Assembly: GCA_001949185.1 (NCBI GenBank)
Contig: BDGG01000018.1
Span: 124,001-188,000, forward strand
Reading direction: 5' to 3'
Length of the DNA stretch: 64,000 nucleotides
DNA from: Ramazzottius varieornatus
Lineage: Eukaryota; Animalia; Tardigrada
Shown here: positions 1-64,000 of the stretch, piece after piece
How positions within the stretch are numbered: position 1 is the first letter of the stretch
How the letters are laid out: the number at the start of each line of letters is the position of its first letter
The notes under the pieces: model-generated
The model's input: only the letters and a program-made list of their open reading frames with translations
Databases searched by the model: none
What the model was told of the DNA's origin: nothing
Position numbers and translations under genes: made by a program

Positions 1-164
1 TTTGGGACTTTTGGTACCTGTCTTGGCTGATCATTTGCGACAGTACGCCAGTTTTTTGCATAACTTGTCGGCCTTGGCTAATGCTGGCAGCTTAAGCAAG
101 TCCACAAGCTGCAACGGAAGCCAGGAGGGAGGTCAGTTTAAAGTAGCCTTATTTTTCGGCCGTT

Positions 165-1950
165 TTGTTCCCCAGCTTTGGTTGGGTCAATCTTGACGAT
201 AATTATATCATAGGTGGCGGTGGCGGGCAGTTGGGTGAAGTTAGCAGTCTGACCGTGTACTTCTCGTCGCTGATGGCCAACTCCAGCTGGAGCAACTTGA
301 AGTTTGTGGAGGCGGTGGAGAGGAACAGCAAGCTGACGCTGATTGTGCTGAAGAAGCTGCTGACCTTCTGCCCGGAAGTGCATAAGTTTGTCATGAAGGA
401 AATCCAAGCCAATGCCGTCTACTCGGACTTGGCGGCCCACTTCAGCGAGATGAGGGTCTTTGCCGCCGATCAAGCAGGTAGGAAAGCATGGCCAGTCAAA
501 AAGGGAGCTGCCAATTGAATGTGTCCACTAAATTCGTTAAGATGGCCACAGTCTTTTTGGGCATTGTACTGAGTGCTATCGTTTTGGGCAGATGAGCTTG
601 AGGAGAAGAATGGGGCGCAGCCGAGGGAAGAAGAGGGCTGGAGTGAGACATCGGCGGAGGAATGGCTGCTGGTGCGGCAGCAGCTGTCGTCCAAGTATCG
701 GCTGGACGGGAGGGTGCAGCAGCAAGCCATGCTGCAACTGACCAAGACGCCACCAGCCCTCAAGAGCGCCTCGGCCTTCCAACTGCTCCTCCTCCTCTGT
801 GACCCTGTTCAGTTTAAGGTACCCAGCCTGAGGCTGCCTTTCCGCCCTCTTGTCGCATTCTTCCTCTGTCCTTTCCCTTCTTGGCAGATCTACCAGAAAG
901 ATATGTTGGCTTTGGCAGCTGGGGCCATGACGGCGTTGGCTGACAGTGTCCCTGTCGACTCTGAAGAGGCCCACCAAATGTAGGGGGTTATGCCTCTTGT
1001 CTTTCATGTGTTGTGTCAGACCCTGAAGTGACCGTCTTTGACTTGTAGAGGCGATGGCTTGCTGTCAGAGGAGGTCTTGACCAACTTTGTGGCGGCCGCC
1101 GCTAGCGACGAGCTGGCACTGCAACCGGCCATCAGCCTGCTGTCCGTCTTGCTCAAGTGGAGCTGGTGTTGCCCGCGACTGTGCACTGGCGATGCCGGTA
1201 AGTCCCTGTCTCACTGAATGAAGGTAGGAAGCTGTGCTACTAGGGTCTTTTTTCTATGTCTCCTCAGAGACCTGTCCGCTGCTACGGCTGTACCTCAACG
1301 TCTTCAGCATTCCCCCGCTGAAGCAGCGCCACGTCATCGACCAAGGCCTCCTGCACAAGCAGATGCTGGACTGTCTCTTTGACATCTGCTTCGCCACCGA
1401 CCCCCACAAGACGGCCCTGCTGGCTTATCCCCAACGCCACTGTGTCATCTCGGTACAGTACCATTTCCTTTGTACTGCTGGCCCAAGCGCCAGCTATTAC
1501 GGTGACAGTGTAAATGTCACGGTGTGGTTGTAGTTGATGCACTTGTTTGTGGAGGTGCTGCACTCTTACGTCTGGTCCTTGAGCAGCCAGGCCGAGTTTG
1601 CCCAAGAGGACCAGGTCGGCCTGTGCTTGCCCTCTTTCCAGCAGATCATTCTGGAAGGTGTCCTCTTCCTGTACTGCATGAAGAACCGCCAGACCTCGGC
1701 CAGCACCTTCCAGAAAATGATCCACCTGGTCAACCACTACCTACAGGAAATTATTGTCCTCCTCCACCATCAGCGCCTCTTCTCATACTCGGAAGAATTC
1801 CGTAAGTTGTATCCATCAATGGGCAAGACACACAACGTGAAACCAGACCCTACTCTTTCTGCTCTAGAAACTTGTCTGGAGCACATGTATGACGACGTCA
1901 TTCACAGCAAGCTCAGCTTGGCCCCACTTTCTGCGCAGCCAATGGAATGA
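165..1950 (+). CDS. 3' part of a multi-exon gene for an unknown, Leu-rich, probably alpha-helical protein (5' end probably outside the window)
   Basis: Successive + strand ORFs join across GT-AG introns (donors near 478, 819, 1197, 1452, 1802) and end at TGA 1948-1950. No family recognised. Confidence 0.6.
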
Positions 1951-2343
1951 CGTCAACACATGATCATTTCTCCAGCACAATTCCTCTTCAATTTTTCCAT
2001 TTTGATTTTTTAGCAAAGTATTTGTCGGTTCAAACTGCAATCCACCTTCGATATGGACAGTGCAGTTCGTTCTCTTCTCTGTAGTATTAGCTTTTTGGCA
2101 TCGTTCTCTGCTCAGTTCGGTGGTGGCTTTTGCGCTGTGATGACATTGGGGCCTGTGGAAAGCCATGTGACGCCTCCATTTTTTACCTTGGAGAAACGCC
2201 TTTTTCGTTTTATCTCTCCTTGGAGCTTCCCTCTCGACGTTGTCTGGCAATTATTCGAGTAAAAAGGAGGAGCCTAGAAAGGTGTCGGCTTGTGTGCGCA
2301 ACGGTTCTCGTCTGTTTGGCGAAGAGAAGCAAGATAGGTGTGG

Positions 2344-3483
2344 ATGATGGAGGATATTGTAGAAGAGAGTGTCCGTCTGCTTAAGCCTCTTCTGGCCACT
2401 GATCCTCTTCTGGCCAATGTGGACCATGGCCAGCTTCTTCTCCATCCACCCATCGGCTATGTCTACGATGTCATCATGGCCATCAGCCTTAGCTTTCCGG
2501 CCCTCAGCCAGTGCTTGACCTCCCTCGATCGCAGTCGCCACCTCTCTCTGAAGAACGACAGCTCTCAACGACGAGCCTTTCTCCGCGAAATTGCCGCTTT
2601 TGCTCAGTGGCAGGACAATGGCCATACCTCTTCACCATCGATGGTCTTCGATGGCCATGTCTTTTCTAAAGGCCAAGGTGCAAAGCAGAGCAACTTGCTC
2701 CTACAACGACTGGCCAAGATGGCCGTCGAAAGCGACAGGCAAGTCCATCAAGGAGGGCAGGCCCATCTTACCAATCTCTTGGCCACAAAGGCAGCCAGTG
2801 GCGTTAGTGGAGCTAAAGGCAAGAGGCCTTCCAAGAAGTTTGTCGGCCACATTCTTCAACCAAAGTCCATCACTTTAGGTGCTGCATCGAAAGGGCCAAC
2901 CGAAAGGAAGCCAGGCATGGTTGGCGCAGCGAAAGCCTTCTCTGCTGCCTCCTTTCCTCCAGCAGTTGCAAAAGCAGCCACACTTCCCAGCCTAGCGGCC
3001 CTTGAGGCGGAAAGGACTCTTGGACCACAAGCAGCTTCGTACTGGCCACTGACTCAATGTCCAGCCGTCGATGGCGCGGTAAGCTTTCCTTCCTTCTGGT
3101 AGCATACTGCGACGCACCATATCATATAGTACAAGACATATTGGACACTGCGTAAGCACACTGTCATGACCCACAATTGCAGCACACTGTTTTGTTATCC
3201 ATTTCAGGAGGGCCTGCTGGACCGAGACTGTGCAGTACAGCAGGCCCCTAAACTCTGCCATATTCCCACGAGCACGTGCCAGCCTGTCGGTACTGACCAC
3301 TTAAGTCATTTACTGGAAGAAATGCGCCAGCTGGCCAGCACTATCAAGAGCCTCAAACTTCAAAACAGCCACATCCTCACTGAGTTGACAGCTGCCGATA
3401 GAACAATACAAGCAACATCGCACAGTCTAAACGTTCTGGGAGCCTACTCTTTAATAAAAGACAGTAGTCAATATCCGTCATAG
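2344..3483 (+). CDS. Divergent TRAF3IP1/IFT54 (MIP-T3)-like protein, 2 exons (intron 3079-3207)
   Basis: The N-terminus (LLLHPPIGYVYDVI...RRAFL...G..KQSNLLLQRLAK) follows the IFT54 calponin-homology pattern (LLxKPPFRYLHDII...KISFL...G...TNELLQxIGK). A Lys/Ala/Pro-rich linker and a C-terminal coiled coil follow. Confidence 0.6.
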
Positions 3484-3618
3484 CGTAACGTCAGCGTAAC
3501 GTAAGGCATCATACAGTACTCGAGTACTGCAGGAAAAATGATGAGCTAAAGGTGTGGACAAGAGCGACTGGATAGCGATGCAAGAGAGATGGGAGGGAGG
3601 TGCTGAGCAGGCCGACGG

Positions 3619-3975
3619 TCAGAAGTCTAGAGGAGGGCATAGTTGGTCTACTGGAGGGCCTTCCTTCTTCTGCGCATCTTCAGTGCTGTCCTGCGCCCCA
3701 TTCTGCTGCACATCGGCCATGCTTGGCGCGTCTTCCACAGGCTGCACCGTCTGTCCGTTGGGCAGCCATTGGACGCGCTCTCCTGGGTAATCGTCGTCGT
3801 ACTTGCGTGAGGGTAAGATGACTTGGAAGGGACCTCCGACGGCGTTGGGGGCAAGGAGGGGGTCTTGGGACAGAGATCGCTTTAGTCCGACGTAATGGTA
3901 GCTGCCGCAACCTCGCAGGTGGACAACGTTACTGCCCTCTTCCCCAACTTTCTCTTGCCAACGCTTGCCTTCCAT
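3619..3975 (-). CDS. Hypothetical protein or last exon of a minus-strand gene
   Basis: ORF of about 118 codons downstream of a ttgcag acceptor, with several upstream splice-like sites to about 4770. No consistent upstream frame or homology found. Confidence 0.3.
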   Translation of the reverse strand: MEGKRWQEKVGEEGSNVVHLRGCGSYHYVGLKRSLSQDPLLAPNAVGGPFQVILPSRKYDDDYPGERVQWLPNGQTVQPVEDAPSMADVQQNGAQDSTEDAQKKEGPPVDQLCPPLDF

Positions 3976-4989
3976 CGTCAAGATCTGTCAGCTTATCCTG
4001 CAAATGAGGGACAATGACGCAGTCAATCACAGCACAGCTAGAGAGAAAGGCGCGAAATCGATCTAGGTACAACCAGCCATCGATCAGCCTTGTGGGCAGC
4101 TGGCAAATGGCTGTGGATGCAAAACGTGATGGACGGCCATTGGCGATACCATTGACCAAAGAGATAAGTCAGGGCCCCTGCAACGAATAAACGAGGCAAA
4201 CAATAAATGAAGGAACAAAGGAAGAGGTGGAACGACCTGTATCCAGCTTTGTGCAGTAGCACCGACAGTAGCAGATCCGCTCCAAATCTGCTCTGACGCC
4301 TCTTGTATGGTTCTTGGTGGGAAAGAAGATAGTGAATGGCTGGCAGTGCCCTACTTGTACTGGTGGAAGGGGTCCGACCCGTCGCGCCCAGACGAAAAGG
4401 AAGCCAGTTGTACTAGTGACGGCCAAGGTTGTCCAGCAGGTGGGCCATGGTTGGATGGATGGACAGACAAAGCCTGTCGACATCAACAGCATCAAGTTCC
4501 GGCAGTGACCACTCTTCTTCTCCGCCACTCGATCGAGACCATTTTGCGCAAAGATCTGGGCCCGGGACCGAACCAAGCTTCAAAAAACACGAAGGTCCGA
4601 AAACAACCTTGCACCGCCCTACAACCGAGTTGGTCGATCCCAAGACTTGCGAAGGCGCGAAGGGAAAGTTTGGAACAATAAAAAGTGTGGAACCATGCAA
4701 CTCCCATACAGCGGAACGGAAGTTCGTACGTACATGTGCAATTCACACCAATGCACTTTTTGACATTTTTCTGCGGTTGAATTGTAGATTTGCCGTCTTT
4801 TCCGCCTGTTCCAAACTTTTTACTATGTCAAACTTTCCCTTCTAGCGTGTACCTTTGTCGACAAGATATGGGTACTGCCCCATATTAAACCGTAGAAGCC
4901 AGCTTAGCTTACCTGCCCTCCGTGCTTTGTGCCAGGAGATGTCCGGAAACGTCATGATGAAAGGATGAAGCGGATATGGGTGTTGCCAA

Positions 4990-7346
4990 CGAGGGGATTA
5001 CGCCTGTCCCCACCTCTTTTTGGTCAAACTGTCCTGGCGGAACGAGAGAGGAGAGTCTCTTCTAGGATCTGAGCCAGTGAGCTAAATTCCGCGTCGATCC
5101 TGGAACAAACTACAGGGACTCGGAAGTGACGTCAGAAATTTGTGCCAATGACGTAGAAACCTGATGTCTTGTAGTTCCACGTTAGACCTAACAAACAAAC
5201 CCTGAAACCCATCAGTAAACAAACTTGTTACGGCAAAAAGATAGTACAGAAATGATGAGCGTCATAAAAGTGATGGAAGCAAAGACGGCCCTTGCACCAC
5301 CCGCGACCAGAAGAACAATGTCTCTGCAGTTCTCGTGAAGACAACTGCCTTTCAGCTTATCAAACATAAAATTGGCTGGATTAACATACACGAAACGTTC
5401 GTTGGTATATCCCGACTTATACCAAGCTTCAGCTATCGAATTTTCGAACCTGGGCGACTGAAACTGTTGATACAGCAAAGAGTGCAATCTCAAAATCACA
5501 TCGCGATGATGCACTTGAACGGGTAAATCGTGCAAAAAGACAAAGTCGGATATCTTCTTGAAGCAGCCTTTGTACATCCTAAAGCATAACACATCCAGCG
5601 GTTGAAGTTAACCGGTAACTTTCGGAGGGATGGTCAGCATTTCGTACTCCAGCTCTTCCGGTTTCAGTTCAATCACAGAATCTTGATTGGTGAAGGTCTT
5701 CCACGAGTCGGCCAAGAAAATGCACCGCTCTTCCATATGAGGGAAAAGAACTTTTTCTGACCACTCTAAGTAGAGCTTCTTGGTCATCATCCCGGATGTC
5801 GAAGCAGTGACATACAGATTATCAGCCTTGAACATCGTTCTCGACACGATTGGACCAAACACTCCTTTCTCTTCCTTCAGCGTTAGGAAAAGAACAGGAA
5901 GAAACTTACGCCTGCCCGGGGAGACCGCCATCATCACAGTGTAGCTATGTGTCATGGAATTCTCCGACTAGGTGATCGCTTCCACGTGTTTTACTCCAGC
6001 AGTTTCCAAAGTTCTTCCTGGTCTCATCTCATATTCAAAGCCTGACTGATCCGCATTCCACAGACAGTATAACCCGTACTCTGCGATCCTTGATCTGACA
6101 AGCGCAACGCAGGATTCAGCACTTTCCTTGACGTGAGGCGCTTCTTGTACGGATTTCTTGGTGACGAACTTGGTTATTTTCCGGTCAACGATCCCATAAT
6201 ATCTAGAAAATATTTATTTCGTTGAAGGAAATCGAAGCACAAAAAACTGTTGGTACCATTTGAGTTTTTCGATCCAGTCTGGGGAAGCAGTGAAACCGGC
6301 CAAGTTCACCGTTTCGTTCGCAGTGAGAGCCCATCGACGTAAGTCCAAATCCTTGACCACTTGCTTTTTCCTTTTAGCGGGGAAGAACTGCTTACCGACA
6401 TCCAAACGTAGAGCCTTCAACTTGTCCAGCCTGGAATCGCCTTCCACTACCTGCTTTTTCCAGTCGTACAGCTGCCGTATGCTGGTTACTTTACCAAAAC
6501 TTCTCTGAACAGTGGCCAACGTGAGACGCTTCTTCTTCACGGCGTTTCTCCAGTATGTAACCGCACGTTTCTTGTACTCCAAGTTGACTAACTGATCCAC
6601 TGGAAGCTTGGGGTTAGGAAGTCGTGGGATGTATAGCTCATGGGAAGAAGGTTCAGTTCCGCTGGAAACAGGCTCAAGCAGTCTATCAGGTTCCTTAACG
6701 TCCAAGTCAGCTTCACTCCGGCCATTCAGCAGGTTGCACTAGACAACAGATGCTTCGTAATCTTCAAATGACTCGACGCGGATCTGCAGATCATACTGGA
6801 GGTCTTCTTCAACGGCATACACAGGAGTAAAACTTTGGGTGATCTTCGAGTCGATGAAATCTAGGAAAGATTACGAATCAAATTAGTATCTTTTTTGTTT
6901 TTGAGCTCCAGTGCACAGCAAGATCACCTTTAACTATGTCCTTGAACTGCCTGTCAGCTTCGCTTGGAAAGTCGTCGATACGGTAGTGCAGTTTGTAGTC
7001 CCATTCCAGCAGCTTGATAACATTCAGCAAGTTGATGGATTCCATTTCAGAGAAGCGCAGGAATGAATGAGCAAATGAGAGAAGGTTGAAAAACAAAAGA
7101 AAACTTGATGAGCAGGAAGCACAGGCTCAATCAGCAACCGAATCAACCATCGAACAATCAAGTCTTGATTGTTCATTACTCTGCTTATATACCGCCCTAC
7201 TTCTGACGTCACTCCCGAGTCCCTGTAGTTTGTTCCAGGATCGACGCGGGATTCAGCTCACTGGCTCAGATCCTAGAAGAGACTTTCCTCTCTCGTTCCG
7301 CCAGGACAGTTTGACCAAAAAGGTGGGGACAGGCATAATCCCCTCG
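4990..7346 (-). mobile_element. Tc4/Tc5-like (pogo-related) DNA transposon, full length, defective (copy 1)
   Basis: Terminal inverted repeats of about 148 bp (CGAGGGGATTACGCC... / ...GGCATAATCCCCTCG), a 3-bp CAA duplication (ccaa|...|caag), and an internal transposase. Confidence 0.92.
5228..7045 (-). pseudogene. Transposase of copy 1 (HTH + DDE_1-type domain + C-terminal Cys/His-rich motif), two introns, several stops and a frameshift
   Basis: Motifs FTASPDWIEKLK, WNADQSGF, LADSW, IPPKVTG*LQPLDV, CLHENC. Stops near 6740, 5970 and 5608. Introns about 6862-6928 and 6203-6257. Confidence 0.9.
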
Positions 7347-8642
7347 CAAGATTGAGGGCGCGGCCCGATGCAAGCACTACAAAGAAACACTGAAACCTTC
7401 ACCCTATTTCTGACCAACCTATGTCTAAACCCAGGGAGCGGCTGGGCATTTTCTTACTTGCAAAATTCCCTACCATCAAACCTAATCTCCCGGCCGGCTC
7501 CATAAAAAAAGAGCAAAGCGTCAGCAAAATAGAAAAAGTTGGACCTGTCATCGGACGATTTGACTAATGTGTACATGTTGAAGGGTTAGCGGCGCAGAGA
7601 GACGGTATGGAAGTAAGCAAGTGTGGCCTGTTGTCACTCTCTTACGCTTATTATGAAGCAGTGCAGATCTACAGTAGATGTCCATGCGCACTGTAAAAAG
7701 GTAGAGCAGCAGACAATAGAGAGTTTCTGGATGGGATTCGCTTAAAGGGATGGGATGGGATTTATCCCATCATGGCGGTCTGCCTGCCACCTAATTGACT
7801 TGTGGGCCATTACGGAGATGCTGAGCTGGGTATGGGTAGTGGAGTAGACGGCGGAAATGAGAATTAGAAGTTAATGGCGCACAGTAGTGTTGAGGACTGC
7901 ACCTATAGCTATCAGCTGAGCAGCTGCTCGGATTGTCAAGCCAGCAATTATTTCCGGCCGTCGGTGTACAGTATAAAATGCCAGAAGGGTTGCCCGACCT
8001 GGGCCATTCCCAAGATGCACCATCTGCTGAGTGGCTATTCCCTGCAGAGATTCATCCCCTTGCTGTTGGCGCATCCCCCCATGACGAGCTCAACACTGTG
8101 CTTACGGCTAGACCAGCCTTGGATATAGCATTCCGGCCCACGGCAGTCTACGCCGCCATAAATTATTTAGACGTTCCCATATGCATGCACTCCTCTCTGG
8201 TAATCACTTTGATAGCCTCCATGGAGGTCCCTATCGGAACAGGCCTTGCTTAATCACATCAAACAAGACATTCTTTGGACTACTACACGCTCGACATTTG
8301 ATAGCGGCCCAGCTACTGTTTGCTCCATCAGCGCCGGCGCCAACCATGAAAGTTGAGTGGCCTTCTTGCCCATGTGGAACACTGGCAGGTTGATCTACTG
8401 CACTCAACCAGTACATTATATGGTTATCACATTTTGATGAAGCGCGACTTTATTGCCATCATATTGTCATCCTGGCGGTATTGCCATCGTGCTCGACGTT
8501 GTATGATCTGCTAGTGGCAACCGACTTGTTCCTTTAAAGAGACAAACTGTTTCCCTTTCTTTGACCACTGCCGATCGACGCCAGGTATGCAAGTCTATGG
8601 CCATTGAATTGAAACGATAGAATGATCGGACTTGGTTTACAG

Positions 8643-11600
8643 CGCGGTCAGTGCGGCTGAAGATGGCGGTGTCGCAGTGGCAGTCGCGTCACCCGCAGAA
8701 CCAGTCGGAACAAATCAGGATATCCTCGGAGAAGGAGTTTGAGTGTCGCCACCAGACGGACTTGGACAACCTAGTTAATATGGGTCTTCCGACCACGGCA
8801 GAGAGTGCGACACAACACTGGGCCTTTTGCCCTCGAGAATGGGATCTGCTGGCATGCTGGCCGCCGACGGTAAGCCACATAATGTGTTTCTTTTTGTCTC
8901 CGTAGCCTTGATGGTGGCGCCAGCCATCCCTTAGATAAACATTGGCCATTATTGCCCAAAAAAATTACCGGCTACCCCCATCGCGCTGGCGGCAGCCATC
9001 ATTGAACTCAAAGAGAAAGATAAGGTTATCGATTGTCTTGTAAGCTGATAACAGACTAGGGTGTCATCGCTCTGTTTTCGGCAGTCTCGCCAAGCACCAT
9101 AATAAGCGCTCTGCTCTTTGCTTTGCAGCTTCCCAACGCTACCGTCAATATACCCTGCCCAGATTACGTCCAAGGATTCCATCCTCACGGTATGATCCTC
9201 CTGCTATTTCTTTCTTGGGCCCACAGACGATCAACCGTTTACAGAAAGCAGTCGCGTCTGCCTTTTTATACTTTGTATATTGCCAAATTGACAAAGTAGA
9301 AGGCCAGTGAAACAGTGAGATGGCAGCGCTCTAATCTTGTCTCATTAATGCAAAGATTGAGGCTCTAGGCCATGTTATACCATGTAGGCACAGCTCGTCA
9401 CTATGTGGTTAGGTGCTTTAAAGGACAATCAAAACGTACAAGTCGAGATAAGGTATTGGTGACCTTCCAGGCTTTGCCAGCCGCTTTTGTACGGAGAACG
9501 GTACATGGGCCATGCGCTTTAGTGCAAGGTTTGGGGAATATCGCAATTGGAGTAACTATTCGCAATGCTACAACGTTTCATCGCCTATCAACGTCTTCAG
9601 CGTCGACAACAACCTTTCCCCAACAACAACAACAAGAACACTTCCCCATCAAGAATCGCTGCACCACATCCGCCTGATGGCAGTTACCGGCTACACCGTT
9701 TCCCTGATTTCCCTGGTGGCCGCTGTCGCTATCTTACTTGCCTTCAAGTGAGCTCCCTGACAGGCAATCTTATTGTTTTAAGAATACCTGTGAAAAAGAG
9801 CTGACCTAAGACCAACACTGAACAGCTCATTATTGAACCTTCTGCAACAACTTTTTATGTGAAGCAAAGTAGAGTGCCGATGCTGTATTGCCATGCAATG
9901 TAGGGTACAGTTGGTGGGTGAGAAGTGCAGTGTCAGAAGTAGAGAGGCTTTGTGTGTTGCAGGAGACTTCACAATGGACGGAACATCCTTCACATCAACC
10001 TCTTTCTTTCCTACATATTCCGCGCTATCGCAACCATGATTGCTCGCAATGACATTGAAACGGAGCCCGGCTCTTTGCTGGCCTCGACAGACTACTATAA
10101 CACCAACGTGAGTACACATGATAACTGAGTACTGTCCTGTCTCCATAGCCATGGCCATACGGCACTTGCACCTTCGGGCCTACGCTACCATGACGTCTGT
10201 CAGACTGGGTGGCCTGACGCTGGGCTGTAATGACCTTTGCCTTTTTGATGACTTTAGGGAGTTGCTTGTCGCTTTCTGACATCCGTCTTGCACTATGCAC
10301 TTATGGCCAATTACTTTTGGATATTTGTGGAGGTACGTTTGCATGTGCTTGATGACCCTTTGCAACCGATAATACCGTAGTCGCGTATTGACCCAAGACA
10401 TAGGCGCTGCTTCCCTCTGCCTTTCAGGGCTTCTACCTCAACAACGTCATCTCCTCCATATTCAAAGATCATTCCAAGCCGTGGATCATTCGGCTGTACA
10501 TCGTCGGTGGCTGGTTTCCACCCTTCCTCTTTGTCCTGACCTGGGCTTTGGTCCGTCAGATTCACTACAACACACAGTGCGTATAATTGTCATAAGCTGT
10601 TAATCATTTTCCTCTTCTTGCACTGAGCTGGAGACATTGCTCAGATGTTCATGTCGACCGCCGATGATATTGAGGTGCATTTAGGTGTTGGCTGACTCAC
10701 GAAACTGCACAACTCAAGCAGGTCTTCTGGATTATGCGAGGACCCATAACTGCTACAATTGTGGTTAGTATGATTAAGAAGCCAACTGGAAGATTGTCTG
10801 TCATATTCCGCTTCTTCATGCAGGAGGGACTTATACCATGGTTATATGGTGTCAGGATTGGTAAACTGCCTTTACATTGCAGATGAACCTGTTGTTCTTT
10901 CTGAATATCGCCCGGATATTACTGAAGCAGTTTCAGCTGAGAGCGGCGCTATCGGAAGATGAAAGCTCAGCTCAGAAACTCAATTACATCAAGTACCGGA
11001 AAATGGCCAAAGCCACCTTGGTCCTTCTGGCCCTGTACGGTATTCATTTCTTCGTCTTGATCTTTGTGGCGGCGTTCAGCATCAGCACGGAAGCAGAGAT
11101 CATCTGGCTTGCCACTGATCAATTTTTCAGCTCCTTCCAGGTAACTCAGAAGCCGACCCGACAATTTGCCGAACTGGCTGATTCCCTGCATTTCCTTCTC
11201 CCTCCCTCTTCAGCACACTGAGCCAAATTCAGACTAGATCTTTTTCTCTAATCATGAAACATCAGTTGCAGTCTGACATTCAGTATAGATCTACGATGTC
11301 GATGGAAATGACCCTTGTGTAATGTCATGTATTTGCAGGGACTTCTGGCTTCCATCTTGTTCTGCTTTGCCAACGGGGAAGTGCGCAGTGAAATGGCCAA
11401 AGTGATGTACCATCATACAGGACGGTCATTTGGCAGTATGCGACGAACCAGCAGTCACTTGTCCAACCACACCAGAATACAGACGGCACAGTGCACCAGG
11501 CAGAACTCGCTGGTGCGACCGGCGGAGAGTATCAGGCTGGAACCTCAGCACGCCATATATTCGCCTCTGCCCAAGGACACATTCCCTCCTTGTACTTCCC

Positions 11601-11710
11601 AGCTGGCCAGTCCGCCCTCCTACGAATCTCTCTGTCTGACACACTGCCATACAGCCAACAACTCCGACGATGAAACGGAAGATGACCAGAAACGTCGTCC
11701 AACAAAATAA
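8643..11710 (+). CDS. Class B (secretin-family) GPCR, PTH-receptor-like; at least 9 exons; true start uncertain
   Basis: Hormone-binding domain (CPREWDLLACWP, PCPDYV, CTENGTW, WSNYSQC) and 7TM motifs (GYTVSL, RNILHINLF, NYFWIFVEG, YRKMAKATLVLL, SFQGLLASILFCFANGEVR) on exons bounded by GT-AG. Confidence 0.92.
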
Positions 11711-12282
11711 GGCGCATTTGCTTATATCATATATTTACTGATTTACTCACCTGAAGCTGCATCTTGGCCGCATTTGGCCTTCTCTGATGATTGCAGTGAC
11801 CGAACTCACCCATAATCGACCTTTGACGCTTTCTGCCTTCTTCAGTGACATTTGGAGAGGCTGAACATGCTGTACTCGTACCCTTACCGTTTCGTCAAGT
11901 GCGTCCGGGGAAGTCTGCATGACGCGTACGTCTCGAGTCAACCTGCGGCATCGCTGCAGAAAATTTCTTTGGAATTAAAGAAAAGCGCTGTAAAAGCCCG
12001 TGACAGTTCCTCCACTGAACAAACGGCAACTTGGCGGAAAAATTCGCTGCCGGACGGAACCGAATTCAGGCAAGAAGGGCAGAGAGCAGCCAAGCTGAAC
12101 TGCTGAATGGTGGTGAACCAGTCCGTCGAACCTTATGCAAAAGAATGACTTTTGTCACTGAGATACATACGTCATCGAGGCCGGGCTTTTTTTGTATCTG
12201 CAGTATATGATAAACACAAGCGCGAAACATCCCTTAAGGCGTTGGAGGGGCAAAAGTTGGACCGCGGTTCAACTGCACGCAT

Positions 12283-12529
12283 AGGTTTTCCTGTCCCATA
12301 CACCATGGCACACGAGCTACAGTGGGCAGGATACGGTCCCAAGCGCTCAGTCTATTAGGCCACGATCAGCTGATCGGTGAACCAAGGTAGTAATGTGGCA
12401 GTACCACTAATCGACCGTACACCACACAGTCGGCTGGGATGACGTAGCGATCAGTCAGAATTCAGATGCGACGAAACGCAACCTGCTCACTGTAGCTCAG
12501 GTGCCATGGCCAATGGGACAGGAAAACCT
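12283..12529. mobile_element. Small fold-back element (MITE-like)
   Basis: Imperfect inverted repeat of about 48 bp (AGGTTTTCCTGTCCCAT...GCTACAGTG / CACTGTAGC...ATGGGACAGGAAAACCT) with an internal GATCAGCTGATC. Confidence 0.7.
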
Positions 12530-13051
12530 CTGACTGCACCCCTATGATGACGTGCTTCGCGAAGTTCATGAAGCATTACAGTACATACCTCGTTCCGCGC
12601 GGAGCCTCTCTGTCATAGGCTCCGTACCTTTTAATGCTGATCTCTGAAGAAATATCAAGTTAACGCTTAGCAAAGCTCTGTAACTTTTCGCGAATCAGAC
12701 GACATACGACGCTGGTTTTTCCTAACTGGCACTCTGGCTCATCGTCGAGTCATCGGAACATTTTGACCCTTTTTTTACCCTTTTTTGACATGAGCTTTCA
12801 GGGAATATTCAGATACGCTGGGCACTTAAATGGAAGGTTTTACCAGTGTCCACAAGTTAAGCAGGCCACTGGCTAGACGAAGGATGGTCGATTGGCTTGG
12901 CAGGTAAAAACTATTAATAGTATGTCATTATGGCTTTGGGTGAGTCATAGAGGACAATCGCCGGCACGCCGGAAACAGCTGATTCAACGAGCGTTTTACC
13001 CTCAATAACGTGCTCTACTGTGCATTAGAAAATGATTATCCGCCCTGAATT

Positions 13052-13115
13052 TTGACGTCACTTCCGCTCCCTGCGGTGTCTTCCAGGATTTTATTCCGCC
13101 GATTCAGTCTATCTC
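13052..13115. repeat. Solo fragment of a Tc4/Tc5-like TIR
   Basis: TGACGTCACTTCC..CCCTG matches the copy 1 TIR. CCAGGATTTTATTCCGCCGATTCAGTCTATC matches the MITE TIR at 54984-55015. Confidence 0.6.
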
Positions 13116-13379
13116 AGTGTGTGGAGCAAACTCTCCTCTATCTTTCTGTCGTATTTGTTTGAAGATCAGAGTGGACAGACTGGCGTAAATCCCGTCAGTA
13201 AAGTGGCAAAGAAAGAAGGCCGAAGCGGCATCAGTTGGTTGCTGGCATGGGCAGACAATGAGCATAACAGCCAGAAGAAGCATGACCTTATAGCCTTTTC
13301 TGGTTATCACACAGTCAGGAGGAAAAGTCTGGGGCCGGGGATGATCGGTCAAGCGCAAGCTTATGCTTATCCAGGTTAG

Positions 13380-15043
13380 AGTGGACAAGATCGACGTCGG
13401 CTTCACTTGCAGGAAAGAAGCCTAGCTCGTCTGCAGTCTTCCACTGTCTAAAGCAACGTATACTGCTTCTGCGCTGACGACTTCATTTGTATCGAAAAAG
13501 GACGAAAAGGACGAGATTGTCGGAAGCAGCCATGCAGCTTTGACTAGAGAGGTTCATGATTAATATATCACCACCAGGGAAAAAAGAAGGGTGCCATATC
13601 GCACAATTACTGGACGCCACAGGAAGGTGTCAGATTGTCTGTTGCGCATGGTCCGTGATGTCCTGCTTCCTCTTTCGGTGTTTGTTTGGTTAGGAGAGAA
13701 GGATGTCCTGGCACTGAGACGGAGGTCATGCACTGTGAGCTTCCCCCTTGCAGCTGCCATCTTTGATAACTCTTGTTGTTGAACTTCCCACCACCATCGT
13801 TCTCCGCTGCTGAAAGTGAAGAAAGCACTGGAAAGACTGTCGCTGATGTCAGACCCAAGTTTGTGACTTACGTGCGTAGGGACTGTCGGACTTTAAGTAG
13901 CGCCAACAGGAAGACAAGGCACAGTAGAGCCATGGTCAGCGCCACCGCAATAGCCATATCCGTGCTGCGCTTTCCTGTAGGCAAGCAAGCTCCGTTATGG
14001 GTCGTAGAGTATGGCCACTTTTGATAATTCAAAACGCCGCAATCTATAAAGGGGACAAATGATTGATCCACAAACAAAATATGCGGAAGAACCGAAAGGA
14101 CAGATGCTGTAAGCATGCTCCTCACAAAGAACTTCCGTAAGGTGCTGCCGAAAACAATGTACAGTATCACTACGAATAGATAATCTGTAGTACCAGTAGT
14201 ATGTAATATCGATAGATACCATGGAAGAGAAGGATCTTCTTACCCCGAGTCTCTTTGTCGATTTCGTTGAGTATGGAGTTGTAGTCAGTCTGCGGCGAGA
14301 ATCCATCGACCGCGATCAAGCTGACGTTCGACCTCAGTAAGAAGCTCAACGATCCCCGCATGATTTGCGCTATAGTATCGAACAGCGGGTTGCGATAGGC
14401 GTCGCAGACAATGGTTACAGTTGTCCAGATTGAAGTGCTGCAACAAGGCGGCAAACAACTTGGTGGAACTGACCATGGCTGGTTTGCCTGCGGCACCACA
14501 CTCGATCCTCGTAGGCCATTTGACCTTGTTTTCTATGTCAGCTGCCGGTGTCGAGCTACAATTATAGACATAATTCATCGTGCCAGTTCATGGAGCCTTC
14601 ATATACTGCCATTGCCACCTTATGACAAACTTTCGGAGGTTAGTCGCTAGAGTGGCCGAGCCATGGCCATCGCAATCTAAAATTAAAAGGCATAACAAGG
14701 GATCAGAAGAGTGACTTGTAGGCTTCAGTGAGCTACTTATGGCATTTAGCAGGACATTTGTGATACCTGCGACAGTGTTCAGGAAGAGGGTCAGATTGGC
14801 GCGGCGCCATCGCTCCTCATTGCGGTAATAGTATTGGGCCATGACGTCGTCGCTACTGTCCATCCAGTCGGCACATTCCAAGAAGCGAGCGTCTGTCAAA
14901 ATATTGTGGCTGACATTCAAGTTGGGGTATAGCCTTCGGATATCCGACATTGAACTCTCGTAGGCGGGTCCCACATAAAACAAGGCCCCCATGTCATAAA
15001 CATAGTACAGGCTTAGAGAAATGATTTCGATATGAAGCACCAT
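13380..15043 (-). pseudogene. Degenerate receptor guanylyl cyclase / ANF-receptor-type ectodomain gene with a TM segment
   Basis: GPAYESSMSDIRRLYPNLNVSH..C..MAQYYY, then LLQHF[frameshift]WTTVTIVCD, YNSILNEIDKETR|VIL, then hydrophobic TM MAIAVALTMALLCLVFLLALL. Contains stops and frameshifts. The 3' limit is approximate. Confidence 0.6.
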
Positions 15044-15989
15044 TGAGCTCGAACCCGAGCCCGGAAAAGCAGGCAGACCCCGAGCTCAGATTTCCACGCC
15101 GCTGCTTTACCGGGGTATCTACGTATACAGCAACATCATCAGTCCAGCTAAAACAAACACTTAACAAGTACCGAAAGGTGACTTTCTTGCGCAGGAAATG
15201 CTTGTGCGGCAGATTGTCCCTGACGTGCAGTCCAGGCATTGATGCATATAGCTACTGCAGTGAACTCCAGTTAAGGTTCTACTGGATACCAATAAATCCA
15301 TTGACGTTTAATTTCGGAGCTTCCGCGGACCGAGCGAATGGTCCTGCGAGCAGAAGAAACAGCACGAATACACCAGTGTATGATCAGAAGCGAGCTTACA
15401 GTAGAGTTTTACGTCGCTCTAATCAAGCAGAGTGCACAAGGTAGAAGAAATTTACATTATTCGTAAGTGCCTCGAAGAGGATAAAAACTACCTAGCAAAA
15501 TAACGGAAGAAGTGTGTTCCGTTTGGGCCGGACAGGTGCCCAGAGCGCACTTATCTCAACCGGCGCTTACGTGGCCGAGCGCATGCTGTACGCCGGTACC
15601 TAGCTTTGCTGGTGCACGAGCAAAGAGTTTGCATTTGCACATTATAGACGATAAAATTTCATTGCTGCTACGCAGCTCTTTTTAAGACTCAATTCAAACA
15701 AATTTACCTCCCACCCTCCTGGTAAGGTGGTATGAATGTAATTAATTTCTTGAAACATCAAAAAAGATTTCAGTCCTCTCTTACTCGACACGCTCTTTCG
15801 AATGAGCTATTCTTGTCCAGGGATGAGAATGTCTCTGAAGCGAGATATCGCACATCACGGACCAAAAATTCCAAATTCCCAGACCAAAAATTCCAAAATC
15901 ATCGAAAAGCATGGCCCCTAAGGTAACTTTTCGCGCCCATTCCAGTGCCAGTCCAAGCATCCGGACTCCGGTCACGTGACGACAACACA

Positions 15990-18800
15990 ATTAAGTCTGC
16001 TCGCAGAGGGCTTCTAGGGTAAGATTTTCTGACAAGTTTGCAACCGAGGTCACCAACAAACTTCTGCTCTTCGACCCTAGAATTTTAACAGAAAAGTGAT
16101 AATAGTCCAGCTGCCGCGTAGTGTGTTTGGGTTCCCAGACGTCCACCATAGCCCGTACTGTACGTTCCAGAGGCCAGACGCCGCCAGAGCACGGAGGCGG
16201 CGAGGCTGCCAGAGTGCGCTGCGGCAGGGACACAGAGGGCGTAGCCACTGTTTCGAGTCCGTTCAGAAAGGTATCCAATAGCCAACTCCACTGGAAAAGG
16301 TTTTGGGTTCTCCGGTTTTCCTATGGCACACAGAGACGCGAAGTCGAGAGTTAAAAGATGAGACAGGAGGCACCGGAAGCGCCTGTATCTTGTGCAATGT
16401 CTCCCAATAATGACCGACCTCCCCTATCCTTCCATTCAAAAATTCGTATGTTCCAATACAGTTATCCAATCTGAATTTGTTGAACAGGGTTATAAACAAG
16501 ATTTCTTCTATCCGGTTACGTGACTTACGAGGAACACGATCAGCAAAGCAACTGTCACGGTACATTCTGCCGGCGTCGAAAACTAGCCTTTTTTGGGGCC
16601 CGCGTAGATTGGCCCACGCGTCGACTAAGATGTTGTCTTCGTTGTTCAGAAATAGAACACATACAAGCTGGTCGCTCGCCTTAGGCTCGCTCGCAGCTTG
16701 CCGTGAGTGGGTACCGTGGATCCTGAATTTTGTTTTAAATAAAAATTGGTTGGTTGTTTCAGCTGGTAGGATAGGAGTGGTTATGTTTTGCAGGTCGAAG
16801 AAAACGAGATTAAGGTCCTTGCGTTTCGATTCTGAAAAACAGGGTTTATAAAACATTTACTGAAACCTTTGAGGTTGCAGAGCTCGTGGCGGTTTGAGAT
16901 AAGCCGTGGAATAAAGTACTGAAGTCGGCCATAATAGTTTGACTGGCAGTAATTAGCCCTCCAACTCAAAAAGAGCCGGCGCAGATGCGTTCCGATTGAC
17001 TGATTGTTCGGAGTGATCGCCCTTCGCTAGCCGGGCATCGGCTACGCTTCTCAGTGCGTTTTGCAAGCCAGAATATTCCTGAAGGCAAATCGGAGAAGTT
17101 CGTAATCGTCAGAGAGTTTCTTTCGGGATTCACGTGTTTCCTGAATTGCGAGGCGAACTATTAATTGTAAATCTTCAAGCATTTCTAAATACAATCGTTT
17201 GGCCGAACTTTTGTTTATTAAAACCGTCCGCGCAAAACGCAAGGTGTCTATTCTAGCATACAGTAGAAAGAAGGTTGTGTTATGCAAAATTGCTGATGCG
17301 CATGATGATGGAACGGTTCCGTAAGTATGGATTTTACAGGTTGACACTTATCGCACGACCGTACTCTTTGTGAGTACATTGCCTCATTTTTATTCGCATC
17401 CTAAATTTGACGTTTCGTCTCTCGGGCTGGGAATTTTTTGTTTGCTCGTAACTCGATCTTGCCTCCAAAGCGAAATTAGTAACCAGCGGTCAATGAAAAC
17501 CTATCACGGTAGAGCAAAGTTTTACGTTGACGGGTGGTTTTTCTGATATTCTGGATTTTATCTTTTTAGTGTAGACACGCACACGGCATTGGTCCAGAAA
17601 TAAAATGGAGCTGTGAGGACAGATTCATCTTTCGAACCCATGTCAGATTTGTTTATCACCAGGGCGCTCGGAAAAATCAAAATGGCGTGGGCCAAATGCC
17701 AATATTCGACAGTTCGAAATTTCGAAACATGCCTATTTGGTAGGACAGCCTCTTCCAAACGGCTTCGGTCAATTAAATACTGTGTACTCACAAAGCGAAC
17801 GATACGATTTTGCGAACCCGAAAAGCTTCGTGCTGTGAGCTTTTTCTACCATTCGCACCGCTGTAGAAAAATTTGATGTTTAACGGTGAATAACGGTCGA
17901 AATCTATATTTTGTTCTCACCGAAACAACTCCATCTTTCAGCAGCGATGTTGACAGAATACACCATCTCCCTTGCGCTGGTGTTCATTCAGCACTATTTT
18001 AGTTGAATTCATTACTTTTAGTCTAATCAAAGAATAAAGAAGTGGTGACAGGAGCCCACTGGTGGTGTTGCGAGTAATTGCGTTGGTGAGAGGATCCCTC
18101 TGCCAAGGTTTCTCCCCGCTTCTTGGCGTTTTCACTGTTTTTCACCCCGGCGAGAAAACCAGTATTTTACGGTGGAAAACAGTGAAATTTTGTTTTTCTT
18201 TCACCGCAGTAACTCTACTGCGTCGTAACCGCACCTTTTTTCTTTTGACGAGGAATTTTCGGAACAAACGCCTCCGCAAACCCCCTAACGGAACCGGCAG
18301 GCTGTGGTATAATGAAAATATCAGATGCCATTGTAACTGGAAAAACTTTTGTCATCCGAACTCGGCTTTTTTCCGGTTAAGTAATCGGTTATCCGGTCGA
18401 CGACTGTAGCCGGTACCATTGTTGCGCTGTGTTACGCAACGGATATGTTCGGATCTTGGCTCGTTGGATGCTTCCGAAAGCTTGCTCCGTCGAAGACTGG
18501 ACAGTAAAGAACTTGGGAAAGGGACAGAGCACACCGAAAATATTTCGGCAATTGATTTGAACGAATAGACTCTGATGATACTGTCAACGGTTGTGGATTT
18601 TACACAATGAATTGACATCGTCGACACTGAATCCACTCAGCATACGTCTATGAAAAAAGCCCAATCTTTGCTGTATCGAAAGGCCTGGTTTGGGAACATT
18701 TTCAAATAGATTTTGACCGAATGGCCTGCGTACTGGGGAATATAGATTCGTGTTAGTAGGCCAACAAGTGCAAAACGCAACAATTATGAGGGAACGCAAC
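15990..18800 (-). mobile_element. Decayed intronless coding remnant, possibly a CACTA/EnSpm-like transposase
   Basis: Chain of broken minus-strand ORFs in AT-richer DNA. Weak resemblance to CACTA transposase motifs (DLPEKSRV..SYNG; LSPLL; SRLEEAVLP...FRTVEYW; EYG..CKIH). Hairpin at 18131-18186. Confidence 0.25.
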
Positions 18801-20419
18801 AATGGCACCGGATTTTCTAATTGCTCGTTACCCTTGCAACGCGTACTTTACGTTGAATAACATGTAGAAGTTGCGCGAGTCAGTGGGCAGCAGAGCTCGA
18901 AAGGTGGTGCACAGGACTTGACATACCACCGTCTCTAAACCATGCGTGACAGGCTCACTAGTGAAAGCTCCACAATTGTGACGTACAACTGTACTCCGTC
19001 ATAATTGTTGCGCTATATTGATGGATTGATCCGCTATTGATTATATCATCAATCTTTATTGCAAGACAAATAATCTCTACTCAAAATATGAGGAAGCAGC
19101 GACACAAAACAAACAGGCGTTACATGGACCTACCTTTCTTAACATCTAAAACATAAAACACTTCGTCCAGACCTTTCGTATCTTTGATCCGCTATTCGAT
19201 AGACTAACATACATGCAGTACTACGAAGAATACGTTGTCACAAATGTGAAACAGAGCAAGGCTACAACTGAACGCGTGACGATCTTTCGAGACCAGGTGA
19301 CTACATCGCGACAGTTTTACCGGCTACAGACGGCTCCACCTCAAACCCATTTCCGGATGACTTGGTTAAAGTTTCGCCGGAGGATTTTGTCGATACCATG
19401 TAGTGCCAATCCTTTTTCCACTACAACCATTGAGATTGCGATTTCTGTAGAATATTCAGGTCGCGCAGTTGTCGACATACAGTAGTGTGCACCCGGTTAA
19501 GACTGTGCATTACGTGGCACCCATAACCAATCAAAACAGTGTGGCTGGCGGCACTGAGTGGAAAAAGATTGGCACTAGTACCATGCGGTGGACCTTTCCG
19601 AACTCGAAACCTGTTTCACCTTTGACCAGTGAGCTAAACTTGTGTCCAAGCTTCCACGATGGCCATCTGAGGGCTGTTTCTAAAAACTGGCCGGCCATGC
19701 AACCCCGGAAAAGTCATATCCACAGAATAGCTTTCGATCCTAGGCAACTGGTCAGAAGTATATTCAACAGCTCTCATATGCCAAAAAAATGCACCAGAAA
19801 AAACAGAAAAAAATCCTTACCAAATTTGTGTGCAAAATTTTGGGCGATTTGGATCAGTAGTTTATGGCCGAAAAGATCAACAAAAAAATGGACAAAAAAG
19901 TCGTAGTTATAGATTAGATCAGGAACACATATCAGTTTTGCCAATTCTTACGTTTGGCGGAAGATATGCGGTAAAATCAAAGCTAGAGATGTAATTACCA
20001 GTGAAGACGACTCTCGGGCCGCTGGATGCCGTTCATCGACGGAATCCCTGATTGCCACAATTTTTTTTGATGGTGGCCTGATATGTGTTCTACTTATAGA
20101 CCACAAAGACGTCACCATAGTTGACGCGTGGGCCAATCTACGCGAGCCCCAAAAAAGCTAGTTTTCGACGCTGGCGGAATGTACCGTGACAGTTGATTTG
20201 CTGATCATGTCCCTCGTAAGTCATGTGACCGGATAGAAGAAATCGTGTGCATTATAACACATTTCAAAACATTCACATTGGATGACCGTATCGGAAGATG
20301 CGAATTTTTTGAAGGGGGGTCGGTCATTATTGGGAGACAGCGTATCATCATTTTCACTCTAGAAAAAAGTGGAAGCGAACTGATGCGAAGGATTTGTCTC
20401 CTCACTTCGCGCCTTATGC

Positions 20420-20890
20420 CATTAACGTTTCCGTACAGGAATGTCAGCGTCTTCTCAGATCAAATTGTTCAGGGATCGACTAAAGTTTTGGGACCCCAAG
20501 GGCAAAGTTAAACGGCTGATGCAATCTAGTGTAACAGACATGGAGGAACACGATTCCAAAGTACATTTGTCCGTCTAACCAGTGGTCAGGTGACTACCTC
20601 AAAAAGTCTGCAGAGCTCGAAATTTTGAGTGAAAATGTTTTGACATCAGAGTGACGTCATATAGCGTGAGGATGAGCCTGTATCTGTTCGGACGCAAAAC
20701 CCCTCATGCGGGGGTGTCTCAGTTAGTAATCACCCCGAGAATTTCGGGAAAGTCTTCCCGGAAGGGCGAACAGTTTTCTAAGATTTCTATCCGTGGCATT
20801 GATGCTCCTTGATACTGCCTACAATTTCATTTCAAAAAAGGGTGGTTCGGAGCCAAAAAAGTTATGCCCAAAAATGGGCTGCCGAAACCC
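20420..20890 (+). repeat. Dispersed repeat, copy A (diverged copy at about 57480-57915)
   Basis: Collinear shared blocks: GTCT(A/G)ACCAGTGGTCAG, AAGGGCGAACAGTTTT, AAAAAGGGT..GG..CAAAAAAGTT. Confidence 0.75.
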
Positions 20891-21615
20891 AAATAATGGA
20901 GGTGGCTGGTTGGTTGGTTGCTAACCCTGATGCGTTCACAAAGTCGACGTAGTTCACGACGAAGTTAGTTGGAACGTGGTTGAATGACTCATCCCATACG
21001 TTTTCGACTTTTTGAACTGTTTTTGGGTTGTAACGACTAATCTAGGTCTGGGTTGAGAAAAATCGCCTTTATGAACGCTTGTTCATCGTGATGTTAACTA
21101 CTCGGTATTTCAAAGGACTGCTACAGCCAGGAGCTCGACCGATGGCTGAGCACCTCACCTACTGTTCCTGGAGAGCAAAGTAGCTTGGTGCAAAGGAGTG
21201 GCGTCCGATTCGAGGCCTTAAAGCGCGCAGCTGGTCAAACTGCATGCGGCCAGATGACCGTCATCCCGCTGGCCATGGTCCAGCTCTGAAGATCAGAAAG
21301 GCTAATATATTCATGTTGCTGACTCTCGATGACGATGATATCGCTACGGAGAAAAGCGGTAAAACTTGACAGTAAAAACAACCCTGCCAATCTTGTACGT
21401 AACTTACATGCCTACCGTTGTAAAAGTTCGTCAAGCGTTTCTTACCTTGTAGAAAACATGACTTCCATATTAACTCACATCTATCTCCAACACCATCAAA
21501 ACAGCCATAAAGAAGATAAAAACCGCTGCTTATCACTGTCCTCCAGTTCAAAAAGGCGATCGGTACTTCTTCTTTTCTTCTGTCGCGGACAACGTTTTCC
21601 TATACTGGTCGAAAA

Positions 21616-22869
21616 ATGAAGTCTTCTTCCAGATGGAGGTTTACACTACCAAATTTATTTAGAACAATTTTCCTGTTTGCTCTGGGCTTCTTATCCCTAG
21701 TCGAAAGCCAACTTCGCTTTTCCACAATCAGCCCGTCCTGGCAAAACCGAGCCGCCGTCGGATTCAACAACGACAGCAGTGTCGACCGCCAGATTGCCCA
21801 TTTTCCTTTTCCGCCGGCAACATGGTCGCCCTTCGCCACACCGGCCACTTCCTGGTCATGGGCAAACAACCCTCAACCCGGTTTCATGCTCCAGTCCAGC
21901 AACATCTCCTACAACAGCCTTCTGAACAGTAACCAGACCTACTACATTATCGAGCCCAGCACTTCGCCTTTGAAACGGGAACAGATCGCCGACCTGCGTA
22001 CTCGAGGGAAAATCGTGCTGGCTCGCTTGTCTATTGGCCAGGCAGACCGTTCGCTTCCATACTGGCAAGCGCAATGGGCTGACCGTCCACCAGAGTTCCT
22101 CGATCAAGAAGACCAAACTCGACCAGGTTACACCAAAATCCTCTCGACACGTTTCAATATGAAAAACATATGTTGGTAATGTAATTAACTTTATTCAAGA
22201 TAATATTCAGTTTCCAAAAAGAAGAAAGACAAATCTAAACAAGGAAAAACACGTCAAAAGCTTACGGTATAGATTCAAGTACACAAATTTGATTCAAGCT
22301 TTCAGCGTGCGGGCTGGCATATTAAAATTTGGGATGTGACTTTAGGCCACTTCCGGGTGATGTTTTGGCGACCGCAATGGCAACGCATGATCCTGCGCTA
22401 TATGCGCGAACGGGTGGCGCCGCTGGGCTTCTCGGGGCTGTTGCTAGATGGTGCTGACAGTTACCAGTACTTCACGGAGGACCATCCCCAGGGACGAGAC
22501 GACATGATCAACTTGATCCGAACCACCAGGGACCAAGCCAGCGCACTAGGCGGCAACCAAGTCATCATTGTCAACAACGCCGAAGACCTCTACAGCTCCT
22601 CGCAGTTCCGCAGCATGGTCGACGGACTGGCCACGGAAAGTACGTGGTTCGCCAACGACACCGACCTGTCGCTGAGCAATCCTCAGCAGGTGGAGAATGT
22701 TTTACGCTTGTTGAGACAGGCCAGGCGTGACGGCAAAGTCGTCTTGGCTGCCGACTATCCTTCGCGTTCTGACAACATTTGCACCTTTTACGACCGCTGT
22801 ACCGCTGAAGGATTTCTCTGCTTGGCTACCGACTACAACTTGACCGGAGCCATTCGTAAGTCGTTCTAG
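21616..22869 (+). CDS. Secreted glycoside hydrolase, GH114/TM1410(MJ1477)/PelA-hydrolase-like; 2 exons (intron 22127-22345)
   Basis: Signal peptide (IFLFALGFLSLVES). The core matches the family pattern: REQIADLRTRGKIVLARLSIGQA..YW, PG|HFRVMFWRPQWQ, GFSGLLLDGADSY, IIVNNAEDL, DGLATES, GKVVLAADY. Splicing restores the conserved PG-x-F/Y-x-V-x-F/Y-W motif. Confidence 0.85.
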
Positions 22870-25311
22870 TTCCATCATCGTAAACTCTGTCGTCACAAGA
22901 CAGTGTAAAAACAGTGATGCTTGTGCAGTCCACTCGCACAAAAGGCGCACAAAAGGCGCACAAAATTTGCCGAGTAATTTTCAAGACACACAAATCCTTC
23001 AGAGTTAACGATACTGCTCACCAAGGCCTTTACAGCCGAATACTTGCGACTTGATTGCTTGATTACATCAGTTAAAGCATCGTGTATCGTGTATATTCCG
23101 TAATTTTGGCATGTGGCTTTGCATGCTGTGCGATGAACGTTCGACAGACCTTAAATTAAAACAAAAGATTTTGTAAATATTTCGAGTGAGTGGACTGTAG
23201 TGCGATAATCGTGCTGCGACAGAGCTTCGAAATCACCTCGCTGTACCAATTAGTGCTTCTTATGTGTTTTAGAGTTTACAGTAAGGTGAAGAGCATCCCA
23301 CATAGTTAGGGTTCTTTTTCTTTCAGGAGTGTGTGATCGTCGTCCAAGCACGCCATGGAGTCAGTCCGGTCGCCCCCAGATGAATTACTCCATCATTCCA
23401 CGCTACAACGCTGGCTTCTCCCTACAGACGTCCATTGCTTCACTGTGCATGTCACTTTTTGCCATACTCGCTCTTACTAACTAGACTCTGTTTTTGTTCT
23501 CTGCAGTCAACTGTCGTACGCTGAAACTTTTACGCTCTAGCATAAACACGTGTAAATTTCCCATCATCCGCCCCAGCTGCAGCGGCGGGAGGACAGCAGA
23601 GGTCGCCGCAGTTACTGCTCATTGTAATTACCTGCCCATGTACATCCCACTTCCGTGTACATCGGAAGACGTCCACATTTACCAAAATTTGTCGCTCACA
23701 GGTACCATCTCCTCGTTTCGAACGATCAGCTGCAAAGGTTAGCATCGCTCTCTAGCGTCTATCATACACAAACCATCATTCATCTCTCTTAACCATGTGA
23801 AAATCGCTCGTGTGACGCATTCAAGAAGTGAGAATTATTCAACCCAAGAAGTGATTAGTGTATTAACGTTTGATTAAATGGTATTCCGCAGCACTCCTGC
23901 ATAATCGGGAAGGGATGGCTTTCAACAGGCTGTACGACCTTAGGATCTTGTGCAAAATGGGAGATCTTACAGTTGCCGCCTTAGCGCTCCTTAGAAAAGA
24001 CCTAATCGCACTGTATTGGAAAATGGGAGCAGAGGGTGAAATTGAAGTTGATTGCATGGTCTGCACCTTTAATTGATCATCTGTTTATCCCACAGGCCAC
24101 AGCCTCGGTGCCCAGCGTTAAAAACAACAAGACTCGCTCGGACAACCTAGTCGATCGCCCATCAGTTGTTCCATTATTGGAATGCGGGATCAAGCTTTTT
24201 GGTCCGGAATGAACATTCAAATCTGGCCAGAGTTGTGGAAAATGAAGGTTGCGAAGGGGCTGCGATGGCGTCGACCTCAGACACCAGGTAGGCGTTCAGC
24301 ACGAATGCTCTACGGGGCGCTGGAAGTAGGCAGGCATCACCGGCGGGCTTTCGTTGCCGCCCATTTCCCTGTCAAAGGCATATCGACGATAATCCATACA
24401 CTTGGCGCCGCAGGGACCATCCATAAGTCCCTGGCCGTCTGGGCGGCAATGCAACGACGACAGTTGGGAGCCTCGGCGGGACGGTGGCACATGCTGCTCC
24501 GCCTAACTGGCACTAATCAGCTGCCGCCCTTGAACTGCAGGCACTGCATGCCCTGTTGATGTCTTGACACGCTACCGACACACTTTCCATGGCCTTGATT
24601 AATCTTTCAGCATACTGCACATTCACTCTTTCACAAGCCCCCGTTCCGCCCAGCGCCTCACTGTGTCGACTAATCTTCCCCTTCTTACGCAGCAGATCAG
24701 CCGTACAACAGGCTCATAATTATGCCATCATTTGGCCACAAATAGCAGAGCGGATATGATTCGCCTGTTGACACTACTTGCTCTCATATCAGCCTCCACA
24801 TCCGCAAGCCAACATTTGCCCCATCCGGAATACGAAGGAGCTGAGCGGAAGGAAAGCGGCAGACGTTTTGCAGCTAGCAAAGAACCTTCTGGTCTTTCTT
24901 ATTGTGAAGCAGTATTTGAGAGTTGGAATATACGAGACTTCAATGCGATATAATGATAGTCTAGCTCGGTGCAAAATGTCATTATTGGCTGTGTCATCTT
25001 AGCTTCAACCTTCCTTCCTTCTCCCTGCCGTAATCATCGGCTCCTTGATTCCTTCCCTCCACTTGCACCAGTCTCGATCCTTCCCATGCCACCACCTCCA
25101 GGCACTTGCTCACCGTGCCACACATACACACTTTGCCCACTACATAAACCGCGGCACATATTCACCATCCACTTCTTCTTCTACAGTACTCTACCTAGCT
25201 CTCGTTGCGCCATCAACATACTCTTCTTACCTGTAGATCGCTGGAATTTCTGCCTAGAATGGTGGAGTGCACAGTTTGTCCGAGCATTCGTCCGTTATTT
25301 GTGTAGCCTGA

Positions 25312-27188
25312 ATGGCGCCACATATTTCCTCCTACATGGGTATGGATTCCTGCTGCCAGGGAGAACCCGAATATCCCCTGAAGGACAAGTCAGCCATGGC
25401 TGGGCCTAAGCCAATGACCTACGCCAGCCGCAGACTGCGCTACATGCACAGTGGTCGATCCAATTCGGATCGACGACCCAGTGTCCAGCGGGAACGCGAT
25501 CTTGACAACTATTCCCACCGGAGGACGGCCTCCTTGTTCGCCAAAGTTAGCGAGAAGCAGAAGCAGCTGGCGCAGGACGCAGCCGCCCTAACTTCGGGCG
25601 CCTTTCACATCCTCAACCATGTCATACGCCTGACGGAGGAGGAAGTGGCCCAAGGCAAGCTGCAGCTCAAATACTCCTCCAGGTCCGATGAGTACAAACG
25701 CCCCACCGCTCCCACCTTCTTCAAAGGACAAAGAGGTAAGGATGACCAGCACAACAATTTGCTCGTCCACAGTAAGAGAAAAGGCTTTTCTACGCCTGTA
25801 CCAATGAAGGCATCCGTTGGGCGTTGGCAGATGAGGCAGTTAAGTTTAAGGCTTCTTCCCCACCTTCTTGGCAAATCCCATTACTTATCGCACTACTCCT
25901 TGTAGGTTTTTTTGTCAAGTTTATCAGAGTTTGAATGATGATATAAAGCTGAATCTCTTGTGTTAATAGAGCTTGATTTTTGAAAAGGTGTCGAACACAA
26001 GGTTTTAGTGTGTTGATGGATAGGTAACCACCCCTCGTGACATGTCCAAAAATAGACGTGTTATTGGGGGGCTGGACTTGTTGATTTAAGGAGGTCTGGC
26101 CGCTAAAGAGCCGACATTTACCATCGATTTCAAGTGGGAATTGATAGGGCCCATCAAGACTGCTTGGTTACAAGGCAGTCATGTGTTGTTATTTCAGGGT
26201 GGAACAGTTTGGTCTTTGCCGAGCGCAATATGGAGCTGGTGACGGAGCATCGGCAGATCGCCGAGACGGACAAAGTGATGGTCTATCTCTCCCGTAATCC
26301 CGGTAGCATTTCCTCCTTCATCCAGTGGAAATTTGATTTCAGCGAAACGGGTGAGTGAGCCGCTAACTTCATTACTGCGACTCAAGTGAGCACCCACTCA
26401 AAAACGGATCCTCGTCCATCACGTTTTTGCCGCTCGATCAAGCATCAGACACGATTGACTCACGTTCCCTACTCCCTGGCCATTTTCCTCCATGCCAACG
26501 CTCAGTCACTTTGAATCTACTTCGAGTCTCAGGGCAGCCAGATTCTCAGAAGGCCAGGCCCCTCTGCCCGTTCTAGTAACCCACAACATCAAACCAATCA
26601 ACCATTGCAAAGCACCACCCTGAAAACCCCCTCTCTGCTTCTTTTCTACGATGATTTTACCATGTCAGATATAGTCCACTACCCGACAGCAAATTTGATG
26701 GATACGTCTGGCCACAGTATTGCTTCCATGCATTACTCGGGCAGACCAACAAAGTAGTCAGATTTGGCGTCGGGTAGGGGGGAGTGTTTCTGACATTATA
26801 GCAAAAGTTCCAACTTTCTGACACACTGTTTGTTCTTCCTACAGGTCTGCGAGTAGATCGGTTCGGCCTTCGGTTTTTGTACGACACTTCGGAAGACGGG
26901 TGCGTTCGGGCTTTCATCAAGGCCGACACGGAGGAGCTGGAAGAGGGAGGTTCGGTCACGTCGGCCACCATGGAGGACAGCCGTGTGGCTGTCTTCTCCT
27001 CCCCCACGGTCCGCTACATTCCGGAAATACACGGCTGGAGCAAGTTCTCCCTTATAGCCGAGCTGTCCTGTAAGCGCGGATCGTGCGTCTTCCATCACTC
27101 CCAGCTGTTCCTTCAAGACCGCGCGCCCGCCTTCTTCGAGACCGATATCAAGAAATATCCCTTCAAAGTTGACATCAGCTTCTTGTGA
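25312..27188 (+). CDS. PAW-domain (NGLY1/PNGase C-terminal mannose-binding) protein lacking the catalytic core; exons 25312-25735, 26198-26350, 26845-27188
   Basis: LQLKYSSRSDEY, GWNSLVF, ETDKVMVYLSRNPGS..FIQWKFDF, GLRVD, LIAELS..G..HHSQLFLQ align to the NGLY1 PAW domain. An in-frame TGA lies immediately before the ATG. Confidence 0.8.
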
Positions 27189-28323
27189 AGAGCACACCAC
27201 CGCTCTTTTTATACTCCTTCTCACATTCCACCTTGTTTGTCTATCGCTCAGGGATAGTGACTGTGTATACAGACGAACGTGCTTCTCTTGTACATACGCC
27301 CATTCTGTCAGGGATAAATCGCACCTGTTCCCCCACCAAAAATAGCTTTTATCCTACATTCGTCCAAGCCGGAATTCGGAGTACTATCTCAAATACTGCT
27401 CTGATTTCTCCTTTACGATGAAATTTGAGGAGAACTTGGCCGGTAGTGTATTGTCAACAGAAGGTTGAGGCCCGGAAATCGACTGCATGAACGCTCTTAC
27501 CATGCCAAGGACCATTAGACTTTACGGCTTCTCAGGATGGCATTATGGGCCAAATGTCATTTCCTTGTACGCTTGACGCGTACGGGGCAATGCAATTGCA
27601 CTTTACTACCCAAGATTAGCGATGGTGTAAATGGCTTTTCCGCTAAGATTGAAATCTACAATAATATCGCTGAAGGTCACTTATTGCGGCATCATTATAT
27701 CATCATATGCTGTGTTTCTCCTCAAAGTGACGTCTCATTAAAGCCGCCAACAAGACGTGCGCAGCTGTGATGAGGACCGATGACTTTTCGTCGTATCGAT
27801 TCTTTCTCGTCGACATGGTAGCCTTTGATTTGACCTTTCGCCTCTTACCCCACAGCACAGGCATATACGTACGAGCTCTTCCGGTCCTTTGCGGTTGACG
27901 GAAGTGGCGTGTTGGTGAGGACTTTTACGCAACCCAGTTTACGTAGATTAGCAAGAATGTTTGTTTGGCCGGAGAAAAGCCCGAATAAGAACTGTTTCCC
28001 GTATTTGGCCGGCGGCTTGCTTTTTTCTTTCTGCCTTCTCATTAAACACTTCCTGAATTGTGCGGTTGAGATATCGGTCAGCCTTCAACCACGGACAGAC
28101 TTAGCTCCAGCACTTGTACTGTATTGATATGAAACACTTTTGTGAGGAAAACTCTGTCTTAGTGCAGGTAAAAGATGGAAGAAAGAAAAGAAGCCATCGA
28201 TAGGTGGCACATTAGCGTAAGGGTCAGTGGAAAGGGGATTGCAATGGAGAGGCTGGGATAAGCGCAGTGGCGTGGCCCGACAAGGCTTTCCAGCAGGTAT
28301 GTGCCTCGTTGCTTATAAGCTCA

Positions 28324-29620
28324 TTACAGTCCAGGTACCTGCAAGAAGAAATGGGACATCAGTGGCCTCCTGCATTCTCTTGGCGCTGACACAGTCTCAA
28401 GGAGCATTCATGCACGCTACAAGTTTGACATTCCGGCGGCCAAATTGATGAGCGACCCCCCTTCAACCAGTGAGCACCGTTAATTTGATCAGTGTGGCCC
28501 AGCTGGAATATTACCTTCTTGAAACACCTGCGAGCGACAACCGGTCCGCGTCTCAGTTCCTGCAATCAAATCATCATAAAGAGCCACACTGGAATTTGCT
28601 TGCACGGAGAAAAGCTTATTGACGTTCAATGATCGGTGTGTAGCCCGCCTGGGCAGGCGGATTATCGACCGCGTCAGCTTTATCCGCCTCAACGACGCTG
28701 AAGTGCTGTTTAGAGTGCGAACAAGAGAGAGGCTGTATGGAGGTAATGCATAACCCACCAAGTACATCTTGTCGTTCTTGAATTCGCGAATGTACTCGAT
28801 AAAGTTCTCCTGCTCGTCCGTCTGCCGCTGTATCAGCCGGTTGCCATCAACAAGGAAAACATTCTGTAATAACAAGGAGAAGAATACTTGACAGTAGGCC
28901 GGACGGCGATACGTCTTGTTCAGATGGCCATGGAGTGGTGGGCAACCTTCCCAGACCGTCAGGCCTTCATTACAGGGCAGACTATTACGTGGCAGACTGA
29001 AAGGTCCTGGGGGCCTTTTTGTCGCCCACCCTCGAAATGACTGGCTAAATCAGCCCAGTGATTAATGCCGGCCACCACTTACCGATATTTTCCTGCCGTC
29101 AGGTGTGGTCGTAAACCATTCGTGGCCCAGTGTAAACTTCAGCTCTTGCACAGGACGGAAATTAAGCGTCGTTTTCTGCAAAGACCCAGCGGAAATGGCC
29201 ACTCCACGCCGACGTTACGCTTTACCGCTCGAATGCACTACCGTAGTGTCAAATTGGAATATAGGTGTGAAATGTCAAATCGATCAGCGCGCCGCGCTGA
29301 GCTTACCATGTAAAAGTTGTCGCCGTCTTGACGGATTTCCACCACCGGATGTTGATCTAAGATAACCTTTAATTGTTCCTCCGTTAATTGCTGGGCTGAA
29401 AGGACAAGCCATGTGACAAGTCAATAAGATCACATCCGCTCGATCAATAGTCCGGTCCGGTGCGGTCCGGTCCGGATAAGGTGATCATAATCGGCATAGG
29501 CTAATTTGTTTACCGCTGGAGATCATTTGTACCTCGGGCTCGTTCATAAGCTTCCAGGTTGTCGTCGCTCTCGTGCTTGTAAACTCCGCTCCAGTTGTGG
29601 CTGGCCGTCTTCCGCTCCAT
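28324..29620 (-). CDS. Cytosolic fatty acid-binding protein (iLBP/FABP family), 6 exons
   Basis: Spliced product MERKTASHNWSGVYKHESDDNLEAYERAR|AQQLTEEQ..HPVVEIRQDGDNFYM|KTT..LKFTLGHEWFTTTPDGRKIS|NVFLVDGNRLIQRQ..YIREFKNDKMYL|ELRRGPVVARRCFKK|VPGL*. No signal peptide. Confidence 0.88.
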
Positions 29621-30810
29621 TGTGGGGCGGCGCTGAGCAGCTCGTAGGATGAGGTCTTCCGCTGAATACAGACAAATATCCAGCTTAGCCAATAAAAAAT
29701 GGAAGGACTTGGGCAGTTACTTCCTGGGAATGCTGGGCCGGGCAGTTAAGTACTTGAGTACCTGACTGGCCGGTTGTGATTGTAGTTTAGACGGTGCGCA
29801 CTTTGGCAAGTTTGTCTTGAGCGACTTTGATGTGCGATGATTATGGCCATGTGGAGGAGATTAAGCTGGCGCTTTAATCGCCATCACAAATAAACGAAGA
29901 AGTGCTTCTGCCTTGACGTGAATCACAAAGCCATCGAAACTGGTTTTTTTGTCGAGTGGAGGTCGGCAGCGGGGGTGGCAAGTATCGTCATCTCTTCCTT
30001 ATGAGCACAATCACTTTGTGCCGCGCCATGCATAACCATTATGACGCTTCGTACTCTCAACTCACAACCATCTTCCATTACAAAACAAACTTAAATGCTA
30101 GCTGATGTCATCGGCGTCTCTTCCTGCTGAGAATGGAGAAAGTTGGTCGCAGAAAAGAGAAACAGCTGCTCAAAATCGAAGGGCATAATTGCACAGCGGT
30201 GCTGGCAAGGGTTATGATGAAGAATCACTTCCGGCGGGGTTTGAAGTCGCCAAGTGAATGTTCCGATTATACCTCCATGTTCAAAATAAACTCATCTCCC
30301 CGACGCATATTGCTTCAAGTTCCCATTTTCTCATAAAGCACAAGGCTGCGCAATAGTGTATGTGTTTCATGCACTCGTCAGGAGACTGTAGAGAATTCCC
30401 AATTTATCGGGATTTCTGGTAAAAGGCACTCAGCTCCGCATAGCGAGTACGGGTTATTTGGTAAAAGCAAACAAGGTAGACAGAGGTATTTGGGGAAGTG
30501 TTAATTTTGATGAAATGATGGATTTATTCAATGACCGCTTTGTATTACGGTGTTCTGAAGGGTGGCTGATACCAGTCTTGACTAGTGAGAGCGAGAGACG
30601 CAGTGGCGCCTTTTCGAACATTTTCGCAGGTCAGGTCTCCGCTGAGGTGCATGTATGGTAGCCGGAGGCCATCATGCAAACCACGACCAGTCAGCTTCTG
30701 GTACACGTGGACAGAAAAGCTTGCTTCAACTATCTTTTGTCCTCTTTGTGCAAATATATACCGTCGTTATTTGACTTTGTCCGATTTCAAAGTAAGGAGC
30801 TTGCAGAAAG

Positions 30811-32400
30811 ATGTTCGGCGTACCGGCTCGTCCGCCCAGCCCGGCGCGAACAGAGATTACCTTGGTCTGCCCAAGGTCGGGCGAAGGAGCCGACGAGGAG
30901 TGCGAGTCGAAGCGGGATGTGGACATGGAAGACGAGCAGGCCTCCAACTACTCCGACCTCAACTTGATCCGCATCGTAAGTGCACCATATCGTTCGTCCC
31001 TTGAGTTTCGTCTGCCAACAAGATGTGCTGATACTGAAGTGTCGTCTGGCCTTTTGTAGGACAGGATATCATGCATCCTTAGTTGCCCCTGCAAGATACA
31101 AAGTCGACGACGGAAGAATGATGCGGGGCCTGAAGGAAAGAAACGAGCGCCTGCACGCTTGGTCCTCTCCCACAAAGTTAAAGATGTAAGACGCTCTTCA
31201 CCCACTGCTTTCTTCCAAGGCCCGACAATTTCATTGAAACTTGGTGGGCTACAACAGACAAGAACATTTGAACCTTTTGTCCTTTAGGGAATCTGCTTCC
31301 TGCTGTGTCTGCTGGACAGTGAGCGAGCCGCTCCCACCTACCTCCGTCAATGCCAAGTTGCCAAGGAGGTGCGGCTGGAGTACCATCAGTACCTGCGAGC
31401 CAATGGGGAACCTCGAGCACTGGACCTCTTCTGGTATAAGTCCAACAGGAATGCTGCTACCAGCAAGAGCCGTCCGTAACCTCTTAACCCAACAAAGACA
31501 AAACCCAACGAAGACTTAACCCAACAAAGACCTCTTAACCCAGCAAAGATATAATGACGATCATTATATCTCTTGTAGGAATATGGAGAAGGAGAAGGTT
31601 ATGCGCGACGCCCTCTTTCCACCCCTTTCCACCTACGAGTACGACGTCCAAGTGGACATTGCGCTGTCCAGCGACACAGCCGACTGGGCTCGACGGACCA
31701 ACAATGGCAAGTCCGTCCCTAGCGCACCTCAACCTTCAGCCGACAACTTCCTCTTTGCCGTCCCCCAAGACCCTCTACCCGCACAACGCAGCCTTGTCAG
31801 CCAAGAACGATCGCTCACACCAGTCAAGGCCTACACGCCGCTGTCCGACGTCAGCCAGCCACCCCTCAAGCCGCTTCCCAAAAGCCACTCGAAGAAAACT
31901 GCAACAAAAACCAAGGCCAGTTTGCAGGAGCCGCCAAACACCTGGACAGTCGAGCAAATTCTGGGAGCGACATTAAATCCCATCAAGTATGCTCGAAAGA
32001 AGATCTTCTACTTGATCAAGTGGGAAGGTTTCAGTAGTGCCGAGAATAGCTGGGAGAGCGACCTCTTACCGGGCTGTAACGATGCCATTCATGAGTTCTT
32101 TGAAATCTACGGGTAAGAACCTATTACCTTATCAATTTCCACAGCTCTTTTCAAGTATCAGGCAAACTCGTGTCCAGGAAACCCACCAAGAAGAAGCCAA
32201 AGGTTCTGTCGCCGGAAGGTGCCAAGTGGGAGGAATGGAAGACTAGGGAAATTCGCTCGGCCTCGGCTTCGCCAGAAGTCAGCCTGGCAAGGGATAGTCT
32301 ACCCCGCCTGCCTCTTCCCATCGACACGATGGAGGACCTGGAATTACCGCTAGTCAAGACTAGAGGCCGACCAAAGAAGCGTCAGCTCACCGAACTTTGA
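30811..32400 (+). CDS. Chromodomain protein with a C-terminal AT-hook; 5 exons
   Basis: WTVEQIL...FYLIKWEGFSSAENSWE..L..C.DAIHEF chromodomain and C-terminal RGRPKKR. Exon phases are consistent across the GT-AG introns. Confidence 0.8.
31481..31549. repeat. Intronic minisatellite, about 4 imperfect copies of (C)TTAACCCAACAAAGA
   Basis: Read directly from the sequence. Confidence 0.75.
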
Positions 32401-32532
32401 CAACTTTATTGCCATCGCAGTCACGGTCAAATAAAATAAAATGATTCGAACATAAGACGTTGTGCGAAGCAGCTACAAAAGAAAATGGAGAACAGCACTG
32501 GAAAGAAGCATGACTGTCTGGGCTGTACAGAT

Positions 32533-33629
32533 TTAGAAGGTAAAATTTCGCGTGTAGTCATATTCGATAGTTGGAATGACAGCTTGGACAAACTTAAGAA
32601 AGATGACCAAGTAATTGTGAACATCTAGTTCTTTACCGCCTTCGGCCACCGTCTGGATAATCTTCTTCATGACGTCGGCGTGGCGGCAGGGGTGGATAGA
32701 GGCCATGGGTGGGAGGTTGAGGTGAGGATGGCTCTCCATGGTGATGGTCTTGCGCACATGCTCGGCGCTAAAGTCTTCGTACATCTCCTCGACCGACAGC
32801 GGCTTCCGCGACTCGTTGTAGCCCATCAGCCACAGCCGCGGTGTCTGGTAGTACTTGTCGTAGGTGATGTGCAGATCGTAGGTCCGTGTCTGCTCCACAC
32901 CTTCCTCCTCATCCACCAGCTTAGACTTCATCGGCGCAGGAGCCACAATGGCTGCAAAAACACAACGTTGAAAAGATGCCTTTTCAACCTCGTACCCGTG
33001 TGTATAGCTGGCCGACTGAATGACGTCACCATAACAAGGCCGTGCCAAAGTAACTGGCCTGCCACAGGGCCGTGCCACAACACCATGTGCACTGAAATTG
33101 ATTGTTGATTACCTGCATCCTCTTGGTCCAGCATTCCACTGCTGGCAAAGTCCTCCATATCGCCCGCTTCCTCATCATCGTCCTCGTCCTCATCCTCCTC
33201 CTTCTTCCCCGACGTAGCAGCTTGCCTAATGGTCACTTTATCCATCTTGGAAGTCATGCTGCGGGTCAGGTTGCCCTCTGTGCCGTCCGGGTGCGTGTCC
33301 ACCCAGCCACCTTCCGTATCGCCTTCCACCTCGATCACCTTTTCGTCCTGTGTCGATTCCAGCTGGCGACATCTTCGGTAGCAGGGGACATTCTTGGTGA
33401 TGAGGAACTGTTTGTCGGCGGGAAGGTAGGGCTTGGTCTTGGCCGAGTCACCGGCACTCCAGTGCCACGTCGGACAGTGATGGACCAGATGGTCGCCAGC
33501 CACCACAAACTCTTCGGGCGTAATGACACCTGTCTCCCGAAACTTGGAGTCTTTCAGGACAGGCGCTAGGAACTCTGCCACTCCATGGATGTGTCCTTTC
33601 ACCGAGTTCAAGACGTCCTGCATGGCCAT
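32533..33629 (-). CDS. ATG3: Autophagy E2-like conjugating enzyme ATG3; intron 32952-33112
   Basis: [39 protein letters not shown], acidic flexible region, [20 protein letters not shown], catalytic [20 protein letters not shown]. Confidence 0.97.
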
Positions 33630-34124
33630 GATGAGCCGCGGGAAGCTTTTCCACCTGAAATATCAGCAAAGAAATGCGCGAGATAGGAAGTTTGGATTTT
33701 GGAAGACAAACTAGATTCGCTGTAACAGCCTGTATGTCCCTCCCAACCGCCGCTCGAAAACTTCGGTACGCTCTCCACTGCGGTAACGCCTTGCCCACCA
33801 AAGTGACAAATCATAGGCACGAAGCATAGTATTAAGCACTGTTTCATCTACCGATGGGTGGTAGTGGTACTTTTAGCCTCCTGGCCAACTCTTTTATGGA
33901 TTCTTTCACGGCCATAGTTCTTAGTTCGCGAGGCGGGTCAAATTGGCCGTTTTAGAGAGTTAAGATCAGCCTCGATCATTCCGCTACGGGGGAAGATCAA
34001 CTGATAGGATCTCTGATCCTCAGTATGTACGATCCTCCACACAGTCGTACGCGTGAATCCGTCCCCGGTGGTGAGCGCGCGGCAGACCGGCCAATTAACG
34101 GTCAGCTGTCAATCAGTCAAACAG

Positions 34125-34174
34125 NNNNNNNNNNNNNNNNNNNNNNNNNNNNNNNNNNNNNNNNNNNNNNNNNN
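34125..34174. other. Assembly gap (50 N)
   Basis: Run of n. Confidence 1.
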
Positions 34175-35135
34175 TCCTACCTAGAGCACTGGGCCGCAGG
34201 TCCAAAAGTACGCTGTAACTGTGCTGCGCTTATTACCAGGGCGCTGTACGCTGTGCTGTGCCGCACAAATTTCGTCAGTTCACGCGCTGCAGCTGTGCTG
34301 CAGTGCAGTACAGCGCATGCGGCCAGATTCCGTGCTCCCCTTCCTACCTGTGAGATGTGACAATTGCTTCTTCTGCAACCGAACAGCGTTTCTCCACGAG
34401 ACTACTGGCCATACACTGCGCAGCACGATCAGCTGATCGACGTCCGGTTGTCTTTTGACTTGCTCAAGTAATCAAGCGCGTGTCTGATCAGCTGATCGGT
34501 CTCATGCGAACAGCACGGTGAGCGAATCCGTGCACACATGAACCGTCCGGAACTGATTTTGGGCGTTTAAACTGTCATATCTCTAGCGCTGGCAAAACTA
34601 CGATAAAATTCGATACGATATTTTTCGATACAATATCGGCGGATATTTTACTGCGGTCTTCGATATTAGTGACTATTCGTCCGACGCTGACGATTACGAT
34701 ACAACGACGATGGCTCCTCCACGTCATCAAAAATGGGTGGAGAGTGCCTTTTTCGCAACTGTCAAGCTATCGTTTGACGATACTTCGCCAAAGTATCGTC
34801 ATGAAATTGGATGGCTATCGTTCCACTCCTACAACCGCCTCATGGCTCATCTTGGTATCATTTCAAAGAGAAAACATTCCTCTTTAGTTTGACACTCTTT
34901 GGGAGTCCAGAGAGTTACGCTGAGTGATGGAAAGTTAAATCTGGTAACAGAGGGTGAATTCCTGTTGGTATCACCAGTCACCCGTTCCGCGAGCCTGTGT
35001 CGCTACGTAAGCTTGTCTTCTGCGGCCTCCACACTTAAGCGAAAGTGTGGACGGCGTGTACGCATTGTTTTCCTTTGAATCTAGTTTCCTCTAGTCTTCG
35101 AGAATTTATCCTGGCGCCTATGATCCTCAACCAAA

Positions 35136-36180
35136 ATGGCAAAGGAATCACCCTCCACTAAGAACTTCAAGGCTATCTATCCATGATCTGGATGTCCTGG
35201 ACCTTGTGGACTCCAAGAATCCGTACTTTGGCAGCAGGCCTTCGGCATTCTGGGAGGAAATTACACGAACCGTGAACGAGGCGAAGGTAAGCCTTCCTCA
35301 CGCAACACGTTGTAAACCCAGCCTACAGCGTACACGCGTTTCTCGTTCTAGATCTTTAAGAAGCCTTTAGACAGCAGAGCCGTTATCAGCCGAGTGAACA
35401 TCTTAGTAACAGCCTTCCGTCGTGATGATTTGAAGAATGTGAAGTCCGGAACAGAAGAGCAGTATGGTCGCATCGCCGAATTGCTGACTCGAGTCGTCGC
35501 TGCTATAGATGACTCCAAGAAGCAGAAAGATGCGAAAACACAAGCCGAAACTTTCAAAAGTAAGGAACGCGACTACGCAGGTGAAGCTGTAATGGTGGTG
35601 GGGGAGAAAGGCCGTTCGGGGAGACGCAACAAAGCAGCTGATAATTTGGATGGTAGGCTTGACTAGCTGCACATGACGCCATAGTATATGCGAGTATTAC
35701 TCTGGCAATGATGGGTGGAAGCTGACGTCATGTGCAAATTTTTCAAGTCTGCTGCAACGATCTATCTGCGAATCACTGCGTATGCGCTTCTATTTTGGTT
35801 TATTTTGGGCAGATGAAGCAGAAAAGAAAGAATTTCTTCGCGAGATGGGCGGCGATGAGCAAGATTGGGGAACGGAGAAGGATTACCGGGAGAATAAGCG
35901 AGCTGAAGCTGACGAAAAGGTCGAGGACGGTGAAATCAAACCGAGGAAACCTCGAACGTCGCGTCCTAGTAGGCCGTCGGAAATGGAAGTGTCCGATGGC
36001 AAGTTCATCAAGCTGTTCAAGAAGACTGCTGAGCGCAAATATGCCTTCAAGGAAGCCGAGTCAAAGAGAGTGTATGGCCTAGAAACCAAAAAGCTGGAGC
36101 TTCGCGAAAAAGAGCTTGAGATCGAAAGGTTTCGTATCGAAATGGGATCTAAGAAGTTATACCCTCCGCTCGAGTTCTGA
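35136..36180 (+). pseudogene. Myb/SANT-like DNA-binding accessory protein of a Harbinger/PHIS-type transposon (two introns, early frameshift)
   Basis: DLDVLDLVDSKNPY..FWEEIT..|..RAVISRV..F..SGTEEQY..LL, followed by a charged coiled-coil C-terminus (KKLELREKELEIERFR). Confidence 0.7.
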
Positions 36181-36337
36181 TTGTCCTTGATTACGCGACC
36201 ACGCTTTGGTGCTGATCGTCCAGTGCTCTCCGATTAGTAAAGTTTACTTTCTCAATGCAAACATAGCTGGCGGATACGTGATTTGAATTTGCATTTGAAT
36301 ATGAATACGTGATTTGAACTGCTAGTAACAGACTTCC

Positions 36338-37470
36338 TCACGGTAAGCTCGACAAGTACTCAAACAACGTCGGAGGCTCTAAATCAAAATATTGGTTTGT
36401 TTGGTTTGGGTACAAGCGGTTATGGCAGTTGGTAAGTAGAAAAGCAACACGGTAGAGGGTATTCACTGGCTTCTCGTACATCTTCATTTGTTTTCGAAAG
36501 TCGACAAAAGCAAAGTTCTTGATAACTTCTTTGAAGTTCCATTCGACAGCCTGTCGAAGCGTCAACATCCGCGTGTTCTGTTCTTTCTTGACGCGAGTTC
36601 TTTTCTTCGTCTCGGGAAAACGGCTTGCGCAGGACTCTGTTCTTCTTCGCGTATCTGCTGTCACCAAACAAGACATACCTTCGTAGGAATCCATCTTGCT
36701 TTTCCTGAAGATCATCCCGGATCCTGCTTCGTTCAGCAGGTGACATGCATGGAGCCCCTTTGACCACCGTACAAATTCACGATCAATCCTGCAAACATAG
36801 AAAGTGAACACCAGTTCCGGTCGATAAAGTTTTCTCTGATTTAAATAAACGCGTATACGCTTACCGTTGGGAATCACAACTCAGTGCCATTTTGTGCAGT
36901 GAATTCGTTTGTTCCCGCTGAACATATGTCGCCGGAAGAGTGTTGACCGGCAAACAGGCCTGCCTGTTCCATCGATGAAACCAAACACATCTGGCACTAC
37001 TCCTGGCCCAGGCCCACCTTTCTTTGCAATGGAAAAAGTAAATTGTTCGATGTCGTCTTCCTTCAGCTATTCCTGGTCCCACGTTCGCAACACAGAAGAA
37101 GACTTGTCGATAATCCGTAAAGCGGGGTCGATGATCCGTAACACCCGAGTAGGACATCCTTGGGAACGACCGAACATCTTCCGTTGCTCCATCCATCGGT
37201 TTGGATAAGTCAGTCTCCGCAGAACAGAACACAAGCCTTCGATTCGTGAAGCTGAGTCTTTACTAGATGTTTTCACGACTTTCGGAGATCGCAATACATT
37301 TAGCAGCTGGTACAGATGTTTCCGTTTGAATCGAAAGCAGACTCGCCATTCTTCTTCGCTGTTGCGATCCAATTCGAAGGCTTCATCCCTCCAAGCGTCT
37401 TCCGCCAAGGCTTTGCTTTTACGTATACGCCGTCGCAGGACGATAAACAGCTTGTACGAGATGTGAATAC
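36338..37470 (-). pseudogene. Harbinger/PHIS-type (DDE_Tnp_4) transposase, defective
   Basis: FRFKR..L, EGLCSVLRRLTYPNRW..FGRS, FGFIDGT, GNKRIH, LFGDSRY, LRQAVEWNF..FAFVDF, LLTNC..LYPNQT.QYFDLEPPTLFEYL. Contains stops and frameshifts; no start codon found. Confidence 0.9.
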
Positions 37471-37920
37471 ACAGAGCAGTTTACGATGCGAAGACGGTGC
37501 GATTTCTATTGCAATTGCATCGAAAGCGTGATCGTAAGCGCCGAACGAATACTCACAATTCACTCGATATCGCTATTTCGATACGATATTCTCCGATACC
37601 GTATTCTCGATATATCGTACCATATCGCAGCAAAATATCGATATCTGTGGAATTTCAGTTTTTCGGAATTCCATTGGTTCAAGCCCAAAAACTCAAGAAG
37701 CCGATTTCCACATACCGTATTTGTAAGATCAAAAGCGTCAGATGCAGCAATGACATGACTATACCAAGACTTCAACCACATGGAAACCTGGACAGAATTA
37801 GAACCAGAATCGAGCGGGCGGAGTGTGCTCGGTTCACCATGGCCGAAATCAAGTCTTTGAAATCAACCATGGTCTTCCGTGAACAAGATCTCACAGGCGA
37901 GTTTACCATTCAGCAGTATA

Positions 37921-38126
37921 CTTTAAACTACCGATGGAGTGGGACAAGATTGGTCCGGGTCCGTGTAAAAATACAGGCTGGAACTAGCGGAGTCTGCTGT
38001 AATCTGTGATGTCATATCGATCAGCTGATCGGTACACACGTTTACCAGATATTTCACCCACGATCCGGGAAGCGTTTTTCCACGCACCCGGACCCAGTCC
38101 TGTCCCACTGGGTCGGTAGTTTAAAG
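37921..38126. mobile_element. TA-flanked MITE nested in the right end of the composite element
   Basis: ta|CTTTAAACTACCGA...TCGGTAGTTTAAAG|ta, with an imperfect TIR of about 50 bp and a central GATCAGCTGATC. Confidence 0.8.
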
Positions 38127-38494
38127 TACTGATATATCGATAAAATATCGATACGGCGCGAAACGATATCGCCGAATATTCTATTGCGTTGTTCGATATG
38201 ACCTTCATATCGATATTTTCGATACGATAACTGCCGCATATTTCATCGCAAAGATTCGATGTATTTCGATACGATATAGGTACACCGTATCGTTGCCAGC
38301 ACTACACATCTCACAGGTAGGACCGTATATACCGTAGAGGCGTGAAACATGGAAGCGGTAGAGGCACTTACCACTTTGGTGAACAACACCATTGGCCGAT
38401 ACGCACAGAGGCCACGCCCCGGGAGAGTCGGTTACTCGACTGTTAAATTGATAAGATTCCTAGGTAATACTAATGATGAGCATTACACGCAGAT

Positions 38495-38579
38495 GGTCTG
38501 TGTGATGTAAAGTGTAATGCAAAATAGTGTAATTGTAAAAGTGCAATTACATTTTACACCAGTTTACATTTTACAGACC
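38495..38579. repeat. Short fold-back built from TGTAAA/TTTACA motifs
   Basis: GGTCTGT...TGTAAA vs TTTACA...ACAGACC. Confidence 0.5.
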
Positions 38580-38665
38580 GAGCGGTTTGAAACGCCTAGA
38601 AGTGTCAAGGAATGACGGAAACGACGAAACAGCTACCTCTATGTTTGCCTAGAATATAGATCTTA

Positions 38666-41013
38666 CGAGGGATTAACGCCAATCGGTTCCCTCTGACGAG
38701 ATTCAGGATGCGCAGTCTAAACAAAAGGTCCTAAAAGAAATTCTGAAATTAACTATGGGAAGAGGAAATTAAGTACAAGTTTGCCGCTGGTGACGTAAAC
38801 GGCATGGCCAAATCAAAACGTTTGATTGTTCGGTAGTTGATTTGCCTTTGATTGAGTACTGGTCTGTACTGATCTTTTTCAGCCTTTAAGTGACATCTTT
38901 TTTGAAAACTCATTCAATCTTTGCAAGAGTCTTCCGTGCAACATGGACGTCGTCAACCCGATAAATGTTCTCAAGCTTCTCGAAGTGGATTATAGACAGA
39001 CTTTACAGCCTGACGATGCCCCAAGTGAAGGTGATAAGCTGTTGAAGGAAGTCCTCAAGGGTAAGACTGATTATGTAACTCAAATCGAAATCATTGCTAA
39101 AAACCATGTCGGAAGTTGGTACTAACCTGTCGCTGTCTAGGTTTAACTGACGAGAAGGTTGCACGAACTAGCACACCTCTACGAGCAATCGAAGAAGATC
39201 TCCAGTGTGATCTGCAAATTGATCATGCAACGTTCGAGGATTTTGAGAAGTCTATCATTAGCTTGAACTTGTTGAGCGCTCCTGACGAAGCGGAGTTCGA
39301 TGACAACGTGACGACCGAGCCTCCTTCCAGCGGCACTGAACCTTCTCAACATGAACTGTTCGCTCCAAAGATTCTAGATTCAAGAGCCGAAGCCAGTCAG
39401 ATGATTGACTTGAACTATAAGAAACGTTCGGTTACGTTTTGGAGAAACGCGACTTCGAAAAAACGACGCAGTCTCACAGCAGTCCAAAATCGATTTACAA
39501 GAGTAACCGGTGTCCGTCAATTTCAAGATTGGGAGAAGCATGTGGAAGCGGGTGGTTCACGTATGGACAAGCTGAAAAGGCTTAGACTGGAAACTGGCAA
39601 GCAGTTCTTTTTGGCGAAGAAGAAGAAGCATGTGGTCAAGGATCTGCATCTTCGTCGATGGGGACTTACAGCATATCAGGCCGTAGGTTTGGAGGGGTTC
39701 AAAGCGTCTCCTGACTGGATTGGAAAACTAAAACGGTATCTTTTCATATCAGTTTGTAGCGATAGATTTGTTATCTATCGTTAAAAATAATCAGTTAATT
39801 AACTATTTCAGGTATTACAGTATTTGCGATCGAAAGATCACGAAGTTTGTGACTGAAAAGTCCATCTAGAAACTTCCAAAGGTGAAACAGATGCCGCCGA
39901 CTGTGTAGCTCTCGTCCGATCAAGGACCGCAGATTACGGACTGGACTGTCTGTGAGATACGGATCAGTCAGGTTTTGAATATGAGATGAGACCTGGTCGT
40001 ACGTTGGATATTTGTGGTGTTAAACACGTGGAAGCTATAACCCAGTCCGAAAACTCCATGACTCATAGTTACACCGTAATGATGACTGTTTCTCCTGGAA
40101 CTCGCGAGTTTCTTCCAGAGCTTTTTCTGACGATGCAAGAACCAACGGGAGTGTTTGGGCCAATTGTGACTCGCACGATGTTCAAAGCTGAAGATTTGTA
40201 CGTGACGGCTTCAACATCAGGAAAGATGACTAAGAAGCTCTACTTGCAATGGTGTGCTGAGGTCTTTTTTCCTCATATGGTGGACCGGTGCATTCTGCTG
40301 GCTGATTCCTGGACGACTTTGAACGATCGAGACTCTGTGATGGAACTAAAACCTGACAACTTGGAATACGAAATGCTTCGAATCCCACCGAAAGTGACCG
40401 GAGATATTCAGCCTCTCGATGTTATGCTTTTCAGAATGTACAAAGGATTCTTCAAAAAGATTTCTAACTTTGTGATTCTGCGCAACCTACCTATCCAAAT
40501 GCATCACAGGGATGTAATACTTAAATTACATTCGTTAATCTATCAGCAGTTCCAATCTCCTAGATTTAAGAATCTTGTTCTCGCAGCTTGGTACGCATCT
40601 GGATACACAGATGAATGGATACGTCAGCCCTGCCGAGTTTTGCTTCGATAAGTTGACTAGTCATTGCTTCCACGAAAACTGTAAAAACACTGTCATATTG
40701 ATTAGCGGTTGGTGCAAGGGTCCTCTTTGCTTCTCCTATTTCTACGATGTCTACCACCTCTGTGAACTATATATTGCTTGGTTTGTATTGACACTTGGCA
40801 GGGTTTTGCATACAGTGTGCACTGTAGATCAGAAAGCAAGATTGCCGTTTACGTCACCAGCGGCAAACTTGTACTTAACTTCCTCTTCCCATAATTAATT
40901 TCAGGATCTCTTTTAGGACCTTTTGTTTAGCTCAATCTGTGAAGGAAACTGTCCTCTATCAGACTGCGCATCCTGAGTCTCATCAGAGAGGACCGATTGG
41001 CGTTAATCCCTTG
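38666..41013 (+). mobile_element. Tc4/Tc5-like DNA transposon, full length, defective (copy 2, a different subfamily)
   Basis: TIRs of about 140 bp (CGAGGGATTAACGCCAATCGG / CCGATTGGCGTTAATCCCTTG; the right TIR has an extra 32 bp at about 40931-40962). TTA duplication in a CTTAG target. Confidence 0.92.
38943..40780 (+). pseudogene. Transposase of copy 2; introns 39061-39140 and 39736-39811; DD37D-type spacing; C-terminal Cys/His motif
   Basis: FKASPDWIGKLK, DQSGFEYEM, LADSW...IQPLD (37 residues between the last two Asp), CFHENC..WCKGPLC..HLC. Stops near 39867 and 39953, plus frameshifts. Confidence 0.9.
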
Positions 41014-41247
41014 TTAGTAACTGTCCGCGGCGGCTGCTGAGTTAGTCCGCATTTTGGCACGCCGTTGTTTGCTGAAGGCGACGTACTGCAGCTCAACAGT
41101 GATTACCTGTACCTGTACCCTTCTTGTTCCAGAATCCCTCTGTGTCACCACAATCATCGTCCCAAAGTTCTACGGCAGAGCTGTGACAGTAAGTTTGAGT
41201 GAAGATTACCGTTATCCTCTGCCTACTTCACCCAAAGCTCAGCGAAG

Positions 41248-43645
41248 ATGGCTTGTTGCGGCAACGTTAATGGCAGGGTCCATGCTGCCTCCTCTGCCTC
41301 CTCTGCCACTCCTCTGGACTTCATGAACGGACCTCCAGAGAGGATTATGTACGTGACATGTCTCCAGCCAGCCGAGCCAGAAGATCGTAATGGCAAGTCG
41401 GACTACCTGGCCACCATCGATGTTGACCCAGAGTCGCCCACTTACTGCCGGGTCAGAACGCAAAGTTTGCTTGATGTTCCACCGGAAGTCGTTCTTCTTT
41501 ACCACTTTGTGCTGATTGAATCAATGAGATATGTGCTTATAGGTTCTGAATCGACTGTATATGCCGGAGCCGGGAGATGGTGGGTGTTTCCAGCCATTTC
41601 GTTTCACGCTTTGTGCAATTTTGATCAAGAGTTTCATCTGTCATTTCTGGCAGAGTTGCATCATTTTGGGTGGAATGCTTGTGTCAGCTGCCCTGATCGG
41701 GAAAATGCCCACAAGTACCTCATTGTTCCCGGCTTCTTCTCCGGCAATATCCACATCATCGATGTAGCTTCAGAGCCGCTAAACCCAAAGCTTATCCATG
41801 TAAAAAGTCATTTTTCATTGAACTAGTTCCCTTGATTACTTTTCACGACCGTACCTGATGATTGCAGTTTGTCAAAGGCAGCGTGATTAAGGGCAAATAC
41901 GACGCTTCCCATCCTCACACGGTCCACTGCATCCCATCTGGCGATGTCATGGTTCACACCCTGGGAGACGCGGAGGGCAACGCCGTGGGCAAGTTCTACC
42001 TTCTGGACGGCAAGACCTTCGAGCCCAAAGGTTTGTGGAACACGGGCAAGGAGAAGATCATGGGCCACGACTTTTGGTACCAACCCCGCTACAACATCAT
42101 GGTCTCCAGCGAGCTGGGAGCCCCCAAGAAGTTCACACAAGGCTTTGCAGCCACTGATATGGCTCTAGGTAATTTTATAGTAATCAGCCAATAGTCTTCC
42201 ACATCGTTTTCTCAAGTGACACACGCTTCCAGCCAATATCACCATTAAAGTGCGCCACTTGGGAAGAGGATCTGGTGGATCTTGTTTGCCGAGCTTTCAT
42301 ATCGCGAAATCTGCATTTGGTTCCACGTAGGTTATTACGGTAGCAAATTGCACTTTTGGAATTGGCGGGAACGAAAGATCGAAGAGACGGTGGATCTGGG
42401 TTTGGTGTATGGTGCGTTGGCCATGGAGATTCGCTTCCTGCACAGCCCCAATGCGCCACATGGCTATGTCTGCACGGGAGTGGGATCAGCCATCTATCAC
42501 ATCACCAGAAACGAAGTGCGCTTTCTAGAAGGTCTCCCAGCTGAAGGACCAACCTGGGGCATCATAATTACGCATTTTGCTTTTCTGCAGGAACAAAAGT
42601 GGACTGCCAACAAAGTCATCAATGTGCCACACAAGGTCGTCACCAACTGGCAGCTTCCTTTCATGCCAGGTAAATTTTTGTGTGGCCTCGATAACGATGC
42701 TGTTTCTCAGCTGAATACGGAAGACAAAAAAGTGTGTCTGAAAAGGTTTGTATGTCTGGAGTTTTACGAAATAAAAATTGAACAAATGAAAATGTTCAGT
42801 TTATCCATCGCGGTGTCGACTTTCGAGACTGGAAAAGAATGATTTTACTTGTTTGTAGGTTTGGTCACGGATCAACTGATTTCTTTAGACGACAAGTATC
42901 TCTTCTTTACATGCTATCTGCATGGCGATGTTCGCCAGTATGACATTTCCAACCCGGCAGAACCCAAGCTTGTCTCCAAAGTACGCTGTCCCAACTCATC
43001 AATGGACAGTCCACGGAAATATGGGCGCTGATGATTAACCATTTGTTGTCTGTGCTTTGTAGTTCTACGTTGGCGGAAGTACTTGCCCAGACACAGAAGT
43101 GCACGTCGTCAAGGACGAAGAGCTGGAAAAGCAGCCTGAACGACTGGTGGTCAGAGGCAGACCAATCTAGTAAGTCACTGACGAGTTTCAGCCACCTGCA
43201 TTCATGAGCTCGTACCATTAGCTTGGCTGTGCTGTATGCATGGGCACCCCGCACCGCTGACCGATCTTCCCAGAGAGATCGATTCTTGGTCTTTGTAGTG
43301 GAGGACCACACATGGTACAGTTGAGCCGAGACGGCAAGCGTCTGTATGTCAGCACGTCCATCATGACTCCATGGGATAAACAATTCTATTCCTCGTTAGC
43401 CAAGTAAGCGCACATTTCTCTCCCAGTAGCTGATTGCTCTTTCTTTGTTGCACCGGTGCCAGTTCGATATCAGTGCTGTGCTGCGTAGGAAGGGCGGCGT
43501 GATGATACAGCTGGACGTGACGGCGCAAGGGCTAAAGCTGAACGAGAATTTCCTGGTGGATTTCGGTGAGGAACCCGATGGACCTTGTCGTGGACATGAG
43601 ATGAGGTACCCGGGCGGCGACTGTACCTCTGACATTTGGCTTTGA
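41248..43645 (+). CDS. SELENBP1: Selenium-binding protein 1 / methanethiol oxidase
   Basis: [103 protein letters not shown]. Multiple GT-AG introns. Confidence 0.96.
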
Positions 43646-43975
43646 AAGACGCCTCTCTTCAACTGGTCATGCTTCTCCCACCTGGCCAGAAATGACCCTA
43701 ACCAGATTCTTTACACCGCACCATCATATTCTGGTGTTTGTGACGTGCCTTGTTGCCTCAAAGTTTGATGGTCTTATCATTTAGCTTTCGCATCACTTTG
43801 TTGTGAGCTTTTAAAGTTTATACAGCTTTTTCAGAAAATACATAGGTAACTTTTCACAGAAGTCTTCCAAGTCCAGGCAGCAAATAAACAGTGACAATTT
43901 GAGTTGGGACCGAAAGGCCGTACATGTGGATATCAGTGGCAAAATGCGTTTTGAATAGCGAATTTGCCGGGTCCT

Positions 43976-44260
43976 TTAATGACTCTTGCCTCCAGAGCTA
44001 CCTCCGCTTGGTCCTTCGCTTTGTCCTCCGCTGTGTCCTCCGCTATTTTGGCCACTTGCAGTTGTGGAGCTCTGGCTCCCAGTACCGCTGCTTCCACCAC
44101 TGTGTCCTCCAGCTTGTCCGCCCTGCGATCCGGAGCTTCCAGTATTCCCTTGGCTTCCTTGGTGGCCCCCACTCTGCCCTGTCTGTCCCTGGCTTCCTTG
44201 TCCAGACTGTCCGGACTGTCCGCTTTGGCCGTGGCTTGCTCGTCCGCTCTGGTCAGCCAT
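43976..44260 (-). CDS. Small Gly/Ser/Gln-rich intrinsically disordered protein 1 (94 aa)
   Basis: AAAATG start, GQS repeats, no L/I/V/F/W/Y/C. TATA-like box at about 44381-44390 and a 5'UTR splice donor at about 44335. Confidence 0.7.
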   Translation of the reverse strand: MADQSGRASHGQSGQSGQSGQGSQGQTGQSGGHQGSQGNTGSSGSQGGQAGGHSGGSSGTGSQSSTTASGQNSGGHSGGQSEGPSGGSSGGKSH

Positions 44261-44765
44261 TTTCCGTTAAAGGGAGACTGCTTGCATCAACTTTGCACGC
44301 CGAAAGAAAAGTGTTGGGCTACAAAGAAAACTTACAGTAACGTTGCTGAAACGGCTGCTCTTCGTCGAGATGTGCACAACTTTATATAAAATTCTGAGGA
44401 GGTCGTAAAACTGGTGCGTATCGCTGTGGGAAATTACCTAGCTCGAGCTGGCGGGGAATTACCCAGACTGAGCCTGTGAGCCATTCGTCAAAATTAATTC
44501 TGTTAGCGATTTGAAGCAAGAACCTTTGGACGCTGTTAACTACCAGATAGCATTGTAAAAGGATTTTCCACTGACGGTCTTGCCCTGTATTGACAGACCG
44601 TGGCTCGAAACGCACTCGGTTGGCGATCACGCCAAAGTTCTGGCAATTTATTATCAATGTAAGCTGGAAGAGCAACCTATCCGACAGCAAAGCATTGATC
44701 CGTAGCGGTAAGTCAGTAGCAACCTGACATTCGTCACAGGAACAATAAGCTGCGAAACTGTAATC

Positions 44766-44970
44766 AAGGAAGGAAGGAAGGAAGGAAGGAAGGAAGGAAG
44801 GAAGGAAGGAAGGAAGGAAGGAAGGAAGGAAGGAAGGAAGGAAGGAAGGAAGGAAGGAAGGAAGGAAGGAAGGAAGGAAGGAAGGAAGGAANNNNNNNNN
44901 NNNNNNNNNNNNNNNNNNNNNNNNNNNNNNNNNNNNNNNNNGGAAGGAAGGAAGGAAGGAAGGAAGGAAG
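44766..44970. repeat. (GGAA)n microsatellite containing a 50-N gap (44892-44941)
   Basis: Read directly from the sequence. Confidence 1.
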
Positions 44971-45212
44971 CCACTGGTCCATGGAATCTTGTGAAAGATC
45001 ACTTCCGGCAGGGAAAAACAAACAAGGTGAAGAACTGCCTACAGAGTTGTTCATATTGTTCTCCATCACCGAATGTGGCGTGGCAGATATTCCGGTACTT
45101 CGCCATTGCCCATTTCACAAATACCAGCGTCGAATAACAGTGAAAATATCTTGTAGAAATTACCGACAGACGAGCGGAAATGACAGAGGCAGGGAATATT
45201 CCAGAGAGAATG

Positions 45213-45530
45213 CTATTGCAAGTTCTTTGAGCCTTTGCCGACACCTTGGCCACTGCCACCGCCACCAGCAGTGTTGACATCCGTACCTCGAGTGCCTTCT
45301 CCGTGAGGCTTGCTGGCCGCATCCATGTGCCCACTTCCGGCGTCAGCGTGTCCCCCCGTTCGGCCGGGTGTCCCTCGGCTCTTGGTCTCCTCAGTCTCGG
45401 CACCCTGTCCACCCCGGCCAGCACCGTCCCCGCTGTCACCAGTGTCACCGTAGCTGCTAGCTCCACTCTGGATACCCAAGTCCTGGGCATTCCCCTTGTT
45501 CATGTTGGTGTTCTTGCTCGACTCCGACAT
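45213..45530 (-). CDS. Small Gly-rich hydrophilic disordered protein 2 (105 aa)
   Basis: Acceptor tag|AAAATGTCGGA, N-terminal NTNMNKG. Candidate TATA (TATAAA) at about 46188 and donor at about 46119. Confidence 0.7.
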   Translation of the reverse strand: MSESSKNTNMNKGNAQDLGIQSGASSYGDTGDSGDGAGRGGQGAETEETKSRGTPGRTGGHADAGSGHMDAASKPHGEGTRGTDVNTAGGGGSGQGVGKGSKNLQ

Positions 45531-46537
45531 TTTCTACAAGTAAAAGCAGGCGTCACTTGACAATGCATCGCTCATCCATCAATGAATGATAATTTTATGT
45601 CATCGAAAGTCACACAGCTACTGATCCGGATGGTGAGTTTCCATCAGCAACCAACCGTACGCGTTCGCGGGGCGACGCGAGCATGAAACCAATTAAAATA
45701 AAAAGGCACGTTCAAATGTGAACGCATCTGTCACTTCCGGCAGACGCTCTGGACACTTTCCCCCTCCATCCATTCTGCTTCTTCCATGCAGAATCGCGAT
45801 CATGCAACCCAGGAAAGAGCAGAACTCACCGGCGGCACGGGGATCAGATGAGTATTCCTGGGTAAGAACGGAGCTGCTAATTAAGTGAGGAGGAAACGGC
45901 GAATTAATTGAGTGCTGTGCTGTCGCATCGGCTGAAACTCGGCTCATTGCTCATTGCCACTTCGCCAGTCGACGTCGGCGACGGAAAGGACGTCATACGC
46001 CACTTCATGACGGCGAACCACGCTGCAGCTGGGCGTACAACCGACTATTTGTGCAGCTCCACGCGCAGTTCCAGAAGTGACAGGACCAGAGTGATTCCTC
46101 GCTTTTTGCCGATACTACCTTTCACAGCAACACGGCAACAAAGTGAAACATCCGGATGGAACGCGGACGAGATGACGGATGCTTTATAGAGAGAATGCTG
46201 GCTTCCGGTTTGCGATTGTGGCAAGCTGAAACCCACTTCCTCTTTCCCTCCTTTTCTCACTCAGATTACTATTTCACCATCGCGATGCTTCCGGAATCTT
46301 CCAGTGCACAATCACGTCCTCGAACTTCAAACGATAATGAGAAGCACGATAATTTTGTTAGAAATGTTTTACCTCGTCCTGTTCGATCGGGATGATGGAC
46401 GATCACCGACCTGAACGCATTCTACCATCAGAATTCGTGAGCACCGATTCAACAACGCCGGCTTAGAACAGGAATTATTAGCGGAAAGAGTAAAACAAAG
46501 GCCTAAAACGTGCAACAGAAAAGATGACATGAAATTA

Positions 46538-47014
46538 CTAGTGGCTAGAGCTGCCTTGGCCAGGGTGGCCAGCTCCGCTGCCACCGCTACCATGAGGCTT
46601 GATCTCACTGGAGTGCGAGCCAGCGCCACTGTTCTGCTTGCCGCTATCCTGTTGATGGCTTCCGCTACCCTTGCCGACGTTACTTCCGGTGTGCATTTCG
46701 CTTGCAGCGCCTGCACTACCCGGCGCCTCTTTGGTGCCATCATTGCCACTGCGCCCGCGATCCCCGCTGGGTCCAGTGCCACCAATGGTCCCTTGTCCAT
46801 CAGCGTTGTTCTGTCCTCCCGTGTGGATATCCTTGCCACCGCTGGTGCCAGTGCCACCGGTGGGGTTGGCTCCAGTGTTGGCTCCAGCGCCACCGGTAGG
46901 GATGTCGCCACCCTTGTTGGGATTCTGGTTCGACTGAGGGCCAGGTTGGCCACCTTGGTTGTTGCTGCCCTTGTTGACGTTGGTATTTTGTCCTCCAGAG
47001 CTACCGTCCGACAT
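46538..47014 (-). CDS. Small Gly-rich hydrophilic disordered protein 3 (158 aa)
   Basis: Acceptor cag|AAAATGTCGGA, N-terminal NTNVNKG shared with protein 2, 5'UTR donor (gtaagt) at about 47290. Confidence 0.72.
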   Translation of the reverse strand: MSDGSSGGQNTNVNKGSNNQGGQPGPQSNQNPNKGGDIPTGGAGANTGANPTGGTGTSGGKDIHTGGQNNADGQGTIGGTGPSGDRGRSGNDGTKEAPGSAGAASEMHTGSNVGKGSGSHQQDSGKQNSGAGSHSSEIKPHGSGGSGAGHPGQGSSSH

Positions 47015-48851
47015 TTTCTGCAAGGAAGGCAAACGCTCAACGGGGACGGTCCAGCAGACCTATAAGACTTAACTTGCGGCAAATTCCCAACGAACTAGCC
47101 AGTGGTTTTGATTGATTTCTTCATACACAATCATACCAGCCAAGACAGTAACCATAGCACGACAAACTAATCAGCTCAAAATACCCCACAGGAAACGCAA
47201 TCGAGTCGACTGCTGCTGCACCTTCCCGTAATCGAAGCGATCCCTCACGTCCCTGATCTAGCCTGTAAAGTAAGCAGCCCTGGCACTTACCGGAAAGCTG
47301 AGTAGTTCCTTGATGAGAAGAAAGCCGAAGGTGCAAAGAGTCCGGATTGCTGAGGGGAATCGGAAGTCAGAAGGCACTGGAAGTCGGAAACTAAACGAGC
47401 AAGACGGTAACACGGCTGTTTTCATGCTGTACCGCACCGGCTGCCATCAGCGCGTACGACCACTCGTGTCACTCGGTGGACGCAGGCCCCATGCGAAAAT
47501 CCCCATGGAACGTCACGTTTTCGTACAATCGTCATGTTTGCAGCGACAGATGGCAGCACTTCTGATGGCGCTGCCCAGATTCAGCAAAGGAACGGTTGTT
47601 TGGTGGTTTTGATGTTCGACGAGCTGGTTGATTATCTCCGCTCGTCCAGAAGCCCTTAGCTGCTCTGGCATCATTTTCTTTTGGTATAGCAGTGAACGAA
47701 TCGTATCTCTATCATAATCAAGAGCAAAATTTGGCAAATTGCATTAAGACACCGTATGACGAATTTTTGTCACAACGGAAGACCCTCGAAAAAGACGACA
47801 ACTTTCGCAGATTTTCAGGCATTTTTCAAAAATCGGTTTCTTGATCTTGTCTACTTTTTCTGTGCTGTTAACAGTTGAAACACATAGGAAAATAATCAGG
47901 CTACCTGCAACATGCTTAAGAGCTGAGATATAACCCCCCGAATCAGAAGTTATACTTTTTGACGTGGAAGGGGGTTTCCCGGCAAAAAGGCCAAATTCCG
48001 AGTTCCAAATTTATGTTGTAAATCAGCTCGACTTTGTTGTCGTTGTTTTCGGTTTTATATGATGAACCAAACAGTTTTACACTCTTCAAATTGAAGTTGG
48101 ATTTTGCCGCTTAGAAATAGGGTATGTGAGATAATTGTTTCTCCTTGGCACAGCGTCTCCCTGCCCGAAGTCAAACTTTGGGTTGTTCGCGGGTTGTCTC
48201 TCACTGAACTGGAACGTGTTATAATTTCATGGAATCAGCTTGACACGCTGTATGATACACCGTGAGAACCAAGGAGAAACTATCTTTGTTGATTTTCTGA
48301 AGCGCTATGGCAGCGATGTGGCCCGAACGGGCTGTAGCTCAAACTGCATGGCGCACAGATCTAAATTGAGCCGCCCCAGTCTTCGGCACGTTTGCCGTCA
48401 ACCATGACAACTAAAGGTCTAAAATTCGACATTACACAGGGTTACTTGTACACTGTACAATCATGGATCCGATTCGTCCACGACGGTCAGTAGATTTTAT
48501 TGTGCTAGCACACTCCACAATCTAGGACGGTTCTGTCTTTTCAACTACATAATATGTATCTAAGGGACATAATGACCAAGCTAAGGATACGGATTTCGCC
48601 TGACCTTAATCCTGGAACGGAATTCGGGCCGAATTCCGGTCTAAAGCTTATACTCCGATGCGGAATTCCACGTGCTCCGAATCGGGATCAGCCGGAAAGG
48701 AACGGAATTCCTCTTTTCCAGGCGACATTAGGCACGGAGCGGAAAACAGAATGCGTGCCCTTATATTAGGCTAAGCCACCTCACTGGCAGCGCCCATGCA
48801 TCGATTGTCTTTTTCTGCTTCGTGCTTCCTTTCTCTCTAGATCCATCGTGC

Positions 48852-49905
48852 CAGTGTTGCATTTAGTTTCAGTCTGAGACGGGAAAAATATCAATTTTCA
48901 GTTTTCGTCTTTGGACTAGACTGAATTAGCGTATTTGTTAGTCGTACTGAGACTGAAATGGTAGAGAGTAAACATACAACGCAGGGACGGAGACTAAACA
49001 CCTGTAGGACTGAAACTGACATGCAGCAACTAAACTGATATACGAGAGACTGAAAGTAAAAATGAGGGACTGAAACTGACGACTTAGGGACTGAATAAAA
49101 ATGCAAGCACTGAAATAAATCGAGATACCTGGGACGAAGTTCTGAAAGACCAAACGATTAAAGCTCACATAAAGCACCGTTTTTAGTCTTTGAAACTAGC
49201 ATTAGATTTTGCTACGCGGAACGGTTGCGCAATGACTTTTAGAAAATTCGCACCGCCTTGTTTATGAAAGGCCATGTGAAATGCGTAAGAAGTTTCTTAT
49301 GGAGACATGCATATGGGGGACGAATGAAGCGTTCGCGAAGAGTCCAAAACCGATTCTCACTGTAGAATCGTTTTCTTCAGGGTGTAACGGGCAATGGTTG
49401 GGATCTCTTTCAAGATCCCGAAACTTCGGACCTATTTGCTCAAAAATTCTGTCAGACAGCCTTCGGAACCATGCTCGTATGCAGATAACTACATTTCCAC
49501 GTTGCCTTCGCCATTCCAGTCATCTAGAAAATTTCCCTGCGTTCACCATAGAAGACTGTTGGAGAATGAAAGTTTTCAGTGGACCGATATACAGACTAAG
49601 TTCCGGGGAGTAAACTGATATGTTTCAAGATCCAGTCTTAGTCTCGAGACTTGAAACTCAAATTTTAGAGACTAAAATAATTGGTCGTCGAGGGACTGAA
49701 ACTGAATCTCCAGAGACTGAGTTGTTTTTGTCCAGACCGAGACTGATATTTTGGGAGACTGAAATATATCAGTCTGACTGAGCCTCATGTGTAAACTGAT
49801 TTAAAGCAGTTCAGGCTAACGAGACTAATATACCATGAGTCTAAATGGGTTTCAGTCCGACGCAAACTGAAACTAAATGAGGGACTGAGATTAGACACAG
49901 CACTG
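48852..49905. mobile_element. Non-autonomous hAT-like remnant with GACTGA(A/G)A subterminal repeats
   Basis: Ends CAGTGTTG / CAGCACTG, with many GACTGAAA/GAGACTGA motifs at both ends. No clear TSD. Confidence 0.6.
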
Positions 49906-51141
49906 GTCCAGAGACGTATGAAGATCGAACTGGTAATCGAGGTGAGAACATTCCGCCGGGGCCCATGAACATCACGCCGGAAAAACAACCATCATTGGGC
50001 AGCACGTTAGTTTGCAGTATAGCTGTGGTCACACCATGGAGCGAGTGCCACTCCGACTTACCTGAAAGCACAAAACTTAAAATGAAAGAATAAATTGGCA
50101 ACAAAATCGCGTGGCTAATCGCAATCACGCGCTCCATAATGAATACGAGAAGAGTAAGATACTGTAGTTATGGACCATCAAGGGTGAAAGAGGTGAGATT
50201 GGAAGTACCTGTGTGCTAAACGGAGTGAACGCTAATCTCATGACCGTTGCAAGTTTTTTTCAGTGTTCTGAACCACCGGCCGTTGCCTACCTAGCTGTTC
50301 TTGTCACGTTTTGCGTGTCTAGTTGGATATCTAGCTATAGCTCAATAAGGATGATTACTAGCCAGCCGCTGCGTATTACCGACATTGAGACGGATACCCT
50401 TTAAGAGTAAGGGTTTTGTTCCTCTGGCACCAGTCATTTTTTGTGGAGCGGTTGTCGGACAGAGATTATTGTTTACATGTTAATAGCGTGATCGGTGATC
50501 AATTTGCTCGATTCTTTTATCGGCGTAGCATCCGGTAAGCCACCTCCAGTTTTCGACTCGTACCTCTGCTAACTCGAACAGAGATATTTCCGTTCGTCGC
50601 TCGTCCTTTTTAGCGTGTTCGATCAGCACACGCCGTGTTCAGTTTGTTGCTGTTTGTATACGTCTGTCTCCTTTGGCCCTGTTTGGACGATCTGTGCGCT
50701 GTGGTATAATTGGTTGTGATTTTATCCATCTGGAATTTTGTCGAATTCGGAGCTCGAGAGCAACGAATTAAATTCATGGGTATACGCCATCTGATACTGT
50801 TTTTCTGCTTCCTTTTGCGAGGATAATACCAGTAATCTAAGCTCAGCAAACTGATGCCATGTGCGAATCTGTTCGGCCAAAGTGGGAATACATATGACTA
50901 CGTTTGTTACAACTTTGGCCTTTACTACAGTAGCATACCACAGATACGTAACCAGCCAATCTCGGAAGCCGCTAGAAGTCAACTCGCGCTTAGGGCAACA
51001 TCACTTAATGAAAGGTATTCGAAATTCGCCAAGAGTTTTCCTTCTGTCGAGGAGAAGACAGGCACTTCAATCCTTCCGCAGGATACAGTGAGTCAACGTA
51101 CCACTCCACTACCAGTTATCTCATATTGCTGACTGACAAAA

Positions 51142-51477
51142 ATGTACATTATTTATTCGACGGCCAATGTTCTGACCGCCCTTGTCCATGTGGGAGTGAT
51201 TAACTTGATCACCTATGGGGCGTCGGAAATGTGAAGCTTTTTTCTGGTGCAGCCACCGTATCTCTCTGCCATGGAGGACATTGAGAAACTGTATCCGCAG
51301 CTAATGTTACCACACCATATTATAACGGATCCGGCGTATACGCGCTGTACAGATTTGATGCCCGTCAGCGACAATATGCTGGCCGAGTTTTATTATTCCA
51401 ACGAGTCTAAAGGACGAAAAGCCAATCTTACCGTATTCATCAGCAACGGAGCAGGTTTGACGACTATATTCGTGTGA
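51142..51477 (+). pseudogene. N-terminal exon of a receptor guanylyl cyclase / ANF-type ectodomain (stop at about 51232)
   Basis: PPYLSAMEDIEKLYPQL..HHIITD..C..SDNMLAEFYYSNE..RKANLTVF aligns with the 14770-15043 minus-strand exon. Confidence 0.7.
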
Positions 51478-54315
51478 GGGCCGAGCTGTTGAGTTAGCCG
51501 TCCCCTTTTTCAGTTGACGAGTTAGCCTGGGTGTTTGATAAGGCGTGTATCGCTTGATTGCTCAGTTTATCTACGGTCTAGACGCTTCAATATGGACCTC
51601 CGACGCTTGCCGAATCGAGAGTCTTTTGGATCTTGTGAATCTGCATGCGGTTCGGCAGTGCGTCAGTTTACCTATCTATTCATGCAAAAATATTCGAGAA
51701 TGAACCAGAAGCAGCGGCTGACCCACCAGCTGAAATAGGGGGTGGCTAACGATACAGGTGGGATGGCTGCAAAAAAAGGCAGGAACGAAAGGCACCGTAT
51801 TTCACTTGGGCGGGACTGGGCATGCGCTGTGTATAAATTCTGCCCATGAAATGCCCATGCACATGTTGAGTTACAAAATGAGCCATGGCCCATAACTCGT
51901 ACACACCATAACACTCATGCGTTCCGTGCAAGAATCGCGCACCCCATTGGCTTCGTAGCCCTGTTTTTGCGTCAATCAACTGTCCCTCACTTCCATCATC
52001 AATTCGCGCATCGAAATGGCTTGAGCATCCTGCAATGACCTGCATCGCGTTCACGGACTGACCTGCGCAGGTTTCTTCCAGGAATGATCAAACATTACCA
52101 TGAGGGACAGTTTTATTCGAAGGAAATTCCGTGAAGCGGTAAGTTATTACCGGAAACCAATCAAGGTCTCTGTGTTGAGACTTCAGTCAGTCGAGGACAC
52201 AATGGTCTAATGCCAATGGTCGCAATGTCAATCGTGAGTCTAGTCGACTCGAACGTTGAGTGGAAAAGCGATTAGGGTCTAAATTCAGTGCCCAGTGCGG
52301 TAAACTATATGACTTTGTCTTGCGCCAGTCCCACCTGTAATGCACGAAAAGAAATCATGGGCCATTACAAATTACGGGCCTGGCGAAAAAGACGCCAAAC
52401 TAAGAATTCAACCGTACAAAAGTTTCAAAAAGTGTATCGTTTGGAGTTGCACACGTATTTACGTACTTCCCCGCGGCAGTAGTGAAAAGGCCTGGTCTAT
52501 ATTAATTTTTACTGATGCATAATTCCTCTTCGTGAGAATAGCATTTACGACGTAATGTTGTAAAAATGATTAAAATCAATTGACAATCGGGGACGGGTTC
52601 GTGGGCCGGACAATAAGAAGCCTTGTTACCGCTTCCGGTTCGACCAGCTGTTCACCTTGTAAACCTACAAATCAGGTGTTTCTTCGCTCTGTCCATGCCG
52701 AAACTATATATCACAAACGTACAATCACAGAGGAAGCCAATACACTACATATACCAGATGTCACCGGTGAGAACCGGCGGAGCGAAGAAACGCCTGACTT
52801 GCAGGTTCTCATTGTCCCGCCCCGATCGTTGATCAATTGATCCACCAGTTTTATAACATTACGTCGTCAATGGGACACGCACGAAGAGAATTTTTCTGAT
52901 CGATTTGCGCCGTTCGAGCTGCGTCTTCTCTACAGACTGCGACGGTCATGCGACCGCATATCTGGCCACGGGCCTCCGGAAGCTTCTCTTAAGGTACTGT
53001 ATTTGCGCATAAACCAGCCGCAGAACGTGGTCAGTGCAAGATTCACACCTGCATAACGTAACCTGTAACTCAGAAGCTTGCCCCTTATTCCTATTGTGAA
53101 ATTGTAAGGAACGGACACGGAAGCTCACCAGAAGGGTACCTTGTAACTCAAAAAGGGATAACTCTGGACTCTAAGTTAGAGCGCAGCGCGCAGCACGCAC
53201 TCACATTGTACTTTCCACAGTACATTAACGTCGGTTTCCACTGGGTATTCAAAAATTGAATGACTTGATTAGTTGATTAAATATGGGTTTGAGTTCTTTT
53301 ACCGTTCACGCTCCATTGCGTGACTGATCTTTAGGCGGTCCGAGCTTACTCTTTTAAGGTACATGACTACTAGGTTTTTTGAACAGATTTTCTGAAAGCC
53401 CAGCAGAGTACTTTAGTGTTCTGCTACTTCAGGTACAGGACTAATATGTTTTCTGAATGCGGTGCGTATCTACATCACATGTATGAGACCGTCCGCGACC
53501 GACTGAGCGAAAGTCCCCTTCAGCCCAGAACTAGCTTTTTGTATGTCAAGCTCCAGATGTCGGTCTGATACATCCGAAATTCCGAGTGCCAGCGCGACAA
53601 TCGCGACAGCCACTGCATGCCCTGACGACTGGTTGAAAAATCGTATTATTACTTGCTCGTGATCCGCGCGTGGACAAGCTTCGTGTACCGGTAGTGCCAC
53701 TTTCGATGACTGCCACCGGACTTTGTTCGACTGTAGATCCTGTCGAGGTAAAAAGCTTCCCGCTTTCCCAATCTTCTATCGGGTAAATTAAGCTTCGTCC
53801 ATTCATTCCATAAGCTGCCTAACGCAGCAGGACCTCGGTCGGAAACCGATTGGCACTGATCGCTAGATCCTCAGTCGCATAAAGGTTCGAAACTTTTTGC
53901 CGCTGATCGAACCAGTCTTCACGTGGCAGTGTCAGCTACCTCAGGGAATGCTCTACAAAGCAGCATTAGTCGCTTAGAGCGTACCCTTACTACCCCAGAC
54001 GGATCACCGGTGTTTGATACAGGCTTTCGCTCAGTCGGTCGCCATCTTTGCTCCTTCGGGTGAAAGTTCTTACGGTCGTTTTGCTACCAAGGAAGAAGGA
54101 GCTGTGACTGACACGCGGTGCTACGGCCACTTGTGGCAGACAAAGTTTCGAATGGGGTTTCCGCAGTTCAAGCCAAAAACCAGTTAGTCAGCTGTCATTC
54201 ACTGTAAAACGCTGACGTCACACGGTAAAAGCATGCATGTGACGTATGTTCGGGATTCGAAAACCTACTCACGACGTACCTGAATTAGCAGAGAGACCAC
54301 TGTACCTGAAATGTA

Positions 54316-54471
54316 CAGTGCACGACAAAATAAGCTTTCAAAAAGGGGCGGAGCGTCTTATATACGGAAGAAGAACCAAAATCAGTGTTAAGCCAATGCG
54401 CAAACTTGATTTCCTGTGTCCAGCTGGATCCACTGACACCCATTTTCGAAAGCTTATTTTGTCGTACACTG
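54316..54471. mobile_element. Tc1/mariner-type MITE
   Basis: ta|CAGTGCACGACAAAATAAGCTTTC...GAAAGCTTATTTTGTCGTACACTG|ta. Confidence 0.88.
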
Positions 54472-54517
54472 TATCATTAGGCGATGTTGTCTTGGCCTTG
54501 GAGCTGCATGCAGCTTA

Positions 54518-55096
54518 CAAGGGATTTACGCCAATTGGTCCACTCCGACCCAAAAATAAATACGGTAGAAAGTTGGACGAGTTTTCTCTATAAACCAAGA
54601 TGGACTGTATCGGCGGAATAAATTCCTGGAGGCTACTAGAAAATTCGGGAATACGAGATCAACTGTCGTACAGTGCCGTGCGAGTTCTGCTCCAGTGACG
54701 TAATACCCTTTGATTGGAACTTGTGGTTGCAAGGATGCAAACAGCTGATGTAAACTGAATCTATCAATACCAGCGCTGCGCCATACCGTTGACCATCAAG
54801 TGCTCAGGCTACGCAAAAGCGAAACTATGAGGCGTCCCGCACACGTACCACGCTGGTCAGCTGATCATCTTGCTGTCATTCAAAAACTAGATCAAAGTGC
54901 ATTACATCAGAGCGCTCTGATTACGTCAGCGGGATGGGACTGTACGGCGACGGTTCTCGTGTGCCTGAATTTGGCTGTGGCGTCCAGGAATTTCTTCCGC
55001 CGATACAGTCTATCTTGCTTCATTCAGAAAGCTCTTCTCTACCTTTCTACCGTATGACTTGAGGAACGGAGTGGACCGATTGGCGTGAATCCCTTA
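54518..55096. mobile_element. Tc4/Tc5-family MITE
   Basis: ctta|CAAGGGATTTACGCCAATTGGTCCACTCCG...CGGAGTGGACCGATTGGCGTGAATCCCTTA|ttag, with long imperfect TIRs. The termini match copy 2. Confidence 0.85.
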
Positions 55097-57479
55097 TTAG
55101 ACCACACCTTCCCGCCTTCTACCTGTTACACTCATACACCGTACAGAGCTGTTGAACGTCACTGCAGGAGAAACGAGAGTTGACTTTTAACGCTGGATGT
55201 TTTCTCTGATAGCACGGCACCGGTCCCAATCTCGAGGACAAGGAAAAGTGGCCAACGCGACTAGAAACCACCACAGGCAAGAACGGGCTTGGCCGAGCCG
55301 TAAAAACCTTTACCGGGCTACTCTTGCATTTCAACTGGACGACTGTTGTTGTCGTCTGCGAAGCGGAACGTCCCAATCTGCGGTCATGGTGTCTGGAAGT
55401 GCATAAAGGCCTGACTGCCGCCTTCAGTGGCTCCAATTTGCCCCTCATGTACGTGGACGGATTTTCGTCGGACACCAACTTTACCGCAGTTAAGTTGGAG
55501 CTCAACAGATCAAGGCGAGGTTGGTCAAAACTTTGACATTCATGAGGTCATATTCACGTGAGAAGTGAGCGGAATTTGTGACCTTTCCAGTAGACTGACC
55601 ACTTCTTTTACGCAGTTTTCTTACAATCTTACAGTAGTTATCTACTACGTTTTCGGAGAAACCATGCGCAAACTGATGGTAAGGTCCTTTATAACTATAC
55701 TAGCGAGATACATCTGACAAGCGTGTATGCCTGCTGTGGTTGCTGTCTGTTTGCGTTTCTTGAACCAGGAGACGTGCTGATATAAAACTATGACGATTCG
55801 TGTGAATTTACTACAGCTTGCGGCATACAGCATGAATATGACACAAGGATATCACGTAAGTTTGCAGTGATGCTCTTTGGGGTCGTGGCACTACACCAAT
55901 ATCTCCGGCTCGCCGACAGTATGGACTAGGCTGTTGACATTTCAAGATCTTGGAGGGCTGACTATCTATGCACAGTATCGAGGAACACAATTCACCGCGC
56001 TCCACTAGCACGACGTACGTGATTGTCCAGCCAGTCAGCCCATAAATCTACTGTTTTAACCGTGGAAACGAAGATTTTTCACTTTGAAAGTTAATTGTTC
56101 GTGGCAGTGCCAAGTACATATGTATATCTCACCAACACGGTTCAAGTCTGCAAAAACTTTTCTGTTTTCGGGAAGTTTTCCTGTAGAAGATTGCTTGAGG
56201 AAAGAATTTACCAGGAATTAAACAGTGAAAGCATGTCTGTAAATTACCAGATGACGTCATGACCCACGTGCGTACAGTCGTGCAACCTGGAGCATAATAC
56301 GGTCCACGAGAATCAATTCACGTGTTCTGGATTAATGCGGACCCACAGTAAAAATAATTCAGGAGAAAGACAAAGCGATACGCACACAATAAGGTGCGTG
56401 CTGTACAGTATGTTGAGTGGGCGGGCTGGCTGGCCGGCTACTGGCACATGCACAGCCGAGTGCAGTATGCACAACACTGCACAGGAGCGAGGTGTTGTAT
56501 TAGTGAAAATCGTTCCGACTGGGGACGTTGGTACACGCGCCTGCTCTGTGTCTCGACATGGAGAGAAGTCTTGACCGAACATGCGAGAGAGCATCTGTCA
56601 CTCAGTAATCAACTCAAATCAGCCAACATGTGGCGCTGTCGGCCGCTCGGTTAAGACTTTTATACCTGTCAGTACATAGGGGAGGCGCGTATACTCGATA
56701 CACTCTTGTAAATGCGACAACACGTACCCAGTTCCCATACCTACACGAAAAAGATGTTTAGTCTCTTCCAGGTACATCTGCTGGTCATCTCCTTTCGTAA
56801 TCCGACTTTCGGCAACTACAGCTAGAAAAGAGGAGATCATCAGGATGCGGTAGGTTTCAAATGCCTCTTAATCCAAACAATCCAGTCCTCGCGAAGCTCG
56901 CGGATAGCCTAGAAGCAGTTGCTCTACAGTAATAATCCTCCCTTCTTCGGTACGTCACACTTCTACACGCTGAAGCGAGCCAGTAGATAGTTTGCGCGAG
57001 GTTTGCGTCTGACAAACGTACACGTCATCTCACGTCATGTGGCAACTCGCCGTGTTGTGGAGCGGCATCTTTGGCTTTCTTCTACGTTTGTTTCAGTCTC
57101 CAAAAACAAATTTGAGTCTCATCACACATTCCCTACTACACGACTCTGCCTGGGACGTACTGAAGAAGTGAGGATTATCACTGTATTCGGTAACAGCTTC
57201 TATGAGTGGTAAAATATAACCCTACCTCGGCAGAATGACGCCCCTCCCCCTCCTGGTATGACCAGTCGAGAGATTTCGTCAAGGTCTATTGAATGGTCAC
57301 GTTGAGGGGGTAACAATCAACTCCATAGTAAACTACTGTATACTTTCCCGAAATTCACGTACGTCACTCCATTCAGAGTGTAAAACTAGATGGTAAGACC
57401 CCAATGATTTGAAAGTCAGTGACGTACGTGAATTTCGGGAGAGCACACAGTAGTACCATACCCGTATAAGCCAATATAC

Positions 57480-57915
57480 GGGTATCAGCGGCCCCATTTG
57501 CATACGATTGCTAGCCACAAAGATCAGGAAACGAATGCGACGTTTTAACACCCTAGGGGCAATCTTCAACTGCTTACGCCATCTGGTGTAACGCATGTCG
57601 AGAAACCAGATTTTGAAATCCGTTTGGCTGTCTGACCAGTGGTCAGATGGCTACGTCGGGAAAGTCTGAAGGGGTTAGAATTTTTAACTGAAAGTTTTGA
57701 CGTCACGATACGTGATGTCAGCATGAAAATGCGTTGGTAGTCGTTGAGGCTCACACCCTCTGGCTGGAAGGTTTCAGCTATTGATTACACATGAAATTCT
57801 CCAGAGTATCCTCCCATAAGGGCGAACAGTTTTGTGCGACTTCTATTGCCAAGAACTTCATGTCGAAAAAGGGTCTTTGGGACTCAAAAAAGTTCGTATG
57901 CAAACTGGGCCGCCG
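57480..57915 (+). repeat. Dispersed repeat, copy B (see 20420-20890)
   Basis: Same collinear blocks as copy A. Confidence 0.75.
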
Positions 57916-58199
57916 GTGACCATATGAACGAGGGAGGTAACTCTGCTTTTCTCAAAATTTACAGATGGCAAAACAGGCTTATTCTACATTGTTGCTGCTC
58001 GAAGGTGATAGAAGCGAGAACTTTCCTGCTTTCGGTACCGACGGTTATCATCTGCGCGAGGGGTGGCGAAATGCGTCACTATCGATATTCAACACGTCTT
58101 ATGACAGAGAAGTGGAGGTAACGGCATTATCGTGCATCTGAGCGCAAAACAAATAGGGTAACTGGACACAATGCGGTATCTATTTCGTGAGCTGGGATA

Positions 58200-59125
58200 C
58201 CCAAACCGCAGTCATACATACTAGTACCACCCCATTCATTTTCTGAGCTAAATTTCGAGCTTACAGTGTCCACGATGAGTTATTGGGCGTAGTCATCAGC
58301 ACAGCGACTGATGAAACCTGGTGTAACGCTACATGCTCAATCAACACCAATCAAGCCATTCACGAGATCTTACGTACGGCTCCATACACTCAAGTTGATT
58401 CTAATGAGTTTTCTACTACAACCGCTGGCCCTTTAAGCCTGTAAGGTGAACTTCGTTGTGGCCAAAGCGGCGTACGTCCGAAGGTTTTTTACTAGTATGT
58501 ATGACTTCGCCCCAACCGTGTTTGTCGCTTCCGAGCACGTAATCCATTTCTACATACTTGCAGAATTTTCATCTGACGGCTGCATATGCCATGCTGATGA
58601 TGACTGCGCAAGTAGGTTTTACAATTTTTTCACCACCCAACGGCAAAGTAAACCGTCCCTTGTGTGGTGCCCAAGCTCTGAATGCGTGTGCCTCTCGCGT
58701 CTTACGATCAAATAAACTGTACGCGCTTTTAGGTGACCACAGAAATCCTGTGTTCTGATCAGCGGCATCTGCTGTGGGATGGCGCTGCCGTAGCTCGAAA
58801 GTTCTACAATCGGACCTTTCAGTTACGCACGGGGAACTTCGAGTTTGATCGGTTTGGAGCAGTTTATGGCAGGGATTACCTTCTGCAGCAGTTTGGACAA
58901 AGTGGCCAACTCACAGTATGTGTAAACATCACTTCTACTTGACTTTTCGACGATACCAAAAGGAGTTCTGAGTCTATTCTGCGCTCGACAGCTGCTTCAA
59001 TACATTCCAGCCGAACCTTTTCAAATGGGTGAGGTCAGGTCCGTAGAATGGCCGGGTCCACTTTGGCCCGTACCAAATCGTCCCGTCTGCGGTTATGATG
59101 GACAAGATCGTGTCTGCTGGGCCAG
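58200..59125 (+). pseudogene. Middle and C-terminal remnants of a receptor guanylyl cyclase ectodomain
   Basis: AAYVRRFFTSM, DGAAVARKFYNRTFQLRTGNFEFDRFG, and the juxtamembrane signature WPGPLWPVPNRPVCGYDGQDRVC (59049-59117). Many stops. Confidence 0.7.
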
Positions 59126-61226
59126 TAAGTACACATCTGATATTACACGGAATGTGGCTGGGTTCACGTAGCTACTGTGTAAGGCTACACCAGACACGAC
59201 GCTAGGTTCTGTACTCACATTCCTGAAGGTATACCGTAGTGCTATCAAAAATCGCGAACTTTGCAAAGTGACGGCACAGTAAACGTATGCTGAATGCGTC
59301 ATCATACCCGCGGACTCTAGGCGCACTGTGTCGTCACTTGGCGAAGTTCGTGAAGCATTACAGTAGGCGTGTGATTCTTGAAGACTACGAGACAATGCAT
59401 GCGAGCCATGAAACTCTAGACACCATACTGTACATGCACTTCGGTGATGGAAGACCGGCAGCATGTAAACTACCTTGCAGCATTGTCAAAGTCTTTGTGG
59501 CTGTTTACTCTTGATTATATGCAGGTAGCGTACAGTACATCGAGACGGCTGTGGCCTCTGCGGCGACCCTGCTGGTCATATTTCCTCTTATGGCTCTTGT
59601 TCTCCTGCGTCTCATAAGGCAAGTTCGTTGCTAGCTCGGTGATCGAAGTCGGGGCTGGCACTTTTGTCGCAGTACAGTGAGTTTTTTTCAGAGAGCATTC
59701 GGATAAGCTCCCGTGGTGGCTGATATCTGGAAATTCTCCGCAAATGTGTTCCGGCAAAAGGATTCTAAGTTGTTTCGGAAGCGCACGAGTCCTACGCAGT
59801 AGACATGCAATCGCCGAGTGACCGTTCTGCGAAAGGGAAAGTATACCAAGTCGGATCATAATGTATACTTCGGTGACACAGTCCGCATGCCCGATTGTTT
59901 TCCAGCTCTCAAACAAACGTTATGGTTTGCTACTTTACGCACGTCACTCAACACTTTTCTGGAGACGCTGCATACATCAAAAGGCTGATCTCTAGCTATA
60001 CCGTCAGCGTGCCCCCGTCGAGGGAGTAGACTGAAGGTTTGCCTCAAGTGGCAGAAATCCAACGCAAATCTCCGTCTGCGCCGAGATTTGATTCTTCAGT
60101 CTGTCGTAACTCAAAGTGACGGTGATGAATGCGACTTTGAGTTTCAGAAACCTAGATTGTGCGCCTCATACCGTTCATCTCTTGCTCTAGGCTGGAAGAA
60201 CATTCTCCTGCGATCGTTTTGGACATTAGGGAAAGGTAGAGTTAACTCAGACAGAGACAGCATTAAGTCACGGCGTGGGGGGAGATTTCCGTTAAATATC
60301 CGCCGCTGGAGGCAGAATTTACTCAGCCAAATAGCCCCATTGATGCTGGCATGCTTACGTCACAGCTTGGGACCAGCTGTGTAACGTCGGCGGCTCTAGA
60401 AACTAACTACACAGCTAAATGGCATAATGTTCACTCACATGTTATGTATGTTGGCACAAGGGTATTCATATACCTGATAAAGCCGAGCTGCCAGAGTTCG
60501 AATATAAGGTTAATATAATACGCCCCGACCTCGGAGCATCCAGTATGATGTTAGCATATTAACTTGATTCGTCGGGTCTTTATTACAATATATTATAATA
60601 TTTCTGATCCGTGTGTGGACTGAGGAGCAAAGAAACTTTGCTCCTCAGTCGTAACATCGCTTTGGTGTTGTCGATGATGGCTGGAATGACTGCAGCTCCC
60701 TTGCGTCTCCTTCTTCCGATTCATAGCGGGTTTCTTCGGCTGTTGTCTCTTTTGCTTGATAGTGGGCGAAGTCCCTTCTTTCCCTGCGACATCTTCAGAA
60801 ACGAGACACAGAGCGTTCGAAAGCGGAACCTGGAAAAGCAGACAGCCTCGCAGTCAGCAATGGGTATTGCGAGTATGCAGGTGAATCGCCAAACTCATGA
60901 TCCTGCACTATCCAATCAAACAAAGTTTGACATTCAATGTGTCACCATGAATTTTGATCAATGTACCTTGACGTGCAGGTGCGGGATGCGCTACGATCAA
61001 ACCTATCAGCATTTCATTCGAGCAGTTTCACACGATACTGTAAATATTCACTGCATTCGCGCAGTACGTACACGTACGAGGAGTTTGCGCAATCCCTGAA
61101 ACCGAATCGGGGCTGTACTTCACTTATACGACGACGTGCTGCGCGGATGCCGCAAATATTCACAGTAACAAAATACTCTATGAGCGATGGTGCAAAACAT
61201 GGTGATTCAGTCACTCGTTACAGAGG

Positions 61227-61482
61227 TTAAGTTGCCACCCCGGTTCACTTTGCAACTGTTGCTACGGCCTTGCTCCGCCCCTTTCGTGACGTGTAACTAC
61301 ATTTTGCTTTCCGGAGCTCCCCTTATTTCGAAAAATAGCGTAATCGAAGTTACGGTTAGCTAGCATTGAGAAGCATGGTGGCTGCCCAGCTATCCAAAGT
61401 TCTGATCAGTTGCTTCGCCTATCAGTGACGTTGCAACTCGTTTTCGCTACAGTCGGACTTTCATCTGGCGGTGGCAACTTAA
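61227..61482. mobile_element. TTAA-flanked MITE-like fold-back
   Basis: TTAAGTTGCCACC ... GGTGGCAACTTAA. Confidence 0.6.
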
Positions 61483-61494
61483 TGTGTGTATTTA

Positions 61495-62606
61495 CAGGGT
61501 GAGTACGCCAACTTGCTACCACCTGTAACTTCAGCGCAGAAGAAATTCAAAGTGCTGGTTCTCCTTTCGGTCCTTCACAGATTTCGTTCAACTTTTCAAG
61601 CTCTTCTCAAAGAGACATAGTTCATTTGCATGCAGTGAGACCAGAGTTCAAAAACTTGATTGGCATGACTTCCGGTGAGGAAGACTTCTCGCAACGAATG
61701 AAACAGGCTCTGTGGAACTCCCTGTTTGAGAATCCATCCCTAATTTGATTTCAGCGTGGGTATCACTGCCTAGGTGCTCATCACTAACTGGAATAGATCG
61801 CAAGAAGGTCAAACTGACTTTGGTAATGAATTCGACCATTCTGCGGGGAAACCCCTCCCCGTGGAAAACATTGCAAAGTGTGCTGTAAACCAAGAGTTTA
61901 TACTTGCAACCCTTTTTCGTCCAGCTGAGTCCTTGGGCTAATTTCTAATCACTGTCCGAGATGAAAGATCGTTCCGGGAAACTGAAGAAAATTTCTCGAA
62001 GTTTCCTCAAAATTTGAAAAGTTGTTGATTCAGACAAAGCTTGTTTTTCTAAAAGGTTTTCCGGCACTCTGATTCAGCGCAGTCTGTCTCAGACAATTGT
62101 GATTCAGATAGGTCATGAATTTGGCTACGCTTTCAGGTTTTTACTTTCCGGAATACAATTCAGACCATTTCGAGAAATCTTGTTTCTAGACGACCACCCT
62201 TTATTTTCGCACGATTTTGTAAGAGTGGCTGTATTAGTGAATCAACAAGTGGTACAATGGATCACGATGTTTTTATGGGTCGCTGGATTACCACTAAAGG
62301 GTTTACAATTAGCAGTTTTCAATTAAGATTGCAACTGAGTGAAAAAATCTTGGCCGGACCTTTTCGCTGTTTCTCCCCGAGGAAGAAACAGCGAAAAGGT
62401 CCGGCCAAGGCAGTTCCGCGGTTGCACCTTCCCTGATCCCAGGTCAAATCTGGGCTTCTGGTAGACGTTCTTCGAGACCAATCTATTTTTAGATGGTGGC
62501 AAAAGAGATGCCAAAGTAAGGATAAACAGTTAGGAGGACGAACATACACTCAGCCAAAAGCACCATATTTGGTAAAAGGTGGTAGCAAGTTGGCGAACTC
62601 ACCCTG
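61495..62606. mobile_element. Non-autonomous Tc1/mariner-type element
   Basis: ta|CAGGGTGAGTACGCCAACTTGCTACCACCT...AGGTGGTAGCAAGTTGGCGAACTCACCCTG|ta. No intact ORF. Confidence 0.88.
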
Positions 62607-63559
62607 TAGTTAACACTGGTAACTCAATGCGTCACTGGGTCTTTGCTCGGGAAGCCGCTATTGGTAAATTCGACAAGTCAGCGATAGGGAACGTCAATTC
62701 ATTAGATAAGAAAGATCAAGGTATCTAGTAGCGTGGACGACACGACAGTGGTGTGCGAGAACTTGCTGGTGGCTGATATCAGGGTCGGTAGAGTACTGGT
62801 CTGGGAGGTTGACTGCCCGAACGGTTAAGATGGCCATAGCTTTATGGAAAACTTCACACAAGCTTTGCCGCAACAAGGAAAAACAAGGTTTTGATTGGTC
62901 AGGTGCGTGCACGTCATCGCCCAGTCATGGTAAGGTGGTGCGTCCCGTGCGTGATAACTAAGGTAACTTGTAATTACATGCAAGTACATGCACACACTGC
63001 CGACCTGTAGGCTATTGCGTGGCCAATCTGGCAACCAACAATGGGATGCGACAAGTTCTTGCATACGCCACCTGGTATGCATGAACTGGCATAGGCATTG
63101 AATCAGACTTTAGACGATTTCTGGATCTTCTTCTCGTCTCCTGTTATCCCCTTGTCTACCTTGCTTTCATAGGTTCCCAGGATTGATTTTAATTTGTGCA
63201 GAAGAGGTAAGCTGGATATACGTCACCGTTTTTTCGGCCAGTGGGAAGAAAAAAATGGATTCTTCCGGCTGTCTTGATGTAGGTCGATAGCACATGGTTC
63301 TTGAGGTGTAGGAGAGACGAATCGAGCCGATCTGACGGTTAACTGCACTTTAATGACCGGCCAAATTTTGTCGACTGGTGAAGCGTGAGATCCGTCTTAC
63401 TATATGTCCACGGTGCTCGCTTGCGCACTCATAACGCAACCTCGAGAATGTAGGTAGTCGTTACTGAAGGAAAGAGTAAAGCCGCTTTAAGTGAACAAAG
63501 CAACACTGAACGCATGGTCAGCTTTGTTCGCGCATGGCAACACCTAAGCCAGTCTTTTT

Positions 63560-64000
63560 CTTGCACGTAGCTGTGAAAATATTCGAGAGTGAACCAGCCG
63601 AAAGCTGTAGGCGCAAGCAAGATGCAAGTTCAGAAGATTCTGGCAGGTTCGCTCAGAGTTTCACGATGTTTGTACTCAGTCCTGGTTTGTCCGCGATGCC
63701 ATGACGAGAATCCGAATAACAACTTCTTGTTCTGGAAATTATGATTTAATCGACTTTTGAATTTTAATGTGTCTGGATATTAGAGAGACGGCGAATAATC
63801 TTATGTTATCATCAGAATAATATTGAAATCCGAAACGATAGAATTCTGTGGAGATTCGTTAAGAGCTGTTTCCGTAATGAAAGCGTGCTTATCAGTGAAA
63901 GCATTGCACATATTGATATTACTTGTCCGCATCCAACCCATGAAGTTCTGGATCCAGGCCTTGTTGATCGTCTCATCCGCATCCTCCATGTCCGCGAGGT
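63560..64000 (-). CDS. 3' exons of a minus-strand gene entering from beyond the window (unidentified)
   Basis: LADMEDADETINKAWIQNFMGWMRT followed by a GT donor and a downstream ccag acceptor. The lower limit is uncertain. Confidence 0.35.

Follow-up and report, generated by a model that had tools for sequence, protein, structure and literature searches.

Three short genes on the minus strand of the window (the whole 64,000-nt stretch of Ramazzottius varieornatus DNA analysed here), called g1, g2 and g3, are real and transcribed, and their Gly-rich frames carry a coding signature. We think it quite possible, if short of probable, that their products are cytosolic random-coil shields of the hydrophilin type, perhaps also binding metals through His. 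The genes had been proposed as three same-strand ORFs, and we found minus-strand ATG ORFs of 94, 105 and 158 aa, each with AAA before its ATG.

Transcripts and gene structures

Transcript evidence came from sequencing-run contigs, and the runs, in which splice joints and poly(A) occur, were on that account treated as RNA. Depth across the contigs was unfit for ranking the genes by expression and was left unused for that purpose. Transcripts of g2 and g3 were present in runs from four study codes. The g3 coding sequence (46538..47014, minus strand; 158 aa, 14.7 kDa) is followed by a 3′UTR (46353..46537, minus strand) with poly(A) at 46353, marked by a loose end of poly(T) in three of the four runs. 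Upstream, a 5′UTR intron of 273 nt (47018..47290, minus strand) separates it from a non-coding first exon (47291..47396, minus strand), whose 5′ ends fell at 47392-47396 in three of the four runs, with an adapter-like loose end in X10. The g2 coding sequence (45213..45530, minus strand; 105 aa, 10.1 kDa) has a 3′UTR (45032..45212, minus strand) at which contigs ended at 45032-45040 in three of four runs and at 45165 in X3, with no poly(A) on g2 seen in the contigs of the four runs. Its non-coding first exon (45830..45932, minus strand; 5′ ends 45918-45932) precedes a 296-nt 5′UTR intron (45534..45829, minus strand). Both 5′UTR introns had been predicted to end 3 nt before the ATG; they do so, are bounded by GT..AG and were spliced in 4/4 runs.

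A 5′UTR intron had been predicted for g1 as well and was not confirmed: the contigs of X1 and X5, the two of four runs with evidence for this gene (X11 was without cover over g1, and X15 had nothing across 40900-44750), were continuous and unspliced across 44260-44338/44356. The g1 coding sequence (43976..44260, minus strand; 94 aa, 8.4 kDa) is preceded by an unspliced 96-nt 5′UTR (44261..44356, minus strand; 5′ end 44356) that contains a 6-codon upstream ORF. Both contigs passed through this UTR, that of X1 with an adapter-like loose end behind 44356 and that of X5 reaching 44338. The 5′ end of g1 has a TATA box, TATATAAA (44381-44388, minus strand), 32 nt above it. TATA-like boxes had been placed above genes 1 and 2, and the g1 box fits that assignment; the g2 one, CTATAAAG at 46182-46189, is some 250 nt away from the mapped 5′ end of g2 (45918-45932), on its upstream side, and therefore does not serve the main g2 transcript as core promoter; g2 may have another exon upstream. 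The neighbouring gene, of SBP56/SELENBP1 type (41248..43645, plus strand; 480 aa, nine spliced introns), is convergent with g1 and stands outside the Gly-rich set.

Coding frames and kinship

Three-base codon periodicity was found in the Gly frames (p = 2.4e-7 for g1, 5.7e-8 for g2 and 2.2e-20 for g3) and ended at their stop codons; none of the six flanking stretches showed it, among them the tails found only in the alternative ORFs (p 0.23-0.98). T made up 1-8% of codon positions 1-2 and 18-27% of position 3 in the three coding sequences. The first ATG of the rebuilt g2 and g3 mRNAs opens the Gly frame, and in g1 the Gly frame comes after the 6-codon uORF. NCBI/UniRef carries the exact g2 sequence and, from the three loci, a 143-aa alternative g3 frame, a 163-aa alternative g2 frame and 136- and 138-aa g1 antisense ORFs; by exact look-up, the Gly-rich g1 and g3 products were absent from it. 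The expectation that annotation would miss all three genes held for g1 and g3 in the right frame and failed for g2, and the two absent products would escape any proteomics based on this gene set. The 143-aa ORF starts 214 nt past the first ATG of the g3 mRNA, and the 163-aa ORF has no stop within the g2 contigs. In a synonymous-codon test, the Gly frames of g3 and g2 came out ahead of their same-strand alternatives but not of antisense frames, and the test scored the 136-aa antisense ORF above g1.

A shared NTNxNKG near the N-terminus had been claimed for g2 and g3, and of the three proteins it is indeed those two only that carry it (NTNMNKG in g2; NTNVNKG and a second NPNKG in g3). The g2 and g3 DNA matched across acceptor, start and motif with a score of 38, which none of 300 shuffles attained, and their proteins shared five non-Gly/Ser identities in seven residues (0 of 200 shuffles). 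The p-value of the paralogy null is optimistic because the splice-acceptor and start-codon signals were lost from it. Whole-protein similarity among the genes was weak (z 1.3-2.8). Judging from the common intron position and NTNxNKG, g2 and g3 are likely old paralogues from a tandem duplication, and g1 is likely independent, or diverged past recognition. The original prediction of one locally duplicated family is supported for g2/g3 and not for g1, which has neither the intron nor the motif and resembles the others at the level of composition only.

Low complexity lowers the power of all homologue searches here. No relative of g3 was found among 749 candidates at E up to 1 or in 156 metagenome stretches, and 19 candidates for g2 contained only g2 itself. 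The lone g3 match among 1.84 billion representatives was an unrelated repeat protein (25%), and the one g2 match among 591 in metagenomes (43 of 64 parts covered; locus L001) was a GC-rich bacterial shadow frame. g1 was searched by exact look-up, Pfam, PDB and Atlas. Pfam matched none of the three proteins, a PDB sequence search with g1 gave no match at E up to 10, and the best Atlas matches (0.86 for g3, 0.87 for g1) fell below the 0.9 bar; Atlas contains g3 letter for letter. The idea of lineage-restricted disordered-protein genes agrees with the lack of relatives for g2 and g3 in these searches of low power on low complexity.

Turning to published data sets, g2 is not among the 336 T-DRYPs (the TFE-reversible condensate proteome), in which the sole 105-aa entry is an 11.4 kDa CSRP3 orthologue and no entry has 158 aa; g1 and g3 are not in the public protein set. 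The SBP56 row is absent from about the first 9,000 of 19,521 genes in the gene table of PMC5034306, and 12 of the 27 supplements of PMC5531438 gave no match when the gene ids were sought. A putative match, g5333, is listed as UV-induced (Table S3) and lies outside the genes also raised by slow drying (PMC9145152). The pair g5332/g5333 (PMC9145152) is unanchored to the cluster, since a search of the window gave neither FRMD8 nor PABP2 (four motifs; 142 of 191 stop-to-stop frames of at least 45 aa beyond 47,600).

Composition, proposed role and rival readings

The proteins of g1, g2 and g3 contain 34.0, 26.7 and 28.5% Gly (Gly34/Ser27/Gln16% in g1), with GRAVY values of -1.27, -1.15 and -1.23 and 5, 3 and 7 His. 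Their L/I/V/F/W/Y/C/M shares (1.1, 8.6 and 5.1%) are the three lowest among the 157 ATG ORFs of at least 60 aa in the window, the next being 22%. Composition counts and GRAVY agree with the earlier description of all three as hydrophilic, His-containing and free of Cys/Trp/Phe, and of protein 1 as lacking C/I/L/F/W/Y/V. K+R number 2, 10 and 9, with 1-4 Arg, 0-1 aromatic residues, 4-21% charged residues and a net charge of 0 to -2. The predicted lack of a signal peptide is borne out by the N-termini, whose first 35 aa contain no hydrophobic stretch (Kyte-Doolittle maximum over 8-mers no higher than 0.52), and that of LEA/CAHS-type helices by the absence of any helix-forming segment or Gly/Pro-free run above 12 residues (longest runs 7-12). 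A charge-hydropathy plot places all three proteins on the unfolded side, and AlphaFold2 without alignment gave g1 and g3 no secondary structure (pLDDT 52 and 48.5, pTM 0.12). Single-sequence AlphaFold is often low-confidence for any orphan.

In g1, Gly recurs with period 3 (17 pairs vs 10.4 expected, z 3.0, p 0.002), with G-X-X runs of 6, 4 and 4 triplets (14 triplets in runs of at least 4, p 0.004), Ser/Gln at 26 of 34 X positions and an Ala content of 4.3%; the period was not significant in g2 and g3 (p 0.23 and 0.20). The g1 His residues (10, 33, 53, 76 and 94) are spaced every 18-23 residues (about 21), those of g2 lie 7-8 apart, and 6 of 7 in g3 lie within the last 51 residues, with a C-terminal spacing of 7-14. 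A single tryptic peptide spans 85 of the 94 g1 residues, whereas g3 yields six tryptic peptides of 11-27 residues and g2 four.

The hydrophilin rule sets Gly above 6% and hydrophilicity above 1.0 (PMC11277543), and g1, g2 and g3 fall within its composition range (Gly 26.7-34.0%; GRAVY -1.15 to -1.27). As shields of this type, they would be translated starting at each mRNA's first strong AAA-ATG, giving small, nearly uncharged, heat-soluble random coils that stay cytosolic. When the cell dries or freezes, their Gly backbone and Ser/Thr/Asn/Gln side chains would hydrogen-bond client proteins, replacing water, and clients would be kept apart in a glass without the helix-to-filament switch of CAHS/LEA; the His residues may bind Cu/Zn/Fe and damp radical chemistry while salts concentrate. 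The high expression, heat solubility and protectant role proposed earlier for the three genes are putative. Gly/His/Lys-rich dehydrins bind metals or scavenge radicals (PMC10816898), Hero proteins shield by composition alone (PMC11448004), and in R. varieornatus tolerance genes are constitutively expressed and many abundant transcripts are tardigrade-unique (PMC5034306). Yeast tolerance stayed intact after deletion of eight hydrophilins, and Stf2 was not protective (PMC6054528), which indicates that generic hydrophilin properties are insufficient in yeast. Since species- or phylum-unique genes make up 41% of those in R. varieornatus (PMC5034306), orphan status says little on a stress role. The absence of g2 from the T-DRYPs, the low charge of the proteins and, if the g5333 match holds, the place of that gene outside the slow-drying set also count against the shield reading. 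More doubtfully, the genes may represent a further protectant class of tiny, uncharged, helix-free Gly/Ser/His chains acting by hydrogen bonding and metal capture, g1 through metal- or drying-triggered intracellular polyproline-II (PPII) assembly. Heat-soluble or condensate proteomics would miss such a class because for two of the three genes the deposited models have the frame or strand wrong, and because g1 is nearly without tryptic peptides.

A housekeeping, tissue- or stage-specific role apart from stress (as a disordered spacer or with an NxNKG-binding partner), or dispensable young genes, seems to us an unlikely reading. It would account for g2 and g3 clearly sharing only the N-terminal NTNxNKG, repeated in g3, as expected of a short binding motif, and orphan genes are common in R. 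varieornatus and g2 is outside the T-DRYPs; however, the extreme, full-length loss of hydrophobic and aromatic residues suits a bulk physical role more than a motif-only one, and the recurrence of g2 and g3 transcripts across the four study codes also speaks against it. We give still less weight to a structural or granule role inside the cell, as proteins akin to filaggrin, hornerin or loricrin, which would condense, dissolve on a pH drop, be Gln cross-linked or be cut into humectant or antimicrobial peptides. In filaggrin-type proteins, repeats rich in His and Ser operate in granules that respond to pH, and antimicrobial peptides are released from hornerin (PMC8348711); g1, rich in Gly/Ser/Gln/His with short repeats, recalls them, but filaggrin-type proteins have thousands of residues, are Arg-rich and carry an S100 head (PMC8348711), against 94-158 aa and no Pfam match here. 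The low Arg and aromatic counts also leave few stickers for phase separation, and the lack of a signal peptide indicates that these are not secreted cuticle proteins.

That g1, and perhaps g2/g3, forms a drying- or cooling-induced Gly-rich PPII bundle, acting on ice or gelling reversibly with His lining one end, is very unlikely in our estimation. The period-3 Gly, G-X-X runs and evenly spaced His of g1 point this way, PPII bundles consist of G-X1-X2 triplets in strings of 3-4 (PMC10235112), and they have been proposed as overlooked elsewhere (PMC8409303). Against it stand the Ser/Gln X positions, low Ala and lack of signal peptide and Cys in g1, the absence of a bundle from AlphaFold2 and of a PDB match for g1, and the lack of a significant period in g2 and g3. 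Finally, it is hardly credible that the Gly frames are untranslated and the loci yield either non-coding RNAs or the out-of-frame and antisense proteins on deposit, as the database entries, the synonymous-codon test and a g1 strand based on one adapter-like loose end in one contig merged with the plus-strand neighbour might suggest, since splice sites and poly(A) place g2 and g3 on the minus strand, the 143- and 163-aa ORFs begin late or lack a stop, periodicity halts at the Gly-frame stops and a TATA box at 32 nt suits a minus-strand g1 start.

Known tardigrade protectants act via helices (CAHS, LEA), fold (SAHS) or charge (Dsup). The g1-g3 proteins have none of the three and so provide a clean way to ask if a Gly/polar composition is protective by itself, a question that hydrophilin genetics in yeast has not settled. 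Their small size (8-15 kDa) makes them simple to produce, and any that prove active could be used as stabilisers. The mis-framed models mark a blind spot, in that tardigrade genes that are short and of low complexity may be missing from proteomics databases, and a six-frame, composition-based re-search could reveal more of them.

Comparison with known systems

Secreted cuticular Gly-rich proteins have a signal peptide and a chitin-binding domain or Tyr/Cys cross-link residues, whereas g1-g3 have no hydrophobic leader, Pfam domain or Cys. Filaggrin and hornerin (S100 fused-type) share Gly/Ser/Gln/His-rich intracellular repeats, but g1-g3 are without the S100 head, far shorter and poor in Arg and aromatic residues. 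The Collembola Gly-rich PPII-bundle antifreeze proteins resemble g1 only, in G-X-X runs and similar size; these springtail proteins have Ala-rich ice-binding faces and signal peptides (PMC10235112), whereas g1 has Ser/Gln, no signal peptide, no Cys and no predicted bundle. With CAHS, MAHS, LEA and Dsup the genes have in common tardigrade-restricted disorder and tandem duplication (g2/g3), but their products are predicted to be helix-free, are much smaller, have a net charge of 0 to -2 and showed no homology in the searches above. Hero (heat-resistant obscure) proteins, which are heat-soluble and shield client proteins, are similar in predicted full disorder, lack of a conserved domain and a function possibly based on composition; they are highly charged, whereas g1-g3 are near-neutral and charge-poor. 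Known hydrophilins are usually charged, compared to 4-21% charged residues in g1-g3, which also differ in Gly content (27-34%), few charges, no amphipathic helix and no sequence match (Pfam 0/3) and, from dehydrins, in having no Lys-rich K-segment (K+R only 2, 10 and 9). Hydrophilin transcripts are also induced by osmotic or water stress; the one lead on this for the g1-g3 cluster is the putative match g5333. With the hydrophilins (yeast Hsp12 and Stf2, plant dehydrins) they share small size, Gly above 6%, hydrophilicity above 1, predicted disorder and the presence of His.

Transcripts, gene ends and composition

The three minus-strand ORFs lie where the original prediction had placed them, at 43976-44260 (g1, 94 aa), 45213-45530 (g2, 105 aa) and 46538-47014 (g3, 158 aa). 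Their Gly/Ser-rich products contain 34%, 27% and 28% glycine, with GRAVY values of -1.27, -1.15 and -1.23 and net charges of 0, -2 and -1, respectively, and residue counts bore out the predicted absence of Cys, Trp and Phe in all three. Their hydrophobic content (1-9%) is the lowest among the 157 ATG ORFs of at least 60 aa in the window (next lowest, 22%), so none of them is a chance frame.

Part of 45100-47500 was present in 20 of 21 runs from six study codes, none labelled RNA in its record. Contigs from four runs were aligned over 45000-48200 (g2 and g3) and from four runs over 40900-44750 (g1 and its neighbour). The predicted 5'UTR introns of g2 (45534-45829) and g3 (47018-47290) are real minus-strand GT..AG introns, spliced in 4/4 runs and stopping 3 nt short of the ATG; g3 carried poly(A) at 46353 in three of the four. 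The 5'UTR intron predicted for g1 was not borne out, as the contigs of runs X1 and X5 were unspliced across the region, up to 44356 and 44338. These contigs, from two of the four runs aligned there, begin in the final exon of an SBP56/SELENBP1-type gene (41044-43902, plus strand, 480 aa, 9 spliced introns), convergent at its 3' end with the g1 3'UTR; in both runs this gene and g1 merge into a single contig.

Adapter-like loose ends were seen behind 44356 (X1 contig, g1) and 47392 (X10 contig, g3). We take these to be template-switch adapter, and since this marks a 5' end, we read both positions as minus-strand 5' ends; the minus-strand assignment of g1 depends on one contig. The TATA-like box claimed for g1 held up (TATATAAA, 32 nt above 44356), whereas the one claimed for g2 lies ~250 nt from the mapped 5' ends. 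At 46113-46189 (minus), TATA-like CTATAAAG upstream of g2 is followed ~60 nt on by a donor-like AAG|GTAGTA, and short contigs without splicing cover 45962-46201 in 2/4 runs; this stretch may serve g2 as an alternative first exon further upstream. Between g1 and g2 lies a (TTCC)n microsatellite with a 50-N assembly gap (44766-44970), so their real spacing is uncertain.

Reading frame and deposited models

The exact g2 protein is present in the NCBI/UniRef collection, whereas exact look-up there returned no match for the glycine-rich g1 and g3 proteins; the claim that annotation misses these genes thus stood for g1 and g3 but not for g2. Four of ten alternative ORFs tested over the three loci are deposited there as proteins, namely off-frame ORFs of 143 aa in g3 (46369-46800, minus) and 163 aa in g2 (44999-45490, minus), and two antisense ORFs across g1 (43979-44389 and 43924-44340, plus). 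These four are likely annotation artefacts. In the reconstructed g2 and g3 mRNAs, the first ATG, in AAA context, opens the glycine-rich frame. Codon periodicity was strong in all three glycine-rich CDSs (p = 2e-20 for g3, 6e-8 for g2 and 2e-7 for g1) but absent from 6/6 flanking stretches tested, including tails unique to the rival ORFs. The first-ATG position and this confinement of periodicity favour the glycine-rich frames. A synonymous-codon test (741 reference codons) did not clearly separate the frames and favoured an antisense one for g1. We regard a wrong frame, or non-coding loci, as very improbable. According to an excerpt of PMC5034306, the R. varieornatus gene set was partly made by ORF extraction from assembled RNA-seq models, which would explain wrong-frame deposited models. 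The joint assembly of the SBP56-type gene and g1 may explain the antisense ones.

Kinship and other genes in the window

In g2 and g3 the intron sits at the same position, the first exon measures ~100 nt and the protein carries the predicted NTNxNKG motif, a motif match that 0/200 shuffles reached. Across acceptor, start and motif, their DNA agreement was equalled by 0/300 shuffles. Because the shuffles did not preserve splice or start signals, and the full-length proteins are weakly similar (z = 1.9-2.5), these comparisons lend moderate support to g2 and g3 being old paralogues. g1 has neither the 5'UTR intron nor the motif, and its resemblance to g3 (p = 0.01 for protein and 0.03 for DNA, with a single exact 14-nt match) may be an effect of shared composition. 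What survives of the proposed three-gene family is the g2/g3 pair, with g1 a look-alike and a three-member family not proven. Homologue searches found no relatives of g2 or g3; searching 1.84 billion representatives with g3, without a profile, did not return g3 itself. All three are genuine, transcribed and partly mis-annotated genes, orphans in searches that covered g2 and g3.

Elsewhere, sequence matches identify Atg3 (32533-33626, minus), whose best named relatives among 1,066 matches are from Hypsibius exemplaris (63%) and Paramacrobiotus metropolitanus (62%); a 177-aa ENA protein (P0003), 83% identical over the aligned part, points to a closer relative in public data. By its best named relatives the window belongs to a eutardigrade that is neither of the two, likely Ramazzottius varieornatus, and whatever is drawn here from R. 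varieornatus papers depends on that assignment. A glycoside hydrolase gene (21500-22870, plus; Pfam E = 1.4e-6) belongs to GH114, a mainly bacterial and fungal family, and its acquisition by horizontal transfer is possible. DDE-type transposase remnants lie at 5200-6740 (minus), 39100-40650 (plus) and 36338-37480 (minus), the Pfam DDE_1 test covering 39959-40648 only, and an ANF_receptor ligand-binding exon at 55213-55533 (plus). Frames at 51235-51477 (plus) and 14588-15085 (minus) look alike on visual inspection and could be parts of receptor ectodomains.

Proposed role

In charge-hydropathy terms, all three proteins fall in the unfolded region. Their longest Gly/Pro-free run is at most 12 residues, in agreement with the claimed lack of LEA/CAHS-type helices, and none has a hydrophobic leader, as the claimed lack of a signal peptide implies. 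Single-sequence AlphaFold2 gave no fold for g1 or g3, and 0/3 matched a Pfam family. As disordered proteins go, the products are unusually plain.

From composition, host biology and analogy with hydrophilins, dehydrins and Hero proteins (excerpts of PMC11448004, PMC10816898, PMC13552118 and PMC11277543), we tentatively favour, with a little less than even confidence, a role as cytosolic random-coil shields. Such coils would replace water and space client proteins apart upon drying or freezing, and their His residues would capture metals. Counting against shields, yeast hydrophilins are mostly dispensable and protection was not obtained from composition alone (PMC6054528), the three proteins are unusually poor in charge, and g2 is absent from the list of 336 TFE-reversible condensate proteins (T-DRYPs; PMC9592077). 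By analogy, a protective role is plausible. In a UV time-course (PMC9145152), g5332 is a selenium-binding protein and the hypothetical g5333 (249 TPM) rises 2.1-2.7-fold at 36-72 h after UV; these could be the locus described here, a candidate match only. Full-text searching without gene ids, most subscription journals being outside coverage, found no paper describing the three genes.

A role driven by motifs or unrelated to stress seems rather unlikely to us. That the products are filaggrin-like granule or structural proteins is unlikely, and they lack features that define S100 fused-type and secreted cuticle proteins. Ordered glycine spacing occurs in g1 only (period 3, z = 3.0), with G-X-X runs of 6, 4 and 4 and His every 18-23 residues; no PDB match was found for g1, and we consider its PPII assembly or ice activity doubtful. 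Compared with the remaining known classes, the shield candidates g1, g2 and g3 lack features that define dehydrins, CAHS/LEA proteins and springtail antifreeze proteins, whereas both compositional properties of hydrophilins (Gly >6%, hydrophilicity >1.0) are present in all three, which makes them candidate hydrophilins by composition.
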